DNA from: Candidatus Uhrbacteria bacterium | Lineage (GTDB): Bacteria; Patescibacteriota; Patescibacteriia; JACRJV01 | Reading direction: 5' to 3' | DNA length: 64,000 nt | NCBI GenBank assembly: GCA_016215325.1 | Contig: JACRJV010000027.1 | Span: 16,090 to 80,089 of the forward strand | Part shown: positions 1-64,000 of the stretch, one piece after another | Layout of the letters: every line of letters starts with the position of its first letter | Position numbering within the stretch: position 1 is the first letter of the stretch | The notes under the pieces: model-generated | Database searches by the model: none | What the model was told of the DNA's origin: nothing | What the model saw: only the letters and a program-made list of their open reading frames with translations | Translations under genes and position numbers: made by a program

Positions 1-168
1 GGGGTACCCTTCGGAATATTTGTTTGTGCCGATGCACCCTAACGCATCTAAGACGGATCGCGAAACAAAATTTTCGGACGGAATCATTTCTAGCCCGTCG
101 CGTTGACGATGCAGTTCTGTTTCGAGCAATTGGGCGATCTCCAGGTCGCTCTGGGAAAGATGGGACAT
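1..168 (-). CDS. glyA: Serine hydroxymethyltransferase, N-terminal 56 aa only; the gene continues beyond the window start
   Basis: Minus-strand translation [56 protein letters not shown] matches the conserved SHMT N-terminus (ENF...TNKYAEGYP). Confidence 0.8.
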
Positions 169-293
169 ACACCGAGAGGTGAAGATATGAAGAGGCGAAG
201 GTATAGAGAAGAGAATGCGTTATTATCTTACGGGAGCAGCGTTGGATTGACAATGGGGATAAAATAGGTTGTGTCGATGGGCTCTGATTTGAT

Positions 294-2135
294 TCAGTCC
301 ATGATTTGTTTGACCATATAGGTTCCTTGGAGTTCGTAGCCGAGTTTTCGATAGTACTCGCGGACCCCAACGCCAGCGATCACGGTGACTTTTAGGATGC
401 CGTGTTCTTTGACGATATCTTCTGCTTTTTTCATGAGTTGCCGTCCTAGTCCGATGTGTTGCACATGCCCGTCCTCTGATTCATGATTTATAATTCCTGA
501 TTCCAGTCGGACAAGTTGCCCGTAGGTGTGGAGTTCGCGGATAAATGCGCAGTCGCGTATTTCGGGAAGGAGTTCGTACAATTGTTTCTTGCTCACTGGT
601 TCTTGTTCACTGTTTGTGGGTATCCGCAATCGGCAGAAGGCATACACCACTTCGCGATCTTCACTTTCGAAACTCAAAAAATATTCTTTGCCGTCACTCG
701 CTTCGTATTCTTCGACAAAGGGTTCAGTACGGTCTATACCCTGAACCCTATACCCCATACCTTTGTGATGACCAACTTCTCGGCACCGTAAACACTGGCA
801 TGTTAATCCGCGCTCCCTCATGATCTTTTGTACAGTTTCGCGTAAGTTTGTCACCGCATTGCCAGCAGCGATGTGTTGGGACGGAATATCGCGAATCAAG
901 CGTGAGATCCGGCAGTAGCGCGGAATAATTTGTGATTTGATCGTGATGAGCGTTTCGATAAGATCGTTGTCAGAGTACGGAGTGTACTTCCCGCTCTTCC
1001 ACCATTGGTAGAGTTCGGCCGAAGGCGTCACCACGCACGGGTAAATTTTGACCATGTCCGGACGGAATCGAGGGTCATCAAAGAGGAGTCGAAACATCTC
1101 AATATCCTTTTGAGCTGTTGCGCCTGGCAATTGCGGCATCATGTGAAGATCAACTTTGAAGCCAGCTTCGCGCAAGAGGGCTATGGCATGGGCAATACTG
1201 GCCACATCATGTCCGCGTTTAATCAACGTGAGGATGTCATCATCAATCGCTTGAGCGCCCAACTCCACCCGCGTGCACCCGAGCACTCGGAGTTGCCGCA
1301 CCTCGGCTTCGTTGATCCAGTCGGGTCGTGTTTCGAGGGTGAGCCCGATAATGCGGTGGGAGGCTGTTTCGTTCAAGTGTTGTTCCGATAGGACTTCTTC
1401 CTCTGTCGATTCTCCCGTGGCCCACCTTCCCTTTTTGTTGTAGGTCTCGACGAGTGCACGGTCGCCTTGGTTGAGTTGTTCGACATCCGAATACTGTTGA
1501 GAAGCATAATGCGAATATGCGAATGTATTCGAATACAACGAATTTGTTGTATTTGCATCAATTTGCATATTCGCATTATGATATTCGTTTGCGGCGCGAT
1601 AGCATTCTTTCAAAAACCACCGTTGGTACGCCTTGGGATACGCGCTCCAGGTGCCCCCTTTTACGATGAGTTCGATTTTGTCCGTTGGGTGGCCATTGCC
1701 CTCAAGCACCGCTAGTCGGCGAACCATTTGCTCGTACGGGTCAAAATTAAGGCGCAGTGCGCGTTGGGCGGCAGGCTCTGTTTCGATGTAACTTTTGGGC
1801 ATGCGTACTTCGGTGGGGCAATAGACGCATTGGCCCGGACACGCGTAGGGTTTGACCAGTACCGTGATGATCGCCACTCCGGAAAGGGTGCGTACTTCTC
1901 GTACGCGCAGGAGGCGCTCCAACGATGCGAGACCCGATCGTTCGGGCATCGAACGGATCCCATTCAAGAGTTGTTGATTGCTGATGATCCCGACTGCAAA
2001 TTCTTTTGCGACTCTCCGTTTCCATAACGAAAGCTGCCCAATAGTTTTTGGTTGAGTTTTGAGTAAATCTGCGATAAGCTCTGGAGGAAGCGCCATAGTA
2101 TTTATGCAGTCTATCAGAGATACTGAAATACTCAA
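294..2135 (-). CDS. elp3: Elp3-like tRNA uridine(34) acetyltransferase: radical SAM domain plus C-terminal GNAT domain, with an in-frame low-complexity insertion
   Basis: Radical SAM motif CPGQCVYCP; C-terminal GNAT motif QHIGLGRQLM; length 613 aa; alternative start at M14 (about 2096). Confidence 0.85.
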   Translation of the reverse strand: MSISVSLIDCINTMALPPELIADLLKTQPKTIGQLSLWKRRVAKEFAVGIISNQQLLNGIRSMPERSGLASLERLLRVREVRTLSGVAIITVLVKPYACPGQCVYCPTEVRMPKSYIETEPAAQRALRLNFDPYEQMVRRLAVLEGNGHPTDKIELIVKGGTWSAYPKAYQRWFLKECYRAANEYHNANMQIDANTTNSLYSNTFAYSHYASQQYSDVEQLNQGDRALVETYNKKGRWATGESTEEEVLSEQHLNETASHRIIGLTLETRPDWINEAEVRQLRVLGCTRVELGAQAIDDDILTLIKRGHDVASIAHAIALLREAGFKVDLHMMPQLPGATAQKDIEMFRLLFDDPRFRPDMVKIYPCVVTPSAELYQWWKSGKYTPYSDNDLIETLITIKSQIIPRYCRISRLIRDIPSQHIAAGNAVTNLRETVQKIMRERGLTCQCLRCREVGHHKGMGYRVQGIDRTEPFVEEYEASDGKEYFLSFESEDREVVYAFCRLRIPTNSEQEPVSKKQLYELLPEIRDCAFIRELHTYGQLVRLESGIINHESEDGHVQHIGLGRQLMKKAEDIVKEHGILKVTVIAGVGVREYYRKLGYELQGTYMVKQIMD

Positions 2136-2802
2136 CAGCGTTACCCAAACCTACGATGCCATCGCTGGCAGTTGGGATCGAGTGCGTCGTCGCCCCGGCA
2201 AGGTTTGGAACGTCCTGTTGCCGTATATTCACGAAGGTGATCGGGTGCTTGATATCGGATGCGGGAGTGGGCGACTCTACGAGTTTCTCCGATCGAAGAA
2301 TGCTGCGTACACGGGGATTGACGGCAGCCGTGAGTTGATTGAAATCGCTCGAGCGAGATATTCAATATCTCCGTCATTCCTCGTCTCTCCCATGCAATCG
2401 CTGCCGTTAGGGAACGCATCGTTTGATGTGATTTGCTGCCTTGCGGCATTCCATCATCTGCCCTCTGTAGCGATCCGGCAACACGTTCTTGATGAGTTCA
2501 GGCGGGTGCTTACACCGACCGGGGTTCTGTTGATGACCAATTGGAGCACATACCACCTCCTCTCTTCATGGCGGCTGCGACCATTGCCCATTCTTACCGG
2601 TCGGCGCGATGTGATGATCCCGTGGAAGCTCCCTGATGGCCGAGTCTATCAGCGCTTCTATCATGCATTCCTGCTTTCGGAACTTTCGGCGTTGCTTGAA
2701 GCTTCGGGATGGGAGATCAAAACGGCATGCTATATTGGCCAGCATGGAATGACGCGTTGGTTTCGATCGCTCTATTCTTTTGTGGTTGCGACACCTCAAT
2801 AA
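2104..2802 (+). CDS. Class I SAM-dependent methyltransferase
   Basis: Motif I VLDIGCGSGRLYEFL; start taken at the internal Met (MQSIRD) so it does not run through the elp3 5' end. Confidence 0.7.
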   Translation: MQSIRDTEILNSVTQTYDAIAGSWDRVRRRPGKVWNVLLPYIHEGDRVLDIGCGSGRLYEFLRSKNAAYTGIDGSRELIEIARARYSISPSFLVSPMQSLPLGNASFDVICCLAAFHHLPSVAIRQHVLDEFRRVLTPTGVLLMTNWSTYHLLSSWRLRPLPILTGRRDVMIPWKLPDGRVYQRFYHAFLLSELSALLEASGWEIKTACYIGQHGMTRWFRSLYSFVVATPQ

Positions 2803-2864
2803 TCACGGTATACTTGCCTCATTCCACATCTGCCATTGTACATCACATATTACCTATTATTGGT

Positions 2865-3974
2865 ATGAATCGTTTTCACTCAGGTATTATTATTGGGGTA
2901 GTCGCCATCACCGCGCCTCTTCTCGTTTGGGCGCAAGGCACAATTATTCACCCTGCTGACCAGGTGCATGAGGGCAATTATATCCGCGCTGCGCAGAGTA
3001 TCCAAATTCTAGGCAAGGTGACCAAAGACGTCGTGGTTATAGGGCGCGATATCGTGATAGACGGTCCGATCGAGGGCGACGCGATTATCGTGGGGCAGAA
3101 CGTCGTTATTCATTCTACGATTGGCGGCAATGTTCGGATTCTGGCGAGCACCGTATTGCTGGATGCCGCTGTCGCGAAGAATGCCACAATGCTTGCGGGG
3201 AATTTGGGCACCACCCCAACAGCTCGTGTCGGATGGGATTTGACCGTATTCGCTGATCGGGCAGACCTGCAAGGAACCATTGATGGATGGTTGTGGATCC
3301 GCAGCCGGCATGTCAATCTTGCCGCTACGGTTGGCAATGATGCGGATGTCCAAACGGGTTCCGCGTTGTCGGTTGCAAAAAACGCCCAGGTCAAGGGGAC
3401 GCTCAAGTACTCTGGCAAGCACACTGCTGCCATCGCAGAAGGATCATCGCTTGGGAATGTTGAGTATCGCCAAGCCGGGGCAAAAGACAATGGCCGTAGA
3501 TCGGGTCGGAATCGTCCGCCGTTGTTCTGGCCGCTTGTGTTCTTATTTGGCGCCTGGGTGGTGGGAGGGGTATTGCTGGTTCTGGCAGAGCCTTGGCTCG
3601 CTCAAAACGCACGGCGGTTGCAGCAGAAACCGCTGGCCACTATTGGATGGGGAGTGGTCGGACTCGTTGTCGCTCCCGTGTTGATTATGATCCTCGCAGT
3701 AACATTGATCGGCATCCCGTTGGCAGTCCTGTTGACGATGTTTTATGGTATGCTCGTCTACTGCGCGCGTGTGATTATTGGGTATAGCCTCGCCAGTATT
3801 ATCCAGACGCGTACAAATTCTAAACTCCCTCCCATGGCGCTTATGGTCGTCGGGATAGCTGCCTATGTGTTGCTCATTCGACTCCCGTTGATTGGCCCGG
3901 TGTTGGGCTTGCTCGGGACGGTCCTGGCATTTGGGCTCGTGATCCAGACAGTGACGAAGAGGTATGAGCATTGA
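2865..3974 (+). CDS. Membrane protein with an N-terminal beta-helical (bactofilin/polymer-forming-like) repeat domain and C-terminal transmembrane helices
   Basis: Repetitive V/I-G-x-N-V pattern (VVVIGRDIVIDGPIEGDAIIVGQNVVIHSTIGGNV...); about 4 hydrophobic helices at the C-terminus; start moved to the internal Met with an N-terminal signal/TM. Confidence 0.5.
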   Translation: MNRFHSGIIIGVVAITAPLLVWAQGTIIHPADQVHEGNYIRAAQSIQILGKVTKDVVVIGRDIVIDGPIEGDAIIVGQNVVIHSTIGGNVRILASTVLLDAAVAKNATMLAGNLGTTPTARVGWDLTVFADRADLQGTIDGWLWIRSRHVNLAATVGNDADVQTGSALSVAKNAQVKGTLKYSGKHTAAIAEGSSLGNVEYRQAGAKDNGRRSGRNRPPLFWPLVFLFGAWVVGGVLLVLAEPWLAQNARRLQQKPLATIGWGVVGLVVAPVLIMILAVTLIGIPLAVLLTMFYGMLVYCARVIIGYSLASIIQTRTNSKLPPMALMVVGIAAYVLLIRLPLIGPVLGLLGTVLAFGLVIQTVTKRYEH

Positions 3975-5364
3975 TCCCGCAATCTTTAAGGCATACGACA
4001 TCCGTGGGGTTGTCCCAAGCCAACTCAATGAAGAGATTGCCTATGCCATTGGTCGAGCTTTTGTCGTGTGGCTTGCGGGGCAGAGGGATCCGGCACCAAC
4101 GATTGTTGTTGCTCGTGATGGGCGGATTTCCGGACCATCATTATTCGAGGCGGTCAAACAAGGGCTCGCTGATCAAGGCGCATCCGTCATCGATGTGGGG
4201 GTTCTGGCATCAGAGCAGTTTTATTTCGCATGCGCCTATGTTGGTGCGCCAGGAGTGACGGTGACCGCCAGTCACAACCCCAAAGAGTATAATGGGATGA
4301 AGTTTGTAAAAAAAATTCCGTTCTTCTTGAGTGGGGACCAGGGCATTCAGGAATTACGAACATTGGTGGAGCAGAGCCAATGGCCGGAGGTGAGTAAGAA
4401 AGGCACCGTGCGCACAGAAGACATCCGGTCGCTGTATGTCGAAAAATTGTTTTCGATAATTCCGACCTCCGACCTCCGACCTCCGACTTCTCGGCCCCAA
4501 CCTCCGACAGTAGTGATCGATACTGCCAACGGCGTCGCAGGCCCGATTATCACCGATATTGCATCAGCGCTGCCCGTTACCGTCCGACATTTGTTTGCGG
4601 ATGTTGATGGCGCGTTCCCCAATCACCCTGCCGATCCGTTGCGTCCCGAGAATCGGATAGCGGCACAACAAGCGATCCACAACCACAAGGCACAGGCCGG
4701 ATTTTTGTTTGATGGCGACGGCGATCGATGTTTTGTGCTCGACGAAAACGGCGAGCTCGTCCCCAATGAATTTTTGGGAACTCTTTTTGCCCAGGATCTC
4801 CTGTCAGCGCATCCGGGAGCAACATTTATCTACGATGTGCGCAGCTCTTGGGCATTCCCGCGCGTTGTCGAAGCGGCCGGTGGGAAGCCGTTCATGAACC
4901 GCGTTGGGCACGCGTATATCAAACCCCGAATGATGGAGGAAGGTGCGGTCTATGGCATGGAAGTTTCAGGACACCATTACTTTAAAGATTTTTTCTGGTG
5001 TGATTCAGGGGTATTGCCCATGCTCTATACCCTCAAAATAATGAGTAAGACTGGTAAGTCTTTGTCGGAACTGGTAGCCCCCTTGCGTCAGCAATATCAT
5101 TTGAGCGGAGAGTTGAATTATGCTGTCCATGATGCGCCGGGGATCTTAAAGCGGCTCAAAGAGAAATTGGCGGATGCGCCAAAGAAATACGAACTCGATG
5201 GCGTTTCGTTTGAATACCCCGATTGGCATTGTAATGTGCGCAGTTCCAATACCGAACCCTTGTTGCGGTTGAATTTGGAATCCATGGTGAGTAAAGAGCA
5301 TATGGAGGAGAGAAAGAAGGAGATGGAATCAATTATCCTAGAACCTATTACCTCGTCATTATGA
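3964..5364 (+). CDS. Phosphoglucomutase/phosphomannomutase (alpha-D-phosphohexomutase)
   Basis: Active-site motif TASHNPKEYNG and Mg-binding motif FDGDGDR. Confidence 0.9.
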   Translation: MSIDPAIFKAYDIRGVVPSQLNEEIAYAIGRAFVVWLAGQRDPAPTIVVARDGRISGPSLFEAVKQGLADQGASVIDVGVLASEQFYFACAYVGAPGVTVTASHNPKEYNGMKFVKKIPFFLSGDQGIQELRTLVEQSQWPEVSKKGTVRTEDIRSLYVEKLFSIIPTSDLRPPTSRPQPPTVVIDTANGVAGPIITDIASALPVTVRHLFADVDGAFPNHPADPLRPENRIAAQQAIHNHKAQAGFLFDGDGDRCFVLDENGELVPNEFLGTLFAQDLLSAHPGATFIYDVRSSWAFPRVVEAAGGKPFMNRVGHAYIKPRMMEEGAVYGMEVSGHHYFKDFFWCDSGVLPMLYTLKIMSKTGKSLSELVAPLRQQYHLSGELNYAVHDAPGILKRLKEKLADAPKKYELDGVSFEYPDWHCNVRSSNTEPLLRLNLESMVSKEHMEERKKEMESIILEPITSSL

Positions 5365-6164
5365 TCGGCGTATTCGATTCTGGCATCGGCGGCCTCACCG
5401 TCGTCAAAGAAATCACCAAGCAGCTGCCGGGCATGCCAGTCTTATATTTGGGCGATACGGCCCGTACGCCCTATGGCAACAAGAGCCCCGAGACAATTGG
5501 GCAGTATGCACTCCAAGATGCAAGGTTTCTGATCGATCACGGCGCTACCGTGATCGTCGTTGCCTGTAATTCAGCCTCGTCGGTGGCTTCCAAAATTCTA
5601 AATTCTGAATTCGACAATCCAGTGTTTGAGGTGATCACGCCCGCCGCGCGACGTGCCGCAACGCTCACAAAGAAAAAACGTGTTGGAGTGATCGGCACAC
5701 GTGCAACGATTGGTAGTCGTGCCTACGAACAAGCAATACATGCGGTTGACGATCGTGTCAGTGTCATGGGTCAGGCGTGCCCACTGTTTGTCCCACTTAT
5801 TGAAGAAGGTTGGGCCAAGAAAGGGGAGACCACCCGGATTGTAAAATTGAGTCTTCAAGGCCTTAAAACCAAAAACATCGACACCCTGATTTTAGGCTGC
5901 ACGCATTACCCGATTATTCGCGACCTCATCCATGCCAAAATCGGAAAGCGGGTAACATTGGTAGACCCGGCTGAAGAGGTGGTGAAAGATCTGCGACAGT
6001 ATCTTGATGCACATCAGGCAGTGGCACAGTCATTGCGTTCCGCTGCAGACCATCGGTTTATGGTCACCGACGTCACGGAACATTTCCAATCTATTGCCCA
6101 GAGTTGGCTTAAGCGGAGTGTTCGGTTGGAGAAAGTGACATTCGGCGAAGGCCCAGGGGTATGA
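5361..6164 (+). CDS. murI: Glutamate racemase
   Basis: N-terminal GVFDSGIGGLTV, VVACNSAS and LGCTHYP motifs; 4-nt overlap with upstream and downstream genes. Confidence 0.9.
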   Translation: MIGVFDSGIGGLTVVKEITKQLPGMPVLYLGDTARTPYGNKSPETIGQYALQDARFLIDHGATVIVVACNSASSVASKILNSEFDNPVFEVITPAARRAATLTKKKRVGVIGTRATIGSRAYEQAIHAVDDRVSVMGQACPLFVPLIEEGWAKKGETTRIVKLSLQGLKTKNIDTLILGCTHYPIIRDLIHAKIGKRVTLVDPAEEVVKDLRQYLDAHQAVAQSLRSAADHRFMVTDVTEHFQSIAQSWLKRSVRLEKVTFGEGPGV

Positions 6165-6940
6165 ATGTTGTCCAAGCAAGTATCCTCGGTCTTGTTGAGG
6201 GGGTAACTGAATTCCTCCCGGTCTCTTCGACCGGGCATTTGATTTTGGCGAGCCGTTTTCTTGGCATCGTCCAGGATGAATTTGTCAAAAGCTTCGAGAT
6301 TATCATCCAGCTCGGCGCCATACTTGCGGTGGGGGTATTATATGCGCCCCGGTTTTGGTCACAACGGAGGCTCTTGCTGCCGGTGATCGTTGGATTTCTG
6401 CCCACGGCGGTGATCGGCCTCGTATTTTACAAGCTGGTCAAAACGTATCTATTAGGCAATACAATGGTGGTTGTCGCCTCGTTGGCGATTGGTGGCGTCG
6501 TGATGATTGTGGTGGAGGGCTGGCTGCCCAAGCACTTCGTGCGCGTTCGCGCGACGCCGGAGTCCATCAGTGTGCGGGATGCGGTGCTCATCGGAATATT
6601 CCAATCGATCGCGATCGTTCCAGGCGTTTCGCGTTCTGCGGCCACGATTATCGGCGGATTGTTGTTGGGCATTGAACGCAAGACTGCTGTTGAATTTTCT
6701 TTTCTGTTGGCCATCCCCACCATGGTGGCGGCCACTGCCTTAGATCTTTTCAAAAATCCGCAGATATTTTCCGGGGGAGATGCGGGAGTGCTTGCCGTTG
6801 GATTTATTTTTTCATTTATCACAGCGCTATTGAGCATTCGATGGCTCTTGGGGTATGTAAAACATCATACCTTCACCGCATTTGGGCTCTATCGGATTAC
6901 CCTGGCAGCGTTTGTTGCAGGTGTCATGTTGTGGTCATAG
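6161..6940 (+). CDS. uppP: Undecaprenyl-diphosphatase
   Basis: BacA/UppP motifs VSSTGHL and SRSAATIIGGLLLG; polytopic membrane protein. Confidence 0.9.
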   Translation: MNVVQASILGLVEGVTEFLPVSSTGHLILASRFLGIVQDEFVKSFEIIIQLGAILAVGVLYAPRFWSQRRLLLPVIVGFLPTAVIGLVFYKLVKTYLLGNTMVVVASLAIGGVVMIVVEGWLPKHFVRVRATPESISVRDAVLIGIFQSIAIVPGVSRSAATIIGGLLLGIERKTAVEFSFLLAIPTMVAATALDLFKNPQIFSGGDAGVLAVGFIFSFITALLSIRWLLGYVKHHTFTAFGLYRITLAAFVAGVMLWS

Positions 6941-7037
6941 TGCAGTCGTAGCAACGACGAGATTGTAAGGAAAGCAATCCTCCTGCGTCAACTGTCTTTA
7001 CCTTGGCAACGGCGCGCCCCTTTTTGAGCGTTTCCGC

Positions 7038-7056
7038 GAATACCATTGAGTATCTA
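7038..7056 (+). promoter_or_regulatory. Conserved 19-nt leader motif GAATACCATTGAGTATCTA, copy 1, abutting the start codon of the first GAF-ANTAR gene
   Basis: An identical 19-mer occurs at about 11247-11265 upstream of the paralogous gene. Confidence 0.55.
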
Positions 7057-7796
7057 TGCCACCAATCAACCGGGTATCGCGTGCCCATCCTGCGGGATGG
7101 TACGCAGAGCTTGATGTTCTTTACCAAGTGACCGAGATCATTGGCTCTCATCATGATTTGGATTTCATTTTCCAGCGGTTGACTGCGCTCATCGGAGAGA
7201 TCACAGAGTCTGATGCGTGCCTCTTGTTCGTGCGCATGGGGGATCATCTTGTCCTGCGGGCATCGCAGCGTGAGTACCACAGCATCGTTGGTCGACTCAA
7301 CGTCGCCGTCGGCCAGGGAATTACCGGTTGGGTTGCGCGGCATGGGGAGCCGGTGGTATTGAGCAATCGGGCATCCCACGACCCGCGGTTCCACCATGTG
7401 AGCGAAGTGCCGGACCACCAGTTTGAAGCGTTCACAGCGTTACCATTTTTTTTCCGCAGCACTGTTATTGGGGTCGTGAATATTTATCATGAACGCCGCT
7501 GGCATTGCCCGGAGCATATCCTCCATCTGCTGATGGTGATTGGCCGGCAAGTGGGTGCCGCGATCGAACATGCCCGCCAGTTGGAAGAGCGCAAGACGCT
7601 CCAAAGCGTGATCGCAACCCGAAAACAGGTTGATCGGGCGACGAAATTTTTATCCCACACCCTAAAAATGACAACGGAGCAAGCGTATGGTGTTCTTCTG
7701 TTGCAGAGCCGGAAAACCGGCCGCACTATCAAAGAATTGGCGAGAGCCTATGCTCTGGCCGGCCGGCAACAGACGTCAGTTCTTGATCGTTCGTGA
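7056..7796 (+). CDS. GAF-ANTAR RNA-binding antitermination regulator
   Basis: N-terminal GAF-like domain; C-terminal ANTAR-like helix region (QAYGVLLLQSRKTGRTIKELARAYA); paralog at 11278. Confidence 0.75.
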   Translation: MPPINRVSRAHPAGWYAELDVLYQVTEIIGSHHDLDFIFQRLTALIGEITESDACLLFVRMGDHLVLRASQREYHSIVGRLNVAVGQGITGWVARHGEPVVLSNRASHDPRFHHVSEVPDHQFEAFTALPFFFRSTVIGVVNIYHERRWHCPEHILHLLMVIGRQVGAAIEHARQLEERKTLQSVIATRKQVDRATKFLSHTLKMTTEQAYGVLLLQSRKTGRTIKELARAYALAGRQQTSVLDRS

Positions 7797-7835
7797 GTAT
7801 TACTCTCTCGCCATTTTTGTGTTATAGTCAGAACA

Positions 7836-8225
7836 TTGGCATCGTTTTCTATTTGTATGCTCGACCAAAACGACCTGCAACAAATCAAAGAGATCGTCTT
7901 GGAGTCCGAGAAACGGACTACGTCTCATATTATTGCCGCTGCGGGCGAAATGGTTGAGCAGCAAATATTGCCGAGGCTGGATCATCTAGAGCAAGAACTG
8001 GAACGTCTGCGAAAAGATGTTACGCGCCTGGAAAGTCAAATGGTCACCAAAGAATACTTGGATCGCAAATTCGCCGATGAATTTTCCGATTTTTATCAGC
8101 GACTGAAGCGCGAGTGGTGGAGTAAGGATGTGCAGTGGAAACAGCGTGTCATCACTATTTTACAAAACGCAAAAATCGCCAGTGGTGAGGATCTCCAAGA
8201 ACTCAAATCGTTGATTGGCGTGTAA
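7836..8225 (+). CDS. Hypothetical coiled-coil protein; paralog of 59462..59860
   Basis: MLDQNDLQQIKEIV / ESQMVTKEYLDRK matches MLDSNDLKLIGQEV / EATMVTKDYLDEK in the paralog; likely true start at M8 (about 7857). Confidence 0.6.
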   Translation: MASFSICMLDQNDLQQIKEIVLESEKRTTSHIIAAAGEMVEQQILPRLDHLEQELERLRKDVTRLESQMVTKEYLDRKFADEFSDFYQRLKREWWSKDVQWKQRVITILQNAKIASGEDLQELKSLIGV

Positions 8226-8293
8226 GAGTAGTATTGTCCATACGTCTACTATAAAATTGAGCCGCAAAGGGCGTTCCCCTTGCCGATGGCCAT

Positions 8294-11191
8294 TTGGCTT
8301 TTTCTTTTTATTTTATGATTCGCAATGTTTTTAGGGTAGCAATGGCCAGCGGGCTGATTCTGGGGAGTCTTTTTATGACTGGTCCGCTGAATGCTCAAAC
8401 TACGGTGGACAACGCGCAATACATGAGCGGCCCATTGCCACTGAGCACCACTCTTCATACCGGCGAAGCGCTCGGACCCCTTGTGGTTTCAGTAAAAAAT
8501 ACAGGGACTAGTGCTTGGCCTCAATATAATGGCGCGGGGTCAGAAGGTATCGTGATTGGCCCTTGGCCCGATGACAATCCGAGCAATAGAGCATTTGATG
8601 CTGGGGCAACTGTACATCGAAATATTTATCATAGTGTCGTTCCAGGAGAAACGGTCAGTATTGATTTACTTCAGACACTGGGAATGGTTGCGCCACAAAT
8701 TCCTGGCACCTATAACCTGCAATGGAAGATGTATCGCTACAATGATGCGACCAGAGCGAATGTGCCTTTTGGAGATCCGATCCCAACACAACCGCTCATC
8801 ATTACGGTTGTGGCAAACTATGACCCAACATTCAGCAGCATCGCCGCTCCAACGGCCCCAATACCCCTGAATCAAAATTTCTCTCTTTCATGGACTGTAC
8901 GTGACGCAGATTCCGATCGTCTGGAGTGGAGTGTCGATTGGGGGGATGGAACACCTGTATCGCACCCACAAGGAGGGTATATTTGTCAGGCTCGTGTTGA
9001 TTGCCCAGGGTCGCAGTCATTTTCATCGAACCATACATGGACGACGGCCGGAACCTATTCGGTCATCATCAAAGTCACGGATGGGAAGGGGGGAACGGCA
9101 AGGGATACTGTATCGGTGACCGTCGCTGCGCCGACGCTCCAAGACAACGCACAACTTTTAGAAGTGGGGTTTGATTCCTCTGGTAAGTCTGTATTTAAGC
9201 CAGGAGAAACGCCGAATGTATTTCTGAAATTCAAAAACACCGGAACAAGTGACTGGGAAATTGGGAAAGTATTTTTATATCCATTACCTTATAACGATGC
9301 CGATAATCGGGCATGGCAAGGCGGGGGAACCGTCGGTCGACCAGTTCCGCTTTGGGTTTCCCCCGGAGGCACTGCTGGTTTTAATCTTGGTGGGAATCTG
9401 GGTATTACCGCTCCACAGACACCCGGGACGTACAAACTTCAATGGAGGCTCTATCGAAAAATAGATCCGAATCGCGATGAAGTGACACCGTTTGGCGACG
9501 TAGCCCCCTCCAGTCCGCTCATGTGGACCGTCGCCGCTCCAACGGTTACACTCAATGCCCAGCCGGCTGGCGGTACATTCCCTACAAAAACCATTTTTGC
9601 TCCGGGAGAAATCGTGGAACCAAGGATTATCATGAGAAATACCGGCACACAGAATTGGCTCCCATGCAATCAGTTGCTGCTGGAGATATCCAAAGCGAAT
9701 TTAAATATCGGTGGACAGGCGAATGATTCGGATTGCTCCAGTGTCTATGCCAAGCCCGGAGAAGAGTATGCGTTTCAATCGCTCATGTCGTTGCCGACAA
9801 TGCAAGGGACGTACACTTATCAATGGCAGATGGCTAGTCGCGACCCCGGGCAAACCATCGACCAGGCTCGGAGATTCGGATCCGTGACATCACCATGGAC
9901 CGTGACGATTGCCGAGCCCACACCAAACAACCCCCCGGTCATTCAAGGCATCACTGCTCCGAGTGTGTTGAGCGTGCGCGAAGCAGGTACATGGAAGATC
10001 AGGGCCTATGATCCAGAAGGCAAACCCTTGAGCTACTACGCCACGTGGGGAGATGAGATGGTTGGGTCGCAACCCGCAATGACTTCAGCTCCGTCGTATG
10101 AGAAAACGCAAAACATCACATTCACGCACTACTACACCCAGCCCGGTGTGTATGAACCTCGGTTTACCGTGGTTGACAGCGCGAATCAGAAGGCCGATAC
10201 CAGCGCGAGTGTGACCGTTAACGAGTCAACGCGGCCGCCGGAACCAGTGCCAACGGGCTCCATGAAAGTTACCGTGGTTAACGGTGACATTCAGTGTATC
10301 AAAGCCCCTTGCGGCGTGCTCAAGAATGCCAAGGTCGCGGTATATGCTCTCAATGGCGACAGCCTTGGGGACTTTATTGGTAGTTCTGATACGAGCGGAG
10401 GCGCTGCGGGATTTTATGAAATTCCGGTCGGTCGGTATGTGGCTTATGCGAGCGCTCCAAACTTCAACGAGGCAAAGGGATTGTTTACCATCCGTCCCCA
10501 CCAAGGAGACTACCTCACCATTCGATTGTCCGCGGTCAGAGAAATATTAACCTGCCCGCCGGATTGCCCGGATGTTATCGATGATGTGTTTGAGCCGGAA
10601 TTTCCCAATGGCTCTCTTATTCAGCTCCAGCGCACGAAAGGTGTCTATTACATCGAGAATGGTCAAAAGCGTCCGATCCGCTCGCGCGCAGTGTTCGATG
10701 CCCGTGGGTTTGATATGAGCGACGTGATTGTGGTGGACAAGAAAGATTTTGATCGCTATCCCACAGGCCCAGAACTCACCGCATCCTCGACAACCACAAC
10801 AACGACGACGGGAGCGCTCCAAGAAGGATGGCTCGTGAAGGCATTGAATGATAAAGCAGTCTATCGGATCGAAAGTGGGAAACGTCGGCCGTTCCTCTCG
10901 GGCAGTGTTTTCGAGGCTCGAGGATATTATTGGAGTGATATTGTGGTGGTCAACCCTTCTACGCTCGAGGCATACTCGTTGGGAGACACCATTACTTACA
11001 GTCGCCTCGGCGATGGGTTCTTGATTAAATCGCCCCGTCACCCCGAGGTGTTTTGGACAGAAAATGGCCAAAAGCGCCATATCGCTAACGAATCCGTCTT
11101 TGCGGCGCACGCCTTCCGCTGGCAAGATATCCATGTCATCAGTGAAGATGAGGTTGCCAGCTATCCAACCGGCTCGGACATGGACCGATAA
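8294..11191 (+). CDS. Large secreted multi-repeat protein: signal peptide, three N-terminal beta-sandwich repeats (NTGT...W motif), two PKD-like domains, a carboxypeptidase-regulatory-like domain, and three C-terminal repeats of about 45 aa
   Basis: Hydrophobic N-terminus; WGDGTP PKD signatures twice; triple repeat G-x-KR-x-I-x-S-x-x-VF-x-A-x-GF-x-W-SD-I-x-VV...YP-x-G at the C-terminus. Confidence 0.7.
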   Translation: MAFSFYFMIRNVFRVAMASGLILGSLFMTGPLNAQTTVDNAQYMSGPLPLSTTLHTGEALGPLVVSVKNTGTSAWPQYNGAGSEGIVIGPWPDDNPSNRAFDAGATVHRNIYHSVVPGETVSIDLLQTLGMVAPQIPGTYNLQWKMYRYNDATRANVPFGDPIPTQPLIITVVANYDPTFSSIAAPTAPIPLNQNFSLSWTVRDADSDRLEWSVDWGDGTPVSHPQGGYICQARVDCPGSQSFSSNHTWTTAGTYSVIIKVTDGKGGTARDTVSVTVAAPTLQDNAQLLEVGFDSSGKSVFKPGETPNVFLKFKNTGTSDWEIGKVFLYPLPYNDADNRAWQGGGTVGRPVPLWVSPGGTAGFNLGGNLGITAPQTPGTYKLQWRLYRKIDPNRDEVTPFGDVAPSSPLMWTVAAPTVTLNAQPAGGTFPTKTIFAPGEIVEPRIIMRNTGTQNWLPCNQLLLEISKANLNIGGQANDSDCSSVYAKPGEEYAFQSLMSLPTMQGTYTYQWQMASRDPGQTIDQARRFGSVTSPWTVTIAEPTPNNPPVIQGITAPSVLSVREAGTWKIRAYDPEGKPLSYYATWGDEMVGSQPAMTSAPSYEKTQNITFTHYYTQPGVYEPRFTVVDSANQKADTSASVTVNESTRPPEPVPTGSMKVTVVNGDIQCIKAPCGVLKNAKVAVYALNGDSLGDFIGSSDTSGGAAGFYEIPVGRYVAYASAPNFNEAKGLFTIRPHQGDYLTIRLSAVREILTCPPDCPDVIDDVFEPEFPNGSLIQLQRTKGVYYIENGQKRPIRSRAVFDARGFDMSDVIVVDKKDFDRYPTGPELTASSTTTTTTTGALQEGWLVKALNDKAVYRIESGKRRPFLSGSVFEARGYYWSDIVVVNPSTLEAYSLGDTITYSRLGDGFLIKSPRHPEVFWTENGQKRHIANESVFAAHAFRWQDIHVISEDEVASYPTGSDMDR

Positions 11192-11207
11192 CATCAGTCA
11201 ATACACT

Positions 11208-11236
11208 TTGACCCCCCTGCGGTCACATGATATAGT
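11208..11236 (+). promoter_or_regulatory. Sigma70-like promoter: TTGACC, 17-nt spacer, TATAGT
   Basis: Hexamers and spacing read directly from the sequence; the 19-nt leader motif follows immediately. Confidence 0.5.
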
Positions 11237-11246
11237 CAAGGGAGAG

Positions 11247-11265
11247 GAATACCATTGAGTATCTA
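11247..11265 (+). promoter_or_regulatory. Conserved 19-nt leader motif GAATACCATTGAGTATCTA, copy 2, embedded in a GGGAGAGG...CTCTCCC hairpin
   Basis: Identical to the motif at 7038-7056; flanked by a 7-bp inverted repeat. Confidence 0.55.
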
Positions 11266-11277
11266 ACTCTCCCTACT

Positions 11278-12027
11278 ATGGCACTAACCGGCGCTCGCAC
11301 TCTTGCACGCCGCATGGTCGGCGTTTCTGCAAAACATCCGGCAGGACAGTACGACGAACTCGACATTCTTTACCGAATTAGTGATACGATTAGCACCAAT
11401 CTTGACCTTGATGACGTATTTTTACGCATCATTAAACTGGTCGAAATGGTGACAAAGGCAGATGCATGTCACCTTTTCCTGTTGATGGATAATGAATTGG
11501 TATTGCGCGCTTCGAGCAAATCGCGGAGTAAACTCATTGGCAAGCTAAAATTGAAACTCGGGGAGGGCGTGGCTGGTTGGGCCGCGGTCAATCAAGAGAT
11601 GGTCGAGATTCCCGAAAAAGCGTACGAGGATCCGCGTTATCGATTTGTGCAAGAATTGCCGGGGGACCAATATGAAGCGCTTTTGTCGGCCCCGCTATTT
11701 TTCCGTGATCGAGTGGTTGGGGTTATCAATATTCGCAGTAAGCAGCCGCGCCATTACCCCGATCATATTTGCAATCTTTTACGCGTGATTGGCCGCCAAG
11801 TCGGGGGTGCGATCGAAAACGCGCGGATGCTGGAAGGAACCAAGAGTTTCCGCAGCGTGGTGGCTACCAGGAAATTTATTGACCGAGCAAAAGAGTTGAT
11901 TTCGCGGAAGATGCATATTTCTTCTGACACCGCCTACGAAGTCCTTTTGCGCGAGAGTATGAAAAGCGGCAAGAGCGTGAAGGAAGTTGCCGAAGCCATG
12001 ATGATTGCCGATGAGATCGAAAAGTAG
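11278..12027 (+). CDS. GAF-ANTAR RNA-binding antitermination regulator (paralog)
   Basis: Aligns along its whole length with 7056..7796 (HPAGxYxELDxLY..., ANTAR region TAYEVLLRESMKSGKSVKEVAEAM). Confidence 0.75.
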   Translation: MALTGARTLARRMVGVSAKHPAGQYDELDILYRISDTISTNLDLDDVFLRIIKLVEMVTKADACHLFLLMDNELVLRASSKSRSKLIGKLKLKLGEGVAGWAAVNQEMVEIPEKAYEDPRYRFVQELPGDQYEALLSAPLFFRDRVVGVINIRSKQPRHYPDHICNLLRVIGRQVGGAIENARMLEGTKSFRSVVATRKFIDRAKELISRKMHISSDTAYEVLLRESMKSGKSVKEVAEAMMIADEIEK

Positions 12028-12042
12028 AGTGCGAATCGGTAC

Positions 12043-12070
12043 CCGAATGACGCCCGAATATATCCGAATC
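12043..12070 (+). repeat. 28-nt direct repeat CCGAATGACGCCCGAATATATCCGAATC, copy 1, downstream of trpS
   Basis: Near-identical copy at about 13146-13173 on the other side of trpS. Confidence 0.6.
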
Positions 12071-12076
12071 CTATGG

Positions 12077-12115
12077 AAAACCCGAAGCTTATGGCTTAGG
12101 GTTTTTCTGTTTGGA
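12077..12115. terminator. Bidirectional rho-independent terminator between the convergent GAF-ANTAR and trpS genes
   Basis: AAAACCCGAAGC...GCTTAGGGTTTTT hairpin flanked by an A-tract and a T-tract. Confidence 0.6.
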
Positions 12116-12141
12116 AAAGATTCGGATCAATTCGTACTGTT

Positions 12142-13128
12142 TTATTTCAGCAGCCCAATCTTTTCTCGCGCCTGCTCCATGGTTTTGGTCGCTACTGATC
12201 GTGCGCGATGGGCGCCGTCCTCCAAGATTTTTTTGAGCGTTTGGGGCGTTCCCATGAGTTTTTGGTATTCATTCTGCAAGGGGGCGAGGGACTCAATAAC
12301 CGTTTCGGCCAACTCTTTTTTGAATGCCGCATACCCTTTGCCTGCAAAGTGTTTCTCGAGCTGGGGGATGCTCTTGCTCGAGAGAACGCTCATGATGGTC
12401 AGCAGGTTTGTGAGCGCGGGCTTGTCCTTTCCGCTGATGACCTCGGTACCGGAATCCGTAACGGCCTTGGCAATTTTTTTCTTTATGGTTTCGGCATCAT
12501 CGGTGAGTGCAATATAGTTGTTCGGGGAGCTCGCGGACTTACTCATTTTTTTATTTGGATTATCCAAGCCCATAATCCGAGCGCCTTCTTTTTGGAGTCG
12601 GACCTCGGGAATCCGGAATGTTTCTCCGAAACGATGGTTAAAACGCTTGGCGAGTTCACGCGTGAGCTCGACGTGCTGTTGTTGGTCTTCCCCCACCGGA
12701 ACAATGTGGGGCTGGTACAACAGGATGTCCGCAGCCATCAGTACGGGATAGTCAAAGAGGCCAACCGTCACTGACCCCTGACCCTTGACTCCTGATGTCT
12801 TATCTTTGAACTGGGTCATCCGTTCCAACTCACCCATGGTGGCAATCGTATTGAGGATCCATCCCAATTCAGCATGTTCTTTGACATGCGACTGTACAAA
12901 TAATGTTGACTTCTGGGGGTCCAATCCCGCGGCAAGATACATCGCTGCTAAACTCAACGTATTCTGCCGGAGTTGCTCCGGCTCTTGCGGGACAGTGATC
13001 GCGTGCAGGTCAACGATACAATAATACGCATGGCCTTCGTTCTGGAGAGCAATGAATTGTTTAAGTGCGCCCAGATAATTGCCGAGGTGTAACACTCCAG
13101 AAGGTTGGATGCCAGAGAGGATGGTCAT
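12142..13128 (-). CDS. trpS: Tryptophanyl-tRNA synthetase
   Basis: HIGH-type motif HLGNYLG and KMSKS motif; 328 aa. Confidence 0.92.
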   Translation of the reverse strand: MTILSGIQPSGVLHLGNYLGALKQFIALQNEGHAYYCIVDLHAITVPQEPEQLRQNTLSLAAMYLAAGLDPQKSTLFVQSHVKEHAELGWILNTIATMGELERMTQFKDKTSGVKGQGSVTVGLFDYPVLMAADILLYQPHIVPVGEDQQQHVELTRELAKRFNHRFGETFRIPEVRLQKEGARIMGLDNPNKKMSKSASSPNNYIALTDDAETIKKKIAKAVTDSGTEVISGKDKPALTNLLTIMSVLSSKSIPQLEKHFAGKGYAAFKKELAETVIESLAPLQNEYQKLMGTPQTLKKILEDGAHRARSVATKTMEQAREKIGLLK

Positions 13129-13145
13129 AGTCAGTACGAATTAAT

Positions 13146-13173
13146 CCGGATGACGCCCGAATATATTCGAATT
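13146..13173 (+). repeat. 28-nt direct repeat CCGGATGACGCCCGAATATATTCGAATT, copy 2, upstream of trpS
   Basis: 25 of 28 identity with the 12043-12070 copy, same orientation. Confidence 0.6.
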
Positions 13174-13328
13174 TTCGCACAATCCATAGTGAATGACAAG
13201 GGTTTACGGGAGCTCTTGCCCAGCGGGCACTGATATGGTAGTCTAGAGGCATACTATTGGCGTTTATCCGCGTGTTGATCCCTGCCTACCGGCAGGCCAG
13301 GCGCGTTTTTCTGCTTCTACAAAAAAAT

Positions 13329-13694
13329 ATGGATGCCGCAACAATGGCCGAAATAAGCAAAAAACTCAACGAAGAAGAAAAGCGCCTCGAGCAAGATCTT
13401 GCCGATATCGGCCGACGCTCCGGTGTGGGGCGAATCTCCGAACCGGACTTCCCTTCGTTTGGAGACAAAGAGGATGAAAACGCTGCAGAAGTAGCACTCT
13501 ATGGCGACAATCTTTCGTTAGAGGAAACATTGGAGCGCGAGTTGCGGGATGTCAAGAATGCGATCAAGCGGATTGCCGACGGGGCCTACGGTATTTGCAA
13601 ATATTGCAAACAAGAAATTGCACTCCAGCGTTTGCTTGCTCGGCCGGAATCCAGTTCTTGCGTAACCTGTAAAGAGAAATTTTCACGGGGATAA
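13329..13694 (+). CDS. DksA/TraR-family C4-type zinc-finger protein
   Basis: C-terminal CKYCKQEI...CVTCK zinc finger and coiled-coil N-terminus; start moved to the internal Met at 13329. Confidence 0.7.
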   Translation: MDAATMAEISKKLNEEEKRLEQDLADIGRRSGVGRISEPDFPSFGDKEDENAAEVALYGDNLSLEETLERELRDVKNAIKRIADGAYGICKYCKQEIALQRLLARPESSSCVTCKEKFSRG

Positions 13695-13705
13695 TCCTTG
13701 CCGCT

Positions 13706-14098
13706 GTGGCATGGTGGTTGTTGATCGTTGGGATAGGCGTGCTGGATCGGTTGATCCGCACGTTTTTTGTTGGGGCGCATTTACAGATAAGTTCGGTGAC
13801 GGGATTATCGGGATACCGGTGGGCAATGATTTCATCCGTGTTGGTTGGTATGGCGGTCATTGCCACAATGCGATGGCAAACACAGCGTCGCCCGATACTC
13901 GTCGCATCCGGCGCAATGATTGTTGTGGGAGGCATCAACAACATCGTCGATCTCTTCATTTATCGCGGCGTTATTGATTACTGGACGATTAGCCACCCAT
14001 GGGGAATGTTTTGGTTTAATGCTGCGGATGGTATGATTATCAGCGGTGTTATTTATTGGTTTATTGATTTATTGCATTCGGATACAAAAATAAACTAA
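13706..14098 (+). CDS. lspA: Lipoprotein signal peptidase II
   Basis: Four transmembrane segments; conserved NNIVDLF and FNAADGMI motifs. Confidence 0.8.
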   Translation: MAWWLLIVGIGVLDRLIRTFFVGAHLQISSVTGLSGYRWAMISSVLVGMAVIATMRWQTQRRPILVASGAMIVVGGINNIVDLFIYRGVIDYWTISHPWGMFWFNAADGMIISGVIYWFIDLLHSDTKIN

Positions 14099-14127
14099 TA
14101 GATTTTAGTAAATTAATAAATCTCGCT

Positions 14128-15663
14128 ATGCCGTCATCGTTATGGACCGCAACGATGCAGGGGATTGATGCCATCCCTGTTGCTGTCGAGGTGGACGTGA
14201 GTCCCGGGCTGGGCGCTGTGACCGTTGTTGGGTTAGCGGATACCGCGGTGCAGGAAGCGCGCGAACGGGTGCGCGCGGCACTCAAGAACAGCAACCTCCC
14301 GTTCCCTCGGCAACGCGTTACGATCAATCTCGCTCCGGCAGACCTTAAAAAAGAGGGGCCGCGGTTTGACCTCCCCATCGCACTCGCGATTTTGGCCGCT
14401 GCCGACGAAACGCTCCCCCCGATTCCTCAAACATGGATGCTCTGCGGGGAGTTGGGCTTGGATGGGTCCATACGGCCGGTGGACGGCACCATTGCCATTG
14501 CGGTTGCAGCCCGGCAGCATGGGTGTACGCATCTCTTTATCCCCCAGGCCAACGCCCAAGAAGCGGCGTTGGTGGAAGGGATTTCGGTGATCGCTGTTTC
14601 GACCCTCGCGCAACTCCTCGACCATTTGCGTGGCGTATCCGAAATAACAACAACACCCACGACGATGGTGGGCGATACGGCGGCAACGGTTTCGTTGGCA
14701 ACAGACATGGCATTTGTCCGCGGGCAGGAATCTGCTAAACGCGCAATGGAAATAGCGGCCGCCGGCGGCCATAATATTCTACTCTCCGGTCCTCCGGGGT
14801 CTGGCAAGACCATGCTTGCGCGGTCGATTGTATCGATCCTGCCGCCCATGAGCCGGGATGAATTTTTGGAAGTCACACGGATTTACAGCGTCGCCGGGAT
14901 CCCCAATAATCGCCGACCCGCACTGCATGCGCGCCCCTTCCGCAACCCACACCATACCGCATCGGATATTTCGTTGATCGGCGGCGGAGCGCATCCGCGG
15001 CCGGGGGAGATTACACTCGCGCATCGCGGCGTATTATTCTTGGATGAATTACCAGAATTCGGCCGCGATGTTCTGGAAGCGTTGCGCCAACCCCTCGAGG
15101 ACGGCATGGTGACCGTGGCGCGTGCGCAGATGAGCGTGCAATACCCTGCAAAATTTATGTTTGTGGCAAGCTGTAACCCCTGCCCCTGCGGATTTTCTGG
15201 GACCGGGCAAAAACCGTGCATTTGTTCTGCCAGTCAAATCTTGCGGTACCAGAAGAAGCTTTCTGGGCCATTGTTAGATCGCATTGATCTCGTTATTGAT
15301 GTCCCCGCGGTGGAGACCGAAAAACTGTTGGCATCGACGGTTTTGGGTGAATCCAGCAGCCAAATTCGGCAGCGGGTGATTGCGGCGCGCTCCCGCCAGC
15401 AGGATCGATTCCAAGGGACCGGCCTTTTCAATAATGCCGAGATGACCACCCCGGATGTTGGCCGGTGGTGTGCCTTGGATGACGCGTGCCGCAGTATGCT
15501 TGCAAAGGCGGTGGATCGGTATCGGCTTTCTGCGCGTTCATACATGCGGATCCTGAAGGTGGGACGCACGATTGCCGATCTTGCGTCAGAGGAATCGATC
15601 GCTCTACCGCATCTTGCCGAGGCGCTCCAGTATCGGCCGCGGTTGGCGGAAACCATTGCATAA
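14128..15663 (+). CDS. comM: YifB/ComM-family Mg-chelatase-like AAA+ ATPase
   Basis: Walker A LLSGPPGSGKTM; N-terminal Lon-like domain; GC-rich (about 62%) relative to its neighbours. Confidence 0.88.
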   Translation: MPSSLWTATMQGIDAIPVAVEVDVSPGLGAVTVVGLADTAVQEARERVRAALKNSNLPFPRQRVTINLAPADLKKEGPRFDLPIALAILAAADETLPPIPQTWMLCGELGLDGSIRPVDGTIAIAVAARQHGCTHLFIPQANAQEAALVEGISVIAVSTLAQLLDHLRGVSEITTTPTTMVGDTAATVSLATDMAFVRGQESAKRAMEIAAAGGHNILLSGPPGSGKTMLARSIVSILPPMSRDEFLEVTRIYSVAGIPNNRRPALHARPFRNPHHTASDISLIGGGAHPRPGEITLAHRGVLFLDELPEFGRDVLEALRQPLEDGMVTVARAQMSVQYPAKFMFVASCNPCPCGFSGTGQKPCICSASQILRYQKKLSGPLLDRIDLVIDVPAVETEKLLASTVLGESSSQIRQRVIAARSRQQDRFQGTGLFNNAEMTTPDVGRWCALDDACRSMLAKAVDRYRLSARSYMRILKVGRTIADLASEESIALPHLAEALQYRPRLAETIA

Positions 15664-15718
15664 CAAAATCCCCGGCACATTGCCGGGGATTATTCCTCAT
15701 CTCTTCATCTCCGCATCT

Positions 15719-17107
15719 CTACTTATAGAACAACAGCGGGTTCAACCGTTGGCTTCCTTTGAGTACTTCAAAGTGGAGATGCGGCCCCGTCGATCGGCCG
15801 GTGGAGCCCACCAGGGCGATCACCTGTCCTTTGGCAACAGAATCACCCGCCTTAACTAAGAGTTTGCTCGAGTGCGCATAGCGCGTGAGGCTTCCGTTAT
15901 TATGCTTGACGATGACTTGCAGCCCATACCCCCCGCGGTTCCACCCTGCTAATGCCACGGTTCCGCTGTCAGCCGCATAAATAGGGGATCCTTTCGACCC
16001 TTTAATATCCAGTCCCGTATGCCGGCTTCCGCGGAAGTATTGGTTGATTTTTCGGCTGACGGTTGGCCATACTAATCCCACGATGTTACTGACATCCAGC
16101 CCCTTTGGGATCTGCGTGATAACCGGTTCGGATGTGCGGACCTTTGTGTTGGCGGGTCGCGTGGTAGCCACCACATGACCACGGGGGATAACAATCGTCG
16201 CCCCGGCCACGAGGCCATCGTCGCTCAAGGCATTGTAGGATTGAATCTCTTGAACATCGCTATTGGTAGACTTTGCGATCCGCGACAACGTATCGCCTTT
16301 TTTGACGATATATGAAATTCCGGATGTCGGCAGAATCTTCAAAATTTGACCAGGCCGAATCACACTATAGGCGCCCAAAGAATTTTCCCACAGTACCGTA
16401 TTGATCGAAATGCCAAACCGCTCGGCAATGGAACTCACCGTATCCCCATCGGTCACCACATATTCGATGGTGTTTTTACGGGTAGGGCCGATTGGTGCAG
16501 GGGGAATGATATCGCTACCCGGCAAACTCAACGGACTTTCGATCCCGGCATATTGTTCATCCGTAAAGTCACCCCCTTCATCCCCACCATTAGATGTTTC
16601 CTCATCGTATACGAACAAGTCGAGCAGTTCGGGATCAACCGCGCTCAAGTCTTCGCTCATGCTGTTGCCGGCGGGTTGGAGAATCGGCAGGGAAGAATCT
16701 TGGATGAGCGGCGTTGTCGGTTGAGGACGCAGAATTTGTGCGACAATATTCGGTTGCGCCGTGGGCGCCGTTGTTTGGTCTGACGCAAATAATACTCCGC
16801 GCGTACCCACAAGTGCCACTAACACCACCGCCCCTTGTACCAGCATCCGTTTTGGGCTCCAGAGGCTGGACATGGTATTGGAGCTATGGACAGATGATCG
16901 GATCATTTTGATCCCGGCGCTTCCGAATACAAACACGCGCACAAGCAACCGCTTGAGCATTGGCATTGCCCATCCAAAACTCCATCCAATGAATCGAATG
17001 AGTCGACGCACGCTTCCGCCAACGGCATGAATCATCATCAGCAGACTGCGTAGCGCCAGTGATTTGAGGGATCGAGACATGGGATTGTCTTTAAACGCCG
17101 AAACCAC
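15719..17107 (-). CDS. M23-family peptidoglycan metalloendopeptidase with LysM domains and an N-terminal membrane anchor
   Basis: LysM (YIVKKGDTLSRIAK); M23 motifs HTGLDI...GSTGRSTGPHLHFEV. Confidence 0.88.
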   Translation of the reverse strand: MVSAFKDNPMSRSLKSLALRSLLMMIHAVGGSVRRLIRFIGWSFGWAMPMLKRLLVRVFVFGSAGIKMIRSSVHSSNTMSSLWSPKRMLVQGAVVLVALVGTRGVLFASDQTTAPTAQPNIVAQILRPQPTTPLIQDSSLPILQPAGNSMSEDLSAVDPELLDLFVYDEETSNGGDEGGDFTDEQYAGIESPLSLPGSDIIPPAPIGPTRKNTIEYVVTDGDTVSSIAERFGISINTVLWENSLGAYSVIRPGQILKILPTSGISYIVKKGDTLSRIAKSTNSDVQEIQSYNALSDDGLVAGATIVIPRGHVVATTRPANTKVRTSEPVITQIPKGLDVSNIVGLVWPTVSRKINQYFRGSRHTGLDIKGSKGSPIYAADSGTVALAGWNRGGYGLQVIVKHNNGSLTRYAHSSKLLVKAGDSVAKGQVIALVGSTGRSTGPHLHFEVLKGSQRLNPLLFYK

Positions 17108-17305
17108 CCGAGAGGATCTCCACAGGTGGTTTTATATAGACTGCCCGTTTTTTTACTCGATGACAAACATCATACTGGTGCTCATTCTGCCAGAATAGGG
17201 GTCGGCTGTCAAGGGAAACTTGTACACAAGAAGTTTCTGGTGTATGCTATGAGATATATTATTTTATTTTAGTAGAGATAAAAAAATTCGATTTTTTTTA
17301 AATTT

Positions 17306-20300
17306 ATGTCCCAAGAGAGCCAAAAGTACAATCATGGAGAAATAGAGGAAAAGTGGCAGAAGCAATGGGTCGATCAGGGCATCTATCAACAGTACGATCG
17401 ACCGGAAAAGTTTTACGCGTTGGACATGTTCCCATACCCGTCCGGGGCGGGACTGCATGTCGGCCACCCCAAAGGCTATATTGCGACAGACGTGTTTACG
17501 CGCATGAAGATGCTCCAGGGCAAGAGCGTGTTGCACCCCATGGGGTGGGATGCTTTTGGATTGCCGGCCGAAAATTACGCGATTAAAAATAAGGTGCACC
17601 CCGCCAAGGCCGTTGCGGAGAACATCGTCGTGTTTAAACAGCAGCTCCAAAAAATCGGTTTTACGTATGATTGGGATCGCGAAGTGAATACCACTGATCC
17701 CGCGTATTATCGTTGGACGCAATGGATTTTTCTTAAGCTGTTTGAACACGGGCTTGCGTACGAAGCCGACGAACCCATCAACTGGTGCCCGTCGTGCAAG
17801 ACCGGGCTTGCCAATGAGGACCTGGAAGACGGCAAATGCGAACGGTGCAGCAGTGTCGTTGAGCAGAAGAAAATGCGGCAATGGAAATTGCGCATGACGG
17901 CGTATGCGGATCGGTTGCTCGAAGACTTAGACAAGACCAAGCTCCAGTGGGAAGAATCGATTAGAATCCAGCAACGCAATTGGATTGGCAGGAGTGAAGG
18001 GGCTATTGTAAAATTTTCAATTTCTCCGCCCAAGGCGGATCCGCCTCTGGCGGACAATTTCCAATTTCCAATTGACGTCTTCACCACCCGCATTGATACG
18101 ATTTTTTCTGGCACCTTTTTAGTGTTGGCTCCGGAGCATGAGTTCGTGGACGCAGTAAAGGAGCATATTCAGAATTGGAATGAAGTGGAAACATATCGTC
18201 AAACACTCCAAACCGTTTCTTTGATTGACCGCACTTCTGCAGGGCGAGAAATCACTGGTATTGAACTCAAAGGCATCACCGCGATCAATCCCGCGACCAA
18301 AGAATCGATGCCAGTCTGGATTGCCGATTTTGTATTGGCGCAATACGGTACGGGAGCTGTCTTTGCCGATGCGCACGATACTCGAGATTTTGCAATGGCA
18401 AAAAAATATCGTATTCCACTCAAGGTTTCTATCCAACCAGAGGATCCTGCATTGCTTGAGCAAGTGAAGGCCCTTGCTGTGTGTTATCCCGGCGAAGGAA
18501 AATTATTTAACTCCCAGCAGTTTGATGGAATGACTTCTGCTCAAGCGCGTCCAAAGATCGTTGAGTGGTTGTCGCAACAAGGGAGCGCGAAACCCACCGT
18601 CAACTACAAAATGCGCGACTGGGTGTTTAGCCGTCAACGGTATTGGGGCGAGCCGATCCCGCTCATTCATTGCGAACAATGCAAGAAGAAAAAATATCAA
18701 TATGTGTTTATCCATGGATTCACTGGGAGCTCTCAGGGTGTGTTTTTCCCGTGGCTTGCGCAAGAACTAAAACGTCAAGGACACACAGTGTTCTGCCCCG
18801 ATCTCCCCAACACCGAACATCCCAACATTCAAGAGCAAGTGGAATATATTTTGGACAATACCGCAATCAACGAAGACACGATCCTCGTCGGCCACAGTCT
18901 TGGGGGGGTTGTCATGATGAAATTATTAGAGCAGATCTCGGGCAGTGTCCGGCGCGCGGTATTTGTCGATCCGGTGGTATCCAAGACATTTAATGACCAT
19001 GCTCGGCCAGACGTGGAAAAGAGTAATGATTGGAAATTTGATTATGCAAAAATAAAATCAAACATTCGAGAAGTTGTTGTGTTGGCAGACGCTCGGCATC
19101 CTATTATTCGCGTCGAGGATATTGAGAAATTGCGAACAGTCTTGAATGCAAACCAGACGATCACCGTGCATCCGGAAGCAGACCATTTTACCGCCTCTCA
19201 AGAACCGGAAATTTTGCGGGCGATTGACAGCATCGGCACCATTGCGTTGTCGGAAGACGAGTTGCCGCTGAAATTGCCTGAGGTCGAGAAGTATGAACCC
19301 ACCGGCACGGGCGAATCACCGCTAGCGGGTATCCCTGAATGGGTGAATACAACGTGCCCGCAGTGCGGTGGGGCAGCCCGGCGCGAGACCAATACGATGC
19401 CGCAATGGGCAGGATCCAGTTGGTACTACCTCCGGTATATTGATCCGCGTAATGGTGCCGCACTGGTTGATTTGAACAAAGAAAAAGAATGGATGCCCGT
19501 CGATCTCTATGTCGGTGGCGCAGAGCATGCCACGCGACATTTGCTGTATGCGCGGTTTTGGCATAAGTTCTTGTATGATATTGGCTCGGTATCGACTATC
19601 GAACCCTTCAAGCGATTGATCAATGTCGGCCTTATCCTTGCCGAGGATGGCCGTAAGATGAGCAAGCGGTGGAGCAACGTCATTAATCCGGACGATATTA
19701 TCGAACACTACGGCGCAGACAGCTTGCGCTTGTACGAAATGTTCATGGGGCCGTTTACGCAAAGTATCGCGTGGAGCACCGATGGCGTTAAAGGTGTGCG
19801 GCGATTTTTGGATCGTGTCTGGAATTTGAAAGAGCGAACTCTGAACCCTAAACTCTCTACCCTGAACCCTAATATCGATCGCCTCCTCCACCAAACCATT
19901 AAAAAAGTCACGGACGACATCGAGGGTTTTAGATTTAATACCGCCGTATCTCAAATGATGATTTTAGTCAACGCAATGGAAAAAGCCGATTCTCTGCCCC
20001 TATCTCAATTCTCTATCTTGCTATTGTTGCTCAGCCCGTTCGCTCCGCACATGGCCGAAGAGTTGTGGCACCAGCTGGGAAACTCGGAATCGATTTTCGA
20101 AGCGCAGTGGCCACAGTACGATCCATCGCTTGCCAAAGAAAGCGAAGTGGAATTTGTGGTGCAGGTCAATGGCAAGGTGCGCGATCGGTTCGCGATTCCC
20201 GTGGGACTGCCAGAAGTCCAAGTCATTGCGCAATCGTTAGAACGCGATGCGGTCAGGGGGTGGCTGGAAGGCAAGCAAATCCGCAAGAAAATTTTTGTGC

Positions 20301-20332
20301 AGGATACGTTATTGAATATCGTCGTCTCATAA
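17306..20332 (+). CDS. leuS: Leucyl-tRNA synthetase carrying an inserted alpha/beta-hydrolase domain
   Basis: HIGH motif (HVGHPKGY), KMSKR motif, CP1 editing domain; 1008 aa, about 190 aa longer than typical LeuS. Confidence 0.92.
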   Translation: MSQESQKYNHGEIEEKWQKQWVDQGIYQQYDRPEKFYALDMFPYPSGAGLHVGHPKGYIATDVFTRMKMLQGKSVLHPMGWDAFGLPAENYAIKNKVHPAKAVAENIVVFKQQLQKIGFTYDWDREVNTTDPAYYRWTQWIFLKLFEHGLAYEADEPINWCPSCKTGLANEDLEDGKCERCSSVVEQKKMRQWKLRMTAYADRLLEDLDKTKLQWEESIRIQQRNWIGRSEGAIVKFSISPPKADPPLADNFQFPIDVFTTRIDTIFSGTFLVLAPEHEFVDAVKEHIQNWNEVETYRQTLQTVSLIDRTSAGREITGIELKGITAINPATKESMPVWIADFVLAQYGTGAVFADAHDTRDFAMAKKYRIPLKVSIQPEDPALLEQVKALAVCYPGEGKLFNSQQFDGMTSAQARPKIVEWLSQQGSAKPTVNYKMRDWVFSRQRYWGEPIPLIHCEQCKKKKYQYVFIHGFTGSSQGVFFPWLAQELKRQGHTVFCPDLPNTEHPNIQEQVEYILDNTAINEDTILVGHSLGGVVMMKLLEQISGSVRRAVFVDPVVSKTFNDHARPDVEKSNDWKFDYAKIKSNIREVVVLADARHPIIRVEDIEKLRTVLNANQTITVHPEADHFTASQEPEILRAIDSIGTIALSEDELPLKLPEVEKYEPTGTGESPLAGIPEWVNTTCPQCGGAARRETNTMPQWAGSSWYYLRYIDPRNGAALVDLNKEKEWMPVDLYVGGAEHATRHLLYARFWHKFLYDIGSVSTIEPFKRLINVGLILAEDGRKMSKRWSNVINPDDIIEHYGADSLRLYEMFMGPFTQSIAWSTDGVKGVRRFLDRVWNLKERTLNPKLSTLNPNIDRLLHQTIKKVTDDIEGFRFNTAVSQMMILVNAMEKADSLPLSQFSILLLLLSPFAPHMAEELWHQLGNSESIFEAQWPQYDPSLAKESEVEFVVQVNGKVRDRFAIPVGLPEVQVIAQSLERDAVRGWLEGKQIRKKIFVQDTLLNIVVS
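18683..19258 (+). other. In-frame inserted RBBP9/YdeN-like serine hydrolase domain within LeuS, between the CEQC and CPQC halves of the zinc knuckle
   Basis: YVFIHGF...FPWL...VGHSLGG...ADHF pattern of PF06821-like alpha/beta hydrolases; lower GC than the flanking leuS sequence. Confidence 0.7.
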
Positions 20333-20370
20333 GGCGCTGCAAACGTTCTGTTGGTTTTAGCGAGGATCCA

Positions 20371-20402
20371 AAAACACCGCTATCATCAGCGGTGTTTTTT
20401 GG
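20371..20402 (+). terminator. Rho-independent terminator after leuS
   Basis: AAAAACACCGCTATCATCAGCGGTGTTTTTT hairpin plus T-tract. Confidence 0.8.
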
Positions 20403-20499
20403 TATTAATTGAGGATTTGACGGAAACGGTGCGGGCCAGTAGGATCCCCGATAGTAGCTTCATACAAGAAGGAACCACGACATGGGAGGAGGTGACCTC

Positions 20500-20718
20500 A
20501 TGAAATTCCTTCTCACGGCCGTGTTATTCGGTGCCCTGTGTGCCGCGCTTTTTGCGCTGGGCACATGGCTGGCGTTTTGCGACCGGCTGGGCCGACTGGG
20601 GGCGTGGGTCCGCGACTTCCCCCTCAATGTCTTCCTGGCATTGGCGTGGATCGCGGTCCTGCCGGTGCGAGCGTTGCGCTATGTGATGGCGCTGGCTCGT
20701 GACGGGATTGAGTGGTAA
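20500..20718 (+). CDS. Small two-helix membrane protein, first gene of GC-rich segment A
   Basis: RBS GGAGGAGGTGA 6 nt upstream of the ATG; two hydrophobic helices; GC about 62%. Confidence 0.45.
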   Translation: MKFLLTAVLFGALCAALFALGTWLAFCDRLGRLGAWVRDFPLNVFLALAWIAVLPVRALRYVMALARDGIEW

Positions 20719-21012
20719 CTTCAACTTGCACGCAGAGTGGCTCCACTGGCCCTCACGAGGGATGCGCGCATCGACGATAAGGATGAGGAGGAACGGATGA
20801 AAAGACCGCAAACGGAACGCCGTGTCCGCAGCGATGGACGCGACGTGATCATATGTGTGGATTCGGACCCGCGGCGGCGGGGCCGAATGGGCGCGATCCT
20901 GGAGAAGGATTCGCGAAGCTCCGATCACCGCGAGGTGATCGGGATCCAATCGCTGGAGCCGGGGTTGCTGGAGAGCGAGCGGCTTCGGGCGCTGATCTTC
21001 AACATCATTTTC

Positions 21013-21051
21013 GCGGCCGGCACAGGGGTTCCCTCCCTCTGTTCCGGCCGC
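21013..21051. repeat. 39-nt palindromic repeat GCGGCCGGCACAGGGGTTCCCTCCCTCTGTTCCGGCCGC, copy 1
   Basis: Exact copy at about 22284-22322; stem of about 12 bp, then a T-rich tail. Confidence 0.7.
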
Positions 21052-21088
21052 TGCTTATTTTTGGGGATTAATGAGGACCGAATCGTTC

Positions 21089-21190
21089 GAGTCATCCTGA
21101 GCCCAAGCCAAGGATCTTACCGTTGAGGATTCCCCGCCTCGGGCGGGATCCCGCTGCGGCGGGACTTCGGCTCATGGCCTCAGAATGACG
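21089..21190 (+). other. Structured element of about 100 nt: long inverted repeat GTCATCCTGAG...CTCAGAATGAC enclosing two tandem GC hairpins
   Basis: Inner hairpins CCCGCC-TCG-GGCGGG and CCCGC-TGCG-GCGGG; followed by a T-run; no match to known RNA families. Confidence 0.35.
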
Positions 21191-21317
21191 ACTTTTTCAC
21201 AGCAAACGCGTACGTCCGGCGCAATAGCGTGTCGGCAGTTTTTTGTTTGTTTGACAAGGGGGGGGTGCAGTTTGCTAGCATAGGGCGACCATCAACATCG
21301 TGGAGAGGAGGACTACT

Positions 21318-21701
21318 TTGAAAATTGCGTGCGTGGGCTTCAAGGCCGAATTCGTCGTGCGCTTGCGCGACCATGGACTCAACGAGGAATTCCAGGATCC
21401 AGGGATCGTCTACGATTATGTCGACGATTCGACCACCGCGGCGCATCGAGGGACGCTGGAAGGGGCCGACCTGGTGCTTGCCACGTCCGGCAGCGCCATC
21501 AGTTTGATTGCCGATGCCAAACGGCATCGTGTGGCTGATCGCCTGGTGGTGATTACCAAGGACACCGCTGATCCCAATGCGCAGTTCGTGGTAGAGACTA
21601 CGGGCGGAACGACCTTTGTCTGGACGGACAAGGTCACCCACCCGCGCGATCTGGCCAAGCATGCGCGGATCCATCTGGAGAAGATTCGCCGCAACGGCTG
21701 A
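21318..21701 (+). CDS. Hypothetical protein in GC-rich segment A
   Basis: Strong RBS GGAGAGGAGGA 5 nt before a TTG start (alternative GTG at 21300); GC about 60%. Confidence 0.5.
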   Translation: MKIACVGFKAEFVVRLRDHGLNEEFQDPGIVYDYVDDSTTAAHRGTLEGADLVLATSGSAISLIADAKRHRVADRLVVITKDTADPNAQFVVETTGGTTFVWTDKVTHPRDLAKHARIHLEKIRRNG

Positions 21702-21797
21702 CAACCATCACCAGCGCGCAGAGGCTTTGCGTTCCGTCAGACGATGGGGCGGATGCTTCGCGAGGGATGCGTGCTTCTACCGAAATAGGAGGCAATC

Positions 21798-22265
21798 ATG
21801 CCGAGACCCCCTAAGGGTTGTAAGCAGGACCACTCGAGCGGCTGGTGGCTGCTCAACTTTGACAGCGATCCCGTCTTCCGGGGTCGCATTGACACGTTCG
21901 GCCACCTGGCGATGGGTGGCATGGACTACAACCGCAAGGATTCCGCTGACGTGGCGTTGGCGATCGCTGATGGTCGCCTCAAGAGCGCAACGCTCTGCTT
22001 CATTCCGGTGGAGCTTGGCGAAGCGGACTTGGGGCGCCTGCTGGCCGAGGCCAAGGTGCAGGGCTCCGCCAACCGCTGCGTGATCACCTACTTCGCGGCG
22101 GACCGCGACAAGGAGCACGCCGAATTCTGGGCCGGCAAGTTCGGTTCCGTCGCGCTTCACAAGAACATGGAGTCGACCGAGCCCAGCGCTGAAGCCTTCT
22201 TCAAGGCCGCCAGCAAGCAGCGCGAGAAGGCTGCCCTCCAGGGCGGCATGGGCTGCACGATCTGA
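21798..22265 (+). CDS. Hypothetical protein in GC-rich segment A
   Basis: RBS AGGAGG 6 nt before the ATG; 155 aa. Confidence 0.55.
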   Translation: MPRPPKGCKQDHSSGWWLLNFDSDPVFRGRIDTFGHLAMGGMDYNRKDSADVALAIADGRLKSATLCFIPVELGEADLGRLLAEAKVQGSANRCVITYFAADRDKEHAEFWAGKFGSVALHKNMESTEPSAEAFFKAASKQREKAALQGGMGCTI

Positions 22266-22283
22266 TTCCTCGGTTCACATTCA

Positions 22284-22322
22284 GCGGCCGGCACAGGGGT
22301 TCCCTCCCTCTGTTCCGGCCGC
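22284..22322. repeat. 39-nt palindromic repeat, copy 2, immediately after the stop of 21798..22265
   Basis: Identical to 21013-21051. Confidence 0.7.
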
Positions 22323-22354
22323 ATCTCTTTTATTGCGAGATAGATCGAGATAAC

Positions 22355-22440
22355 GATACGAAGATATGAAGAATTTTCGATCGCAAATTTCCAATAAATT
22401 TTTTTGCCCCTTCGTATCCTCATCTCTTTATATCTCATTT
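22355..22440. mobile_element. AT-rich MITE-like palindromic element with GATACGAAG / CTTCGTATC terminal inverted repeats, sitting in the GC-rich segment
   Basis: Related copies upstream of tmk (about 54391-54473) and upstream of glyA (about 172-215); sharp GC drop relative to its flanks. Confidence 0.45.
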
Positions 22441-22444
22441 CGGA

Positions 22445-22473
22445 TTGACACCCTCCTTGGCCTGCGATAGCAT
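22445..22473 (+). promoter_or_regulatory. Putative promoter: TTGACA, 17-nt spacer, TAGCAT
   Basis: Hexamers read from the sequence upstream of the 22567 ORF. Confidence 0.35.
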
Positions 22474-22566
22474 GGGGCCACGTTTCACATTCACAGAATT
22501 CCGGCGGGAGGGCGCTGGGATTCTCAAAACATCGGCCCGTTGTCCATCGGACCGAAAGGAGGCCAC

Positions 22567-22989
22567 TTGGCCGCTCGACGAGTACTCGCGGTCGGGAGCG
22601 AAGCGCTCCTCGACTGGTGCCGGCAACACGTCGGCAAAATCGTAGTAGAGCCGGGGCTCTACAGCGTGTTGGAGCCCGAGACTGTTCTTCGGAAGGGGTT
22701 GCTGGCAGGACTCGTCCTCGGATTCGTCGAGGCCGCACTCGAAGGCGCCGAGGACTTGCTTTCGGCCGCACGTCGGACTGGTTGCCACAAGGTTCTGATC
22801 TTCGTCCACAGCGGGAGCCAAGGTCAGCACGACGCAGAGCAGCTAGCAGGCCTGGCGGGCAGCGTCCACATCGACCTGGGGGCAGACCCCGACCATGCGG
22901 TCGAAGAGATCAACGAGCATCTCCAACGGCTCGTTCACCCGGAACCGGTCAGACGTGTCCCGGCGTCCGAGCGTCAGGGGGTGAATTGA
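22567..22989 (+). CDS. Hypothetical protein (GC-rich)
   Basis: RBS AAGGAGG 5 nt upstream of a TTG start; the listed ORF start at 22540 places the RBS inside the ORF, so the downstream start is preferred. Confidence 0.4.
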   Translation: MAARRVLAVGSEALLDWCRQHVGKIVVEPGLYSVLEPETVLRKGLLAGLVLGFVEAALEGAEDLLSAARRTGCHKVLIFVHSGSQGQHDAEQLAGLAGSVHIDLGADPDHAVEEINEHLQRLVHPEPVRRVPASERQGVN

Positions 22990-23152
22990 CCTTGCGGTCC
23001 GCGTAAGAGCCCTCCCTCTTGCCCGGACCGCGTTTCTTTTATAGGGCAGACGAGCAGATAAGCCTGCCTGCCGGTAGGCAGGGAGGTAAAGAGACAAAGA
23101 TATACGGGCGGATAATTGGATAAAGTATTGCGGTATGGTAGGGTGATGGTGT

Positions 23153-24256
23153 ATGGATTGGGATCAATTTGTTCAACGGCATGCCGGCGATGGAGGGCTG
23201 TTGCAGTCCAGTAGCTGGGCCAAGTTTCAGCGTGGGCTGGGAAGAACGGTAGATGCTATTGTCATTCCCGCGAAGGCGGGAATCCAGAAAATAAAAACTG
23301 ATCGTGGATCCCTGCCTATCGGGCGGGCAGGCCCGATCTCGGTCGGGGATGACACCGCAATGGTTGCGTTAATCATTGAACATAGATTCCCGTTTGGTCA
23401 GTCGTATGTGTATTCGCCGAGGGGGCCGGTCACAAAATTTCCAATTTCCCTGCCTTGCTGGCAGGCAGGCAATTTCCAATTTTCAATGAACGGTATTGTT
23501 AGTGAAATCCGCAAGAAATTCCCAAAGGCAATTTATTGGAGAGTAGAGCCACCATACGAAAATTTTCAATTTCCCTGCCTTGCCGGCAGGCAGGCAATTT
23601 CCAATTTCCAATTAAGGAGTGCTCCGCACAATGTGCAGCCAGCGACGACGCTCATTATCGATCTTTCAACATCCGAAGAAGAACTCTTGGCGCAGATGAA
23701 ACAGAAGACGCGATACAACATTAAGATTTCACAACGACATGGGGTGCGAGTTTCAGTAAACAGTGAACAAGAAACAGTAAACAACTTTCTGGATTTGTTG
23801 GAAGAAACGGCCAAACGCGATGGGTTCCGTGTTCATCCGCGGGGGTATTATCAGAAATTTCTCACCCTCACCCCAACCCTCTCCCAGGGGGAGAGGGGGT
23901 TGAGCATCGAACTCTTCGGCGCTTTCCACGGCGATCAGCTCCTCGCCGGTGCCATTGTCGCGTTCTACGGCAAGTGGGCGTATTACTTGCACGGAGCTTC
24001 GTCATCCGGGCGTCGCGACTTGATGGCTCCGTATTTCTTGCATTGGGAAATTATGCGGGAAGCCAAACGGCGTGGGTGCACGAAGTATGATTTTTGGGGG
24101 GCAGGGGATGAATGGCCGGGCGTTTCCAAATTTAAAACCGGCTTTGCGCCGGCAACTGCGTTGACTCACTATCCTGGAACGTTTGATATTGTCCTTGACC
24201 GGAAAAAATATTTCGTGTATCGTGCGTTTCAAACGATTCGACGCCTCGGGTCGTAG
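23153..24256 (+). CDS. FemAB-family peptidoglycan peptide-bridge aminoacyltransferase carrying three in-frame repeat-element insertions
   Basis: C-terminal YYLHGASSSGRRDLMAPYFLHWEIMREAKRRGCTKYDFWGAG...FKTGFAP is typical FemX/FemAB; the N-terminal half is interrupted by palindromic elements. Confidence 0.7.
   Translation: MDWDQFVQRHAGDGGLLQSSSWAKFQRGLGRTVDAIVIPAKAGIQKIKTDRGSLPIGRAGPISVGDDTAMVALIIEHRFPFGQSYVYSPRGPVTKFPISLPCWQAGNFQFSMNGIVSEIRKKFPKAIYWRVEPPYENFQFPCLAGRQAISNFQLRSAPHNVQPATTLIIDLSTSEEELLAQMKQKTRYNIKISQRHGVRVSVNSEQETVNNFLDLLEETAKRDGFRVHPRGYYQKFLTLTPTLSQGERGLSIELFGAFHGDQLLAGAIVAFYGKWAYYLHGASSSGRRDLMAPYFLHWEIMREAKRRGCTKYDFWGAGDEWPGVSKFKTGFAPATALTHYPGTFDIVLDRKKYFVYRAFQTIRRLGS
23262..23340 (+). 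repeat. Palindromic insertion (ATTCCCGCGAAGGCGGGAAT hairpin plus a CCCTGCC...GGCAGG variant) inside the FemAB-like CDS
   Basis: Perfect 8-bp stem; in-frame; encodes IPAKAGIQ... Confidence 0.5.
23434..23488 (+). repeat. Repeat element AAATTTCCAATTTCC-CTGCCTTGCTGGCAGGCAGG-CAATTTCCAATT inserted in-frame in the FemAB-like gene
   Basis: Near-identical copy at about 23549-23613; the CCTGCC-N8-GGCAGG palindrome also occurs at about 13281, 23063 and 36187. Confidence 0.65.
23549..23613 (+). repeat. Second copy of the TTCCAATTTCC-CTGCCTTGCCGGCAGGCAGG-CAATTTCCAATTTCC element in the FemAB-like gene
   Basis: As above. Confidence 0.65.
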
Positions 24257-24281
24257 AGTCTCCAGGAGGTGGAGAGTGATC

Positions 24282-24479
24282 ATGACCAAGCTCCGTCTGG
24301 TACCCAGCGGAGCGAAATTCAAGCTCAAGGATCGGCCGGAAATCTACACCAAGCTCCCCGAACCCGTTCAGCGCCAAGGGGAGTGGTGGGTGGCAGTCCG
24401 CACTGACGGGCTCTACTCCTTTTCAAGAGGACACCACGACGACAAGAAAGTCATCATGGTGTCAGTGCCCGAACGGTAA
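24282..24479 (+). CDS. Small hypothetical protein (65 aa, GC-rich)
   Basis: RBS GGAGGTGGAG upstream of the ATG; followed by a strong terminator. Confidence 0.45.
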   Translation: MTKLRLVPSGAKFKLKDRPEIYTKLPEPVQRQGEWWVAVRTDGLYSFSRGHHDDKKVIMVSVPER

Positions 24480-24497
24480 TGGCGCTATTCTACTCCC

Positions 24498-24540
24498 AGC
24501 CCTCTCCGGCGCTTCGCGCGTTCGGAGAGGGCTTCTTTCT
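24498..24540. terminator. Bidirectional terminator hairpin AGCCCTCTCCG...CGGAGAGGGCT
   Basis: 10-bp perfect stem plus T-tract; lies between the small ORF and the convergent prfA. Confidence 0.7.
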
Positions 24541-24558
24541 ATTGTTCATGAAAAAATA

Positions 24559-25635
24559 TTAACTGCTGAGCGGGGCAGGATTCGTACTTTTCTCCGTTTC
24601 TTGCAGCGCCTTGGAAATTCCCTCAATATCTCCATCCAGAATCGAGGGGAGCTGGTGCCAGCTTTGCCCAATGCGGTGGTCGGTGACCCGATCTTGCGGG
24701 AAGTTATACGTGCGGATCTTTTCGCTGCGATCGCCGCTGCCGATCTGGGATTTGCGGGCGGCGCTGTCGGCTTGCCGGCGCTTTTCTTGCTCAAGGGCAA
24801 ATAACCGCGTCCGCAGCACTTCCATGGCTTTTCCCCGATTTTGGAGCTGACTGCGTTCGTCTTGGCAACTCACAAAAATTCCCGTGGGCAAGTGTGTTAA
24901 ACGGATTGCGGAGTATGTCGTGTTCACACTCTGCCCCCCATGGCCGGATGATGTCGAGGTTTCGATTTTTAAATCTTTGGGGTCAATCATAATGTCGAGC
25001 TCCTCGGCCTCGGGCATGACCGCGACGGTCACCGTAGAGGTGTGCACGCGGCCGTTTTTCTCGGTCTCGGGCACGCGTTGCACGCGGTGGACTCCGGCTT
25101 CGAACTTGAGCCACTTCCAAACATTTCCCCCCTCAATCTTGATCACCACCTCTTTGTAGCCGCCAATGCCGATACGATTGGTAGAAAGGATGATTGTTTT
25201 CCAGCCCATCCGCTCCGCAAAGCGCGTGTACATGCGGTAGAGCTCTGCGCTGAAGAGCGCCGATTCATCGCCCCCGGCGCCAGCCCTGATTTCCATGATA
25301 ATATTGCGGCGGTCTAATGGGTCTGGGGGATTTAAGAGTTCATCCAGTTGCTGTTCAAGTTTGTTGCGTTCGTCCTCAAGGCCGGGGAGTTCTTGGTTGG
25401 CGAGCCCCGCGAGTTCGCTCGTGGAATCCTCCGCAATCAATGTTTTATGTTCTTTCAGTTCGTTCTCGATGCGTTCGAGCTCGGTGAGCAATTCATGTTG
25501 CTGCGAAATTTCGCGGAATTGTTTTGAAGTGGTTTTGAGTTTTTGAGCATCACTCAATACCGCCTCGCTGGAAAGTTCAGTTTGCAGGCGTTGATGGGTT
25601 TGGCGGATGTTTTGGCGCTGAGTTGGAGTGATCAT
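24559..25635 (-). CDS. prfA: Peptide chain release factor 1 (atypical PET tripeptide)
   Basis: GGQ motif (SGHGGQSVN); RF1-type recognition loop RVQRVPETE...GRVHTS; alternative start at 25683. Confidence 0.85.
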
Positions 25636-25701
25636 AGTGAGAGTATATCGGCGTTTTTGTTGAGCGTCAAAAAACTCCCCCAAGTGGGGGAGTTTTGAGT
25701 C

Positions 25702-26025
25702 TCAGTTTTGGGGTTGCTCAATCTTTGGTTCTGCCGTCTCCTTTTCTTTTGCCGCTTCTTTGCGCTTAAGGGTCCGGGCTGCTTGTTTGGCGCGCTTGCC
25801 TTTGCGTGTGCTAGCCACTTCGGCTTTCTGGGTCATGCGTTTTTGATATTTATCAACGCGTCGGGCGGTGTCGAGGATGCGTTGCGTACCCGTGTAATAC
25901 GGGTGGCATTTGGCGCAGACTTCGATGTGGATTTCGGGGATGGTGGAACCAACCTCCAGACGATTACCGCAGGAGCAGACGATCACGGCGTTGGTATGAT
26001 ACTTTGGGTGGACGTCGGATTTCAT
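25702..26025 (-). CDS. rpmE: 50S ribosomal protein L31
   Basis: MKSDVHPKYH...CSCGN...CAKCHPYYTG; the listed ORF runs upstream across noncoding sequence, the true start is at 26025. Confidence 0.9.
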   Translation of the reverse strand: MKSDVHPKYHTNAVIVCSCGNRLEVGSTIPEIHIEVCAKCHPYYTGTQRILDTARRVDKYQKRMTQKAEVASTRKGKRAKQAARTLKRKEAAKEKETAEPKIEQPQN

Positions 26026-26274
26026 AAATACATAACGCGAATACCGTTCAGCCGCAACGGCTAGTCGGGCATGCGAATACCGCGAATAATTTTTGTAGAA
26101 ATAGTATACCATCATGAGTCGTGCTTGACAAGGGAGGGGAATGGCCGGTAGGGTTGGGGGAGAATCATGTTTAGAGCGAGTCCATCGCCGCCCCACACGG
26201 GTGGCGATTGTTTTTTCCGGTGGCTCAACAGCGACCGGAGATCGGATCACCCGCACAGGGTGAGAGGAGCGGTC

Positions 26275-26700
26275 ATGCACGATCGGCAGATACTGCACGC
26301 AACGGTGCAGGGTCTCCTGCGCCAGGCCACGGAGATCAAGGGTCTGGACGTCAACTCCTGGCTCAGGGAGGAGGATGGGAGAGAGGCTGTCGTCGACCTC
26401 CTGACCACGACCCTGGGCAGGGTCTACAACAGCGCGCACGCGGTCAAGTTGACCAAGGCTTTCGCGGCCCTTCGTGCGTGCCAGAAGGACGACGGCCGGG
26501 GCACGATGTTCCTGCGCGCCTCCCTCCGTGGCCACCCCGAGATTGACTCCGAGCTCAAGAGGCTCGAGGCGATCCTGGCTGCCAGCGTCATGGAAGCGCC
26601 GCAGCCGCTCGCCAAGGCCTGCCCGGCCGGGATCCGGCATATCGCCGGCGAGTGCGACCAGGAATGCGATCGCATCGCCGGGATGTTCGCCCAGCGCTGA
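26275..26700 (+). CDS. Hypothetical protein in GC-rich segment B
   Basis: RBS GAGAGGAG before the ATG; GC about 65%. Confidence 0.5.
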   Translation: MHDRQILHATVQGLLRQATEIKGLDVNSWLREEDGREAVVDLLTTTLGRVYNSAHAVKLTKAFAALRACQKDDGRGTMFLRASLRGHPEIDSELKRLEAILAASVMEAPQPLAKACPAGIRHIAGECDQECDRIAGMFAQR

Positions 26701-26951
26701 TCTGGACGAGCTCAACTCACACGGGCAGACGGTCGCGCCTCATCGCGCTGCCGTCTGCCCGAGGGCCCTTACACTCCTCGATTGTTTGTTTGACAGATAA
26801 TCTGCGTTCCGCTAGGATAGAATCAATATGCATCGATCCCAACTCACCAGCCGTGTCGTCGTGGTCCGCCCCTTGAGGAAGCGGTGATCTTGGCATAGAA
26901 AAGAGTAGAGCCAAACGCCGCCTCCAAACGGGCGGTCTTTTTTATAGAAAA

Positions 26952-27062
26952 TGGTTGACGGAAGATGGAAATTGGTAATAGAAAATAGAAACTGGAAACT
27001 GGAATGATCTTCGAATTTCTGGTTTCCAACATCCATTACTATTTTCTGTCTTCCATCAACCA
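26952..27062. repeat. Imperfect palindrome of about 110 nt, GGAAATTGGTAATAGAAAATAGAAACTGGAAAC...
   Basis: Clearly related to the palindromic spacer at about 53628-53750 (GGAGATTGGTAATAGAGAGTAGAAAATAGAGGTTGGAAAC). Confidence 0.6.
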
Positions 27063-27235
27063 GTTTCCAATGCTAAGCGTTCTCTTGGGCATGCCGGAGA
27101 AATTTCGTCTCGAATATCGAGTATCGAATATCTTTTCTCTCGTGTGCCGAGGATGACGATTCAACTGGAGGAGAACCGATAGTATCGGTTCAAATCGTCG
27201 TTACTCTAGGATTGACAACAAGGAGGCCACCAACC

Positions 27236-27592
27236 ATGGTGAGCTGCGGATACCAAGATCGCGAGCAGGAGGCGTGCTACCCCGAATATGTTGCCCCGGA
27301 CACCAAGCACAAGCCGGGGTCCAAGCCCATCGGCTACCAGGACGTCCGCGTTCACGCCGGTCGCAGCCACGGCCGACACCGCATGAAGCGCATGCGCGTG
27401 TTCGCCTGTGAACACTGCGGGCACCAGGATGGACACCGCACGCTGCGGACCCACAACTGCCCGGTGCTGACCGGTACCTTGCGCATGCATACGCCGATGC
27501 TCCTCAGCCGGGACACCTGGGGCTGCGCAAACTGCTCCGCCACCGGCGAGGACGACTCACTGGATGGCCGGCACTGCTCGGCCACGTCCTAG
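27236..27592 (+). CDS. Cys/His-rich hypothetical protein (putative zinc-binding)
   Basis: RBS AAGGAGG; CEHCGH...HNCP...WGCANCS. Confidence 0.5.
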   Translation: MVSCGYQDREQEACYPEYVAPDTKHKPGSKPIGYQDVRVHAGRSHGRHRMKRMRVFACEHCGHQDGHRTLRTHNCPVLTGTLRMHTPMLLSRDTWGCANCSATGEDDSLDGRHCSATS

Positions 27593-27609
27593 GGCGACCC
27601 AAACTTCCC

Positions 27610-27677
27610 GCCCCCGTAGATCACGGTAGATCGTCCGCTCAACACGCGGGAGGTAGGGTTCAATTCCCCCGGGGGCT
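27610..27677 (+). pseudogene. tRNA-like element 1 (atypical; possibly a degenerate tRNA)
   Basis: Perfect 7-bp acceptor stem (GCCCCCG/CGGGGGC), D-arm GATC-ACGGTA-GATC, T-loop GGTTCAATTCC; but a weak T-stem and an anticodon loop TCAACAC with no U33. Confidence 0.3.
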
Positions 27678-27684
27678 CCGAATC

Positions 27685-27753
27685 CGCTCGCGTAGCTCAA
27701 CGTAGAGCGGCCCGACAACATCGGGCAGACGCGGTTCGAGTCCGCACGCGGGC
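27685..27753 (+). pseudogene. tRNA-like element 2 (atypical; possibly a degenerate tRNA)
   Basis: Acceptor GCTCGCG/CGCGGGC, D-arm TAGCTCAACGTAGAGC, anticodon stem GCCCG/CGGGC, T-arm CGCGGTTCGAGTCCGCA; anticodon loop ACAACAT is non-canonical. Confidence 0.3.
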
Positions 27754-27945
27754 ATCACCTCCACTCCCCGCATTCTGCGGGGCAAACCGGCTGGGGAGAG
27801 TGTCGTTCGCCTCATCGCGAACAACTCTCCCTGGCCGCCCTCCCTCAAAAACAAATCACTCTATAAAAGATAAAAATAAATTATTTTTGTGCACCCTCTT
27901 GACAGTGCAATTGAATTCCCATAAACTCGTCTGTTATACTAGGTC

Positions 27946-28089
27946 ATGAAGACTATGAACTTCTTCCAAACTCATACACTGTCCGCAAGCAAGTTGGGCG
28001 CCAAGCAGGAGCTCGTGCTTTGCCGTGTCATTGCAAAGAATATTTTTGGCCGGGCCAGTGGTGGGAAGAAGAAAAAAAGATCCTCGTAA
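27946..28089 (+). CDS. Small ORF (47 aa) with a basic tail (GGKKKKRSS), downstream of a promoter-like sequence
   Basis: TTGACA...TATACT upstream; not in the ORF track because it is under 60 aa. Confidence 0.25.
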   Translation: MKTMNFFQTHTLSASKLGAKQELVLCRVIAKNIFGRASGGKKKKRSS

Positions 28090-28461
28090 GTTTGTAGAAC
28101 AGATTCCCATGAGAACCACACACTGGCCCTAACCAACGGCCAGTGATTTATTATACGGGGATAATACGAATACTTAATCAGGAGCAACAGACAGTCGGGG
28201 ATGCGAATACTGCGAATGCTAAAGGTAGCTCTCGACTTCGCTCGAGCAATAATAAAAAGTAGCTATTCTTCGAGCAAGCCGCAGCGCAGTCGAGAAGTAC
28301 CTTTTCCAGAGCACATTAAAATCACAAAAGTTGACCGACCTGTTGAGGGGGAACTTCTAACTTTCCCTCTCGCCTGGTCGGTTAACACTTGTAGGGAGTA
28401 GCGAGTAGCACCCTACCAACTCGCAGTCGCGCGGCGCGTGACTGCACGGAGGACTCACCCT

Positions 28462-28830
28462 ATGTCCACCCCAATTTCCTCGAAGGAGCTGCTGTACCAG
28501 CAGATCCTCGTCGAAGCTCGAGCATTCGGCAAGCGCGGCGAGCGCTGGATCACAACACACGGAGGGGCGGCAGCCGCAAAGGCTGCTCTCGAGGGCGAAG
28601 TGGCGGGTCTCAACAACCTCCACACCCGCCACCTTCAGACACTGATTCAGGGTGCGGTTCTCGCGCGCAGCTTGCGCGAGAACTCCGAGGCCAAGGAGCT
28701 GGCCAAGAGGACCGTCACGGCCCTCTGCAAGCACGCTCCGAGTGCCTCCAAGGCCCTCCGCTCGGTGCCCCAGCTGGGTGGCGAGTACATCGGCGACGTC
28801 AGCGACGGTTCGACGGTCGGGCCGCGCTAG
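28462..28830 (+). CDS. Hypothetical protein in GC-rich segment B
   Basis: RBS GGAGGA before the ATG; 122 aa. Confidence 0.5.
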   Translation: MSTPISSKELLYQQILVEARAFGKRGERWITTHGGAAAAKAALEGEVAGLNNLHTRHLQTLIQGAVLARSLRENSEAKELAKRTVTALCKHAPSASKALRSVPQLGGEYIGDVSDGSTVGPR

Positions 28831-29141
28831 TATGGCGGCCGATCAAATCTGACAAGGAGGTGAGACCGTGAGCTGCGCAGCGCGCGTGCGGTGGTTCACG
28901 GCCGACCGGATCCTGTAGCCACCGAGGGTGTCGCGCCCTCCGGGGGTTCGGTGGAGTGTCGATCGAGGTTCCATTAGCCTACGAAGACACAGAAGCCGAG
29001 CTCGCTACGGAACCAAACGGCCGAGAATCAAGTATCTAGTAGAATGGCCACCGCGGTCCTCGAGCCCGCTTCTAGCTCGTGACCGCCCCACCCGTCCTCA
29101 ACGCATCCCCTGTGATGCAGCGAGGCGGCAACACTACCCAT

Positions 29142-29185
29142 GAGGGCTCCCGCACACCGCGTGCTGGAGCCCTCTCGTCTTTTTA
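29142..29185 (+). terminator. Rho-independent terminator GAGGGCTCC...GGAGCCCTC plus TCGTCTTTTT
   Basis: 9-bp perfect stem plus T-tract; ends a transcribed region of about 300 nt that has no long ORF. Confidence 0.65.
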
Positions 29186-29356
29186 TAGACTTTTGACAGA
29201 ATGAGGTTTTTTGAATATCGTGTGAGGCACCATTGATCTGCGAGGATTGGAGGCTTTTGGCCTATAGTCCTTGCCGATTAATATATGCAACGACCACGGC
29301 GGTCGGAGCAACCGTAACATCCGATGGGACGCCATCGGTGGTAGATTGGAGGATCG

Positions 29357-29545
29357 ATGTACTTCCACGACGTTGTACGAGTTGGCGGTTTGGTGGTCAG
29401 GGACGGCAAGCGGCACGTCTTCGAGTGTCGACGCTGCGGCAAATTGAGCCCGGGCAGTCGAAAGGACTGTCCGGTGCCGCCTGGGGGGAAGCGCCATGAC
29501 CACAAGGGGCCCAATCCGCCATCTGGCGGAGTGGTTGAGGTGTGA
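29357..29545 (+). CDS. Small zinc-ribbon protein (62 aa)
   Basis: RBS GGAGGA 6 nt upstream; ECRRCGKL...DCPVPPGGKRHDH. Confidence 0.5.
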   Translation: MYFHDVVRVGGLVVRDGKRHVFECRRCGKLSPGSRKDCPVPPGGKRHDHKGPNPPSGGVVEV

Positions 29546-29807
29546 TTCGGGAAGGAACGGAGGGCGGCTGCGCAATCCATGGTAGTTCGCGCAAACAACG
29601 GATCGCGCAGATCAGGGGGGCGCGATAGACTGCCCGCCGGAGGGCATGGGCGCGCTTCTAGGACAACGGCGATCTTGATTTAACCCCGCTTTCGAGACCT
29701 CAACGGCCCGCCCTCATCGGCGCGCCTGCGAGGTCTCTCTTCATTTCTGCAGAGTTCCCTCTCCCTGTGGGAGAGGGTCAGGGTGAGGGGATTAAGAAAA
29801 ATTCCGG

Positions 29808-29840
29808 GATGAAAAATCAAAAACCCGCCGTGTGGGCGGG
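29808..29840 (-). terminator. Rho-independent terminator for the minus-strand gene 29849..30154
   Basis: CCCGCCCACACGGCGGG hairpin followed by a T-tract on the minus strand. Confidence 0.7.
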
Positions 29841-29848
29841 CTGTCATC

Positions 29849-30154
29849 CTACCGTTTGTTCATCTCCTCCCATTGATCCTTAAGCGCACTAGAAAGTTCT
29901 GCGAGTTTTGTATTCGCAATCTTTTTGTTCTTCTTGTACTCCACCATTAGCTGGTCCACGAGCGCTTCGTAGGCTTTCTTGGAACGCTTTTTGAGCTTGG
30001 GATATTCGGTGGCAATCCGGTCCGAAAGTTCTTTGGCATATTCTGCAGTATCTTTGCGGAGCTTCTTGTTAGTTTTGTCCGGGAGCATCAGGACCACGGC
30101 GCTGGCCACCAGCGCCCCCAGGGCCGAACCGGCGATAAAGGATTTCTTGCTCAT
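29849..30154 (-). CDS. Small membrane-anchored coiled-coil protein (YtxH/DUF948-like)
   Basis: N-terminal transmembrane segment plus a charged helical region. Confidence 0.5.
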   Translation of the reverse strand: MSKKSFIAGSALGALVASAVVLMLPDKTNKKLRKDTAEYAKELSDRIATEYPKLKKRSKKAYEALVDQLMVEYKKNKKIANTKLAELSSALKDQWEEMNKR

Positions 30155-30349
30155 AGATTTTTAGAAGTTAATGACTCCGGATCAAGGATATTACGAATCC
30201 TTCAATTGATCTTTCATGGCCATGTTTTCCTTAAGCCAGAGAACAATTTCAAGGATTTTGTGGATCATTTCTTGATCATTCATAAGTTTGATCTCCATCA
30301 TTATAGCATAGAAAATAAATACCGCATCATTCTGGAGTTGTGTTCTCAA

Positions 30350-30420
30350 TCGGGCTGCCGGGAATTGAACCCGGTCTACATGCACCCCATGCATGCGTAC
30401 TACCGGTATACTACAGCCCG
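30350..30420 (-). tRNA. tRNA-Pro (anticodon GGG)
   Basis: Cloverleaf on the minus strand: acceptor CGGGCTG/CAGCCCG, anticodon arm CATGC-ATGGGGT-GCATG, T-arm CCGGGTTCAATTCCCGG. Confidence 0.85.
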
Positions 30421-30823
30421 TTAAATTAAAACGGCTTCTCGAAGGTGCTGACCCCGGGTTTCGGCTCTTGGGGAGGTGGGTGCCCGCAGCAGAAGATGTT
30501 CAGAAGTCCATTGTTGGTCCTCATCCCATCCCTGCGCTGTGAGGCTCGCTGAAACTCATGAATGAATCCCAACGAATTGATGGCGCTGGACTGCTGCCCG
30601 CCCATACGGGGACCGCACGGGTGAAGCAGTAGGTCGCGCGAACAACTCCCAAGTCGCCTTGTTGTCCCGAAACATGCGAGTATCAGCACTGTTCTGAAGC
30701 CAATCCTATTGTAGCATGGTCATCAGCGTCGTCAATATCAATATTGCGAAAACTAACATCCCTCCGAGTATATCGGAGGGATGTATCGTTTACCTGTTTA
30801 GTGCTAGACTGTAAGCGCGTTCG

Positions 30824-31000
30824 TTATGAACCTTGCTTGACCTGCGTCTTTAAACACGAGGTGCAATATTGGAGCGTCTCCCCATCGCGGCGCCGAGTCT
30901 GGAGATTGGGGTAGACAATCCGCTTGGTTGCTTGGTGGGAATGGCTTCGGTCAACAATGGTGCGCGGCCCTTTGCCGCAGAGATCGCATCGGCGGGACAT
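30824..31000 (-). CDS. rpmB: 50S ribosomal protein L28
   Basis: MSRRCDLCGKGP...RSHSHQATKR...PNLQ; start at the internal Met. Confidence 0.85.
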   Translation of the reverse strand: MSRRCDLCGKGPRTIVDRSHSHQATKRIVYPNLQTRRRDGETLQYCTSCLKTQVKQGS

Positions 31001-31127
31001 ACACGGCGAGTATAAGGTATAAAGTATTTTGAATACTAGCAAAATATTTTTCGTACGTCAATGTTAACGGAGCCAGGTACGGCGTGGAATACCTAATACC
31101 CTATACCTCATACTCTATACCAGCGTT

Positions 31128-31766
31128 ATGATTCTCTCTCAACTCTTTAGCAACCCGGCGCTGGTCATCGTTTGGATCACGGCCATCCTGTATGCCATGA
31201 CCGTGCACGAATTTAGCCATGCATTGGCGGCGAAGCTCCTGGGCGATGATACGCCCGAACGCGAAGGGCGGTTGAGTTTGAACCCTGCGGCCCATGTCGA
31301 TATGATGGGGCTCGTGCTGTTGGTGGTCGCTGGGTTTGGGTGGGGTAGGCCCGTGCAATTCAACGCTTCTCGGTTGCGTAACCCGCGACTGGATCCTGCG
31401 CTCGTGGGCTTGGCCGGGCCATTCGCTAATCTCTTGAGCGTCGTTGTCTTTGGGTTGCTTACTCGCCTTGCCATCAATGCAAATTATGCACCAGAGAATC
31501 TGATGGTGCAGTTTTTCCTCTACATTGCGTTGTTGAATACAACGCTCATGGTATTTAATTTGTTACCAGTGCCCCCGCTGGATGGGTCGCATTTACTCCT
31601 TGCGTTGTTGCCCGAGCGGTTCTGGAGGCTTAAAATTTGGCTCGTGACCCGCGGCGCCCTGTGGTTGATGGGGCTTGTGCTTATCGACATCGTTACCGGC
31701 GGCCTCCTTTTAGGCGGGATCCTCTCGTTCTTCCATAATCTTGTATTCAAGTTTGTCCTGTCTTGA
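31128..31766 (+). CDS. Site-2-protease-family (M50) zinc metalloprotease, membrane-embedded
   Basis: HEFSHA (HExxH) inside a transmembrane helix; LDGSHLL motif. Confidence 0.8.
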   Translation: MILSQLFSNPALVIVWITAILYAMTVHEFSHALAAKLLGDDTPEREGRLSLNPAAHVDMMGLVLLVVAGFGWGRPVQFNASRLRNPRLDPALVGLAGPFANLLSVVVFGLLTRLAINANYAPENLMVQFFLYIALLNTTLMVFNLLPVPPLDGSHLLLALLPERFWRLKIWLVTRGALWLMGLVLIDIVTGGLLLGGILSFFHNLVFKFVLS

Positions 31767-31805
31767 CCCCAGAGTAAAAGAGTGCTAGAGTACTGCCACC
31801 ATTCT

Positions 31806-32222
31806 ATGCCAACAATTAGCCAACTCATCCGGCATTCTCGCAAGCCGCTCAAGAAGAAATCCAAGACCCCGGCGCTTTCGCCGGTTCTTAATGTGCTCGA
31901 GCGCCGGCGTAAGGAAATGCCGTCCGGCAATCCTTTTAAGCGGGGAGTGTGCGTGAAGGTGACCACGATGACCCCGAAGAAACCGAATTCCGCGTTGCGC
32001 AAAATCGCCCGCGTGCGGCTCTCTAATGGCATGGAAGTGACCGCTTATATCCCCGGCGTTGGCCATAATCTCCAAGAACACTCGATTGTGATGTTAAGAG
32101 GTGGCCGTGTAAAGGATCTCCCGGGTGTGCGGTATCACATTGTTCGCGGTGTCTACGACACGCAAGGCGTGCAAGGCCGCAAGCAGGCACGCAGCCTGTA
32201 CGGAGCGAAACGGCCGAAGTAA
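31806..32222 (+). CDS. rpsL: 30S ribosomal protein S12, with an insertion of about 20 aa relative to canonical S12
   Basis: MPTISQLIR...[11 protein letters not shown]...[13 protein letters not shown]; 138 aa versus about 124 aa. Confidence 0.9.
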
Positions 32223-32274
32223 TTCAACAATAGCGAGTCTCTTCAGCTCGTCATCTCTTCACCTCTCGTTCATT

Positions 32275-32739
32275 ATGCGCGGTAAACAATCCCCAAAACG
32301 ATCAATATTGCCAGACCCCAAATATAGCAACGTGACTGTTGCCAAATTTACGCATTACCTCATGCGCAAAGGCAAGAAGAGCGTTGCGCAGAAAATTGTG
32401 TATGGGTGTTTTGACCAAATCCAACAAGCCGGCCAAGACCCGATGGCGGTTTTTGACGCCGCCATCCGCAATGTCTCTCCTATCCTTGAGGTGAAAAGCC
32501 GGCGCATTGGAGGCGCGAACTTCCAAGTACCCATTCCGGTGCGCGTCGAACGCAAAATGATGCTAGCCTCCCGTTGGATTATCGAAGCAGCGAAATCCCG
32601 CAAAGGTCAGCCCATGGCCAAAAAACTCGCACAGGAGCTTACCGAGGCGTCGCAAAACCAGGGTACTGCGATTAAAAAGAAGACCGATGTCCACCGCATG
32701 GCAGAGGCAAACCGCGCGTTCGCACACTTCGCCCGATAA
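32275..32739 (+). CDS. rpsG: 30S ribosomal protein S7
   Basis: S7 family sequence; str-operon order rpsL-rpsG-fusA. Confidence 0.9.
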   Translation: MRGKQSPKRSILPDPKYSNVTVAKFTHYLMRKGKKSVAQKIVYGCFDQIQQAGQDPMAVFDAAIRNVSPILEVKSRRIGGANFQVPIPVRVERKMMLASRWIIEAAKSRKGQPMAKKLAQELTEASQNQGTAIKKKTDVHRMAEANRAFAHFAR

Positions 32740-32847
32740 AAGCAAGATTAATTTTCAATTATCAATTTGCAATTTTCAGTGAATTTTCAATTGATCATTG
32801 AATATTGATTGAAAATTAGAAATTGGAAATTGAAAATTTTTTTGTTT
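32740..32847. repeat. AT-rich spacer element (AATTTTCAATTATCAATTT...TTGAAAATTAGAAATTGGAAATTGAAAAT) upstream of fusA
   Basis: An about 40-nt near-identical stretch also occurs at about 56022; the family is shared with the 36421, 40972, 56017 and 57223 spacers. Confidence 0.6.
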
Positions 32848-34941
32848 ATGCCTCGTGAATATTCCCTCCAACAAACTCGTAATATTGGTATCATCGCTCA
32901 TATTGACGCCGGCAAGACCACCGTTTCTGAGCGTATTTTATTTTACACCGGGAAAAAGCATAAGATCGGCGAAGTACACGAAGGGGAAGCCACTATGGAC
33001 TGGATGGATCAGGAAAAAGAGCGCGGCATTACGATTACTGCCGCTGCGACCACATGTTTTTGGAAAGATACCCGTATCAATCTCATTGATACGCCCGGGC
33101 ACATCGACTTTACCGTCGAAGTAAAACGCAGCCTCAGGGTGCTGGACGGCGGCGTGGTGGTGTTTGACGGTGTTGCGGGCGTTGAGCCGCAAAGCGAAAC
33201 CAACTGGCATTATGCCGATGACTACAATGTTCCTCGGCTGTGTTTCATCAACAAGATGGATCGCATGGGCGCTGATTTTTACAAGGACCTCGCCGGGATC
33301 CATGAACGGCTCACCAAAAAAGCCTATCCGATCCAGTTGCCCATTGGCGCGGAAGAGAACTTTTTAGGCATCGTCGATGTATTGCGCGAGAAAGCCGTGT
33401 ATTACAAAGACGATCTTGGCAAAGACTTCGAAGAGCGCGATGTGCCCGAAGACATGAAGGAGTTGGTCGCCAAGTACCGGCATGAATTACTCGAGGCCAT
33501 TGTGGAGAACGACGAATCGTTGATGAATGCCTACCTCGGGGGCAGCCCGATCGCATTGGACGACCTCAAGCGCGTATTGCGCATTGCGGTCATTAAAAAT
33601 GGCGTGGTGCCGGTGCTTTGTGGCAGCGCTCTTAAAAACAAAGGCGTACAATATCTGTTGGATGCGGTCGTGGATTATTTGCCGTCGCCGTTGGATCTGC
33701 CTCCCGTACAGGCCCATGACCCGGATCATTCCGAGACAGTGATTGAGCGCAACGCCAGCGACGCCGAACCGTTTACGGCCTTAGCATTTAAACTCGCCGC
33801 TGATCCGTTCATTGGAAAGTTGGTGTTCTTCCGCGTGTATTCCGGGACGTTGTCAGCAGGTTCGTATGTTCTCAATAGCAGCAACGGGGAACGCGAACGC
33901 ATCGGCCGTATTGTCCGGCTCCATGCCAACCATCGCGAGGATGTTGACGCGGTCTATGCCGGTGAAATTGCCGCCGCTGTCGGGCTCAAGTCGACCTTTA
34001 CCGGCCACACATTGTGTGACCCCGAACACCCGGTGTTGATGGAATCCATCACCTTCCCGGAACCGGTAATTTCCGTTGCGATCGAACCCAAGACCAAGCA
34101 GGACCAAGAAAAAATGGGCCTTGCCATCCAGAAGCTTGCCGAAGAAGACCCCACGTTCCGAGTGCGCACGGATGAAGAAACGCTCCAGACGATTATTTCC
34201 GGCATGGGAGAGCTGCATCTGGACGTGTTGGTGGAGCGCATGAAGCGCGAGTTTAAGGTCGAAGCGAATGTCGGCCAACCGCAAGTGGCTTATAAAGAGA
34301 CAATTAAGAAATCTGCTCACGCCGAAGGCAAGTATATTAAACAATCCGGCGGCCGTGGTCAGTATGGACATTGTTGGATTCGCGTGGAACCTCAGGAACA
34401 AGGGAAGGGATATGAGTTTGAGGATGAAATCAAGGGCGGCGTTATCCCCAAGGAGTACATTGGCGCCATTCAAAAGGGCGTGAAAGAAACGTTCGATAAG
34501 GGCGTGATCGCGGGCTACCCGATTATCGATGTGAAGGCAGTAGTGTATGATGGGAGTTATCACGAAGTGGACTCCTCCGAAATAGCATTTAAAGTAGCAG
34601 CCGGCATGGCGGTCACCGAGGCAGTCAAACGCGCAGAGCCAGTGATTTTGGAGCCGCTCATGAAAGTTGAAGTGATCACGGCCGAACAGTTTATGGGCGA
34701 CGTGATCGGCGATCTTAATTCCAAACGCGGCCAAATTCAAGAGATGCGCGATCGGACCAATGTTAAAGTGATTGATGCGCTGGTGCCGCTTTCCGAAATG
34801 TTCGGGTATGCCACGCAATTGCGCAGCATGAGCCAAGGACGCGCCAGTTACTCCATGGAATTTTCTCATTACTCCGAAGTTCCCCGTAACGTTGCTGAAA
34901 AGATTATCGCTGCCTCAAGAGGGGAGAGTCTGAAAAAGTAG
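32848..34941 (+). CDS. fusA: Elongation factor G
   Basis: [10 protein letters not shown]1 motif, DTPGH; start moved to [14 protein letters not shown]. Confidence 0.93.
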
Positions 34942-34971
34942 TGCGCGAGAGCGCGCCAGCGCTGGATACAA

Positions 34972-35004
34972 AAACCGTCCCGTTGTCCTCGGGGCGGTTT
35001 TTTG
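34972..35004 (+). terminator. Rho-independent terminator after fusA
   Basis: ACCGTCCCG...CGGGGCGGT hairpin plus a T6 run. Confidence 0.7.
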
Positions 35005-35063
35005 TCGTTTGAATAAGGGTTTTTGATTGTCTTGTCCAAATAGGAATTGATCCGTACAATACA

Positions 35064-36158
35064 TTGGCTATGACCTACACCGTCAGTCAGTTCAACGCGG
35101 CGATTTCGAGCTATCTTTCCGAGGGCCTCGGCACTGTGTCGGTTCGGGGCGAAGTGGTGGACCTCAAGATCGCGAAGGATCGACTCGTGTTTTTTGATCT
35201 CAAAGATGCGGCCGCACGCGTGGGATGTTTTATGATGCGGTGGGAACTGCCGGAGGGCATCCGTGACGGCATGGAAGTTGAGATTGCGGCTCGCGCGGGA
35301 TTGTTCAAGCAGTCGGGTCGTTTCCATTTGCGCGTGATCACGGTGGTGCCGGTTGGCGACGGTGCGCTCGCGGCGGCCTTGCGTCAGCTCAAGGAAAAAT
35401 TGGAACGCGAAGGATTATTTGCGGCAGAGCGCAAGCGTCCGATCCCGCGCTTCCCACAGACCATTGGCATCGTCACTTCCGCCCAAGCGGCAGCATTCAC
35501 GGACATTGTACGCATCCTTAATAATCGATGGGGGAACATTTCGGTTGTCCTTTCTCCTGCAGCCGTCCAAGGGGCCGCGGCGGCCGCTGAAATCGTTTTG
35601 GCGTTAGAGCGGCTCAATAGCAGGCCGGACATCGATGTGATTATTGTGACGCGCGGTGGAGGAGCAGCGGAGGAACTGAATGCCTTTAATAGCGAATCCG
35701 TCGCACGGGCGATCTTTGCCAGCCGCGTGCCCGTGGTGAGTGCTGTCGGCCATGAGCGTGACACAACGATCGCCGACCTTGTGGCGGACCTTCGGGCGTC
35801 GACGCCATCCAATGCGGCAGAGCGCGTTGTGTGCGATCGCCGGGAAACCTTGGTACTGCTCGATCATTTCACCGAAGTCATGCATCAAGCGCTCCATCGA
35901 CAGGTTGAACGATCTCATCACACTCTCGAAACATTTGTGCGAACGGGAGAATTTTGGTTCGCTGGGTTGGTAGAGCGTTTGGAGCACGCGCGATCTCTGC
36001 TGGAGCACTTAAATCCTCAAGCGATTCTCCAGCGTGGATTTTCGATTACCAAAGACCATACCGGTGCCATTGTGCGCAGTGTAAAAGCAATCCATTGCGG
36101 CGATGTGATCCGCACGACTGTTTCGGATGGACAGATCGTGAGTGAGGTTATACGGTAA
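35064..36158 (+). CDS. xseA: Exodeoxyribonuclease VII large subunit
   Basis: N-terminal OB-fold plus catalytic domain; family-level sequence match. Confidence 0.85.
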   Translation: MAMTYTVSQFNAAISSYLSEGLGTVSVRGEVVDLKIAKDRLVFFDLKDAAARVGCFMMRWELPEGIRDGMEVEIAARAGLFKQSGRFHLRVITVVPVGDGALAAALRQLKEKLEREGLFAAERKRPIPRFPQTIGIVTSAQAAAFTDIVRILNNRWGNISVVLSPAAVQGAAAAAEIVLALERLNSRPDIDVIIVTRGGGAAEELNAFNSESVARAIFASRVPVVSAVGHERDTTIADLVADLRASTPSNAAERVVCDRRETLVLLDHFTEVMHQALHRQVERSHHTLETFVRTGEFWFAGLVERLEHARSLLEHLNPQAILQRGFSITKDHTGAIVRSVKAIHCGDVIRTTVSDGQIVSEVIR

Positions 36159-36186
36159 AAATTACGGCTTCCTCGCCTCTTTATCC

Positions 36187-36207
36187 CCCTGCCTACCGGC
36201 AGGCAGG
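36187..36207. repeat. Copy of the CCCTGCCTACCGGCAGGCAGG palindrome between xseA and xseB
   Basis: Same palindrome as at about 13281 and 23063, and inside the FemAB-like gene. Confidence 0.6.
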
Positions 36208-36228
36208 CGTATCTCTTATCTCCCGTGT

Positions 36229-36420
36229 ATGAAAACATTTCAACAACAATTCGAAGAGCTCGAGAACATTGTCCGCACGTTTGAATCCGGCGATGTCGAT
36301 CTTGATGTGGGGCTCAAGGAATTTGAGAAAGGGATGAAACTCGCTGGCGAGCTTAAAAAGAAACTTGACGGGGCAGAAGTGAAGTTGGAGACGCTCAAGA
36401 AAGAATACATCAAATCGTAA
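36229..36420 (+). CDS. xseB: Exodeoxyribonuclease VII small subunit
   Basis: MKTFQQQFEELENIVRTFESGDVDLD...; immediately downstream of xseA. Confidence 0.85.
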   Translation: MKTFQQQFEELENIVRTFESGDVDLDVGLKEFEKGMKLAGELKKKLDGAEVKLETLKKEYIKS

Positions 36421-36518
36421 TTTCCAATTTCCAATGAATTTTCATTGTCATTATTCTTAAATTGAATCATTGTAAATTCAATGAAAATTGTTACTTGAAA
36501 ATTGAAAATTATATCGGT
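36421..36518. repeat. AT-rich spacer element (TTTCCAATTTCCAATGAATTTTCATTG...AATTCAATGAAAATTG...TTGAAAATTGAAAAT) upstream of dnaE
   Basis: Contains the 16-nt palindrome CAATGAATTTTCATTG; shares ATTCAATGAAAATT with the 56017 spacer. Confidence 0.6.
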
Positions 36519-39500
36519 ATGTCGTTTGTTCATTTGCATGTCCACTCCCATTATTCGTTGCTCGACGGCCTGGGCAAAATCCCTGACCTGGTCGCGGCAG
36601 CAAAAGCCCAAGGCGCAACAGCGCTTGCGCTTACGGATCATGGCACATTATACGGAGCGGTGGAGTTTTATCAGGAATGCTTGCGTGCCGGGATCAAGCC
36701 GATTATCGGGATGGAAGCGTACGTCGCCGTCGGCAGCCGCCACGATAAGCGCAGCCGCGTGGATAATGATTATACGCACCTCGTGTTATTGGCAGAGAAT
36801 AATACTGGATATCAGAATTTACTCAAGCTCACAACGTTGGGCCACATCGAGGGATATTATTATAAACCTCGTATTGATTGGGAGTTATTGCAGCAATTTC
36901 ACGAGGGCCTCATCGCGCTCTCCGGTTGCTTGCGCGGCGCCGTGTCCAGAGAGATATTGTCCGGCAGCGGTGACGAGCGGGCGGCGTTTATTATCCGCCA
37001 GTATCAAACGGTATTCGGGGCAGAGAACTATTTCCTCGAAATTCAGCATCGCCCGAGTCTGCCAGATCAGGCGCGGGTCAATGCAGCTCTCGTGCGCCTC
37101 TGCCAAGCCACGGGCGCTGGGCTGGTGGCCACCAACGACGCGCATTATATCAACCCGGATGATGCGGACGCTCAAGATGTATTACTGTGTTTGCAGACCA
37201 AATCCAAGCGCGATGACCCAAAACGGCTCAACATGATGGGAGAAAATCTATCGCTGATCGCACCGGAGACGATGATCCAGTTATTTTTATATGCCCCGGA
37301 CGCGATCGCCAACACCGCGAAGATTGCCGACCGGTGTTCGGTAGAGATCCCCTTGGGCAAGGTGATCCTGCCCGAGTTTGCCGTTGCGGGGGGCGCAAAC
37401 GCCATGGAGGAACTGGAACGACTCTGTCACGATGGGCTGGGGCGCATGTACGGGCAGGCTCCGGCCACGGACGTCGTCGAACGTTTGCAGTACGAATTAT
37501 CGGTGATCGCAAAGACCGGATTTGCATCGTATTTTTTGATCGTTGCGGATTTTGTCAATTGGGCCAAGCGCCACGGGATCATGGTGGGTCCGGGCCGCGG
37601 CAGCGCAGCGGGGTCGCTGGTGAGTTTTTTATTGAACATCACCAGCGTCGACCCGGTGCGGTACAAATTGTTTTTTGAACGGTTTTTGAATCCGGAACGC
37701 ATCAGCATGCCGGATATTGATTTGGATTTTGCCGACCGCCGGCGCGATGAAGTCATCCACTATGTGGAGCAAAAGTACGGCAAAGATCACGTGGCGCAGA
37801 TTATTACCTTTGGGACCATGGCAGCGCGGGCGAGTATTCGGGACTGCGGACGGGTACTCGGGATGAGTTACTCATTTTGCGATACGCTGGCCAAGCTCAT
37901 CCCAATGGGGTTGAGTTTGCACGAGGCCGTGGATCAAGTGCCAGAGCTCAAAGAATTAATCAAAAAAGACGAGCAGGCAAACGTGGTTATTGCCACTGCT
38001 CAAAAAGTCGAGAATGTGGCGCGCCACAGTTCTACGCACGCTTGCGGCGTGGTGATTACCGATAAGCCCCTAGTGGAGTACACGCCGATTCAATTTGCCT
38101 CCAGTTCGGACCAAACGATTATCACGCAATATGGACTCCATAGCATCGAGGCGCTGGGGTTGCTTAAAATGGATTTTTTGGGGCTCAAGAACCTCACCAT
38201 TCTCGAGGATGCCCTCGCCATCATCCAGCACACCCGATCGGTTACGGTTGATCTTGCGTCCATCCCGCTCGACGACGTCAAGGCCTTTACGCTGCTGCAG
38301 TGCGGGGATACCACCGGCGTCTTCCAACTCGAATCCAGTGGCATGAAGCGCTACTTGAAAGAATTAAAGCCAACCGGGCTGGAAGATATCATCGCCATGG
38401 TCGCTCTGTATCGGCCGGGCCCCATGGAGCTTATCCCGGATTTTATCGCGAGCAAACACGGGACAAAGCGCATTGAGTATTTGCATCCTAAGTTGCAACC
38501 GATCTTGGATTATACGTATGGCATCGCCGTATACCAGGAGCAGGTACTGCAAATTGCCCGAGATATTGCGGGGTTTACACTTGGCGAGGCGGACGTCTTA
38601 CGCAAAGCCATCGGCAAGAAAATCAAAACACTTCTGATGGAGCAGCGAGAAAAATTTATCGTTGGCGCAATCAAGCAAGGCGTTGAGCGCAGTATTGCGG
38701 AGCGGCTCTTTGACTTTACCGAACCGTTTGCGCGGTATGGATTCAATCGGGCGCATGCCACCTGTTACGGCTTCATTGCGTATCAAACGGCGTACCTTAA
38801 AGCCAACTATCCCGTGGAGTTTATGGCGGCCCTGCTCAAAAGCGAAGTGGGAGATGTTGAACGGATCGCGGTGCTGGTCGGGGAATGCAAAGGGATGGGG
38901 ATCCGCGTGCTAGCGCCCGATATCAACGAAAGTTTTGAGAGCTTTACCGTGGCGTCCGAAGACGCCACCGGAGCCTCGGTCATTCGGTTTGGTTTGGCCG
39001 CAGTAAAGAATGTGGGCGAAGGGATTGTGGATCGGATCGTCAGCGAGCGCAAAACCAACGGGCCATTCACGAGTTTAGAAAATTTTCTCTTGCGCGTGGG
39101 CAGCGAAGTGCTCAATAAAAAATCTCTGGAGAGTTTTGTAAAGTGTGGGGCGTTGGATCGATTTGGTGATCGATCGCAATTGGCAGGCAATATTGAGAAA
39201 ATGTTAAAATTCGCGCGATCGGCATCCAGCGGCCAAGAACAATCTGCTCAGTCATCCCTCCTTTCGATGATGGGAGCAAGCGTCGCCCCTCGCGTCATGG
39301 CCCTGGATCCCATAGCCCCAGAGCGTCCAGAGACATTGTTGTGCTGGGAAAAAGAATTACTGGGACTCTATGTATCCGAGCATCCGCTGACCGCATTTTC
39401 GGCCCAGTTGTCAATTATCAGCATCCCGATTTCAACGGTGAAGAACTTTGAAGAACGCCAGGAGGCGGTGGTGGGTGGGCTGGTACTATCCATCAAAAGC

Positions 39501-39779
39501 ATTTACACAAAGAAAGGAGAGAAGATGCTCTTTGCAAAAGTAGAGGATCCGCAGGACTCGATCGAAGTGATTGTATTTCCTGAAACATTCCAAAAAACGG
39601 CTGGTCTCTGGGCCGAGGGAGGATTAGTGCTGCTCAAGGGTACCGTGACGCAGCGCGGGGGGGCCGCTCAGATCGTCTGTTCAAAAGCCATCGCGCTCAC
39701 ACCGGAACGCATTCAAGAATTAATTGCGGCTATGCCAAAACGTCCGACTCCCGCCGTTGCAGCAACAGCCTCCCAATGA
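36519..39779 (+). CDS. dnaE: DNA polymerase III alpha subunit
   Basis: PHP domain HLHVHSHYSLLDG; polymerase core; 1086 aa. Confidence 0.92.
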   Translation: MSFVHLHVHSHYSLLDGLGKIPDLVAAAKAQGATALALTDHGTLYGAVEFYQECLRAGIKPIIGMEAYVAVGSRHDKRSRVDNDYTHLVLLAENNTGYQNLLKLTTLGHIEGYYYKPRIDWELLQQFHEGLIALSGCLRGAVSREILSGSGDERAAFIIRQYQTVFGAENYFLEIQHRPSLPDQARVNAALVRLCQATGAGLVATNDAHYINPDDADAQDVLLCLQTKSKRDDPKRLNMMGENLSLIAPETMIQLFLYAPDAIANTAKIADRCSVEIPLGKVILPEFAVAGGANAMEELERLCHDGLGRMYGQAPATDVVERLQYELSVIAKTGFASYFLIVADFVNWAKRHGIMVGPGRGSAAGSLVSFLLNITSVDPVRYKLFFERFLNPERISMPDIDLDFADRRRDEVIHYVEQKYGKDHVAQIITFGTMAARASIRDCGRVLGMSYSFCDTLAKLIPMGLSLHEAVDQVPELKELIKKDEQANVVIATAQKVENVARHSSTHACGVVITDKPLVEYTPIQFASSSDQTIITQYGLHSIEALGLLKMDFLGLKNLTILEDALAIIQHTRSVTVDLASIPLDDVKAFTLLQCGDTTGVFQLESSGMKRYLKELKPTGLEDIIAMVALYRPGPMELIPDFIASKHGTKRIEYLHPKLQPILDYTYGIAVYQEQVLQIARDIAGFTLGEADVLRKAIGKKIKTLLMEQREKFIVGAIKQGVERSIAERLFDFTEPFARYGFNRAHATCYGFIAYQTAYLKANYPVEFMAALLKSEVGDVERIAVLVGECKGMGIRVLAPDINESFESFTVASEDATGASVIRFGLAAVKNVGEGIVDRIVSERKTNGPFTSLENFLLRVGSEVLNKKSLESFVKCGALDRFGDRSQLAGNIEKMLKFARSASSGQEQSAQSSLLSMMGASVAPRVMALDPIAPERPETLLCWEKELLGLYVSEHPLTAFSAQLSIISIPISTVKNFEERQEAVVGGLVLSIKSIYTKKGEKMLFAKVEDPQDSIEVIVFPETFQKTAGLWAEGGLVLLKGTVTQRGGAAQIVCSKAIALTPERIQELIAAMPKRPTPAVAATASQ

Positions 39780-39834
39780 TATAGTAAGTCCATCCGCCCT
39801 GCGGCGTTCATTGGAAATTAGAAATTTCGTATCT

Positions 39835-40971
39835 ATGGCCCACGATCTTCCCCCCATTGCACTCTACCGACGGATCGCCGTTGGTTTGCTGGTATCGGTC
39901 GGTGTCGTCTTTCTTTCGATTTTGTACATCGCCATGGTGCGCGCAACCATATCGATTACGCTCAAGAAGCAATCATTCCCACTGAACCAATCTTTTGCGG
40001 TCAGCAGCCGCGTTCCAGCTCCGACGGCCTCGAGTACAACCATCCCGGGGCAAGTCACGGTCGTTGAGCGCTCCGCAACACGGGAGGTGGCGGCCACGAG
40101 CCTTACGCTGCAGGAAGGCAAGGCAGAAGGGGTTGTCACCATTACCAATCGGACCACCCGGGCGCAACCGTTAGTGCCGACTACGCGCCTATTGTCGCCA
40201 CAGGGGGTATTATTCCGGACCACGGAATTTGTCACGGTCCCCGGAGGCGGCGCGGTCGATGTCCACGTTGTTGCGGATCAGCCAGGCAGTGCCGGGGATA
40301 TTGGTCCGACCACCTTCATCTTGCCGGGGCTTTGGAAGGGGGCGCAAGAGCAAATCACGGGGGCGAATGCAAAGCCGATGAGCGGGGGGAAGAAGACCGC
40401 GACCAGTTTGAGCGCAGAGTCCCAAAAAGATGTGGAAGAGCAAGAGTCGGCAGCGATAAAAGAAGCAGTGCTCAATGAATACCGATCAAAACTCGCCAAC
40501 GCATCAGACGTGGTGATCGCTGCGGTGTCCCGGAAGAGTTCGACCATCGAGCCTGCAACTCCCGCGACCGTCCGTGTTGTCGTCAAAACGAGCATCGTGG
40601 TCGCGCAATTTAACCCGCAGCCGTTGGAGGAACCGCTCAAGGCATCGTTAAGCCAGGCGATCCCGAGCCCCTACGTCTTCGGCGGGTTGGATCAGTCGAA
40701 GGCATTCGAATACACACTCAAGCAGTTTGATGCAAAATCCAAGACCGCGCAGTTTGTGATCCATGCGTTTGCTTGGGCAGCGGTTTCGGGGGATGCGCTT
40801 CCGATTTCAAAAGATCAGTTCCTGGGGATGCGAGTTTCGGATGTATCGGCATTTGCGGCGAACATCAAAGATATTGAATCAATCCATGTCCAAACCTCAC
40901 CGTTTTGGCTGCGCACGATTCCCAAGCGCGCCGACCGCGTCACGCTGGATGTGGTCAGCCCAACCGAGTAG
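39835..40971 (+). CDS. Hypothetical protein with an N-terminal membrane anchor
   Basis: TM helix near the N-terminus; no recognised domain. Confidence 0.5.
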   Translation: MAHDLPPIALYRRIAVGLLVSVGVVFLSILYIAMVRATISITLKKQSFPLNQSFAVSSRVPAPTASSTTIPGQVTVVERSATREVAATSLTLQEGKAEGVVTITNRTTRAQPLVPTTRLLSPQGVLFRTTEFVTVPGGGAVDVHVVADQPGSAGDIGPTTFILPGLWKGAQEQITGANAKPMSGGKKTATSLSAESQKDVEEQESAAIKEAVLNEYRSKLANASDVVIAAVSRKSSTIEPATPATVRVVVKTSIVVAQFNPQPLEEPLKASLSQAIPSPYVFGGLDQSKAFEYTLKQFDAKSKTAQFVIHAFAWAAVSGDALPISKDQFLGMRVSDVSAFAANIKDIESIHVQTSPFWLRTIPKRADRVTLDVVSPTE

Positions 40972-41081
40972 TCCTTAAATTTCCAATATCTAATATCCAA
41001 TTTCCAATAAAATGTCCAATGCTCGAATGACAGAATAATTTGTTTATTCCGACATGTAGCATTGGATTTTTATTAGAAATT
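40972..41081. repeat. AT-rich spacer element (AAATTTCCAATATCTAATATCCAATTTCCAAT...) upstream of thrS
   Basis: Member of the GGAAATTGG/TTCCAATTT family. Confidence 0.55.
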
Positions 41082-42857
41082 ATGTCCAACCTCGATCATC
41101 TCCAGTCTATTCGTCATACGCTCGTGCACCTCTTGGCCGCGAGTGTAATTGAATTATACCCCGGAGCCCAAAACGCCATCGGCCCGGCTATTGAAGATGG
41201 ATTTTACCAAGATTTTTATATTCCAGTCGCAATCTCCGATAAAGACCTTGAAGCGATCGAGAAGAAGATGCGCGGCAAATTGAAAGTTTGGCAGAAGCTC
41301 AAGACGTCGGAAATGAAGACGGTCACCGTCGAACAAGCGCGAAAAGAATTTTCCTGGAATCAGTATAAATCAGAACTCATCAACGATTTTTCTAAGGAGA
41401 GCAAGGAAATTACCTTCTCGCTTACCGGGGATTTTCTCGACCTGTGCAAAGGCGGACACGCCCAAGATCTCTCCGAAATTAAACTCGATGCCTTCAAACT
41501 GGATCGGGTTGCGGGTGCGTATTGGAAAGGGGACGAACATAATATCATGCTTACACGCATCTACGGGCTCGCGTTCTTTACAAAAGAAGAATTAAAGGCG
41601 TTCCTCGCGCGGAGAGAGGAAGCCAAAAAACGCGATCATCGGAAAATTGCCCACGAGCAAGACTTGCTCATTTTTTCGGACTTGGTAGGGTCGGGAATGC
41701 CGCTCTATACGCCGCGCGGCAATGTCATCCGCAACGCTATCATTGGGTACTCCCGTGAACTGAATGCGCGGCTGGGGTTTGGCGAGGTCCACACCCCCAA
41801 TATCAACAAGGCGGAGTTGTTTAAGATTTCCGGGCACTATGATCTCTACAAGGCAGACATGCTGTCGGTCAAAAGCCAGTATGTGAGCGATGAGATGTTC
41901 TTAAAGCCCATGAATTGTCCGCAGCACACCCAGATTTACGCTTCCCGCCCTCGCAGTTACCGCGATCTGCCGATTCGTTTTGCGGATTTTGCGAACCTTT
42001 ATCGCGACGAGCAGCCGGGGCAACTGTCAGGGCTTACCCGATTACGATCGTTTGCCCAGGATGACGGGCATATCTTCTGTCGCCAGGATCAAATCGAAGA
42101 AGAGATCAGTAATATCCTTTCGGCGATTCAAGAAGCTCTTTCAACCTATAAAATTGGATACCGCATGCGGTTTTCGCTGCGCGACCCGGATAATTCGGCA
42201 AAATATTTAGGCAGCGACGACGTATGGGAGCATTCACAGGACATCATGCGTAAGTTGCTCCAATCCAAGGGCGTTGATTTTTGGCAAGCAGAAGGGGAAG
42301 CCGCGTTTTATGGTCCCAAGATTGATATTATGGCCGTTGATGCGCTGCAGAGGCAGTGGCAGATCTCCACGATCCAGCTCGACTTCAACATGCCGTCGCG
42401 TTTCAGGCTCACCTATACGGCCAGCGATGGCACAGAACAAACACCGGTGATGATCCACCGGGCGCTCATTGGCTCACCCGATCGGTTTTTAGGCGTTCTG
42501 ATTGAACACTATGCGGGCGCATTCCCGGTATGGATGGCCCCGGTGCAAGTTGCGGTGATCCCGGTGGGAGAAGACTTTATTCAGGCGAGCCAGACGCTTG
42601 CCAAAGAATTTGCGGGTGCTCGCATTCGCTGCGAGGTGCGCGATGAGAATGAAAGCGTCGGATACAAAATCCGGACAACAGCCAAAGAAAAAATACCCTA
42701 TGTCATCGTGATCGGAGAGCGTGAAGCACCGAAGGTCGGGACGTGGAAAAAATCGAGCACTTTGTCTGTGCGCGTGCGCGGGAAGGAAGAATTGCTTTCG
42801 ATTTCTCTCGGAGACTTCTTGAAACACATCCAGCAAGAGATACAAGAACGCAAATAA
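41082..42857 (+). CDS. thrS: Threonyl-tRNA synthetase lacking the N-terminal TGS domain
   Basis: Editing domain HLLAASVIELYPG...AIGP, class II core, anticodon-binding domain; 591 aa. Confidence 0.9.
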   Translation: MSNLDHLQSIRHTLVHLLAASVIELYPGAQNAIGPAIEDGFYQDFYIPVAISDKDLEAIEKKMRGKLKVWQKLKTSEMKTVTVEQARKEFSWNQYKSELINDFSKESKEITFSLTGDFLDLCKGGHAQDLSEIKLDAFKLDRVAGAYWKGDEHNIMLTRIYGLAFFTKEELKAFLARREEAKKRDHRKIAHEQDLLIFSDLVGSGMPLYTPRGNVIRNAIIGYSRELNARLGFGEVHTPNINKAELFKISGHYDLYKADMLSVKSQYVSDEMFLKPMNCPQHTQIYASRPRSYRDLPIRFADFANLYRDEQPGQLSGLTRLRSFAQDDGHIFCRQDQIEEEISNILSAIQEALSTYKIGYRMRFSLRDPDNSAKYLGSDDVWEHSQDIMRKLLQSKGVDFWQAEGEAAFYGPKIDIMAVDALQRQWQISTIQLDFNMPSRFRLTYTASDGTEQTPVMIHRALIGSPDRFLGVLIEHYAGAFPVWMAPVQVAVIPVGEDFIQASQTLAKEFAGARIRCEVRDENESVGYKIRTTAKEKIPYVIVIGEREAPKVGTWKKSSTLSVRVRGKEELLSISLGDFLKHIQQEIQERK

Positions 42858-42860
42858 CGT

Positions 42861-44042
42861 ATGCCTCGTTTGCCGGCATCCACAAAACGACGGGCCCTCC
42901 ACCGGATCCACCTGCTGATTTTTTTGTATTCTCTCGGCATCGCTCTTTCCACGTACGTTGGGTCCTCCTATCTTCAAGGCGTTGTGGGCACCGGGGCGGT
43001 AGAATCGATCTATATCGCATCGGCCGCGTTTACGATTATTGGCATGGTGTTGCTCCCGGCGTTCGTCCACCGCGTTGGCAAGCGGATGGGGTTTAGCGTG
43101 ATCGCGGTGTTGTTGTTCGCCTCGTCCATTCTGCTGTCCATGGTGGCTTTGCCGGTGATCGCGGTGCTTTCCTTCACACTCTATACCGCTGCGACTTGGA
43201 TGGTGTTGTTGGGGTTTGACGTGGCGCTTGAGCAGTATTCCTCCGATGGCAATACCGGGCGATTGCGCGGGTGGTATCTGACGATCATGAACGCCGGATG
43301 GGTTGTGGCGCCGCTGGTCATGGGCAGCATTGGCCAACGGTTTGGGATCCAGTGGGTGTTCGCCGCATCCGCAGTCGCGTTTCTGCCCATGAGCCTGTTG
43401 TTCCCCACAATGTTTCGTTCTTCCGACGACCGATCGTTCCATCATCACGAACACCTCCGCGACGCCCTACGGCGCATCATCCAGATCGATGGGCTTTGGA
43501 AAGTGACGCTCGTTGCGTTTGCGCTCCAATTTTTTTATGCATGGATGGTAATCTATGCGCCCCTCTATTTGCATGACACAATCGGATTTTCGTGGGGGAT
43601 GATCGGGTGGATGTTTTCTATTATGCTGATTCCGTTTGTCCTCACCGAATATCCTGCAGGAGTCATTGCGGACCGTTGGTGGGGAGAAAAAGAATTAATG
43701 ATCGTTGGTTTTGTCGTGATGGCGGTTGCGAGCATTGTTTTTGGGGTGATGAGCCCATCCGCATCGTGGCTTGCGTTTGCCGGAGTATTATTTTGTTCGC
43801 GCGTTGGCGCGAGTATTGTCGAGAGCATGCGCGATACGTATTTCTACAAACACGTGGACTCGGACGATATTGCCATCATCAGCGTATTCCACATGGTATG
43901 GATCCTCCCTTATGTCATCGCGCCGGTGTTGGGGGCAGCGATGCTCACCACGGTGGGGTATGCAGACCTGTTTGTCATGCTGGGGGGCTTGCTGGTAATA
44001 CTATCGGGGGCGGCCCTGTATCGGTTGTCGGACACCAAGTGA
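42861..44042 (+). CDS. MFS transporter
   Basis: About 12 predicted transmembrane helices; MFS-like pattern. Confidence 0.75.
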   Translation: MPRLPASTKRRALHRIHLLIFLYSLGIALSTYVGSSYLQGVVGTGAVESIYIASAAFTIIGMVLLPAFVHRVGKRMGFSVIAVLLFASSILLSMVALPVIAVLSFTLYTAATWMVLLGFDVALEQYSSDGNTGRLRGWYLTIMNAGWVVAPLVMGSIGQRFGIQWVFAASAVAFLPMSLLFPTMFRSSDDRSFHHHEHLRDALRRIIQIDGLWKVTLVAFALQFFYAWMVIYAPLYLHDTIGFSWGMIGWMFSIMLIPFVLTEYPAGVIADRWWGEKELMIVGFVVMAVASIVFGVMSPSASWLAFAGVLFCSRVGASIVESMRDTYFYKHVDSDDIAIISVFHMVWILPYVIAPVLGAAMLTTVGYADLFVMLGGLLVILSGAALYRLSDTK

Positions 44043-44123
44043 TTGGGGATAATTGGTATTGATAAAATAGTCTGAATATGATATAATAATAGAGTAAAAA
44101 TACAAAATAAACATCAATGAGTT

Positions 44124-45020
44124 ATGGAACCGCAACAACGCAGAATTCAACTGCGGAGATCGCATATCATCGCAATCTTACTCGCTGGTTTTGGCGGGTT
44201 TTTTGTTGCGCAAAAATTGACCGCTCCCACCCAATCGCGCACCCAAGCGCAGATTCAATTACAGCAGTCGGCAGCGGCGCGACCACAGGCTGCATCCGTC
44301 TCTGCCGAGGGGGAGAAGACGATCCGAGAGCGTCTGCGCGCGGTGCTGGCAGCGCTGCGCACGCAGGCGCAGCGAACGGAAGCAGAATCGGACACTCAAT
44401 TTTCTCTTGGGCTGTCGCAACAGAAACGGGCGGTCGTTCCAGCAGTTGAGCAGCCGAGCACTGTCGCCCAACCGAGTGCCTCGTTATTGCCGACCGCTGC
44501 GCCGACCGCTGTCCCAGCGGCTGCGGCAACGCTTTCCCCATTCATTCCATCGACTAAAGTTTCTATCACAGGGGTTGCGCGTATTCGTGTGGAGGATGTT
44601 CGCCTGGATGCGTCCGTCGATTCCCAAAATCGGAAGTCACTCACCGTCCAAATGCGTGCGCGCAACACCGGCACGGCGGCTTCGATCGCCAATACGCCGA
44701 TCAAATTGTTTATGACCATGGCCAGCGGGAACTCTCTGCTATTAGGCGAGCAGCTCGTCCCTCCGTTAGAACCCGGCGCGAGCGTTGAAAGGAAAGCAAC
44801 CTATCAGTGCCCGGAATCCGGGACAGCGCAAGTGTGTATCACGATCCCACCAGAATTTTCAGTTGCCTCGACAGGATCATCCCCAACGACCGTCTGTACT
44901 ACTGTAACAGTTCCAGAGTTGGCTGCTCCGGCGGCGTCTTCGACGGCACCGGCAGCAACGGGTACCACCGCAGGCACTGGTAGTGCAACTTCGAACGCTG
45001 ATTGCCTCTGTCACCGTTGA
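44124..45020 (+). CDS. Hypothetical membrane-anchored Ala/Thr/Pro-rich protein (GC-rich segment C)
   Basis: N-terminal TM helix, low-complexity A/T/P-rich regions; GC about 60%. Confidence 0.5.
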   Translation: MEPQQRRIQLRRSHIIAILLAGFGGFFVAQKLTAPTQSRTQAQIQLQQSAAARPQAASVSAEGEKTIRERLRAVLAALRTQAQRTEAESDTQFSLGLSQQKRAVVPAVEQPSTVAQPSASLLPTAAPTAVPAAAATLSPFIPSTKVSITGVARIRVEDVRLDASVDSQNRKSLTVQMRARNTGTAASIANTPIKLFMTMASGNSLLLGEQLVPPLEPGASVERKATYQCPESGTAQVCITIPPEFSVASTGSSPTTVCTTVTVPELAAPAASSTAPAATGTTAGTGSATSNADCLCHR

Positions 45021-45364
45021 TACTCGGTTCGACAGTAAATAATAGTGATGGGCCCTCATCGGAAACGATGGGGGTCTGGCGTTGTGGGCGGAAGCGTAGA
45101 CACGACCGCGGTATTCTTTTGCCTGGCTGCGGAATTCAGCTCCTCCGATTGCGATCGGAGGACCATCCCGACACGCATCAACAGCAATCTTTCCTCAGCA
45201 TGTCGGGATTGCCTCAAACAGTCCTCGCTATCAGCAAAAGAATATCACGGTCGTGTCTATCGTTTAGTAGATAAGAAAGTTGAGTTTTGTGGTTGGGTAT
45301 GGTAGGGTCGTAGCCAGAGGAAACGCGATGCCTGCGAGACCTCTCGAACGTGCGGAGGTGCACG

Positions 45365-46528
45365 ATGAAACAACGGACCATGCTCACGGTGGCCATCATC
45401 GGCATGTGGGCGTCTTTCGGCCTTTGGCGAGCGCTGCCGGCATACTCGGTGGCGTCCATCAACGGCGCTGCGTCTGGAGCGATCGCCATCAACCCGGTCG
45501 CCATGAGCGACCATGAGGTCATCGTGGGCGAGACGACTGTGTGGTTCAGCGACCATTTCTTCGATACCATGGACATCGACGACGAGGATGAATGTGAACT
45601 CCAGATCATCGATGATTGCATCCGGCACGTCATCCGCCGGTCGATCAACATTCTGGGGACCTTCCGGACACAGACACTGGTGCTTTGTTCGGTGGAGGAC
45701 TTCCGGTCCACGACGTACGCGGCCTGCGCCAGCGGAATGACCTCGGAAACTCCGGCCAAACTCTATTGGGATCAAGCCGAGGGGGTCGCGTACATCATCG
45801 CAAACGCCCGTCCGATTCCAGGGCCGCTGCTGGGGACCATGATTGCGACAACCGGTCTAGGGTACTCTCGAGTGCTCAAATGGCCGTTGCCCTCGGTGCT
45901 CCACCAAGCCATCATCGGCATGATCGCCGCTGACCGACCAGTGGATGGTTTGGCGTTGCGCGCTGATCCCCGCGGCCGGCAGTTCCTCGGGAGCCCCGCG
46001 TTCGCGACGATTGGCGGTCAACTGACAGACGGCATCAGCGGGTACCAGATTGTGGCTGCGAACGTCGCGCTCGACCAATTGTGGCGGGTCTCGCCCAGTG
46101 CCATCGCGACACTGGTCAGAGAATACGCTGACCGACACTGGAGGTACTACCAGTGTCTGGAGCGGCTGGACCAGTTTGCAAGAGCCGCAGGGTTGTCAGT
46201 CCGAATAGGAGAATGGACTTCAACCTACGGCTGCTTCCAGGTTCCGCAGGAAGGAGTGTGGGCGTTTAACCCCTGCGATCCGGCCGGTGTAGACCAGAAC
46301 CTGGTCTGCATTGTCGCTCGGGACGCAGACGGACGCCTGCCGGCCTTTAGTGCACGGTTCGTCGATGCGTGCCGTGTCAGCAACCCGCCGTTGGACGTGC
46401 CCTCCGGTGCGGTTGCGGGTATCAAGGTCGAGACGTTCCGCCGCGAGTGCGAAGCGGCTGACTGGGTCATTATCAAGGGGATGATTGGGCGCCGGACGTA
46501 CACCACTCAGGCCATCTTCCCGCCGTGA
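45365..46528 (+). CDS. Hypothetical secreted protein (GC-rich segment C)
   Basis: RBS GGAGGTG; signal peptide MKQRTMLTVAIIGMWASFGLWRALPAYS. Confidence 0.55.
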   Translation: MKQRTMLTVAIIGMWASFGLWRALPAYSVASINGAASGAIAINPVAMSDHEVIVGETTVWFSDHFFDTMDIDDEDECELQIIDDCIRHVIRRSINILGTFRTQTLVLCSVEDFRSTTYAACASGMTSETPAKLYWDQAEGVAYIIANARPIPGPLLGTMIATTGLGYSRVLKWPLPSVLHQAIIGMIAADRPVDGLALRADPRGRQFLGSPAFATIGGQLTDGISGYQIVAANVALDQLWRVSPSAIATLVREYADRHWRYYQCLERLDQFARAAGLSVRIGEWTSTYGCFQVPQEGVWAFNPCDPAGVDQNLVCIVARDADGRLPAFSARFVDACRVSNPPLDVPSGAVAGIKVETFRRECEAADWVIIKGMIGRRTYTTQAIFPP

Positions 46529-46545
46529 CCACAAGCGTTTCTATC

Positions 46546-46598
46546 GTCCCGACCGCGCTGCCGTTGGAGGGGGTGCGCGGTTGGGACACTGTTTTTTA
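46546..46598 (+). terminator. Rho-independent terminator GTCCCGACCGCGC...GCGCGGTTGGGAC plus T6
   Basis: 13-bp stem with one mismatch, then ACTGTTTTTT. Confidence 0.6.
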
Positions 46599-46660
46599 TT
46601 ATCAACACATCATTCTCACATTCTCAAGTTTGTAGGTATGTTGGAATTGTCTATAAAATA

Positions 46661-46705
46661 AGAAAAAACGCCGGCAGGGGAGGTGTCCCGTGCCGGCGTT
46701 TTGAT
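46661..46705. terminator. Bidirectional terminator CGCCGGCAGGGG...CCCGTGCCGGCG with an A-tract and a T-tract
   Basis: 12-bp stem; sits between convergent genes. Confidence 0.65.
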
Positions 46706-46717
46706 TTCGGGTATTCG

Positions 46718-47110
46718 TTAGGTTGGGGGAATTTGTGATGAATCGTCGTTTATCCCCTCCGTCAACCGTTCCTCGTACTCGATCCATTCACCCGAGGGAT
46801 GGGGTATGCGGTAGTATACGCGCATGTTCTCCCTGTCCACCCGCATGTTCATTGCCCAAAGCGAGTGGTAGGAGAGACCGAGGAGTTCCGCAAGGTGTTC
46901 GTCGGTACGGCGGTTATTGATATGCCACTTCCAGTCGCCCCAGAGCCTTGCTTCTCGTTGGGGGCGGATTTGTTCTTGCTCCGCTACCTCTTCCACCGTG
47001 ATGCCATTGCGACGACACAGTGACGATGTCTCGGCATCGAGGTTGCAAACGTACCATGCCCGCCGCAATGCAACGATCGTAAACAGAGATGAGTAATTGG
47101 TCGTATTCAT
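46718..47110 (-). CDS. Hypothetical protein with a possible helix-turn-helix
   Basis: RBS GGAGGG before the ATG; RRTDEHLAELLGLSYHSLW is HTH-like. Confidence 0.45.
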   Translation of the reverse strand: MNTTNYSSLFTIVALRRAWYVCNLDAETSSLCRRNGITVEEVAEQEQIRPQREARLWGDWKWHINNRRTDEHLAELLGLSYHSLWAMNMRVDRENMRVYYRIPHPSGEWIEYEERLTEGINDDSSQIPPT

Positions 47111-47242
47111 GGGTCCCTCCAAATTGTTAAGGTTCTTATCGCATGGTAGAGATCAAGTCAGAAAATGTACAGAAAAATCAACAATGATTGACATATAAGA
47201 TAATTTGTGATTTAATATTGGGCATAATATCGTAATCATTCG

Positions 47243-48004
47243 TTGTCGAAAAATATGTACGTTCATGAACTCCAGCACGCGGGGCTCACGGAAAAGCAAG
47301 CCAAGATCTACCTAGCGGCGTTGGAATTGGGTATGGCAAAAGCGCCGGAGATTGCCAAACAGGCCGGGCTCAAGCGGACTACTGCCTATGGCATTGTCGA
47401 TGAGCTGGTCCACAAGGGGTTGTTGAGCACGCAGAAAAAAGGATCGCGGATGCTGTTTCGAGCGCAAGATCCGCTGACCCTTTTGGGTTTGGTGGACCAA
47501 GGGCGACGTGCGGTGGCGCAGGTTGTCCCGCAATTGGCAGCCGTGTATGCTTCGAGTAATGTCCGACCACGCCTTGAGTTTTTTGAAGGCCGCGAAGGTA
47601 TCAAACGGATTTACGAAGATACCTTGCAATGCCGTTCGAAAAAAATTCTCCAGATTGTAAAGGTGGAGGACTTCAAGGAGTTCCCCGGTGGAGATTTTTC
47701 CCAGGAGTACATTCGGCGACGCGCCGAGAAGGGGATTATTGCCTTTGCGCTCCACCCGGCCAGTGGTGATACCTATGACCAGACGTATGGGCAAGAGAGC
47801 GCGCAATGGAAGCGGCACGTCCGGTATCTCCCCCCTTCGTTATTTTGCGCATCGATGATCATGATCTATGACCACAAGGTGATGATGATTTCGACCAAGG
47901 CAGAAAATTTTGGGTTCATTATTGAGAGTCAGGCATTTGCCAGCACTATGCGCTCGATGTTTGAGTTTCTCTGGAAGTTGGGGAGCGCCACTGCGCAAGA
48001 ATGA
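47243..48004 (+). CDS. TrmB-family transcriptional regulator
   Basis: N-terminal wHTH: LTEKQAKIYLAALELGMAKAPEIAKQAGLKRTTAYGIVDELVHKGLL. Confidence 0.7.
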   Translation: MSKNMYVHELQHAGLTEKQAKIYLAALELGMAKAPEIAKQAGLKRTTAYGIVDELVHKGLLSTQKKGSRMLFRAQDPLTLLGLVDQGRRAVAQVVPQLAAVYASSNVRPRLEFFEGREGIKRIYEDTLQCRSKKILQIVKVEDFKEFPGGDFSQEYIRRRAEKGIIAFALHPASGDTYDQTYGQESAQWKRHVRYLPPSLFCASMIMIYDHKVMMISTKAENFGFIIESQAFASTMRSMFEFLWKLGSATAQE

Positions 48005-48005
48005 T

Positions 48006-49070
48006 ATGGTCAGAAATATGAAAAAAATTGCTTTTATCATGGGATTGGTTGCGCTGGTAGTGGTGGCTATTACTGCGATGGCTACCGTGTACTCCCAGCA
48101 ACAACAACGGAAACGATCGACCGCCGCGGTGGTGTCTACACCGACACCAGAGGGGCGGTCGACGTTGGCGCCAGTGCCGCCAACGTCGCGGCGCGTGAGC
48201 TTTGCCATTGCCGGCGACATTATGTTGGCCCGGTCGGTTCGTCGGGCATTTGGGGCCAATGCATTTCGCGACCTACTCACATTTTTTGACGCCACAATAT
48301 TTGAGGGCGTCGATGCCGCCATTGCGAACTTGGAAGGGGCATTGAGTGATAAACCGGTTGCAAAAGAATCAAACCCCCATACCTTTGTCTTCCACTTCCC
48401 TCCGGAGGGGCTACGAGTTCTGGAAGACTTGCATCTTTCCGGCGTCAGTCTTGCCAATAATCATAGTTTGAACGCCGGCACCAAGGGCCTTGCCACAACG
48501 CGCCGGGTGGTGCAAGAAGCCAACATCAAGCCGATCGGCGATCCACAATCGGTCACCGAGGATCATGTCGGACAATTTGAAGGCAACGGCCTTACTTTGT
48601 ATATTATTGCGGTCAACGATATCGGCAACGGCCAACCGCATGATCCCATCCCGCTGATCCGGCGATTAACCCAGGATCCCAACGCGCGCGCGATCGTGTT
48701 CCCGCATTGGGGGGTAGAGTATGCGCCCCGGCATAGCAAACGGCAAGAGCAGCTCGCGCACGATTGGATCGACGCGGGCGCTGACGCAGTGATTGGGGGC
48801 CATCCGCATGTGGTCCAAGACATGGAGCTCTACCACAACAAACCGATTGTCTATTCATTAGGGAATTTTATTTTTGATCAGATGTTCTCGGCCGAAACGC
48901 AGCGCGGGCTCATTGTAAAAGGCGAGTTCATAGAAGATCAATTGGTTCTTGCAGTTCTTCCTATTGAATCGAATCGCATGCAACCCCGGATGGTCGAGGC
49001 TCCAGAATGGTTTGATCGTTGGCTCCAAGAGAACAAAAACGCTCTTGACGCGGTGGGCGGTATTCCTTGA
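48006..49070 (+). CDS. CapA/PGA_cap-family metallophosphatase-like protein (poly-gamma-glutamate synthesis family)
   Basis: N-terminal TM helix; FAIAGDIMLAR...NLEGAL...ANNHSLNAG...GGHPHVVQ. Confidence 0.75.
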   Translation: MVRNMKKIAFIMGLVALVVVAITAMATVYSQQQQRKRSTAAVVSTPTPEGRSTLAPVPPTSRRVSFAIAGDIMLARSVRRAFGANAFRDLLTFFDATIFEGVDAAIANLEGALSDKPVAKESNPHTFVFHFPPEGLRVLEDLHLSGVSLANNHSLNAGTKGLATTRRVVQEANIKPIGDPQSVTEDHVGQFEGNGLTLYIIAVNDIGNGQPHDPIPLIRRLTQDPNARAIVFPHWGVEYAPRHSKRQEQLAHDWIDAGADAVIGGHPHVVQDMELYHNKPIVYSLGNFIFDQMFSAETQRGLIVKGEFIEDQLVLAVLPIESNRMQPRMVEAPEWFDRWLQENKNALDAVGGIP

Positions 49071-49130
49071 TTTTGGGGCTGATTGTCTAGTATAGTGACC
49101 CTATCGCTCTATTTTTGGACCCCCGGCTGT

Positions 49131-50351
49131 ATGATTTTTTTAAGTTATCTATTGGGCGCGCGTGTTCGTGATGCGCAGGGCTCCGCGGTTGGGACCATTA
49201 TCGATGCCCTTGTCGACTTGCGCCGATCGGAGGACGTTCCACCCCTTGTTGGTTTGCTGTGCCGACGCAGTGCCGGCGAAGAAGCGGTTTGCTTATCACC
49301 AGATTCGTTAGAAAGTTGGGGGCCGGATTCTGTAATTTTGGATGCCCGTATTGACGATGCAATCATCACGACACCAACAGGGCCAGGGGTCGTAGCGCTC
49401 AAAGAATCCGTGATGGACAAGCAGATCGTTGATTTAAGCGGGCTTCGCGTGGTGCGGGTGAATGATGTGCAATTTAGCCGCGTCCGATCGGTTATGAGCC
49501 TGGTAGCGTTGGACATCAGCACGCGGGGGTTATTGCGCCGGATGGGATTTTCGCACCCGCGTTGGGATCGCCTGCTTAAGCCCAATTTTTTAGAGTGGAA
49601 GGATGTGAGTCTTGTAGAAAACCAGCTCCACTTGACTCAGCATGTCGAGGACATGGTCAAGCTCCACCCCGCGGACATCGCAAACCTCATCGAACACATG
49701 AATATTCGGCATGGATCCGTTGTTCTCCAATCCCTGGACCAGGCGACTGCGGCGAGAGTGCTGGAAGAAGTCCAACCCGAGATCCAAACAATTTTGGTGA
49801 AAAGTTTAGGTCCAGAGCGCGCTGCCAGCATTATGCAAAAAATGTCGGTCGACGAACTCGTCGACCTCATGCAGGCATTGCCCAACCCAGAGTCGGGAGA
49901 GATTATGCGTCGGCTCCCGGGCAATGAAAAGACCGAAGACCTTCGTTCGATCATCAAGTATGATGAAGATACGGCGGGCGGGCTTATGACCACCGAATTT
50001 GTTTCCGCGCAGCCCAACCTTACTGTACGGCAAGCCGTGGACCTCATCCGAAAAGTCTCTACCATCCATCATAGTCTCCCCTTTGTCTACATTGTCGACC
50101 AAAGAGAAAAATTTCTCGGGGTCGTTTCTACGCGGCGGCTACTGATTGCTGATCCGGACCAAACGCTCGCGGAGGTGATGAAGTTGAGCGAGCGACTCCC
50201 CACCGCTGGTGAGAATGATCGTCTCATGGATGTGGCAACATTGATGACAAAATATAACCTCTTTACGGTCGCGGTGTTGGATGGCAAAGGAAAGTTACTT
50301 GGCGTTGTCACCGCCGATGATATCATGCGTTCGCTCATACCGAACGCATAA
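49131..50351 (+). CDS. Soluble PRC-barrel-like, MgtE-N and tandem CBS domain protein (no transporter domain)
   Basis: MgtE_N-like helical region plus two CBS motifs; ends where MgtE transmembrane helices would begin. Confidence 0.6.
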   Translation: MIFLSYLLGARVRDAQGSAVGTIIDALVDLRRSEDVPPLVGLLCRRSAGEEAVCLSPDSLESWGPDSVILDARIDDAIITTPTGPGVVALKESVMDKQIVDLSGLRVVRVNDVQFSRVRSVMSLVALDISTRGLLRRMGFSHPRWDRLLKPNFLEWKDVSLVENQLHLTQHVEDMVKLHPADIANLIEHMNIRHGSVVLQSLDQATAARVLEEVQPEIQTILVKSLGPERAASIMQKMSVDELVDLMQALPNPESGEIMRRLPGNEKTEDLRSIIKYDEDTAGGLMTTEFVSAQPNLTVRQAVDLIRKVSTIHHSLPFVYIVDQREKFLGVVSTRRLLIADPDQTLAEVMKLSERLPTAGENDRLMDVATLMTKYNLFTVAVLDGKGKLLGVVTADDIMRSLIPNA

Positions 50352-50362
50352 ATCTTGTTTGT

Positions 50363-51616
50363 ATGGCGTTGCGTTGGAAAAACACTCTTTGGCCCAAGGT
50401 GTTATTTTTTTTGAGCGTGATCGGCCCTGGGATTATTGCGGCTAACGCCGATAATGATGCCGGCGGGATCAGCACGTATTCCATCGTTGGCGCCCACTTT
50501 GGCACCTCGATGTTATGGATCTTGTTTTTACTGACCTTTTCACTGGCGGTGACACAAGAGATGGGCGTACGCATTGGTCTGGTCACGCAACAAGGCTTGG
50601 GCGGGGTGATCCGGGAATACTTTGGCGTGCGCTGGACCGTCTTTGCCATGGTGGCAATGCTCATCGCCAATATGGGGACCATCGTCGCAGAGTTCGCCGG
50701 GATTGCGTCGTCGTTTGAATTATTTGGTATCACAAAATATCTTGTCGTTCCTATTGCCGCTGTGGTGGTCTGGACGGTGTTATACAAAGGATCGTTTCGC
50801 GCGGCTCAAAAAATCTTTTTGCTGTTTTCGATGTTCTACATTGTTTACATCATCAATGGGTTTATCGTCAAGCCGGATTTTGGGTTGGCATTCAAGAGCC
50901 TTATTACGCCGCAAATCCAATGGTCTGGCACATATTTACTCACCATGATTGCTCTGATTGGGACAACGATTACCCCCTGGGGACAGTTTTTCATCCAATC
51001 ATATGTGGTGGATAAGGGGCTTAATATTAAGCATTATTCTGTAGAAAAATGGGAAGTATTCATCGGGGCGCTGATTACGAATGTCGTCAGTTTCTTTATT
51101 ATTGTGAGTACGGCGTTTACATTGTTTCAAGCGGGGATTCGCATTCATGACGCGAAAGATGCGGCGTTCGCTCTGGAACCGTTAGCGGGGCATTTTGCCG
51201 AAGTCCTCTTCGCGTTTGGATTATTTAGCGCCTCGATGTTGGGAGCGTTTATCTTGCCGGTGGCGACATCGTATGCGGTGTGCGAGGCATTGGGCTGGGA
51301 ATATGGGTTTAACACCAATTGGAAGAACGGGCGGATGTTTTATAGCATCATTCTTTTTTCGATCATCCTGCCGGCGCTGATAGTGCTCATTCCGCGTTTG
51401 CCATTAGTCAATGTGATGCTCTTGAGCCAGGATATCAATGGGATCTTATTGCCCATCATCCTTATCTTCGTGATGCTCATTATCAACAACCCGCGCATCA
51501 TGGGAGCGCATACAAACAAGCGATGGGGGAATGCCATCGCTTGGTTGACTATTATCGGGATTATTTTCGCCACCGTGTTACTGGTCGTTGCCCCATTGAT
51601 CGGGCTTGCCCCTTAG
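50363..51616 (+). CDS. NRAMP-family divalent metal transporter
   Basis: GPGIIAANADNDAGGIST and further NRAMP motifs; about 11 transmembrane helices. Confidence 0.85.
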   Translation: MALRWKNTLWPKVLFFLSVIGPGIIAANADNDAGGISTYSIVGAHFGTSMLWILFLLTFSLAVTQEMGVRIGLVTQQGLGGVIREYFGVRWTVFAMVAMLIANMGTIVAEFAGIASSFELFGITKYLVVPIAAVVVWTVLYKGSFRAAQKIFLLFSMFYIVYIINGFIVKPDFGLAFKSLITPQIQWSGTYLLTMIALIGTTITPWGQFFIQSYVVDKGLNIKHYSVEKWEVFIGALITNVVSFFIIVSTAFTLFQAGIRIHDAKDAAFALEPLAGHFAEVLFAFGLFSASMLGAFILPVATSYAVCEALGWEYGFNTNWKNGRMFYSIILFSIILPALIVLIPRLPLVNVMLLSQDINGILLPIILIFVMLIINNPRIMGAHTNKRWGNAIAWLTIIGIIFATVLLVVAPLIGLAP

Positions 51617-52056
51617 GCCAGCAGTTGTTTGACCCGATCGCAGACGAGTTTGCCATCCGCGCGACCGCGAGTTTTGACACTCACTTCTTTCATCACTTTG
51701 CCGAAATCAGCAGTGGTTGAGGCTCCAGTGTTAGTGATCGTTTCACGGATGATTGCATCTACTTCCTCCGTTGTGAGTTGCTGCGGTAAATAGGATTCGA
51801 GAATCTGGAGTTCTTGTTGTTCGGATTGCGCGAGATCGGCACGGCTCGCACGCGTATATTCTTCGATTGCTTCTCTCCGGCGCTTTACTTCTCGCTGGAT
51901 AATCGAGACGGTCTCCTCTGGCGTTGCTTCGTGGAGATCCCCCTGACGTTCCGAAAGTTGGATGGCAGACAAGAGCAACCGGAGCGTTGAGACGCGGAGT
52001 TTTTCTTTTGCGATCATCGCTTGCTTTAATTGCAGTTGGAGGTCTTGTTTGGTCAT
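51613..52056 (-). CDS. yqeY: GatB/YqeY-domain protein
   Basis: YqeY-family sequence; 4-nt overlap with the NRAMP stop. Confidence 0.75.
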   Translation of the reverse strand: MTKQDLQLQLKQAMIAKEKLRVSTLRLLLSAIQLSERQGDLHEATPEETVSIIQREVKRRREAIEEYTRASRADLAQSEQQELQILESYLPQQLTTEEVDAIIRETITNTGASTTADFGKVMKEVSVKTRGRADGKLVCDRVKQLLA

Positions 52057-52071
52057 ACCGTAGAAATGAAT

Positions 52072-53622
52072 TTATTCAATACCTAACTTATCGCGGAGCA
52101 ATTGTGCAGCAATCTCCGGGTTCGCCCTTCCTTTAGTTTTTTTCATTACTTGGCCGACTAAAAATTGCAGTGCGGTCACCTTCCCACCTTTCACATCTGC
52201 CACCACCTTTGGGTTCTCTGCGACTACCGTGTCGACATGTTCTTGGATGCTTGCGGCATCCGAGACTTGTGCGAGCCCTTGTTCTTCGAGGATTTGGCTC
52301 GGATCGCCTCCGGAAACCACCATATGAGTGAGTAGTTGGAGCGCATTAGTGCCATTGACCTTGTTGGTTGCGATCATCGATAGTAACTCCGCGAGATTTT
52401 CCGCATCGAGTTTCATCGTCGACAATGTTCGTTTTTGTTCGTTGAGCACTCCGAGCAGCTTGCTGCCGATCCAGCCGGCGACAAGTTTTGTCCATTTAGA
52501 ACGTGTTTGCAATGCCGCATCACTCGCCTCTCCCACAGTATCGCGGATCCATGTGGTGAGCTCTGCCATCACTTGCTCCACAAAAGCGGCGAGTTCTTTT
52601 GAGTCGCAGAAGACCGCTGCATCAGAACTGGTAAAACCGTACTCTTGCTCAAATCGTTGCCGTTTTGCTGCAGGCAGTTCCGGGAGTTGCTGTACAATTC
52701 CGGCAATGCGTTCGGGCGTAAATGTTATTGGCGGTAAATCGGGTTCGGGGAAGTATCGATAGTCGTGCGCTTCTTCTTTTGTGCGTTGCTCGACCGTGAT
52801 ACCGCGAGCATCATCCCATCCGCGAGTGGATTGGAAATTGACTGGATTTCCTTCTTCCCAGAGTTTGGTTTGACGGATGATTTCGTATTCCAGGGCACGC
52901 TCCACCGATTTGAATGAATTCATATTTTTCACTTCTGTTTTTGGCCCGAGTTTCGAGTAATCCGTAATCCAGTCCTCCTGGTCCCTGGCCACTGGTCCCT
53001 GGCCACTGACCTCTCGCATGGAGATATTTGCATCACACCGCAGATGCCCCTTTTCCATATCTGCTTCGGAAACGCCGATGTACCGTGCGATGCGCTGGAG
53101 TTCTTGTAAGAAATTCTTGGCTTCCGCCGGGGAGCGGAAATCTGGTTCCGTGACGATCTCCATGAGCGGGGAGCCGGCGCGGTTAAAATCGACATAGGAT
53201 TCTTTATTTTTTCCATGCAGGAGTTTGCCGGCGTCTTCTTCAAGGTGGAGGCGAGTGATTCGGATTTTTTTCTGGTATTTCCCCTTGGGGGAGGCCACGT
53301 CAAAGACCACCGCGCCATTCGTGCATAACGGTTGGTCGTATTGGGAAATTTGATAGCCCTTGGGGAGGTCGGGATAGAAATAATTTTTTCGGTCAAACTT
53401 GGAGAACGCTGCAACGGTGCACCCTAACGCTGCACCCATGAGCGCCCCCTTTTCGAGTGCAATGCGGTTGATGATCGGCAGCGTCCCTGGCTGTCCGGTG
53501 CAGATCGGGCAGATGGCTGTGTTGGGGGCCTCGTCTTCGACCATGTTCGGGCAGCCGCAGAACATTTTGCTCTGGGTATTAGTGCGGATGTGGATTTCTA
53601 ATCCTATAATCGGCTGTAGCAT
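52072..53622 (-). CDS. gatB: Asp/Glu-tRNA(Asn/Gln) amidotransferase subunit B
   Basis: N-terminal GLEIHIRTNTQSKMFCGC...CPICTGQPG. Confidence 0.92.
   Translation of the reverse strand: MLQPIIGLEIHIRTNTQSKMFCGCPNMVEDEAPNTAICPICTGQPGTLPIINRIALEKGALMGAALGCTVAAFSKFDRKNYFYPDLPKGYQISQYDQPLCTNGAVVFDVASPKGKYQKKIRITRLHLEEDAGKLLHGKNKESYVDFNRAGSPLMEIVTEPDFRSPAEAKNFLQELQRIARYIGVSEADMEKGHLRCDANISMREVSGQGPVARDQEDWITDYSKLGPKTEVKNMNSFKSVERALEYEIIRQTKLWEEGNPVNFQSTRGWDDARGITVEQRTKEEAHDYRYFPEPDLPPITFTPERIAGIVQQLPELPAAKRQRFEQEYGFTSSDAAVFCDSKELAAFVEQVMAELTTWIRDTVGEASDAALQTRSKWTKLVAGWIGSKLLGVLNEQKRTLSTMKLDAENLAELLSMIATNKVNGTNALQLLTHMVVSGGDPSQILEEQGLAQVSDAASIQEHVDTVVAENPKVVADVKGGKVTALQFLVGQVMKKTKGRANPEIAAQLLRDKLGIE
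52979..53009. repeat. Tandem 14-mer repeat (CTGGTCCCTGGCCA, 2 copies) inside the gatB CDS
   Basis: Encodes VSGQGPVARDQ; the same CTGGTCCCTGG word recurs upstream of nusG and rplA. Confidence 0.6.
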
Positions 53623-53720
53623 AGTGGATGGTTGCTGGAATTGGAGATTGGTAATAGAGAGTAGAAAATAGAGGTTGGAAACATTTCTAATCTCTATACA
53701 CCAATTTCCATTACCAGTCT
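53623..53720. repeat. Palindromic AT-rich spacer (GGTTGCTGGAATTGGAGATTGGTAATAGAGAGTAGAAAATAGAGGTTGGAAAC...) between tmk and gatB
   Basis: Related to the 26952-27062 palindrome. Confidence 0.6.
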
Positions 53721-54389
53721 CTAATTTCTAGCAACCAATTTCCGTTTTACAACTGCCCATATCTTCTCATGGATCTCCTCCTTACTCAAGAGCGTTCCAT
53801 CGGGGGCGCAATTGATGAGGGAAATGTGGTTTTTTGACGTTGCGGCAAGTGTTTTGTAGAGAGCTAAGATATCGTTTTGGTGTCTTCGATTGCGTTCGAT
53901 ATGATCCAAACGCTGGTTTGTTTTTTTGGAGCGTTCGCGCAGGAGTTGCACTGAGATAGCCGTAGGAACCGTGAGAACAATCGTATGGTCTGCTCGGGGA
54001 ATGCCAAACACCCCATACTCCAATTGTTCGATCCAGCGCCAGAGCGGCTTGCGTTTTGCCGGCGGCAGCTTGGCGGCGGAATACACTAAACTACTGGTCA
54101 CATAGCGGCTGGAGATCACCGCTTCGCCGCGCTCTATCCATTTGCGAATCTGGGCACTGGCATCAAAGCGATCCACCGCATACAGGATACTGCTGACCTC
54201 GGCCTTGAGCTTGCCCGGATCGCCATAGCGGCCATGGAGGTATTGGTCAACCGCCCAAGCAGCAGAGTGTCCATGGCGAGGGAACGCAATCGTGCGAGTA
54301 GGAAAATGTTCTTTGCGCATACGGCGCGCCAGGAGCTTGAGCTGGGTGGTTTTCCCGGATCCATCAGTGCCTTCGATAACGATGAACAT
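53721..54389 (-). CDS. tmk: Thymidylate kinase
   Basis: P-loop IEGTDGSGKTTQ; start at the internal Met (54389). Confidence 0.88.
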   Translation of the reverse strand: MFIVIEGTDGSGKTTQLKLLARRMRKEHFPTRTIAFPRHGHSAAWAVDQYLHGRYGDPGKLKAEVSSILYAVDRFDASAQIRKWIERGEAVISSRYVTSSLVYSAAKLPPAKRKPLWRWIEQLEYGVFGIPRADHTIVLTVPTAISVQLLRERSKKTNQRLDHIERNRRHQNDILALYKTLAATSKNHISLINCAPDGTLLSKEEIHEKIWAVVKRKLVARN

Positions 54390-54390
54390 A

Positions 54391-54473
54391 CGATACGAGA
54401 TATGAAGATATGAGGATATGAAGGGATAGCGGATAATAGCACTCTTAATATCTACGTATCTGATATCTTCGTA
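54391..54473. repeat. GATACGAGATATGAAGATATGAGGATATGAAGG...ATATCTTCGTAT palindromic leader element upstream of tmk
   Basis: Terminal inverted repeat ATACGA(A)GATAT; related copies at about 22355-22440 and 172-215. Confidence 0.5.
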
Positions 54474-54477
54474 TTTT

Positions 54478-56016
54478 TTACCGTTCAAAAAATTCCCTTG
54501 GGAAATTCATCTTCACTGCGCGAAGGTCTCGCACCAGCAGGGGGTGAATAGCCTTCACTTTTTCGAACATCTCGTAACAGAGATCGCGATAGGAAAAATG
54601 TCCGCCGGATTTGGTGCGCAGTTCCACCATGTGGTAGAGTTCGCGCAAGTTCATTTTAAAGAGAGTTCGTTTTTTCCAACCAAGGGCAATCAGGTATTGG
54701 CTCGCGTACCCCACTGTTGAACGGAGTGTTTCGACACGGGCGCGATTGCGCTGCATGAATTGAGTATAGCGGTCCAGCAACCCCGCATCTTCAATATCGC
54801 GTGGAATTTCATATCCATGCAACGTGCTGACCCCCTGATTAATTTGGCTTGTGATGCGATGGCGTTGGAGGTCGCGGAATGCGCCGTAATCAAAGAGGGT
54901 ATCGAATAGGAGGCCTTGTCCGACTTCGAACTCCCGGCTTACCCAGTCATGGGACCCTCGTTTGTTCTGAACGCTGTCCAATATATCCTGCTTGGTTTCC
55001 AGCGGAAGCGGACGGACAGTTTCTACAATCGTGCGGAATGGGAGCGTTGATTCGGCGTAGAGCAGTGTCGCAATCAATTCATCCTCTGGTGTTATTTGGC
55101 CGCTGATGTAATCAACGCGGGGTTCCGGAATGCGAGATTCGGGGCTTGTGACGCCGGATAACAACCGTTCCGTCCATTGGCGCATGTTCTTACTTTTCTC
55201 CATGAGATATTGTTTGGGGTCGGTATGTTTTACGAGCGTCGGAGCGCCCTTGACTTGCAATGTCAGTTGCTGGCGCAATTCTTGAATCAGATGTGGCTCC
55301 GATGTTGATCCGAGCAAGCGTTCTAATAGTGGTTGGATTTTATTGAATTGCGGATTGTATGCGGCGGTGGTTGCTGCGTGTTGAAGCTCCTTTCCGATCG
55401 AATGCATTTCTAACAGTGGGTGCGCGAGCAGCTTTGAAATGCAATGCCGCAATTCCCGCGCGTTCATGATCATACCAAAATTAGTGAGCGTTGCTGTCGG
55501 CAATAGATACCGCGCAACATCCAAGGCTCGTGCGCAGCATTTGTTGGCATACGCTTTGTCGCTCATCTCCGCAGGCTTTGCGTAGGTCTTCTGATAGAAT
55601 GCGACCATCGCTTCCGTGATCGTCTGGTATCCTTCCATCAAGTCTCTGATCCCTTCAACATACAGGGCGCGCATGGCCGGGTCGGCGAGTTCTTCTGGGA
55701 CAAAAAAACGGTCGATGTGGAATGGTTGATACCGTGTTGATTTTTCTTGGAACGATGCCATGCGACAGTCCTCCACCACTTTGCTGGCAAGAATGGAGAT
55801 ATTCTCCAGCGCCATTGGGATCACCGCCATGTCGGCAACCGATGCATCCCCAAACCCCAACACCCATTTTTCGTGGAATTCGGCGCTTTTTTCCTCGGTC
55901 AACTCATCAATCGTTTCCTTGATCGATGCCCCCGATCGGCTGTATTTTGCCATAGCAACAGCCAAGACTTCGGGCGGGAGTCCTGCGATGGAGAAGATGG
56001 AGCGCTCAAAAGACAT
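54478..56016 (-). CDS. thyX: FAD-dependent thymidylate synthase, tandem-duplicated form (512 aa)
   Basis: ThyX signature RHRxxS (LQRHRITSQ) in the C-terminal half; length is about twice a canonical ThyX. Confidence 0.75.
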   Translation of the reverse strand: MSFERSIFSIAGLPPEVLAVAMAKYSRSGASIKETIDELTEEKSAEFHEKWVLGFGDASVADMAVIPMALENISILASKVVEDCRMASFQEKSTRYQPFHIDRFFVPEELADPAMRALYVEGIRDLMEGYQTITEAMVAFYQKTYAKPAEMSDKAYANKCCARALDVARYLLPTATLTNFGMIMNARELRHCISKLLAHPLLEMHSIGKELQHAATTAAYNPQFNKIQPLLERLLGSTSEPHLIQELRQQLTLQVKGAPTLVKHTDPKQYLMEKSKNMRQWTERLLSGVTSPESRIPEPRVDYISGQITPEDELIATLLYAESTLPFRTIVETVRPLPLETKQDILDSVQNKRGSHDWVSREFEVGQGLLFDTLFDYGAFRDLQRHRITSQINQGVSTLHGYEIPRDIEDAGLLDRYTQFMQRNRARVETLRSTVGYASQYLIALGWKKRTLFKMNLRELYHMVELRTKSGGHFSYRDLCYEMFEKVKAIHPLLVRDLRAVKMNFPREFFER

Positions 56017-56122
56017 AACAGTAAATTTTCAATTATCAATTTTTAATTTTCAATGAATGATTCAATTTAGAATTTTTCAACATTGAAAATTCAATGAAAA
56101 TTTTAAATTGGGAATTGGAAAT
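56017..56122. repeat. AT-rich spacer element (AAATTTTCAATTATCAATTTTTAATTTTCAATGAATG...TTGAAAATTCAATGAAAATT...GGAATTGGAAATT)
   Basis: About 40 nt nearly identical to the fusA upstream spacer; shares a motif with the dnaE spacer. Confidence 0.6.
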
Positions 56123-56557
56123 TTATACCGTGGTTCCCGTCGACCCATATCCACCACGGTCAGCGGCATCGATCTCTTCTTCGGAAAACTCCGCTTTGTC
56201 GATGCGGACAAACACTGCCTGGCCCAGGCGTTCACCTTTTTCAATGGTAACGGGATGGTCGGTAAAGTTATAGAATTGCAAAAGGATTTCGTCGTTTGGC
56301 CCGCAGTAATCTTGGTCGACCACCCCAATGCCTTGCGGGATGGACAAGCCCTTGCGTTTGGGAGTGGACGAGCGGGGGACCACCACGAGCATGTACTTCT
56401 CGGGAGTCTCGACAATAATATTGGTGGGGATCCGTTCTATTGCTTTTGGCGCAACGGTGGTATCAATGCGACTGTACAGATCAAACGCCACCGAACCCGG
56501 GGTGTGGTAGGCCGGCAAGGGCAGGGTGGGGTCGATGCGGTGGATGCGCACCATCAT
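56123..56557 (-). CDS. dut: dUTP diphosphatase
   Basis: dUTPase motifs PRSS and GxIDxDY (GVVDQDYCG); 144 aa. Confidence 0.9.
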   Translation of the reverse strand: MMVRIHRIDPTLPLPAYHTPGSVAFDLYSRIDTTVAPKAIERIPTNIIVETPEKYMLVVVPRSSTPKRKGLSIPQGIGVVDQDYCGPNDEILLQFYNFTDHPVTIEKGERLGQAVFVRIDKAEFSEEEIDAADRGGYGSTGTTV

Positions 56558-56631
56558 AGATCAGTAAGCAGTAAGCAGTAATGGTGCCATCGTTTACGAT
56601 TGCTTCTTGCTCACTGTTTCTTGTTTCTCAA
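56558..56631 (-). promoter_or_regulatory. Conserved leader element upstream of dut: GAAACAAGAAACAGTGAGCAAGAAGCAATCG then CTTACTG heptamer repeats
   Basis: About 30 nt nearly identical to the leader upstream of rplK (58516-58555). Confidence 0.5.
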
Positions 56632-57222
56632 CTAAGACTGGAAGTCTTCCGGCAGAAACTTCGTTGAGGTTTGTCCGGTTTGCTGTTTAAACCGTCCTTT
56701 TTGTTGATATGAAAACTCCACCGGAGAGCTTAACTCTTCGAAGGTGAAACTGCAAATGCGCATCCCGGGGTAGAGCGCCACGGGGATCCGGCCTTGGTTG
56801 CCGAGCTCGAGCATGGGGTTGCCGTCCCAGCCGGGGTCAAAGCGCGCTGCTGTTGAATGGACGATAATGCCGACTCGGGCAAGACTTGACCGCCCTTCCA
56901 GCCGGCCGATCAAATCATTGGAAAGCGTGAGTCGTTCGCGGGTGGCGGCGATAATGAGTTCCCCAGGGTGGATAATAAAACGTTCCCCATCCGGGATCTC
57001 CACGAGTCTCGTGACCGTATCAATCACGAGCTCCTGGAGGGGATCGATGATCGGGAGCTTGTTATAGTCAAATACGCGGAATGTATTGCCTAAGTGGAAG
57101 TCGACAGAGCACGGCCGTAAAATCGAGGACGTAAGGTCCGGGGAAGGTTCCATCTGGATTCGTCCAGCAGCAAACGCGCGGCGGATGTCACGGTCGGACA
57201 AAATCACAATGAAAATTTTCAA
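56632..57222 (-). CDS. dcd: dCTP deaminase
   Basis: ILSDRDIRR N-terminus, FDPGWDGNP motif; TTG start at 57222 or GTG at about 57207. Confidence 0.85.
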   Translation of the reverse strand: MKIFIVILSDRDIRRAFAAGRIQMEPSPDLTSSILRPCSVDFHLGNTFRVFDYNKLPIIDPLQELVIDTVTRLVEIPDGERFIIHPGELIIAATRERLTLSNDLIGRLEGRSSLARVGIIVHSTAARFDPGWDGNPMLELGNQGRIPVALYPGMRICSFTFEELSSPVEFSYQQKGRFKQQTGQTSTKFLPEDFQS

Positions 57223-57280
57223 TACCCAATTCCAATTCCCAATACACGTCGACTATTCATTGGAAATTAGGAATTGGGAA
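57223..57280. repeat. AT-rich spacer element (CCCAATTCCAATTCCCAAT...CATTGGAAATTAGGAATTGGGAATTAGAAATT)
   Basis: Member of the GGAATTGG/GGAAATT family. Confidence 0.55.
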
Positions 57281-57958
57281 TTAGAAATTAATTTTTATGC
57301 CCGGCCCCATGGTCGAGCTCAAGGTCACGGATTTGATAAACGTCCCTTTTGAGGAAGACGGTTTGAGTTTGGGTAAGACGCTCAAGAGTTCGCGAATATT
57401 TTCGATGAGTTTTAGAGCGTCCCAAGATACTTTTCCTACCGGCACGTGAATATTGCCGGTTGGGTCGTTCTTGATCGTCATTTTCCCCTTTTTAAGTTCT
57501 GCAATTGCAGCGGCGAGGTTGGGCGTAATCGTTTGATTCTTGGGGCTGGGCATGAGTCCTTTGGGCCCGAGTATTTTGGCAACACTGGCGAGCTTGGGCA
57601 TCATGGCGGGGGTTGCGATCGCAACATCAGCGTCGAATTTGCCCGTATTTTTAATTTCGGCAATCAGCTCTTCACCGCCAACAGTATCCGCTCCAGCGGA
57701 TTTTGCCTCTTCTTGTTTTGCCGATTCTGCGAAGACCATGATTTTTTTGGTTTTCCCAGAGCCGTGGGGCAACATTGTGCTCCCGCGCACGTTCTGATCG
57801 GATTTGCCCGTATCAATGCCAAGATTCACATGCACTTCAACGGTGCCGTCAAATCGTGCCGCGGACGTTGACTTGACGAGAGCAACCGCCTCATCAAGAG
57901 GGTAGGTCTTCTTTGCATCGACGGTTGCCTTCTTTTTGGTAAAACGGGTACTTGACAT
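57281..57958 (-). CDS. rplA: 50S ribosomal protein L1
   Basis: L1 family sequence; rplK-rplA order. Confidence 0.92.
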   Translation of the reverse strand: MSSTRFTKKKATVDAKKTYPLDEAVALVKSTSAARFDGTVEVHVNLGIDTGKSDQNVRGSTMLPHGSGKTKKIMVFAESAKQEEAKSAGADTVGGEELIAEIKNTGKFDADVAIATPAMMPKLASVAKILGPKGLMPSPKNQTITPNLAAAIAELKKGKMTIKNDPTGNIHVPVGKVSWDALKLIENIRELLSVLPKLKPSSSKGTFIKSVTLSSTMGPGIKINF

Positions 57959-57960
57959 AA

Positions 57961-57993
57961 GGTTCCAGGTTCCAGGTTCCAGGTTCCAGGTTC
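57961..57993. repeat. Heptanucleotide tandem repeat GGTTCCA (4.7 copies) immediately upstream of the rplA start codon
   Basis: GGTTCCAGGTTCCAGGTTCCAGGTTCCAGGTTC. Confidence 0.75.
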
Positions 57994-58053
57994 TCGATCG
58001 CTGAGGTGCGGTGCGATCTGGTCCCTGGGACCTATACCCCTGGCCCCTTCGTG

Positions 58054-58479
58054 TTAATCAACAATCTCCACGCCCATGCTTTTTGCAGACCCCTCCATCA
58101 TGCGGATTGCGCTTTGCAGACGCGTGGTGTTCAAATCAGGGAGTTTGCGTTTGGCGATTTCTTCCAATTGTTTGCGGCTGATTTTACCTATTTTTTCCTT
58201 TTGTGGCTTGCCAGAACCTTTTTGGAGATTCATCGCTTTCTTAATAAGTTCCGCCGCCGGGGGTGTCTTTGTGATAAAGTCGTAGCTGCGGTCTTCGAAG
58301 ACGGTGATCACCACCGGCAATACATCGCCGATTTGTCCTTTGGTTTTGTCATTAAACTTTTTGCAAAATTCCGCAATATTCAAACCATGTTGCCCCAACG
58401 CCGGACCAATGGGGGGCGCGGGGTTGGCTTGTCCCGCCGGGATTTGGAGTTTGATGGTTGTCTTCACTTTTTTGGCCAT
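58054..58479 (-). CDS. rplK: 50S ribosomal protein L11
   Basis: [32 protein letters not shown]; start at the internal Met. Confidence 0.92.
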
Positions 58480-58485
58480 ACGTTC

Positions 58486-58514
58486 AGTGAACAGTGAACA
58501 GTGAACAGTGAACA
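58486..58514. repeat. Heptanucleotide tandem repeat AGTGAAC (about 4 copies) upstream of rplK, nested in a 12-bp hairpin
   Basis: CAGTGAACAGTGAACAGTGAACAGTGAACA; the mRNA-sense hairpin is AACAGTGAACAA...TTGTTCACTGTT. Confidence 0.7.
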
Positions 58515-58555
58515 ATCGTGATTGTGCTTCTTGTTCACTGTTTCTTGTTTACTGA

Positions 58556-59101
58556 TTACAACTTCTTTATTTGTAAAAAGTCGAGTTCAACGGGGGTTTC
58601 ACGGTCAAACATCGATACCATGATTTTGACTTTGCCGCGGGTGTGGTCTACTTCGGCGACTTTGCCTTCAAAGTTCTTCATCGGACCGTCTACAATTTTT
58701 ACGCGGGATCCGACTGCAACATCGATATCATACTTTGGTTCTTCGACGCCCATGCGTTTTTGGAGTCCTCGGACTTCTTCATCGGATATCGGGATCGGTG
58801 TTGTCCCCGCGCCAATAAATCCGGTGACATTGGGCGTATTGCGCACCACATACCACGAGTCATCTGTGACGATCATCTCCACTAACACATAGCCAGGGAA
58901 AATCTTTTCTTCTACCACCTTGCGTTTCCCATTCTTGATTTTGATTCGTTTTTCTTTTGGCACGAGCACATGGAAAATCTTATCTTCCATGTCCATGGAT
59001 TCGATACGCTGTTTTAAATTGCGTTCCACGTTCTCCTCATACCCCGAATAGGTATGGAGCACGTACCAGCGTCGTCCTTGAGATAATGTTTGCTTAGGCA
59101 C
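58556..59101 (-). CDS. nusG: Transcription termination/antitermination factor NusG
   Basis: NGN domain plus KOW motif (GSRVKIVDGPMKNFEGKV). Confidence 0.92.
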   Translation of the reverse strand: MPKQTLSQGRRWYVLHTYSGYEENVERNLKQRIESMDMEDKIFHVLVPKEKRIKIKNGKRKVVEEKIFPGYVLVEMIVTDDSWYVVRNTPNVTGFIGAGTTPIPISDEEVRGLQKRMGVEEPKYDIDVAVGSRVKIVDGPMKNFEGKVAEVDHTRGKVKIMVSMFDRETPVELDFLQIKKL

Positions 59102-59163
59102 AAGATGCTCGGTGTCAGGTTATAGGTTCCAGGTCGCGGACCGTGCGCTCTGGTCCCTGGTCC

Positions 59164-59367
59164 CTATCGTAACGATAGTAGATACTCCAATCCTTTATTG
59201 AGTCCAAAATCGAACAATGCCAACACTAATCCAATTCCACCGCTGGCGCCAATGACCAAAAGAGTGAGTCGCGTGGCCTCCTTGCGTGTTGGCCATACAA
59301 TATGAGAGAGCTCTGAACGAGCGCCCTTGAAATATTGTACGAACGGGTTCAATTTTGCTTCAGCCAT
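59164..59367 (-). CDS. secE: Preprotein translocase subunit SecE
   Basis: Single C-terminal transmembrane helix; secE-nusG-rplK-rplA order. Confidence 0.85.
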   Translation of the reverse strand: MAEAKLNPFVQYFKGARSELSHIVWPTRKEATRLTLLVIGASGGIGLVLALFDFGLNKGLEYLLSLR

Positions 59368-59461
59368 ATCGCTGGTTTTTAAAATCCCCTCGCTGGGGGA
59401 TCAGGGCAATATACTCAATGATAGCCCTACTATACAGGGTTTGCGGGGCGCAGTCAAGCGT

Positions 59462-59860
59462 TTACATCAACTGGGCAAACGGTTCCATAGTAAAGAGCCG
59501 TTTGACATCATCATCGTTGAGCATGTTCTTGGAGCGGAGGATGTTCACCAGGGATCGAAGTTTCGTGTCTTCTTTGCGCATGAGCACGACAAGGTCTCCA
59601 CGGAGATCGCCGAGTTTCTCGTCCAGGTAGTCTTTGGTGACCATGGTGGCCTCTATTTTATTTAACCGCTGATGAACCTCTCTGAATTGCCCGTCTATTT
59701 TCTTGAATTGTTGATTTGCAGATTCAAATTGAGGATTAACGTTATCCTCAATGACTTTGGCAACTTCTTGGCCGATGAGTTTGAGATCGTTGGAGTCGAG
59801 CATAAAATGACTGGGGAGGTTCAATACAATAAGGATAGCACGGGAGGAACGAGCGGGCAA
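59462..59860 (-). CDS. Hypothetical coiled-coil protein; paralog of 7836..8225
   Basis: Shared MLDxNDL...MVTK(E/D)YLD(R/E)K pattern; likely true start at about 59803. Confidence 0.6.
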   Translation of the reverse strand: MPARSSRAILIVLNLPSHFMLDSNDLKLIGQEVAKVIEDNVNPQFESANQQFKKIDGQFREVHQRLNKIEATMVTKDYLDEKLGDLRGDLVVLMRKEDTKLRSLVNILRSKNMLNDDDVKRLFTMEPFAQLM

Positions 59861-59958
59861 ACACGAGCGGGCAAACTTTTTGACCGTCTGCCCAGTTGCT
59901 GTACAATAGTTCTTGACCAGTGGGTTGTTTTTGGGAACTCAGTAGCGTATTAAAATAT

Positions 59959-61728
59959 ATGGAAAAATCCGCAACAGACCAGTGGATGCCCGGGCCTGAA
60001 GACCCTGGAGTGCTCCAGAAGACAGCCATTTCGGAGCGCGGGCGTGAACAGCTCATCGCGGGGCTTAAAGAGGTGGCCCGCGGTTTGCGCTTGTTTGAAC
60101 GAGCGCGCGAGCAAGCAGAGCCCCTCCCACAGGACGATACTCCTACTGAACTTTCACCCCTGTCGGCCGTTGCCATCGCCCAGGCCGAAGCGGGATTGTT
60201 TGCGCAGGCTCTGAAGACACATCCCCCGTCAGTATCACCGTCAGAATCATGCTGGGATCTGGTAACCCCCCGCATTGCCAAGATCATGGCTGAATATGGG
60301 TTTGGCGGGTGGGCTCTCCCACTAATTGAGAAGATGGCACCTGCCGTCAAAGGGACCGAAGCAGAGAGCAATCGGTTATTGAACGTATTGCGGGTAATCG
60401 CCGACGCGCAACAACAGGCGGGTGAATCGACAGAACGGACGAGAACCCTTATGGTTCAGATTATCAAGGATGGCCGTGAGTCCTTCATGTCCCATTTAAA
60501 TCGTGTAGAGTGGTGCCTCCAGTATGGTTTGGCGGAGGAAGCGGGTCAATTTCTGGATGAAATTAAGGATCCAACCGAGCGAGAGTCTTTTTCTGTTCGT
60601 ATTGCGCTGGCCCAGTATGTTCGTAAACCTGGTAGTGGGGCGCTCAAGACGCTCATTGCAGCCATGAAACGCTCCAGTAATGCAATTGTTATTCGGGAGG
60701 CATTACATCAATTCGCAGAGGTGGGGGATACGTCAGCGATCCAAACCATTGAGAGTGCGCTCCTATATTCTGGATGGCTTACTTGGATAATAGGGGTCAG
60801 CGACACGAATATCGGGGTAAACGATGAGGATATTAACGCGGCGAGAGCGATCGCCGAAATGTATCGAGGTAATCGCAGTAAGGCCGATGACGCGCTCGGA
60901 TTGATTACCAACCCCGTTTATCAGCGGGATGTCCTACTAAAGATGGCGCGGATCGAACTCGCTAAAGGAGATATTGATGCTGCCAGCCAACGAATCCCAA
61001 CGATAGAAAAGCTCTCCCCCCTGGCTTACGAGGAGATTAAACAGTTGGAAATTGGTTGTGTCGCGAAGGCGATTGAGATAAAGCAGTTCGTTGTGGCGAA
61101 ATTATTACTGAACAAAGTTCATGACCCGTCGGCGCGGAGTACATTGCTACAACAATACGCTATTGCGTTTGGACAAAGCGGTGGAGAGATTGAAAATGAA
61201 CTCCAGCAATTGCGAGAACAAAGATGGCAGACCCTTGAAAGCAACAGAATAGATGTTTTAAATGTCTATTTAGCCATCGGTAGATTTAAGGATGCGGAAA
61301 CACTCATCGGTGCGTTGCTGCGTTTTAGGATGAATAAGGAAGACTATACTCATCGATTAGCGCTCGCATTTTTAGCGCATGATCAATTAGAGAGTGCAAC
61401 GCGGTTGCTCACCAAAATCCGTTCTTCGAAGTATCGAGACGCGGTGCTCGAAGGCATCGCGGAATTCCATGCCGAACACGGCGTAGAAATGGATATTTCT
61501 ACAGTGGTCGATGCGATGAGCGCTCCGGAAGCGAAATGCCGCGCATTGGCAAATGCCGGGAAAATTTTTGTGCACAAAGGGCTGGCGCCCGAGGAAATCT
61601 ACGAAATGACGATCGCTCAAGCCAAAGCCGTGGTGTTGGGGGGCGACACTGAGGCGATTGGGGCGCTCAAAATTCTCCGCCCTGATATTATCGAGAGATT
61701 AGAAAAGTCCCCGGATATCAAGAAATAA
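59959..61728 (+). CDS. Large alpha-helical repeat hypothetical protein
   Basis: 590 aa, helical-repeat-like composition; no recognised motif. Confidence 0.5.
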   Translation: MEKSATDQWMPGPEDPGVLQKTAISERGREQLIAGLKEVARGLRLFERAREQAEPLPQDDTPTELSPLSAVAIAQAEAGLFAQALKTHPPSVSPSESCWDLVTPRIAKIMAEYGFGGWALPLIEKMAPAVKGTEAESNRLLNVLRVIADAQQQAGESTERTRTLMVQIIKDGRESFMSHLNRVEWCLQYGLAEEAGQFLDEIKDPTERESFSVRIALAQYVRKPGSGALKTLIAAMKRSSNAIVIREALHQFAEVGDTSAIQTIESALLYSGWLTWIIGVSDTNIGVNDEDINAARAIAEMYRGNRSKADDALGLITNPVYQRDVLLKMARIELAKGDIDAASQRIPTIEKLSPLAYEEIKQLEIGCVAKAIEIKQFVVAKLLLNKVHDPSARSTLLQQYAIAFGQSGGEIENELQQLREQRWQTLESNRIDVLNVYLAIGRFKDAETLIGALLRFRMNKEDYTHRLALAFLAHDQLESATRLLTKIRSSKYRDAVLEGIAEFHAEHGVEMDISTVVDAMSAPEAKCRALANAGKIFVHKGLAPEEIYEMTIAQAKAVVLGGDTEAIGALKILRPDIIERLEKSPDIKK

Positions 61729-61740
61729 CCAAGGATCGTA

Positions 61741-61764
61741 AATAAGGTTCCAGGAACCTTATTA
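61741..61764. repeat. Perfect 23-nt palindrome AATAAGGTTCCAGGAACCTTATT between convergent genes
   Basis: Self-complementary; contains the GGTTCCAGG word that is repeated upstream of rplA. Confidence 0.6.
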
Positions 61765-64000
61765 AATATCCAAATTCTTGACGGTCTTGGCATGCACTTG
61801 GATAAAGTGTTTTCTGGGGGCCACTTCGGCGCCCATTAAGATGTCGAACATTTCGTCCGCTTTCTCGGCATCTTCTACCGTAACAGAGCGCATCATGCGG
61901 TGTTCGGGGTCCATGGTCGTGGTCCAGAGTTGTTCGGGGTTCATTTCCCCCAACCCTTTATATCGTTGGATCGTGATACCCCCAACGGTGGTGGTGGCGC
62001 CTTCCTCCGATCCCCCAGATTCAATTGTTTTTTCTTGTGGCGGTTGGGCTTTCTGCTTGATTGCGGTCTGGAGCTCTTGGAGTAATTTCAATTTTTCTTC
62101 TTCCGAATACGCGTATCGGATCTCTTTGCCGCGAGCGAGGCGATAGAGCGGGGGATGAGCAATGTAGAGGTATCCATCCGTAATGATTTTAGCAAAATGT
62201 CGCCAGAACAAGGTGAGTAACAATGTCCGAATGTGCGCGCCATCCACATCGGCATCGGTCATGATGATAATGCGGTGGTACCGCAGTTGTGTGATATCAA
62301 ATTGCTCTCCGAAGTTGGTGCCCATGGCAATGATAAGATTTTTAATTTCGTTATTGGCAAGAATCTTATCGATGCGCGCGCGCTCCACATTGAGAATTTT
62401 CCCCCGCAGAGGCAGCACCGCTTGGAAGTAGCGATTGCGCCCTTGCTTGGCACTGTTGTGCACAAAGATTCCGCTTGCAAGAGCAAAGTTGTGGGTGTTG
62501 GGCACCTCAAAATCGTACACATCCATCCGTTGCTGAATTTTTTGGACACGGGCAATTTTATGGTTATAGTTTGCAACGGCTGTCTGGGCGGCATGTGTAT
62601 TGCCATTAAAATACCTCTTTACAAAGGTGTCGAATCGTAGCAGTGTTTTGTCGTTGGTGGTTTTTCGAATCGTGTTATAGGCTGAGACATCAAGGTCGCG
62701 ATGTTTATCGAATACGACTTTCAACTGGGCGATCGTTTTTTTGAAATATGTTGTATTGTAAGCATTTTTGCGTTTCATGCGTTCACGCATCATTTTTTTA
62801 AATTCCGGTGTCTGTTTTACTAAACGAGACTTCTCTTTAACGTCCTCGCGGTGCAATGTTTTTGAAACATGATCACGATGCCATTGCAGATGTGCTTCTT
62901 TCGAGAGGCGCACGAGATTGGTAGGATTATTATTTGATTTATCAAAATCTTTATGGTGCCGATGTTCTCCGTCCTGGATTGCGTAAACGTCGTGTTGAAT
63001 ATTCCATTCGTCTGCCCGCATGTGAGTAAAGACCCATCGGTGTTCTTGGGGGTCAAAGAGTAATTCGTAATCTTTAATCGTAATACGTTTTCCGAGTCGT
63101 GATTTTTGTCGTCGCAGCGGCATGAGGGAATCGTAGGGGGTTAAATTTTTAGCCACGATATAGCTCCCATCACGAGTCATAAAACGGTGGTCCGGAGTAC
63201 AGGTGATTTCCTCGCCTGTATCAAGAATGATTTTGATCACCTCCGCTTGTTTTTTCGTCACGCGGGGGTTGCGGATCTCCTCGATGCCAATGGTCCCATC
63301 ATTGCGGACGGTATAGCAAAAGTTTTTCATCCCTTGTTTATCTTCGGCAATGAGTTGGCGGAAGTCCACGGATCGCCCATCGGCCAGTGCAATCTTGGTA
63401 TCACCGGAAAAACATCCACCGGCGCTGTCTCCCTCCACAATGTAGAGTTCGCTTTGCGCTGGGTCTTTGCTGGAGCAATCCGCGAGTTTACCGGGCAACG
63501 TCAGTCCATCGAGCACGCCTTTGCGCAAGACTGTTTCGCGGGCCGCTTTGGCTGCAAGACGGGCTCGGGACGTGAGCAGACACTTCTCTATAATGGCTTC
63601 GGCCGCCTTGGGCTGTTCTTCTAAAAACATCGCGAGCGCTTCTCCAAAGACGGTTTCGACAGCAGTGCGCACCTCGGGGTTGCCCAGCTTGGATTTGGTT
63701 TGCCCTTCAAATTGGGGGTTGGAGAGTTTAACACTGATGACGGCGGTCAAGCCTTCGCGCACATCATCACCCGTTAAATTTTCATCCTTTTCTTTGAGGT
63801 ACCCTTTGCCGCGGGCATAGGAGTTGAGGCTCCGGGTGAGCGCGGTGCGGAACCCCACTACATGACTCCCGCCTTCGGGGTTGTAAATGTTATTGGCAAA
63901 TGCCAAAATATGCTCTTTATATTCATCGGTGTATTGTAATGCGACTTCGACATGCGCTTCCGGAGCTTGTTTTGAAACATAGAACGGCGTCGGCTGCTGC
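61762..64000 (-). CDS. gyrB: DNA gyrase subunit B (5'-truncated at the window edge) containing an intein
   Basis: TOPRIM motifs EGDSAGG / SAKQGR split by the intein; PLRGKILNVE; C-terminal QRYKGLGEMNPEQLW; the frame stays open to the window end. Confidence 0.9.
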   Translation of the reverse strand, partial: QQPTPFYVSKQAPEAHVEVALQYTDEYKEHILAFANNIYNPEGGSHVVGFRTALTRSLNSYARGKGYLKEKDENLTGDDVREGLTAVISVKLSNPQFEGQTKSKLGNPEVRTAVETVFGEALAMFLEEQPKAAEAIIEKCLLTSRARLAAKAARETVLRKGVLDGLTLPGKLADCSSKDPAQSELYIVEGDSAGGCFSGDTKIALADGRSVDFRQLIAEDKQGMKNFCYTVRNDGTIGIEEIRNPRVTKKQAEVIKIILDTGEEITCTPDHRFMTRDGSYIVAKNLTPYDSLMPLRRQKSRLGKRITIKDYELLFDPQEHRWVFTHMRADEWNIQHDVYAIQDGEHRHHKDFDKSNNNPTNLVRLSKEAHLQWHRDHVSKTLHREDVKEKSRLVKQTPEFKKMMRERMKRKNAYNTTYFKKTIAQLKVVFDKHRDLDVSAYNTIRKTTNDKTLLRFDTFVKRYFNGNTHAAQTAVANYNHKIARVQKIQQRMDVYDFEVPNTHNFALASGIFVHNSAKQGRNRYFQAVLPLRGKILNVERARIDKILANNEIKNLIIAMGTNFGEQFDITQLRYHRIIIMTDADVDGAHIRTLLLTLFWRHFAKIITDGYLYIAHPPLYRLARGKEIRYAYSEEEKLKLLQELQTAIKQKAQPPQEKTIESGGSEEGATTTVGGITIQRYKGLGEMNPEQLWTTTMDPEHRMMRSVTVEDAEKADEMFDILMGAEVAPRKHFIQVHAKTVKNLDI
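62455..63414 (-). mobile_element. GyrB intein (320 aa) with an HNH homing-endonuclease domain
   Basis: Starts with Cys right after GDSAGG and ends with VHN followed by Ser (SAKQGR); internal HNH motif HHKDFDKSNNNPTNLVRLSKEAHLQWH. Confidence 0.85.

Follow-up and report, generated by a model that had tools for sequence, protein, structure and literature searches.

A conserved element in the leaders of GAF-ANTAR genes from one Uhrbacteria clade: a candidate RNA operator

Introduction

Why should two genes for divergent GAF-ANTAR proteins in a Candidatus Uhrbacteria bacterium be preceded by exactly the same 19 nucleotides? The genes lie on either side of a small gene and a gene for a large secreted protein with PKD domains, within the 64-kb stretch of DNA analysed here (the window). 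The combination of GAF with ANTAR is among the commonest ANTAR architectures, and most mycobacterial ANTAR domains co-occur with a GAF domain. According to a statement made in 2012, no RNA target of a GAF-ANTAR protein is known. A conserved, gene-specific element beside the start codon of such a gene provides a concrete candidate RNA.

The two GAF-ANTAR proteins

Paralog 1 (246 aa; 7056–7796, + strand) and paralog 2 (249 aa; 11278–12027, + strand) both exceed the Pfam cut-off for GAF, with 66.9 and 58.9 bits, and the curated cut-off of 27.3 bits for ANTAR (PF03861), with 34.2 and 44.2 bits. Over 229 aligned residues they are 45% identical (E 2e-73). A preliminary description of the locus, made from the sequence, had named them GAF-ANTAR paralogs with C-terminal regions of the ANTAR type, and both assignments hold. 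Paralog 1 is a member of the clade with a long branch, and no orthologue above 46% identity was found among 5.8 billion proteins. Paralog 2 is the conserved orthologue, with relatives at 54–83% identity in the same synteny; a scan of genome contigs with this protein returned distant GAF proteins of the Chloroflexota type only.

The gene for paralog 2 is convergent with trpS. Between the two, at 12077–12105 (strand unassigned), direct reading gives the hairpin AAAACCCGAAGC-UUAUG-GCUUAGGGUUUU, which is probably a bidirectional terminator. A scan for consensus terminators missed it on account of one mismatch in the stem.

An AF2 model of paralog 2 (pLDDT 85) has a GAF fold, a long helix and a two-helix ANTAR end. 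The helices span residues 162–212, 216–230 and 234–248, and form a three-helix C-terminal unit entered through a long helix of the coiled-coil type. The best match of the sensor domain is the N-terminal GAF domain of PtsP (EI-Ntr), by Foldseek (E 4.7e-13) and by phmmer (E 3e-16), and the PtsP GAF structure 3ci6 superposes on the modelled domain with a TMt of 0.89 and an rmsd of 1.7 Å. In E. coli the GAF domain of PtsP senses glutamine and 2-oxoglutarate, and the similarity suggests metabolites of nitrogen status as candidate ligands here.

The residues with which EutV contacts its RNA loops (R142, K143, K147, K149, E160, Y164 and M172) were used for comparison. Paralog 2 has R198, K199, R203, K205, Y220 and M228 at the corresponding positions, those of the EutV residues that hold the loop and its flipped-out G; it carries Ser in place of E160, and AKE replaces AKG. 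Paralog 1 has Thr at the position of EutV Lys149, which is unique among 58 homologues. In the clade that bears the motif described below, AKG is changed to AKE or AKD and Glu160 to Ser, Ala, Val or Thr, and both positions are next to the RNA. These unusual residues would fit an altered loop specificity.

An identical leader sequence and its orthologues

The sequence GAATACCATTGAGTATCTA occurs on the + strand at 7038–7056 and at 11247–11265, and exact matching gives these two copies and no others in the 64-kb window, even when up to three mismatches are allowed. Two matches were reached in 0 of 100 shuffles. Each copy sits directly 5′ of a gene for a GAF and ANTAR protein, as the preliminary description had observed. 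Copy 1 overlaps the start codon of paralog 1 by its final base, the A, and copy 2 ends 12 nt before the start codon of paralog 2. The 23-nt RNA form of the motif region is GGAAUACCAUUGAGUAUCUAA. A covariance model (R1) of the orthologue sites scores copy 1 at 30.1 bits (E 5.6e-05) and copy 2 at 29.2 bits; in the window it revealed no further copies, and across some 90 kb of related loci it found the motif only 5′ of the relatives' own GAF-ANTAR genes. The entire locus with both 19-mers is also present on an independent 5.5-kb contig of a Logan assembly (L075).

Single-copy orthologues in related Uhrbacteria, with 65–83% identity, retain the variant GAATACC(A)TT(A)GAGTATC. It lies downstream of an extended −10 promoter, itself conserved, and upstream of the ATG, and the flanking sequence diverges. 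The closest of them (L003, 83% identity) differs from paralog 2 across the 19-mer by one deletion and one substitution. It has kept the −35, the −10 (TTGACC-17-TACAGT) and the motif, while the promoter spacer is identical at only 5 of 17 positions. In the 12-base stretch that separates the −10 from the motif, L006 and L074 differ at 4 positions; in the motif itself all 18 bases are identical. The spacing between the ATAC and GTAT half-sites is 6 nt in the window, 5 nt in L003 and 7 nt in L006 and L074. In L001 and L072 the 3′ half of the motif has diverged; the motif still begins 21 nt 5′ of the ATG. Where the GAGTATC end is kept (both window copies, L003, L006 and L074), it lies 2–14 nt from the ATG; the element as a whole ends 0–14 nt before the AUG. 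Alignment places the strongest conservation in the primary sequence AATACYnTT..GA.

The distribution of the motif is narrow. It is missing from L073, an orthologue of 56% identity that appears leaderless. Scanning of metagenomes with the clade alignment found no close orthologues beyond the known set, and the motif was absent from the homologues of 37–43% identity and from the double-GAF homologues recovered there. Since the 19-mer is kept 5′ of the orthologues and absent elsewhere in the sequence searched, these comparisons support its identification as a selected, gene-specific leader element.

Could the two copies have arisen with the duplication itself? The 19-mer is the sole exact repeat of at least 13 nt common to the two GAF-ANTAR loci, and this, with the 45% identity of the proteins, rules out a recent duplication. 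It might also be argued that the 19-mers are a recombination scar, direct repeats around a 4.2-kb inserted or duplicated segment and devoid of regulatory meaning. They flank exactly paralog 1, the small gene and the PKD gene, and a deletion between them would leave uppP-GAF-ANTAR-trpS, the order found in L006, L072 and L074. However, other genomes with one copy of the gene also have the motif, in the corresponding position before the start codon, which makes it a resident leader element and not a junction. Against a scar there is also the 45% identity of the coding sequences, with no other shared stretch, and the content of the 4.2-kb segment, which encodes the GAF-ANTAR, small and PKD proteins only and has no integrase or transposase. 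We regard a scar as very improbable.

Promoters and leaders

Upstream of copy 2 lies the promoter TTGACC-17-TATAGT with a TG extension (11208–11236, + strand), which matches the consensus at 10 of 12 positions and confirms an earlier reading of this region. For paralog 1, a TGnTAnnnT promoter was sought within 120 nt upstream of the motif, and none was recognisable. The small gene is preceded at 7820–7828 (+ strand) by TGTTATAGT, which by direct reading resembles an extended −10 promoter; it shares the TGnTAnnnT pattern with other leaders in the genome. In every copy that has a promoter the motif starts 7, 10 or 13 nt beyond the −10 hexamer. Numbered from the predicted transcription starts, it covers roughly +1 to +25.

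The leaders of the GAF-ANTAR genes are short and lack a Shine-Dalgarno sequence. Such sequences are nearly absent from the genes of the window, and many leaders bear short, gene-specific elements immediately 5′ of the ATG; leaders other than those of the GAF-ANTAR genes have tandem heptamers whose sequence varies from gene to gene. No relevant publication was found on heptamer leader repeats in CPR bacteria. In such a genome the motif might act independently of ANTAR, in ribosome loading or stability of an mRNA devoid of a Shine-Dalgarno sequence, or as the site of another RNA-binding factor, an RNase or a small RNA. The abundance of gene-specific elements before the ATG speaks for this, as does the location of copy 2 in a stem-loop near the predicted 5′ end, a common arrangement for stabilisers. 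But the heptamers of other leaders vary, whereas here one conserved sequence is limited to two paralogs and their orthologues, which points to a specific trans-acting partner, and the L073 orthologue manages without the motif. We consider an ANTAR-independent function quite unlikely.

Several other uses of the sequence were considered and set aside. Of the in-frame starts within the motif (ATT and TTG), ATT is in frame in copy 2 only, and an earlier start for copy 1 is excluded by an in-frame TGA stop upstream of its ATG. The hexamers TAGAGT or TAGACT at −12 to −7 in L001, L006 and L072 suggested a further −10 within the motif and hence a leaderless mRNA; they do not have the TG extension that is typical of the clade, and the version in the window and L003, TTGAGT, does not fit. 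An antisense promoter within the motif fits L006 alone, and a GGA site of the CsrA type upstream of the motif lacks conservation.

Folding of the element: RNA or DNA?

The motif can pair as a mini-hairpin with a 4-bp stem, AUAC/GUAU, and a loop of 5–7 nt in which UU(A)GA always lies. Both window copies have the loop CAUUGA, with A at position 2 and G at position 5 and not the A1/G4 of canonical sites; in orthologues it is the 5-nt CUUGA or the 7-nt CAUUAGA. By itself the 4-bp hairpin is marginal, at −0.4 kcal/mol. It is missing from the minimum free energy fold of most orthologue leaders, and no pair covaries among the seven sequences, which represent about five lineages.

Copy 2 forms part of a larger hairpin at 11239–11274 (+ strand; RNAfold −18.2 kcal/mol, z −2.29), with the outer stem AGGGAGAG/CUCUCCCU around the inner stem AUAC/GUAU. 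The GGGAGAG...CUCUCCC hairpin reported previously is thus real as a predicted fold. The outer stem is not conserved among the orthologues, and its 5′ arm may be transcribed only in part.

The preliminary description had also taken the leader to be of the dual-hairpin ANTAR type, and here the analysis disagrees: it has a single weak hairpin, a loop without A1/G4 and no terminator. In canonical targets two short stem-loops stand side by side with a short linker between them, and the second overlaps the 5′ half of an intrinsic terminator. A scan of the intergenic regions 6941–7055, 7797–7857, 8226–8315 and 11192–11277 found no dual A1/G4 hexaloops, and no second hexaloop hairpin adjoins either motif copy. 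No terminator-like site was found between the motif and either open reading frame. Because no terminator overlaps the hairpin, its mechanism cannot be antitermination. In Rfam searches of the whole window tRNA alone reached the gathering score, and permissive scans of 6900–8400 and 11150–11400 gave chance-level matches only.

The weakness of the hairpin raises the question of a DNA operator, in which a DNA-binding repressor or activator would read GAATACC...GAGTATC downstream of the promoter and control transcription of both paralogs. The motif is an imperfect inverted repeat, its conservation is strongest in the primary sequence, and its start 7–13 nt past the −10 hexamer in all promoter-bearing copies is where operators typically lie; the RNA hairpin has negligible thermodynamic stability and lacks covariation. 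On the other hand, the half-sites have no fixed spacing (5, 6 or 7 bp), and L001 has lost the right-hand one. For copy 1 no promoter on which such a factor could act was recognisable, and the distance to the −10 varies while the motif stays within 14 nt of the ATG. A DNA operator would also require an extra factor dedicated to these genes. We regard it as a serious rival, in itself unlikely.

The small gene and the secreted PKD protein

The small gene (7857–8225, + strand) encodes a helical protein of 122 aa with no Pfam match above cut-off. It most likely starts at ATG 7857 and not at TTG 7836. The secreted multi-domain protein (8315–11191, + strand) combines PKD (49.7 bits) with an NBR1-type Ig domain (Pfam N_BRCA1_IG, 59.9 bits); its translation, read directly, has an N-terminus that resembles a signal sequence, and three repeats, each of about 60 aa, in the C-terminal part. 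It is 958 aa long from ATG 8315, or 949 aa from ATG 8342, and does not start at TTG 8294. Both corrections rest on the start of the L001 orthologue (1554, for the small gene) and on the genes called in L075, where the small protein has 122 aa. The secreted repeat protein described previously is therefore retained as to domains, signal and repeats, and its start and its length of 965 aa are revised.

Between these two genes a conserved hairpin followed by a U-run (8262–8310, + strand) includes a terminator-like site at 8282–8298 and looks like a terminator or attenuator. In the alignment of this intergenic region with L001 and L002, 3 of 17 predicted pairs are changed on both sides, one of them in the hairpin (A-U to G-C) and two in an upstream helix at about 8233–8252. 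The folding energy of the region is no better than that of shuffles, and the hairpin contains no hexaloops.

The paralogs do bracket the secreted protein in the window, as had been pointed out, and this arrangement is specific to this genome. In relatives, where the small gene is paired with the PKD gene, the cassette is found upstream of uppP, or duplicated, or is absent. A search for dual-hexaloop targets upstream of the small and secreted-protein genes had been suggested as a check; none was found, nor was any copy of the motif. Since the leader of the PKD gene lacks both and the cassette lies elsewhere or is missing in relatives, comparison of the loci does not support control of this adhesin-like protein of 958 aa by the regulators. 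Of the proposal that the regulators govern both themselves and the secreted protein, the first half survives: autoregulation is a reasonable reading, because the 19-mer is conserved upstream of the orthologues and was not found elsewhere in the sequence searched.

A possible mechanism

We tentatively propose, as something short of probable, that the 19-mer serves as an RNA operator, a single hairpin to which the ANTAR domain binds, with translational autoregulation as the outcome. It would be a cis-regulatory element in the short mRNA leaders of GAF-ANTAR genes in one Uhrbacteria clade, and the operator of the gene's own product. With the PtsP-like GAF domain in the proper ligand state, an ANTAR dimer would bind the hairpin and cover the region required by the 30S subunit on a leader devoid of a Shine-Dalgarno sequence, repressing the synthesis of both paralogs. 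Identical operators would bring the two under the joint control of whichever binds the RNA, most likely paralog 2. The motif and its position, conservation and exclusivity are observed, as are the domain content and the RNA-contact residues kept; a role at the RNA level, binding by the ANTAR domain, repression of translation and the nature of the ligand are our inferences.

Some features of the motif favour the hairpin. A half-site spacing of 5, 6 or 7 nt is tolerated by a loop but not by a rigid dimeric DNA operator. In paralog 1, for which no promoter was recognisable, the motif is nevertheless on the start codon, a placement that suits a site at the RNA level. A more specific form of the proposal, that the 19-mer is the cognate RNA operator of the GAF-ANTAR protein and represents a non-canonical class of single-hairpin ANTAR sites with a UU(A)GA loop, appears to us doubtful.

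If the operator reading is true, this would be the first target assigned to a very common and uncharacterised architecture, on the start codon of mRNAs that are nearly leaderless or have no Shine-Dalgarno sequence. In a CPR bacterium it would represent ligand-gated translational autoregulation, in which two paralogs also regulate each other; the changes of AKG to AKE/D and of Glu160 to Ser/Ala, at positions that read the G, would be the matching change in the protein. Binding by ANTAR would extend the recognition code past AnnGnn dual hexaloops, and would show how translation is controlled in a CPR bacterium that has few regulators and lacks Shine-Dalgarno sequences. Should ANTAR fail to bind, the element would remain a clean case of a conserved operator in an uncultured lineage.

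Comparison with known systems

Canonical ANTAR targets have a short stem of at least 3 bp with conserved closing pairs. The P1 hairpin of eutP has the form ACAC[AnnGnn]GUGU, with closing pairs inferred from the numbering of mutants (PMC3369931), and the minimal ANTAR site is now taken to be a single hexaloop. Like targets of the EutV, NasR and AmiR type, the window copies offer a candidate mini-hairpin with a 4-bp stem, AC/GU closing pairs and a 6-nt loop, in the leader of a gene that would be regulated, and in the ANTAR output domain of paralog 2 the loop-contacting Arg, Lys, Lys, Tyr and Met are present, alongside the Ser and AKE changes given above. Unlike those systems, there is one hairpin and not two, the loop is CAUUGA (A2/G5) and not AnnGnn, orthologue loops range from 5 to 7 nt, and the sensor is GAF in place of REC, NIT or pseudo-REC.

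Mycobacterial ANTAR targets overlap the starts of open reading frames and repress translation (bioRxiv 10.1101/660928). The present element resembles these actinobacterial targets of Rv1626/PdtaR in its site on or beside the start codon, in having little or no leader, and in its proposed outcome, a block of translation initiation. The Rv1626/PdtaR targets are dual stem-loops with A1/G4 hexaloops in metabolic genes, in contrast to a single, non-canonical hairpin on the regulator's own genes.

The best match of the sensor domain, that of PtsP, differs in its output, which here is ANTAR and not PTS enzyme I. The operator hairpin of the MS2/R17 coat protein, the k-turn in the archaeal L7Ae leader and the leaders of ribosomal-protein genes are autoregulatory translational operators. 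They differ from the present case in protein family and RNA shape. What all of these operators would have in common with the candidate hairpin (PMC6298567) is a small hairpin at or near the start codon, of the gene itself or of one regulated with it, through which the product represses its own translation.

Genomic context of the regulators

In this member of the CPR/Patescibacteria (Candidatus Uhrbacteria), the gene order is murI, uppP, GAF-ANTAR paralog 1 (7056-7796), a small helical protein, a large secreted PKD/Ig protein, GAF-ANTAR paralog 2 (11278-12027) and, on the opposite strand, trpS. Both regulators are identical to NCBI proteins named 'GAF and ANTAR domain-containing protein [Candidatus Uhrbacteria bacterium]' and exceed the curated Pfam cut-offs for GAF and ANTAR, the C-terminal regions matching the ANTAR profile; as had been proposed, they are related, with 45% identity over 229 residues. 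Start codons were corrected to ATG 7857 for the small gene (122 aa) and to ATG 8315 or 8342 for the secreted-protein gene. The locus is not an assembly artefact, since an independent Logan assembly carries it with both copies of the 19-nt leader element (19-mer). Paralog 2 and the convergent trpS are separated by an imperfect 11-bp hairpin with A-runs and U-runs on its flanks (12077-12105), probably a bidirectional terminator; the related Uhrbacteria loci L006 and L072 have a 12-nt overlap of these genes instead.

Paralog 2 is the conserved gene. Its orthologues, at 83, 66, 66, 65 and 54% identity, adjoin convergent trpS and have uppP or a PKD protein upstream. No orthologue of paralog 1 was found; its best database matches are ~40% identical and come from other phyla. 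In a neighbour-joining tree it falls within the Uhrbacteria clade on a long branch, with 42-46% identity to each clade member.

The PKD cassette

The preliminary description had the regulators possibly controlling the secreted protein. This finds no support: neither the small-gene leader nor that of the PKD gene contains a motif copy, by covariance model, or a dual hexaloop, and the small gene has its own promoter (TGTTATAGT). Close relatives differ in where the cassette lies and how many copies there are; this part of the genome looks like a local rearrangement hotspot. L001/L002 carry the small gene and its PKD partner on the upstream side of uppP, with a second PKD paralogue ahead of the regulator; in L006, L072 and L074 there is no adjacent PKD gene. 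The orders read murI, uppP, regulator 1, small gene, PKD, regulator 2 in the window (5361-11191), murI, small gene, PKD, bacA, PKD2, regulator in L001 (1554-7913), and murI, bacA, regulator in L006 (3711-5282) and L074.

The spacer separating the small gene from the PKD gene contains a conserved hairpin followed by a U-run (window 8262-8310, L001 1985-2030), which looks like a terminator or attenuator and has no ANTAR features. Its stem, AAAGGG/CCCCUU in the window and AAAGAGC/GCUCUUU in L001, lies within a GCCG...UGGC helix; the hairpin has one compensatory pair, and its energy does not surpass that of shuffles. The U-run extends to the PKD start codon and differs by 1 nt between the two assemblies. 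The C-terminus of the 958-aa protein (10590-11188) consists of three ~60-aa repeats without a Pfam match, with the rough consensus G-x-L-I/V-K...V-Y-x-I-E-x-G-x-K-R-x-I...V-F...W-x-D-I-x-V-V/I. Genes upstream of GAF-ANTAR in L003 (1-99) and L073 (3-188) end in the same repeat, which may be a cell-surface anchoring module.

A conserved leader motif

The exact 19-mer reported upstream of both regulators, GAATACCATTGAGTATCTA, is present at 7038-7056 and 11247-11265, with no further copy in 64 kb at up to three mismatches; no shuffle gave two matches. It is the only exact repeat of at least 13 nt common to both loci, despite coding divergence to 45% protein identity, a pattern indicating that the 19-mer is under selection rather than a duplication remnant. 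A covariance model built from six sites gave 30.1 and 29.2 bits to the two copies in the window, against 13.4 bits (E above 1) for the next match. Across ~90 kb of related loci its sites occur only upstream of GAF-ANTAR genes, and no Rfam family matches. At 26036-26120 there are two copies of GAATACCG, 36 nt apart, with TATACCATCATG after them, and ATACC-type words recur in the leader of ORF 31128; these are probably unrelated to the 19-mer, since the model gives them no score.

In orthologue leaders the motif recurs, each time preceded by an extended -10 promoter (TGnTAnnnT) and followed by the ATG: TACAGT-tttatag-GAATACCTTGAGTATCAAAATAT-ATG (L003), TATGCT-ttcgataaagat-GAATACCATTAGAGTATCAAT-ATG (L006), TATGCT-ctcaatagagat-GAATACCATTAGAGTATCGAT-ATG (L074), TATACT-cttttcaacaagc-CAATACTATTAGAGTACGTGT-ATG (L072) and TACACT-ctggccaaggat-GAATACCATTAGACTCTTTGT-ATG (L001/L002). 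L006 and L074 differ at 4/12 flank positions and 0/18 motif positions. Between paralog 2 and L003 the promoter spacer is identical at only 5/17 positions, and the 19-mer differs by one deletion and one substitution. Judged from these alignments, a motif constant amid changing flanks is a phylogenetic footprint. Two 19-mers around a 4.2-kb insertion might also be read as a recombination scar, which is unlikely because single-copy orthologues carry the motif too. It is absent from more distant GAF-ANTAR genes and from the leader of the 56% orthologue L073, whose regulator mRNA looks leaderless, as the -10 lies 8 nt before the ATG (L073 200-240).

Elsewhere in the window there are short tandem repeats with a period of 7, at times 8 or 14, in 3-5 copies, the unit varying by gene (GGAACCT, TTCACTG, CTTACTG, GAAAATT, nnATACC and others). 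Examples are 57960-57993, 58485-58514, 56562-581, 56024-054, 32808-838, 36482-510, 31088-121 and 54398-423, and, in L001, 679-740 and 13725-758. Such arrays are intergenic in 21/31 cases, though ~80% of the window is coding; 13/31 are followed by a start within 80 nt and 8/31 end 1-9 nt before an ATG. The genes include rplA, rplK, dUTPase, thyX, tmk, dnaE and an M50 peptidase. A literature search found no description of such period-7 leader repeats.

The regulator proteins

The AlphaFold model of paralog 2 (pLDDT 85) predicts a GAF fold, a 50-residue helix and two terminal helices; the nearest structures to the predicted GAF fold are PtsP GAF domains (3ci6, TMt 0.89). Paralog 2 was aligned to EutV, an ANTAR protein of known RNA-bound structure, the paper's numbering being chain index minus two. 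The EutV contact residues R142, K143, K147, K149, Y164 and M172 correspond to R198, K199, R203, K205, Y220 and M228. Paralog 1 keeps all but K149 (Thr) and M172 (Arg). The Arg-Lys pair is invariant among 58 single-GAF homologues, and the Lys149 position is kept in 57/58, paralog 1 being the sole exception; Arg at the Met172 position is not unusual, the family having Arg and Met there equally often. Near the bound G, the motif-bearing clade has replaced the family's AKG by AKE or AKD (ATK in paralog 1) and Glu160 by Ser, Ala, Val or Thr, whereas L073 retains the canonical AKG. From residue patterns, these changes could go with altered loop specificity.

A possible translational autoregulation

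Shine-Dalgarno sequences are nearly absent from genes in the window, and in several genes (ORFs 294-2096 on the minus strand, 13257, 23153 and 31806 rpsL) just 8-17 nt separate an extended -10 from the ATG, which suggests frequent leaderless or near-leaderless mRNAs. Translational autoregulation is tentatively favoured because, on such mRNAs, any protein bound in the ~30 nt ahead of the AUG should prevent 30S loading: a GAF-ANTAR dimer would bind the motif as RNA, gated by a GAF ligand, and both paralogs would answer to the same operator. The main rival, which we consider unlikely, is that the motif is the DNA operator of a repressor. Its position at roughly +1 to +25, conservation chiefly in primary sequence and weak RNA structure fit such an operator; however, the spacing between the half-sites is variable, the motif is never farther than 14 nt from the ATG whereas 7, 10 or 13 nt separate it from the -10, and copy 1 sits on the start codon of paralog 1 without a recognisable promoter, all of which favour RNA. 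It is likewise improbable that the leader element acts without a protein or is the site of another factor.

The hairpin alone has -0.4 kcal/mol and is missing from the MFE fold of most orthologue leaders; no stem pair covaries. The promoter TTGACC-17-TATAGT and the extended hairpin described at copy 2 are both present (-18.2 kcal/mol, z -2.3). Stable structure occurs at copy 2 only, through flanking GGGAGAG/CUCUCCC arms that lack conservation, and part of the 5' arm may precede the transcription start.

Comparison with known ANTAR targets

Autoregulation through a shared leader stays plausible, without canonical ANTAR targeting. The motif is a testable candidate RNA for a regulator architecture that is common, and the sequences behind it are few and come from uncultured organisms. 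The published target consists of two mini-hairpins whose hexaloops bear A1 and G4, the second hairpin overlapping a terminator (PMC3369931). In contrast, the Uhrbacteria motif forms one hairpin only, its loop in the window is CAUUGA, orthologue loops have 5 and 7 nt, and no terminator was found after it. In the EutV-RNA structure the minimal site was cut to a single hexaloop, with G4 stacking on Tyr164 (PMC8934654). Like ANTAR targets, the motif has a 4-bp mini-stem and, in this genome, a loop of six bases; its closing pairs AC/GU are identical to those of eutP P1. Mycobacterial ANTAR-target RNAs overlap ORF starts and repress translation (bioRxiv 10.1101/660928), and the Uhrbacteria motif similarly lies on or beside the start codon.

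Follow-up and report, generated by a model that had tools for sequence, protein, structure and literature searches.

A YdeN/RBBP9-type serine hydrolase inside the second zinc knuckle of a leucyl-tRNA synthetase and its association with LeuRS in CPR and DPANN

The window (the whole stretch of 64,000 nucleotides that was analysed) comes from an Uhrbacteria (CPR) genome and contains a leuS gene for a bacterial-type leucyl-tRNA synthetase (LeuRS) whose second Cys4 zinc knuckle encloses a complete YdeN/RBBP9-type serine hydrolase. This confirms the placement proposed in an earlier note on this DNA. At least 61 GTDB species representatives carry the hydrolase inside LeuRS, at the same site (site A) or at a second one (site B), and the link between the two proteins is also seen in the gene neighbourhoods of stand-alone relatives of the domain.

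The leuS gene, its upstream neighbour and the parts of the synthetase are as follows (residue numbers are those of the window LeuRS).

15719..17107, minus strand: LysM-LysM-M23 peptidase gene, upstream of leuS, the synteny anchor
17306..20332, plus strand: leuS ORF with the nested hydrolase inside, complete bacterial-type LeuRS of 1008 aa
17456..17467, plus strand: HIGH motif, present as HVGH (aa 51-54), intact in 31/31 site-A relatives
17786..17848, plus strand: ZN-1 Cys4 module (C161, C164, C178, C181)
17975..18571, plus strand: CP1 editing domain, aa 224-422 (PF13603, 1e-48)
18026..18070, plus strand: loop PPKADPPLADNFQFP, aa 241-255, referred to as site B, of low model confidence (pLDDT 63)
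18671..18682, plus strand: CEQC (C456, C459), first half of the second zinc knuckle, equivalent to C439/C442 of Thermus thermophilus LeuRS
19355..19366, plus strand: CPQC (C684, C687), second half of this knuckle, equivalent to T. thermophilus C484/C487
19655..19669, plus strand: KMSKS motif, present as KMSKR (aa 784-788), with EDGR just before
19880..20218, plus strand: anticodon-binding domain, aa 859-971 (PF08264, 6.5e-24)

The ORF runs in a single uninterrupted frame from an ATG start to a TAA stop, and its product belongs to TIGR00396 (leuS_bact), where it scores 960.9 bits (cutoff 548.4). The AF2 model of the whole protein has a pLDDT of 89.8 and a pTM of 0.85, and a TM score of 0.74 is obtained when it is compared with E. 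coli LeuRS-tRNA complexes. The CP1 domain is inserted after ZN-1, has the T-rich motif and the conserved Asp residues, and shows no damage to the editing motifs (TTRIDT at 260-265, GTG at 348-350 and HDTRD at 357-361). The four cysteines of the second knuckle (CCCC) are kept in 31/31 site-A relatives. A leucine-specific domain precedes the KMSKS motif in most, but not all, LeuRS; in the alignment, the window protein has no counterpart of T. thermophilus residues 580-637, with EDGR instead. The LeuRS of Mycoplasma mobile is likewise reported to be without this domain, having GKDG in its place (PMC3643597). With its HIGH and KMSKS motifs, zinc modules, CP1 and anticodon-binding domain intact, the product of the window gene is a fully equipped class Ia LeuRS. 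By the LysM-LysM-M23 synteny, the gene is orthologous to leuS of relatives both with and without the insert, and leucylation by the window enzyme is predicted from the intact motifs and from this orthology with plain leuS.

The insert occupies the space between the two halves of the second knuckle.

18683..19234, plus strand: nested YdeN/RBBP9-type alpha/beta serine hydrolase domain, aa 460-643, 184 aa

Its bounds are fixed exactly by a 120-sequence alignment, and the linkers that join it to the host are very short (about 4 aa on the N-terminal side, about 3 aa on the C-terminal side). The spacing from CEQC (456-459) to CPQC (684-687) is 224 residues, as compared with 41 residues in T. thermophilus LeuRS (C442 to C484) and about 40 in plain CPR relatives, in agreement with the value of about 40 that the earlier note gave for canonical LeuS. 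The family assignment made there is borne out by the profile searches: the insert scores 34.9 bits with the Ser_hydrolase profile PF06821 (38.7 bits when searched alone; gathering cutoff 22) and 44.7 bits with Abhydrolase_1 (Pfam gathering cutoff 25.8), and Abhydrolase_6 is also above its Pfam gathering threshold. The profile matches are restricted to alpha/beta-hydrolase families, with none of the known editing folds among them. The best solved relative is Bacillus subtilis YdeN (PDB entry: 1uxo), with E = 3.8e-9. When modelled alone with AF2 (pLDDT 96.8), the insert has the minimal alpha/beta-hydrolase fold, with TM scores of 0.83 to 1uxo and to the 2qs9 and 7oex structures of human RBBP9. 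The short linkers, together with the pTM of the whole model, suggest that the predicted orientation of the domain on the LeuRS body is fixed.

The insert is under purifying selection, as dN is 0.29 for the insert versus 0.33 and 0.25 for two host segments (dS is saturated), and its identity to the nearest relatives is 65-69%, with 62-73% for the host. The GC content of the insert is lower than that of the rest of leuS (0.466 versus 0.504, about the 3rd percentile among same-length gene segments), as had been noticed earlier, but this difference lies within the gene's own range and is weak evidence of foreign origin. The separate acquisition that had been read from it is instead shown by the phylogeny and by a syntenic insert-free orthologue. 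An intein was considered and rejected, in accordance with the earlier description of an in-frame, non-intein insert: the domain begins with KKKK and ends with DSI followed by G, and it has no Hint domain, no Cys, Ser or Thr at the N junction and no His-Asn plus nucleophile at the C junction; unlike an intein, it stays in the mature protein. Its likeness to inteins and other in-frame mobile insertions lies in its occurrence in conserved essential proteins (aaRS, SecA, UvrA), its patchy distribution and one clean loss. A transposon- or MITE-like insertion was also rejected, since there are no target-site duplications or terminal inverted repeats, only short chance repeats, none of which flanks the junctions.

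The YVFIHGF, FPWL, VGHSLGG and ADHF motifs listed in the earlier note are all present, and the following features describe the predicted active site as seen across 180 copies of the domain.

18713..18718, plus strand: HG oxyanion-hole motif (H470-G471), His in 175/180 copies
18890..18907, plus strand: nucleophile elbow GHSLGG with Ser531 at 18896-18898, Ser in 177/180 copies
18968..18970, plus strand: Asp555, right after the beta-strand of aa 548-554, putative relocated catalytic acid
18989..19042, plus strand: FNDHARP (FxDxxRP, aa 562-568) and DWxFD (aa 575-579), the signature of the LeuRS-associated subfamily
19097..19099, plus strand: His598, at the canonical catalytic-acid position, aligned with Asp138 of RBBP9
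19184..19189, plus strand: catalytic His627 followed by Phe628 (ADHF), His in 180/180 copies

YdeN and the window domain are both minimal alpha/beta-hydrolases of about 180 aa (rmsd 2.4 A), and the HG motif, GHSxG and the catalytic His occur in both. In YdeN, which stands alone, the canonical Asp follows strand 7 and the FxDxxRP/DWxFD signature is missing, whereas the window domain is nested in LeuRS, carries this signature, which probably forms a substrate lid, and has His598 in combination with Asp555. RBBP9 has the same fold with 18% identity (E = 0.004); its Glu108 corresponds to an Ala. The canonical Asp after strand 7 is absent from the window domain, and in its main site-A clade 24 of the 27 members have F, H, R, Y or A at this position. 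No member of this clade departs from Ser531, His627 or the HG motif, and Asp555 is likewise invariant (27/27), at a position that is mostly Ala elsewhere. Across the 180 copies, the acid is at the canonical position only in 152, at 555 only in 25 and at both in 3, and no copy is without either; judged by their sequences, the three copies with both acids look like intermediates. From this pattern it appears that Asp555 has taken over the role of the usual acid, and we infer that the window domain is competent for catalysis and uses Ser531-His627-Asp555 as its triad.

The hydrolase is found nested at three LeuRS sites: site A is the second zinc knuckle, as in the window LeuRS, site B lies 2-3 residues before the TTRPDT editing motif of CP1, and site C lies 17 residues after HDxRD. 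The site-B loop hosts a hydrolase, NUDIX or Ham1 domain in other CPR and DPANN LeuRS. Among the 80 loci found in a scan of GTDB genomes there are 14 site-A and 47 site-B LeuRS, a census biased to close relatives by the use of the narrower alignment A4, the diverse domain alignment A2 being too variable. Other proteins that contain a nested copy of this hydrolase subfamily are ValRS, AlaRS, UvrA, Der, SecA, Fmt and TsaD, with one or two linkage events per host versus at least four to five independent events for LeuRS. Insert presence is patchy on the LeuRS tree, and a clean loss is seen in P0137, a syntenic orthologue without insert. The neighbour-joining trees of domain and host have very short internal branches and carry no support values, and are used for coarse statements only. 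A recombination breakpoint at the insert was considered when segment identities between P0123 (with insert) and P0137 seemed discontinuous. It was rejected, as nucleotide identity is similar on both sides and, in a sliding window, the difference stems from CP1 and the C-terminal domain and not from the junction; these comparisons provide no evidence for co-conversion at the insert.

The fusion initially seemed unique to the window, as an insert-only word-indexed search returned stand-alone hydrolases and LeuRS fragments; this was overturned by full-length and exhaustive HMMER searches. Public assemblies of CPR and DPANN in fact often show this architecture, and such proteins receive from JGI the automatic name 'leucyl-tRNA synthetase/predicted alpha/beta hydrolase family esterase'. 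The earlier suggestion that it is undescribed agrees with literature searches aimed at the architecture, which turned up no published description, but does not hold for the databases; a search on YdeN/PF06821/DUF1234 returned name collisions only.

Close stand-alone relatives of the domain lie upstream of plain leuS in six of eight lineages (four adjacent, one at an operon head and one at 1.35 kb), with both bacterial-type and archaeal-type leuS. In the adjacent cases the hydrolase gene is directly upstream of leuS on the same strand.

P0252: upstream of a bacterial-type LeuRS gene, 6-nt gap
P0259: upstream of a bacterial-type LeuRS gene, 36-nt gap
P0286: upstream of a gene for LeuRS with a NUDIX insert
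L041/P0260: upstream of an archaeal-type LeuRS gene
P0268: at the head of an operon with the order hydrolase, hydrolase, YbaK-like tRNA_edit, Ham1 NTPase, archaeal-type LeuRS
P0272: 1.35 kb upstream of leuS

These neighbourhoods argue for a LeuRS-linked role over an unrelated one. Remote stand-alone members are found in 'repair or house-cleaning' contexts, beside isochorismatase, RidA, DNA glycosylase and GIY-YIG genes.

The most likely explanation, although short of an even prospect, is that the insert is a dedicated LeuRS accessory enzyme that hydrolyses alpha-aminoacyl esters or thioesters bearing a free alpha-amino group. Catalysis would proceed through a Ser531 acyl-enzyme, and the conserved lid residues D564, R567, W576 and F578 would bind the adenosine or phosphate as well as the amino group; candidate substrates are incorrectly formed 3' ends of aminoacyl-tRNA(Leu) or reactive side products of aminoacyl-adenylates, and the result would be an additional proofreading or clean-up activity alongside CP1. 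The LeuRS-linked part of this proposal comes from the three nesting sites and the leuS neighbourhoods, the chemistry from analogy with RBBP9. To our knowledge, RBBP9, which is eukaryotic and stand-alone and for which we know of no tRNA synthetase link, is the sole member of the family whose activity has been defined. This serine hydrolase of the aminopeptidase type traps one hydrophobic amino acid at a time (Leu/Ile, Met, Phe, Tyr, Trp) as an acyl-enzyme and requires a free alpha-amine on the substrate (PMC8866121). It is also reported to activate valacyclovir, the valine ester of a nucleoside analogue (Shenoy 2020, cited in PMC7730578). The analogy is weakened by RBBP9 being a distant homologue, and the aminoacyl-ester role by the nesting of the same subfamily in UvrA, SecA, Der and TsaD, which do not handle aminoacyl-tRNA. 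Moreover, the CP1 motifs are intact in 118/120 LeuRS with or without the hydrolase (29/31 site-A, 12/12 site-B and 77/77 hydrolase-free), which rules out the hydrolase as a substitute for a decayed CP1, and it is not obvious why a further deacylase would be needed.

It is textbook knowledge that synthetases can contain hydrolytic editing domains, and the editing modules known to us all come from a few folds. Like the window hydrolase, these modules (CP1 of LeuRS/IleRS/ValRS, ProRS INS, YbaK, the AlaRS editing domain, AlaX, ThrRS N2) are inserted in or appended to a synthetase or encoded by free genes beside it, and in one related operon the hydrolase gene lies with YbaK-like tRNA_edit and leuS. 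The window domain differs from them by its unrelated fold, by being a putative deacylase and by the CP1 still intact beside it; by its association with LeuRS, it may be an aminoacyl-tRNA deacylase. A curated precedent for a class Ia synthetase with an extra enzymatic domain is NCBIfam NF040702, which by its family name ('isoleucine--tRNA ligase, N-acetyltransferase domain-containing') has a GNAT guest fold in another host. Somewhat doubtful is the wider view that the hydrolase is an unrecognised, fold-unrelated LeuRS quality-control module, repeatedly recruited in CPR and DPANN, which would act on aberrant aminoacyl-tRNA(Leu) or on species derived from aminoacyl-adenylates and would form a LeuRS-centred sanitising hub with its NUDIX, Ham1 and YbaK-like partners.

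An unlikely alternative is that the domain is an autonomous housekeeping esterase whose chemistry is unrelated to leucylation. In a streamlined genome, LeuRS would then offer no more than permissive surface loops and an expression that is constitutive and stoichiometric. In the same LeuRS loops, the hydrolase is interchangeable with the unrelated nucleotide hydrolases NUDIX and Ham1 or with unknown domains, which fits permissive carrier loops as well as functional coupling. The nesting in seven other proteins, the patchy distribution with the clean loss in P0137 and the varied contexts of remote stand-alone members point the same way. However, a random essential carrier predicts varied neighbours, and the unfused hydrolase is near leuS of both types in most close lineages; the excess of independent linkage events for LeuRS over any other host also speaks against it. 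Rather improbable is an RBBP9-like aminopeptidase or amino-acid-ester hydrolase, co-expressed with LeuRS, by which scavenged peptides would be made to yield leucine or other hydrophobic amino acids. This agrees with the residues trapped by RBBP9, with a partnership specific to LeuRS (ValRS and AlaRS hosts being rarer) and with CPR and DPANN organisms being generally held to lack amino-acid biosynthesis. Yet free leucine diffuses, so that rigid nesting brings no obvious kinetic gain, the YbaK-like deacylase, Ham1 and NUDIX partners belong to quality control and sanitising rather than nutrient acquisition, and the move of the catalytic acid opens no obvious path to better amide hydrolysis.

It is very unlikely that the domain of this clade has lost catalysis and now has a role in structure, tRNA binding or regulation. 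The replacement of the canonical acid in most clade members would fit such a loss, but the conservation of Ser531, His627, the HG motif and Asp555, and the presence of at least one acid in every copy, with both in three, oppose it. In addition, Asp555 is at the strand end to which, as Schrag et al. reportedly described in 1992, the catalytic acid has migrated in other alpha/beta hydrolases. An artefact, be it a chimeric assembly, a frameshift or an ORF called wrongly, has a negligible probability: no support for one was found at leuS, the single ORF and the confident model of the whole fusion argue against it, as does purifying selection on the insert, and exactly the same junctions recur in 14 GTDB genomes and in 31 homologues whose assemblies are independent (NCBI, ENA, JGI and Logan), which effectively refutes an assembly join or frameshift at the insert borders.

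In the present case, an alpha/beta serine hydrolase is tied to LeuRS by nesting at three or more positions and by conserved operon adjacency, a link that spans bacterial-type and archaeal-type LeuRS and both of the large radiations of ultra-small prokaryotic symbionts. If the domain is only carried, the LeuRS loops would serve minimal genomes as a general platform on which house-cleaning enzymes (hydrolase, NUDIX, Ham1) can dock. If the aminoacyl-ester activity is true, the domain would represent a new class of translational quality-control enzyme and would give the orphan YdeN/RBBP9 family its first physiological context.

The leuS gene of the window is a single unbroken ORF (17306..20332, + strand) coding for 1008 residues. 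The encoded protein scores 960.9 bits against TIGR00396, the curated model of bacterial leucyl-tRNA synthetase (LeuRS), for which the cutoff is 548.4, and it is identical to the database protein P0121, named leucine--tRNA ligase of Candidatus Uhrbacteria bacterium. When it is aligned with its 120 closest LeuRS proteins, the plain relatives read HCExC followed directly by GvvPVpE at a junction in the second zinc knuckle (site A), where the window protein has an extra block:

aa 456-459: CEQC, first half of the second Cys4
nt 18683-19234, + strand, aa 460-643: the extra block (insert), as delimited in the 120-sequence LeuRS alignment
aa 684-687: CPQC, second half of the second Cys4

The spacing between CEQC and CPQC is 224 residues in the window protein vs 41 residues between the equivalent cysteines (C439, C442, C484, C487) of Thermus thermophilus LeuRS, close to the 40 or so that the earlier note gave for canonical enzymes. 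In the T. thermophilus LeuRS structure, attributed to Cusack et al. in 2000, zinc is reportedly bound by these four cysteines. The HMMER alignment pairs window residues 6-459 with T. thermophilus residues 2-442 and window residues 642-779 with 441-579. The earlier note, which had placed a hydrolase inside the LeuRS zinc knuckle, was right on this point, as the insert lies between the two CxxC halves. It had also seen no intein splice residues, in agreement with the domain profile search and the junction alignment, in which no intein features were found; a junction search found no repeats flanking the insert. The lower G+C content that it described is real (0.466 vs 0.504 for the rest of leuS), but the difference is small, placing the insert near the 3rd percentile of leuS segments of equal length.

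The insert is above the Pfam gathering thresholds for Ser_hydrolase (PF06821), the family that the earlier note had proposed, and for Abhydrolase_1 and Abhydrolase_6. Of the solved structures, B. subtilis YdeN (1uxo, E = 3.8e-9) matches it best in sequence, with RBBP9 next, and the AF2 model made from just the insert (pLDDT 96.8), a complete hydrolase fold, superimposes on both with a TM of 0.83. The AF2 model of the full-length protein is confident over its whole length (mean pLDDT 89.8, pTM 0.85, insert blocks 88-98), having a TM of 0.74 when compared with the E. coli LeuRS-tRNA complexes.

The LeuRS-hydrolase fusion is real, neither an artefact nor unique. Among the 120 best LeuRS homologues, 31 have the hydrolase at the identical site-A junction, and 12 have it at site B, the loop just before the T-rich motif of the CP1 editing domain (between window residues ~240 and 256). 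A NUDIX domain is inserted within CP1 at ~residue 375 in 40 homologues, 13 of which also have the site-A hydrolase, and the rest are mostly plain proteins of ~800-846 aa. The frameshift or assembly join at the insert borders considered in the earlier note is at odds with the unbroken ORF and with the same junction in 31 homologues. When 1.84 billion cluster representatives were searched exhaustively with HMMER, the insert had 1463 matches at E <= 1e-3, and the best 150 of these are mostly LeuRS that have the domain at site A or B. The GTDB pattern scan, covering one genome per species, recovered 80 loci (14 site-A LeuRS, 47 site-B LeuRS and 19 stand-alone genes), with record titles of Magasanik-, Falkow-, Uhr-, Levy-, Berkel-, Doudna-, Kaiser-, Yanofsky- and Vogelbacteria and of Saccharibacteria; 12 bins bear labels of DPANN archaea. 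The window protein is a member of a large fusion family that is already visible in databases, where a JGI label for some members reads 'leucyl-tRNA synthetase/predicted alpha/beta hydrolase family esterase'. In ~8 million full texts, most subscription journals being outside this set, no paper on the LeuRS-hydrolase architecture was found, and the names YdeN, PF06821 and DUF1234 gave name collisions only. This silence is absence of evidence only, and the suggestion that the fusion had not been described holds for these papers but not for the databases.

The 12 DPANN-titled bins (L018, L025, L029, L032, L035, L036, L039, L045, L048, L051, L052 and L063; titles Pace-, Woese-, Iainarchaeota and 'archaeon') have the hydrolase at site B of a LeuRS that aligns to the bacterial-type window LeuRS at 39-49% identity, ending near residue 940. 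The LeuRS of L018 matches TIGR00396 with 921 bits and is the sole one of the 12 confirmed by the family model. A bacterial-type LeuRS in these bins could be due to cross-domain transfer or to mis-binning.

The link of the hydrolase to LeuRS is specific, because it is seen in nested fusions at three sites, in gene neighbourhoods and in a shared lid signature. Besides sites A and B, the domain is nested in bacterial-type LeuRS at site C (P0323), 17 residues past the HDxRD editing motif; at site B, its C-terminal junction is just 2-3 residues ahead of the TTRPDT editing motif. The LeuRS P0312 has a tandem double hydrolase (aa 20-218 and 220-418), and two hydrolase domains in tandem also make up the 350-aa protein P0256. 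The canonical Asp is retained, and Asp555 is absent, in part of the site-A inserts (P0136/P0146, P0181/P0200/P0235, P0156/P0239 and others). Their identity to the window insert is only 25-30%, compared with 35-42% for site-B inserts, and therefore site A seems, from these identities, to be occupied by more than one hydrolase lineage. The gene neighbourhoods were considered for the eight lineages of stand-alone proteins most similar to the LeuRS inserts, and leuS linkage is found in six:

P0252: followed after 6 nt by a plain bacterial-type LeuRS (809 aa), on 11 contigs
P0259: followed after 36 nt by a plain LeuRS (801 aa)
P0286: followed after 24 nt by a NUDIX-bearing LeuRS
L041/P0390 and P0260 (73% identical): followed after 12 nt and 0 nt by an archaeal-type LeuRS (TIGR00395, 928 bits)
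P0268: head of an operon of hydrolase, hydrolase, YbaK-like tRNA_edit (PF04073), Ham1-like protein and archaeal-type LeuRS
P0272: 1.35 kb upstream of leuS

The contigs of the other two, P0251 and P0248, are too short to show neighbours, and both are counted within the eight. No LeuRS was found within 4 kb at 18 more remote stand-alone loci of the GTDB scan, nor as a neighbour of P0393 or P0394. The lid signature, FxDxxRP followed by DWxFD[FWY]xKI[KR], is common to the LeuRS-associated hydrolases and absent from the remote stand-alone hydrolases and from YdeN. The operon at L094:4001-8549 (GCA_020049755.1) encodes as separate genes the same kinds of enzymes that are seen elsewhere as LeuRS inserts: hydrolases of 182 and 192 aa, a YbaK-like protein of 162 aa, a Ham1-like protein of 205 aa and an archaeal-type LeuRS.

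The host synthetase is complete. One ZN-1 variant (CDCC) aside, the window protein and 31/31 site-A relatives have preserved HIGH, KMSKS, ZN-1 Cys4 and second Cys4 motifs. In the window protein, the editing residues of CP1 (T260, T261, T265, D358 and D361, in TTRIDT and HDTRD) are also intact, as are the CP1 motifs of 29/31 site-A, 12/12 site-B and 77/77 hydrolase-free LeuRS. Because these motifs are preserved in nearly all LeuRS compared, the hydrolase is not a general stand-in for a decayed editing site. Among the 120 LeuRS, the TT..T of the T-rich motif is degenerate only in P0122 (NS..P) and P0192 (DS..T), both with a site-A hydrolase; this co-occurrence is suggestive, n=2 being too small to be significant. 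The gene order of zf-DksA-like, Mg-chelatase/ComM-like, LysM-M23 peptidase and leuS is common to the window and the locus of the insert-bearing P0123, and the short contig of P0137 retains just the LysM-M23/leuS pair. P0137 is without insert and is nested among three insert-bearing proteins in the host tree. The simplest reading takes the insert-bearing gene for the housekeeping leuS orthologue, with a clean loss of the domain in P0137.

Several other features of this gene and its surroundings were observed. The leucine-specific domain is absent from the window LeuRS and its ~800-aa CPR relatives; T. thermophilus residues 580-637 have no counterpart, and EDGR precedes KMSKR (window 19637-19675, aa 778-790). 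The EDGR resembles the GKDG of Mycoplasma mobile LeuRS described in a passage of PMC3643597. The gene is a mosaic: its identity to the nearest relatives, P0122, P0123 and P0137, is 88-89% in the catalytic core and 30-33% in CP1 (18026-18580, aa ~241-425), which is 57-62% identical to the CP1 of more distant LeuRS. The sister-lineage CP1 motifs are TTWPHT (P0123, P0137) and NSHFEP (P0122), and the mosaic would reflect either a strongly diverged CP1 in the sister lineage or an exchanged module. The loop PPKADPPLADNFQFP (window 18026-18070, aa 241-255), with an internal PPxAD repeat and a pLDDT of 63, is 10-12 aa longer than in T. thermophilus and sits exactly where other LeuRS bear hydrolase, NUDIX or Ham1; it may be a scar or merely a permissive loop. 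Directly 3' of leuS (window 20400-22300), the G+C content rises from ~0.50 to 0.60-0.65, and this stretch has just short ORFs (130-175 aa) overlapping mutually on both strands and no Rfam match. Two tandem tRNA genes (window 27610-27679 and 27686-27754, + strand), called by ARAGORN as tRNA-Val with the unusual anticodon AAC, exceed the Rfam gathering threshold when the region is scanned but were missed by the whole-window scan.

The insert is under purifying selection. Its identity to the nearest relatives is 65-69% vs 62-73% for the host segments, and its dN is 0.29 vs 0.33 and 0.25, with synonymous sites saturated. The nucleophile, the histidine and the oxyanion motif are conserved, as seen from 180 full-length domain copies, drawn from stand-alone genes, other hosts and LeuRS at sites A and B: 175 have the HG histidine, 177 the nucleophilic serine and all 180 the catalytic histidine. 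The canonical acid position, which aligns with Asp138 of RBBP9, is Asp/Glu in all site-B, other-host, 'other site-A' and unclassified longer-protein copies and in 78/79 stand-alone copies. In the main site-A clade (27 members, window included), it is Phe (15), His (3, including His598 of the window protein), Arg (3), Glu (3), Tyr (2) or Ala (1). Asp555, directly following the strand of aa 548-554, is invariant in this clade and essentially confined to it, the other groups having mostly Ala. An acid is found at 598 only in 152, at 555 only in 25, at both in 3 and at neither in 0 of the 180 phylogenetically non-independent copies. This pattern is as expected if the catalytic acid had moved to the end of the adjacent strand; such a move in other alpha/beta hydrolases, the pancreatic lipases, was reportedly described by Schrag et al. 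in 1992. Because every copy has an acid at 555 or 598, we infer from the sequences a working triad of Ser531-His627-Asp555.

As to the mechanism, Asp555 is the probable catalytic acid, and the domain probably has a fixed orientation on LeuRS, the latter since the linkers are only ~4 and 3 residues and the pTM is 0.85. By analogy with RBBP9, the substrate may be an ester or thioester of an alpha-amino acid whose amino group is free. The S75Dap variant of RBBP9 (Dap for the catalytic serine) traps single Leu/Ile, Met, Phe, Tyr or Trp and requires a free alpha-amine (PMC8866121), and RBBP9 activates valacyclovir, according to Shenoy 2020 as cited in a passage of PMC7730578. This proposal is made because of the RBBP9 chemistry and the quality-control nature of the YbaK-like, Ham1 and NUDIX partners. 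Candidate substrates would be mis-made aminoacyl-tRNA(Leu), aminoacyl-adenylates and cyclised by-products such as homocysteine thiolactone; the last is our own idea, by analogy with just BPHL, an unrelated alpha/beta hydrolase with homocysteine thiolactone activity according to a passage of PMC4198189. Rival explanations are that the domain is a leucine-supplying aminopeptidase, an autonomous esterase for which LeuRS is just a carrier, or a pseudo-enzyme. The conserved catalytic residues speak against the last, and the repeated physical and genomic link to LeuRS speaks against the carried esterase.

Clearly, LeuRS is a permissive scaffold, because the hydrolase has other hosts, the LeuRS loops have other guests, and the insert states are patchy at the tips of the host tree. 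ValRS (P0309, P0360, P0322) hosts this hydrolase subfamily in two places, of which one is homologous with site A of LeuRS, and further nested hosts are AlaRS (P0311), methionyl-tRNA formyltransferase (P0341), TsaD (P0307), Der (P0288), SecA (P0274) and UvrA (P0368); the majority of the essential non-LeuRS hosts, not all, are tRNA-binding. In CPR LeuRS, NUDIX guests are found at ~residue 210, site B, ~375, site C and ~840, and a Ham1-like NTPase at site B; P0228 at site A and P0131 at ~residue 720 have unidentified domains of 145-200 aa. The CPR LeuRS with other guests also include P0143, P0163, P0128, P0127, P0192, P0207, P0189 and P0220, and some CPR LeuRS hold two or three guests, reaching 1321 aa. 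Part of the LeuRS-hydrolase pattern may reflect scaffold permissiveness alone. What is new here is a partnership specific to LeuRS, formed through fusions as well as operons and involving LeuRS of both bacterial and archaeal type; an apparent shift of the catalytic acid to another position in sequences of the main site-A clade; and, in a wider picture, the view that LeuRS in CPR and DPANN accommodates house-cleaning hydrolases.

Follow-up and report, generated by a model that had tools for sequence, protein, structure and literature searches.

Genes of the Candidatus Uhrbacteria (CPR/Patescibacteria) MAG from which the analysed DNA (a stretch of 64,000 nt, here called the window) was taken fall into two classes. 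Core genes would initiate translation from short leaders, independently of an SD sequence. For the GC-rich blocks the best explanation, with a probability of roughly one half, is an SD-dependent accessory gene class that was acquired anciently, has been kept vertically and is laid out in arrays of autonomous units. Within each unit, a sigma-70-type promoter would be followed by a structured leader and a strong SD ahead of a small, lineage-specific ORF of GC-rich codon usage, and a GC hairpin with a T-run would act as terminator. The units appear co-oriented and arrayed at two intergenic sites (between leuS and femAB, and downstream of rpmE), with a single gene after thrS-MFS.

Composition and translation signals

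In 1-kb windows, GC content was 0.60-0.62 at 20.5-23.0, 28.5-29.5 and 45.5-46.5 kb vs. ~0.50-0.53 in the remainder, which bears out the GC-rich islands described in the initial annotation. The two blocks and the third reported there are present; yet we found internal interruptions and a further SD-led GC-rich gene between them, and the third block covers only 45.3-46.6 kb, since the gene at 44124-45020 (GC 0.58, GC3 0.56, SD-less, clade-conserved) has to be excluded. The 11 island ORFs (numbered 1 to 11 below, at 20.5-23.0, 24.3-24.5, 26.3-29.5 and 45.4-46.5 kb) are all on the + strand and have a GC of 0.57-0.67 and a GC3 of 0.70-0.87, the 46 core ORFs a GC3 of 0.52-0.68. Most encode small hypothetical proteins but, contrary to the initial annotation, P0008 (387 aa) is not small.

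A GGAGG/GGAG-type purine tract lies 3-12 nt 5′ of the start in all 11 island ORFs. Under a loose SD test (GGAG or GAGG at -20 to -4 relative to the start), 14 of the 57 genes were positive, the 11 island genes and 3 others. The linkage of SD with GC3 ≥ 0.70 was significant in the window (57 genes, Fisher p = 2.3e-8) and over six loci (p = 1e-14), confirming that strong SDs mark the island genes and that the core lacks them. From these tracts we infer that the island genes use their SDs. Start regions (-30 to +30) of core genes are AU-rich, SD-less and weakly folded (-7.1 +/- 3.5 kcal/mol; upstream GC 0.37), those of island genes reach -14.9 +/- 3.5 kcal/mol (upstream GC 0.59). Bacteroidia have SD-blind ribosomes and keep a strong SD on rpsU for autoregulation (PMC9976891, PMC13000453, PMC13000457). 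There too, nearly all genes are SD-less with AU-rich unstructured starts and strong SDs belong to a small, special set of genes, a likeness drawn from the window genes alone (16S rRNA and bS21 lie outside); in Uhrbacteria, a different phylum, this set comprises many GC-rich accessory ORFan genes and not rpsU.

The proposed composition test showed that the islands are distinct beyond GC, with a Karlin dinucleotide delta* of 121 for island vs. core and of 31-51 among equal-sized core chunks. Codon preferences are identical in both sets (AAG, GAG, CTG/CTC, ATC). Ordinary codon selection was rejected as the cause of the high island GC3, because high GC3 is not seen in the genes for ribosomal proteins and EF-G.

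GC-rich DNA has few stops and gives long spurious ORFs on both strands; in addition, leaders and 3′ regions show strong secondary structure here, and codon periodicity is missing from the GC-rich segments 27593-27840, 28831-29185 and 29546-29745. That the stretches are mainly structured non-coding RNAs, with most ORFs being accidental, is nevertheless very improbable. The chosen frames show GC3 > GC1 > GC2 periodicity, with GC3 far above GC2, and each is preceded by a properly spaced SD; the proteins are conserved, diverge in-frame and have AlphaFold models with partly confident folds. Codon periodicity and protein conservation thus indicate that the island ORFs are truly coding.

The sequence is a MAG contig, and a 50%-GC CPR genome could have been joined to fragments of a GC-rich organism. 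The chance of such a chimera is negligible. Logan contigs (run SRR12113407), an independent assembly, are 100% identical to window positions 22284-23286 and 23901-28022 and cross several island/core borders; the left edge of block 1, the right edge of block 2 and all of block 3 lie beyond these contigs. Composition alternates more than 10 times along the window, the architecture recurs in other samples or assemblies (L088=L089, L090~L091, L094~L095), and operon-level continuity is seen where a host-type leader leads into a GC-rich gene.

Organization of the autonomous units

The window contains 15 promoter-like sites vs. 3.8 +/- 1.9 expected; those on the + strand lie 5′ of island ORFs and are of the same TTGACA type as the others. 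All units described below are on the + strand. At the leuS|femAB site (block 1), unit 1 (20417..21061) starts with a promoter-like TTGACG-17-TAGGAT (20417-20445), followed by an SD and a 72-aa membrane ORF (ORF 1, 20500-20718; homologue L090:9074-9256, 51% over 49 aa) and by an SD and a 109-aa ORF (ORF 2, 20797-21126). The latter continues through the terminator hairpin, copy 1 of a 39-nt palindrome (21013-21051), which precedes a T-run. Unit 2 (21251..22338), with TTGACA at 21251-21256 and TAGCAT 19 nt 3′ of it, has SD-led P0001 of receiver-like alpha/beta fold (ORF 3, 21318-21701; orthologues L088:8409-8813, z = 26, and L090:9347-9763, z = 10.6) and SD-led P0002 (ORF 4, 21798-22265), and ends with palindrome copy 2 (22284-22322) and a T-run; the 3′ end of P0002 and the terminator share 75% identity with L096:1-165. 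The duplicated palindrome reported as a block delimiter does exist; it is the intrinsic terminator of these two successive units, internal to the block. Its loop CCCTCCCTCT is common to the terminator (22995-23040) of unit 3 (22445..23040), in which a TTGACA-17-TAGCAT promoter (22445-22473) and an 87-nt leader with a hairpin precede an SD and P0003 (ORF 5, 22567-22989), a paralogue of P0001 with an orthologue at L088:9452-9820 (z = 13). Unit 4 (24262..24540), composed of SD AGGAGG, a 65-aa ORF (ORF 6, 24282-24479) and a terminator hairpin, is squeezed between femAB and prfA and occurs also in the independent Logan contig L001.

In block 2, unit 5 (26125..26761) lies beside rpmE and has a TTGACA-18-TAGGGT promoter, a leader with a conserved hairpin and T6 (26184-26217) and a second hairpin adjoining the SD, P0005 (ORF 7, 26275-26700) and a terminator (26722-26761). 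AT-rich palindromic repeats and one low-GC mini-gene break up the blocks. The mini-gene belongs to a unit of host composition (27899..28150): a TTGACA-17-TAAACT promoter (27899-27927) is followed by an SD-less 47-aa mini-ORF (27946-28089, GC ~0.47, conserved at L088:14113-14217), a hairpin and a T-rich tail, and this unit may be the leader for the next gene. In unit 9 (28335..29185), P0007 (ORF 9, 28462-28830) is preceded by a leader whose hairpin is conserved, as is the SD context gcgtgactgcaNggagg; it is followed by an SD with a 16-codon ORF (28869-28918), which lies within a GC-rich stretch lacking codon periodicity (28831-29140), and by a terminator (29143-29185). Unit 10 (29193..29745) comprises a TTGACA-17-TATCGT promoter (29193-29221), an SD, a 62-aa CxxC protein (ORF 10, 29357-29545; orthologue L096:6104-6277, z = 11.5), a GC-rich 3′ region and a terminator (~29695-29745) conserved in L088. 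Block 3 (45290..46600) is a single gene, SD GGAGG and P0008 (ORF 11, 45365-46528; N-terminal signal or TM helix, C-terminal beta-sandwich), with a terminator at 46548-46600.

Phage morons are autonomous promoter-ORF-terminator modules of deviant composition known from lambdoid phages. Like them, the units are single small ORFs with their own sigma-70 promoter and intrinsic terminator that deviate in composition from their neighbours, whereas they lie outside any prophage, among essential chromosomal genes, at positions conserved across divergent genomes and with no phage genes or PHROG matches. Integron cassette arrays also hold co-oriented small ORFan genes, each followed by an imperfect palindrome, and turn over at a fixed site; in contrast, every unit here has its own promoter, core genes are interspersed, intI is missing, and the palindromes with T-runs look like terminators and not attC sites.

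A putative valine leader and tRNA-Val-like genes

The region 26790-27835 looks like a unit controlled by a classical ribosome-mediated attenuator. A TTGACA-17-TAGGAT promoter (26790-26818) opens the attenuator (26790..26944), in which a near-leaderless, SD-less mini-ORF (26828-26887) of 19 codons with a VVVV run would encode MHRSQLTSRVVVVRPLRKR before its stop. Four pairing regions were delineated (1, 26865-26872; 2, 26877-26886; 3, 26916-26925; 4, 26930-26937): region 2 overlaps the final codons and stop of the mini-ORF, and region 4 is followed by T6. Predicted folding energies are -18 to -22 kcal/mol for the 2:3 antiterminator and -11 to -13 kcal/mol for the 3:4 terminator. Reading frame, stop codon and Val/Ile/Leu run are kept in 4/4 orthologous copies from four genomes, with 82% DNA identity to L096.

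Downstream, a 5′UTR with the conserved hairpin cgaggatgacgat...atcgtcg and SD AAGGAGG leads (27135..27592) to the Cys-rich, zinc-ribbon-like P0006 (ORF 8, 27236-27592). It is orthologous to L088:13371-13847 (z = 17) and to L096:4052-4300 (z = 13.5); L094:4660-4869 is a counterpart by position and motif only. The window promoter scan found no consensus promoter between attenuator and P0006, although the ~290-nt spacer of AT-rich palindromes between them could hide one. P0006 is followed by a tandem pair of tRNA-Val-like genes (27610-27677 and 27686-27754; ARAGORN, Rfam) and a terminator hairpin (~27793-27835). The tRNA-like sequences mentioned earlier thus proved to be real cloverleaves, as judged from Rfam tRNA scores of 40.8 and 38.7 bits (gathering score 29) and from compensatory changes in 8/18 pairs when the L088 and L096 copies are included; the anticodon loop NCAACAN has anticodon AAC and C33 replacing U33. 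As the leader ORF with its VVVV run overlaps the alternative antiterminator and terminator helices, attenuation would result, with scarcity of charged tRNA-Val allowing read-through into P0006 and the two tRNA-Val-like genes.

Enterobacterial attenuators include the Val-rich ilvBN and ilvGMEDA leaders and the Phe-rich pheA and pheST leaders. The Uhrbacteria region shares with these a short leader ORF with a Val (or Phe) run, overlapping 1:2, 2:3 and 3:4 helices, an intrinsic terminator 5′ of the regulated genes and identical stall-site geometry. Unlike them, its leader ORF is SD-less and begins about 9-14 nt 3′ of the -10 box, and in place of biosynthetic enzymes the putative targets comprise a Cys-rich ORFan and tRNA-Val-like RNAs. 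Our literature search returned no paper joining leader-peptide attenuation with CPR.

Conservation, turnover and origin of the islands

For comparison we used five to six related loci, all at or below 80% identity. The same two sites hold GC-rich SD-led small genes in L088, L090, L094 and L096, the core proteins of which are 63-73% identical to those of the window, and DNA-level conservation extends to leaders, an attenuator and terminators. Syntenic orthologues exist for at least five island families (29-47% identity, z = 10-27). Across the islands of three genomes, delta* was 39-73 for island-island, 91-146 for island-core and 33-35 for core-core comparisons. P0008 has just three relatives among 1.84e9 representatives, in syntenic CPR contexts wherever context was seen, and the thrS-MFS-x-P0008 synteny is conserved even in a relative only 28% identical.

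These data largely refute a recent mobile or phage-derived element that retained the composition and translation signals of a high-GC donor, a reading we consider improbable. Deviant GC, codon usage and dinucleotides, ORFan proteins and tRNA-like sequences within block 2 would suit it, as would the more distant relative L093, in which block 1 is missing and leuS abuts femAB; genomic islands and integrative elements share such features, including a site empty in the outgroup. However, femAB, prfA and rpmE lie in among the blocks, which are ancient and syntenic and show a compositional contrast unfaded despite deep divergence. They have no att repeats and no tRNA-gene insertion, the tRNA-like genes being internal and conserved and not att remnants, and the 39-nt duplicate serves as a terminator within the block. 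Promoters are of the type found elsewhere in the window, and one unit begins with a host-style SD-less mini-ORF. No integrase, transposase, recombinase, phage or plasmid homology was found for the blocks, no direct repeats flank them, and phage, plasmid and IMG/VR collections gave no island matches. The integrated element suggested at first is thus not upheld, and the related genomes speak against recent acquisition. Of the horizontal acquisition then proposed, a lateral origin at some point remains plausible because of the distinct dinucleotide signature, the islands' own SDs and the absence of block 1 from L093.

Gene content within the sites is less stable. Between the window, L088 and L090, block 1 varies in content and order; in L092 this site differs in content, and the rpmE site has a MerR gene with an SD and GC3 of 0.81. 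No counterparts of P0002, P0005 and P0007 were found in L088. In L096 the unit 5 leader is kept but precedes a different ORF, while the unit 5 slot in L088, L094 and L093 holds a Phe-rich leader-peptide attenuator, the relatives' counterpart of the Val type, outgroup included. The unit 9 leader in L088 and L096 drives a family unrelated to P0007 (L088:14581 resembles L096:5427, z = 27; neither resembles P0007, z = 0.4). Slots refilled with unrelated GC-rich genes fit continuing import and vertical descent equally well. Conserved leaders and terminators could serve as homologous frames for repeated import of small genes from a GC-rich SD-using pool, e.g., GC-rich Patescibacteria or their plasmids or phages, the contrast being refreshed by transfer and not by selection. 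We regard such cassette exchange as a tentative, rather unlikely alternative. Terminators share loop motifs across the window units, as though one scaffold had been copied to give them, and GC-rich SD-using Patescibacteria exist (L006: GC 0.615, GGAGG-led genes, GC3 0.8-0.9). Sharp GC steps at single genes occur in L010 and L007; such single GC-rich SD-led genes in unrelated Patescibacteria, e.g., that of L010 (60% GC, the genome having 30%), have the appearance of straightforward recent transfer, so vertical retention and recent transfer may both operate. Against exchange stand the syntenic orthologous families and the searches for a donor, of which none was found; when 5.8e9 proteins were searched by word index, the only hits were P0008 and P0002 themselves, a weak negative given that a 44% homologue was missed.

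Under the preferred reading, ancient acquisition with vertical retention, the arrays would have been seeded by lateral acquisition in the ancestor of the subclade and inherited vertically thereafter, with genes turning over within conserved leader and terminator frames. At 63-73% core protein identity, synonymous sites are presumably saturated, so that the GC3 excess and the SDs would be actively maintained features rather than slowly vanishing remnants. They are probably retained because GC-rich, folded start regions would need SD pairing to initiate. Among the island products are alpha/beta domains of pseudo-receiver-like type, a very small membrane protein, proteins with CxxC motifs and a secreted protein with a beta-sandwich, and some units are apparently switched by amino-acid-sensing leader peptides.

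Composition and initiation signals of the GC-rich genes

Pfam searches identified leuS (17306-20332), a femAB-type gene (23153-24256), prfA and rpmE (24559-26025, minus strand), fusA (32809-34941), dnaE (36462-39779) and thrS (41040-42857), in agreement with the core gene names of the initial annotation (leuS, dnaE, fusA and thrS among others); the proteins encoded in the window carry the locus tags HZA86_054xx-055xx. In 1-kb windows, GC rose to 0.60-0.62 at 20.5-23.0, 28.5-29.5 and 45.5-46.5 kb over a baseline of about 0.50-0.53, with overall values of 0.62 for the islands and 0.51 for the core. All 11 plus-strand island ORFs (GC 0.57-0.67, GC3 0.70-0.87) had a GGAGG/GGAG-type purine tract 3-12 nt upstream of the start, whereas this Shine-Dalgarno (SD) signal was essentially absent from the 46 core ORFs (GC3 0.52-0.68). 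Under a loose definition of SD, its association with GC3 ≥ 0.70 gave a Fisher p of 2.3e-8 in the window and of 1e-14 over six related loci. The contrast between GC-rich, SD-led genes and an SD-less core, as first proposed from reading the sequence, is thus real and far beyond chance.

The layout of the blocks required some revision. The third block holds at 45.3-46.6 kb, while its remainder falls outside the class, and a further member of the class was found between the proposed blocks, at 24282-24479. Moreover, the blocks are not uniform, being broken up by AT-rich palindromic repeats and one low-GC mini-gene. Downstream of P0007, a block 2 protein gene, about 350 nt (28831-29185) are GC-rich as claimed (0.62-0.68) but lack codon periodicity; this stretch begins with an SD and a 16-codon ORF, ends with a terminator, had no match in Rfam and may represent either the remnant of a gene or an RNA with structure.

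The compositional difference was also evident from Karlin dinucleotide distances (delta*), which amounted to 121 for islands vs. core of the window and to 31-51 for equal-sized core chunks vs. each other. When two relatives (L088 and L090) were included, we obtained values of 39-73 between islands, 33-35 between cores and 91-146 between island and core. Codon use was shifted alike in the two genomes that were examined, with AAG at 0.81 in islands vs. 0.40 in core and GAG at 0.66 vs. 0.38; CTG/CTC and ATC were also more common in islands.

Start regions (-30 to +30) of core genes were AU-rich, with an upstream GC of 0.37 and weak folding (-7.1 ± 3.5 kcal/mol), vs. a GC of 0.59 and folding of -14.9 ± 3.5 kcal/mol for island genes. 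As SD-independent initiation requires an unstructured start region, the GC-rich, folded messages would here depend on SD pairing, and such a dependence would link GC-richness with the SD. Internal SD-like motifs in core genes, the avoidance of which is a proxy for a working anti-SD, were not significantly depleted (z about -1). The closest precedent, core genes without SD plus a few strong-SD genes, is offered by Bacteroidia, in which the anti-SD is masked and rpsU retains a strong SD (PMC9976891; PMC13000453). The core genes of the window have in common with this type of SD-independent translation the lack of SD and the AU-rich, unstructured starts.

Two independent Logan contigs (run SRR12113407) were 100% identical to positions 22284-23286 and 23901-28022 and crossed the block 1/femAB, femAB/65-aa gene/prfA and rpmE/block 2 borders; they do not extend to the left end of block 1, to the right end of block 2 or to block 3. 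The same architecture was seen in separate public assemblies of the relatives (L088=L089, L090~L091, L094~L095). For the borders covered by the Logan contigs, the GC/SD pattern is not an assembly artefact.

Architecture and products of the expression units

The blocks are arrays of self-contained units, all in the same orientation. Promoter-like TTGACA-N17-TA(g/t)nnT sites were enriched four-fold (15 observed vs. 3.8 ± 1.9 expected), those on the plus strand precede island ORFs, and every unit ends in a GC hairpin followed by a T-run. The duplicated 39-nt palindrome, which had been taken for a block boundary, is present at 21013-21051 and 22284-22322, but both copies are located inside block 1 as the terminators of units 1 and 2, and their loop recurs in one more terminator (23010-23040). 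The motif CCTCATCG, found in four island hairpins, showed modest enrichment (8 vs. 2.8 expected, with 8 reached in 1 of 100 shuffles).

Sequences between the units are AT-rich and built from palindromic repeats that were found elsewhere in the window too. Such palindromic or tandem filler between transcription units (ggaaattggtaatagaaaatagaaactggaaactgg..., tggaacc repeats) occupies 26940-27130, 28160-28330 and 57960-58010, and copies of a 40-nt repeat are located at 26048-26087 and 28178-28217. Between a 298-aa gene and the gene of P0008 in block 3 (45365-46528), the region 45040-45270 contains an inverted repeat that is long but imperfect (agacacgaccgcggtattcttttgc ... gcaaaagaatatcacggtcgtgtct); the hairpin CCCTCATCG...CGATGGGGG upstream of it recurs upstream of the P0008 homologue in another genome (L083). 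At the right edge of block 2, a segment with tRNA-Pro(GGG) and a ytxH-like gene (29849-30420, minus strand) is inverted relative to L088:16884-17311 (plus strand).

None of the island proteins scored above threshold against Pfam, PHROG, PADLOC or NCBIfam, and P0008, P0002 and P0001, the sole proteins so searched, had no match in phage, plasmid (tblastn) and IMG/VR collections. Word-indexed homology searches with P0008 and P0002 recovered only the queries themselves; this is a weak negative, since an exhaustive HMMER search later revealed three P0008 homologues, the only ones among 1.84e9 representatives. Two of these could be placed in genomes. Both are GC-enriched in a genome of about 50% GC and have kept the GGAGG as well as a terminator homologous to that of P0008, and at one of them the thrS-MFS-x-gene order is retained as well. 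In block 1, the paralogues P0001 (21318-21701) and P0003 (22567-22989) are alpha/beta proteins of small size, and 20500-20718 encodes a 72-aa membrane peptide; CxxC motifs were found in P0006 (block 2) and in a 62-aa protein. The AlphaFold model of the P0001-type protein best matched receiver/pseudo-receiver domains (TM 0.6-0.65). The fold assignments (beta-sandwich; receiver-like) are tentative because the models are of modest confidence (pLDDT 59 and 64, respectively).

Several known systems were compared with this architecture. The autonomous promoter-ORF-terminator organization is common to phage morons and the units described here, yet the latter are chromosomal and old, have leuS, femAB, prfA, rpmE and thrS as neighbours and gave no phage match. 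An integron cassette array was rejected: there is no integrase domain or intI, palindromes are followed by T-runs, and the units have their own TTGACA-N17-TAnnnT promoters (attC motifs were checked by reading the sequence only). Direct repeats were not found at the flanks of the blocks; the terminator palindrome, within block 1, is the sole long one.

Predicted leader attenuators and tRNA-Val-like genes

Comparison with the relatives L088, L094 and L096 revealed a conserved, putative Val attenuator unit in block 2. Its promoter (TTGACA-17-TAGGAT, 26790-26818) is followed, 9 nt after the -10 box, by an SD-less mini-ORF (26828-26887) encoding MHRSQLTSRVVVVRPLRKR; the orthologous leaders encode MHYANFTTAVVVVVRLFRKR, MTQHQRINSVVVVVRLQWKR and MQHFQLTSSLIVVVRPLRSR. 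In the four genomes the leaders have 19-20 codons and contain VVVV, VVVVV or LIVVV; a 3-nt indel among them is in frame, and the stop is conserved. Four helix-forming regions and a T-run complete the unit. The last Val codon marks the beginning of region 1, and region 2 (GGAAGCGGTG) overlaps with the end of the mini-ORF, final codons as well as stop. Folding with ViennaRNA predicted an antiterminator of regions 2 and 3 (CGCCGCCTCC) at -18 to -22 kcal/mol and, as the alternative pairing, a terminator of regions 3 and 4 directly before the U-run at -11 to -13 kcal/mol. Each sequence was folded separately; column-based pair counts were unusable, with region 4 misaligned by one base. Judged from sequence, the geometry of the unit is that of classical ribosome-mediated attenuation. 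DNA identity of the unit to L096 was 82%, with 72-80% for the flanking core genes.

Downstream of the attenuator lie a palindromic-repeat spacer, a conserved 5′UTR hairpin, an SD and the gene of the Cys-rich P0006, and no consensus promoter was found after the attenuator unit. In three of the four genomes the next gene after P0006 is tRNA-like. The two copies in the window (27610-27677 and 27686-27754; Rfam RF00005) scored 40.8 and 38.7 bits (gathering score 29) when the region was searched alone; in the whole-window run the filters missed both. Together with the L088 and L096 copies, the cloverleaf shows compensatory changes at 8 of 18 pairs, and the anticodons are all of Val type (AAC in the window, GAC in L088 and L096). 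While U33 is near-universal in tRNA, all four copies have C33 in a loop NC(A/G)ACAN and are therefore named tRNA-Val-like. We also considered these genes as an insertion site; they lie inside block 2, and relatives have conserved copies.

Phe-rich leaders adjoin rpmE at L088:12575-12715, L094:3241-3370 and, in the outgroup, L093:13002-13130, encoding peptides such as MHSIRFFSFGFFRPS... and MQYFHSFSFGFFFTPP... With the 5′ part masked to mimic ribosome stalling at the Phe codons, folding predicted the antiterminator; with masking to the stop codon, it predicted the terminator. In the window and L096, the slot next to rpmE is occupied by another leader with a conserved hairpin and T6 (26184-26217 in the window). 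From these predicted structures we infer that the attenuators may be regulated by charged tRNA. A literature search of incomplete coverage yielded no description of leader-peptide attenuation or of the GC-rich/SD cassette pattern in CPR bacteria.

Conservation among relatives and origin of the blocks

Syntenic loci were fetched with the femAB neighbour as anchor and came from a handful of relatives, none of them close. Core proteins of L088 and L090 are 63-73% identical to those of the window, and both loci have the order comM, LysM/M23, leuS, small plus-strand genes, femAB, prfA(-), rpmE(-), with further small plus-strand genes after rpmE in L088. These small genes are GGAGG-led, with GC3 of 0.66-0.86 vs. 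0.45-0.58 for the core, and the core genes are without SD; the same GC-rich, SD-led pattern is present downstream of rpmE in L094 and L096. The blocks occupy the same sites in these four relatives. Orthologues were detected for the 72-aa peptide, P0001, P0003, P0006, the 62-aa protein, the C-terminus of P0002 and P0008, at identities of 29-47% (z = 10-27 vs. shuffles). In more distant relatives (L092 and L093; 46-56% core identity) the site differs: leuS directly abuts femAB in L093, so that block 1 is missing, and L092 has other genes there, together with an SD-led MerR gene (GC3 0.81) after rpmE.

Core genes in the window also have features of their own. LeuS contains an alpha/beta-hydrolase domain inserted at residues ~467-628; the insert is present in L088 and L090 (994-1026 aa), missing from L092 and L093 (806-815 aa), and marks the same subclade as block 1. 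The femAB-type ORF remains open across several palindromic repeats, e.g., GTCATTCCCGCGAAGGCGGGAATCC and the 57-nt repeat D1, with inserts at ~23258-23355, 23434-23490, 23559-23615 and 23865-23897; the resulting lineage-specific peptides include VIPAKAGIQ... and FPISLPCWQAGNFQF, and orthologues have other inserts in the same loops. GyrB (61762-63906, minus strand) carries an intein (Intein_splicing domain, residues 206-484), and thyX (54478-56016, minus strand), at 512 aa, is twice as long as usual and contains two stretches of Thy1.

The initial annotation had proposed horizontally acquired DNA, possibly an integrated element. Although the composition deviates, no integrase, transposase, conjugation or phage gene was found among the island proteins, and the blocks are syntenic in relatives as divergent as L088 and L090. 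Support is poor for a recent integrated element, as it is for spurious ORFs and for chimerism. The best description of the blocks is that of accessory expression cassettes which form a class conserved in the clade, with apparently SD-dependent translation and GC-rich bodies. The cassettes probably entered two hot spots of an ancestral genome by lateral transfer and would since have been inherited with turnover. With core proteins this divergent, synonymous sites would long be saturated, and the GC/SD contrast would therefore be maintained in place or continually renewed rather than be the fading scar of one recent transfer.

Renewal is the essence of the main rival explanation, in which cassettes may be continually exchanged with a GC-rich, SD-using gene pool via conserved leader and terminator frames. 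Three findings speak for it. In units 5 and 9 of block 2 the leaders are kept and the ORF behind them differs among genomes, and GC-rich, SD-using Patescibacteria are known (L006). Low-GC, unrelated Patescibacteria, too, have sharp single-gene GC-rich, SD-led inserts, such as L010:2520-3290 (60% GC in a 30% GC genome), with similar genes in L007. The sharply bounded GGAGG-led genes among SD-less core in L010 (2520-3290) and L007 (6572-9060, 11058-11513, 18300-19075) include a 195-aa ORFan with GC3 of 0.86 and dapB plus an oxidoreductase, in hosts of 30% and 43% GC, and suggest that the SD/GC link is widespread in Patescibacteria. L010 and L007 came from a prfA scan of genome contigs, which returned distant relatives only (≤60% identity) and gave no synteny for the clade of the window. 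Vertical inheritance with turnover and continuing exchange may contribute together.

A more far-reaching reading, to which we assign a probability of about 0.3, is that this CPR clade has two initiation regimes, an SD-less, AU-rich core and a conserved regulon of small, accessory ORFan proteins with SD-led, GC-rich, folded mRNAs, in which GC and SD are selected rather than left over from transfer and which is partly under Val/Phe attenuation. For gene finders and detectors of horizontal transfer, deviant GC together with a change of ribosome-binding signal indicates that a gene was transferred recently; this rule would mislead in CPR genomes, since the contrast described here is stable over deep divergence. 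The conserved loci raise the questions of how SD-less bacteria translate SD-led, GC-rich messages, why one genome would hold two compositions apart and what role is played by the small ORFan proteins so numerous in CPR bacteria. To our knowledge, almost nothing is known of gene regulation in CPR bacteria, and the putative Val and Phe attenuators would be regulatory devices open to direct test. They suggest that amino-acid-auxotrophic CPR bacteria may sense charged-tRNA levels. If the reading with two regimes is true, these leader-peptide attenuators would be the first in CPR, one of them controlling C33 tRNA-Val-like RNAs; a regulatory loop with an attenuator ahead of tRNA-like genes would be unusual, and auxotrophic epibionts would gain a direct read-out of amino-acid supply.
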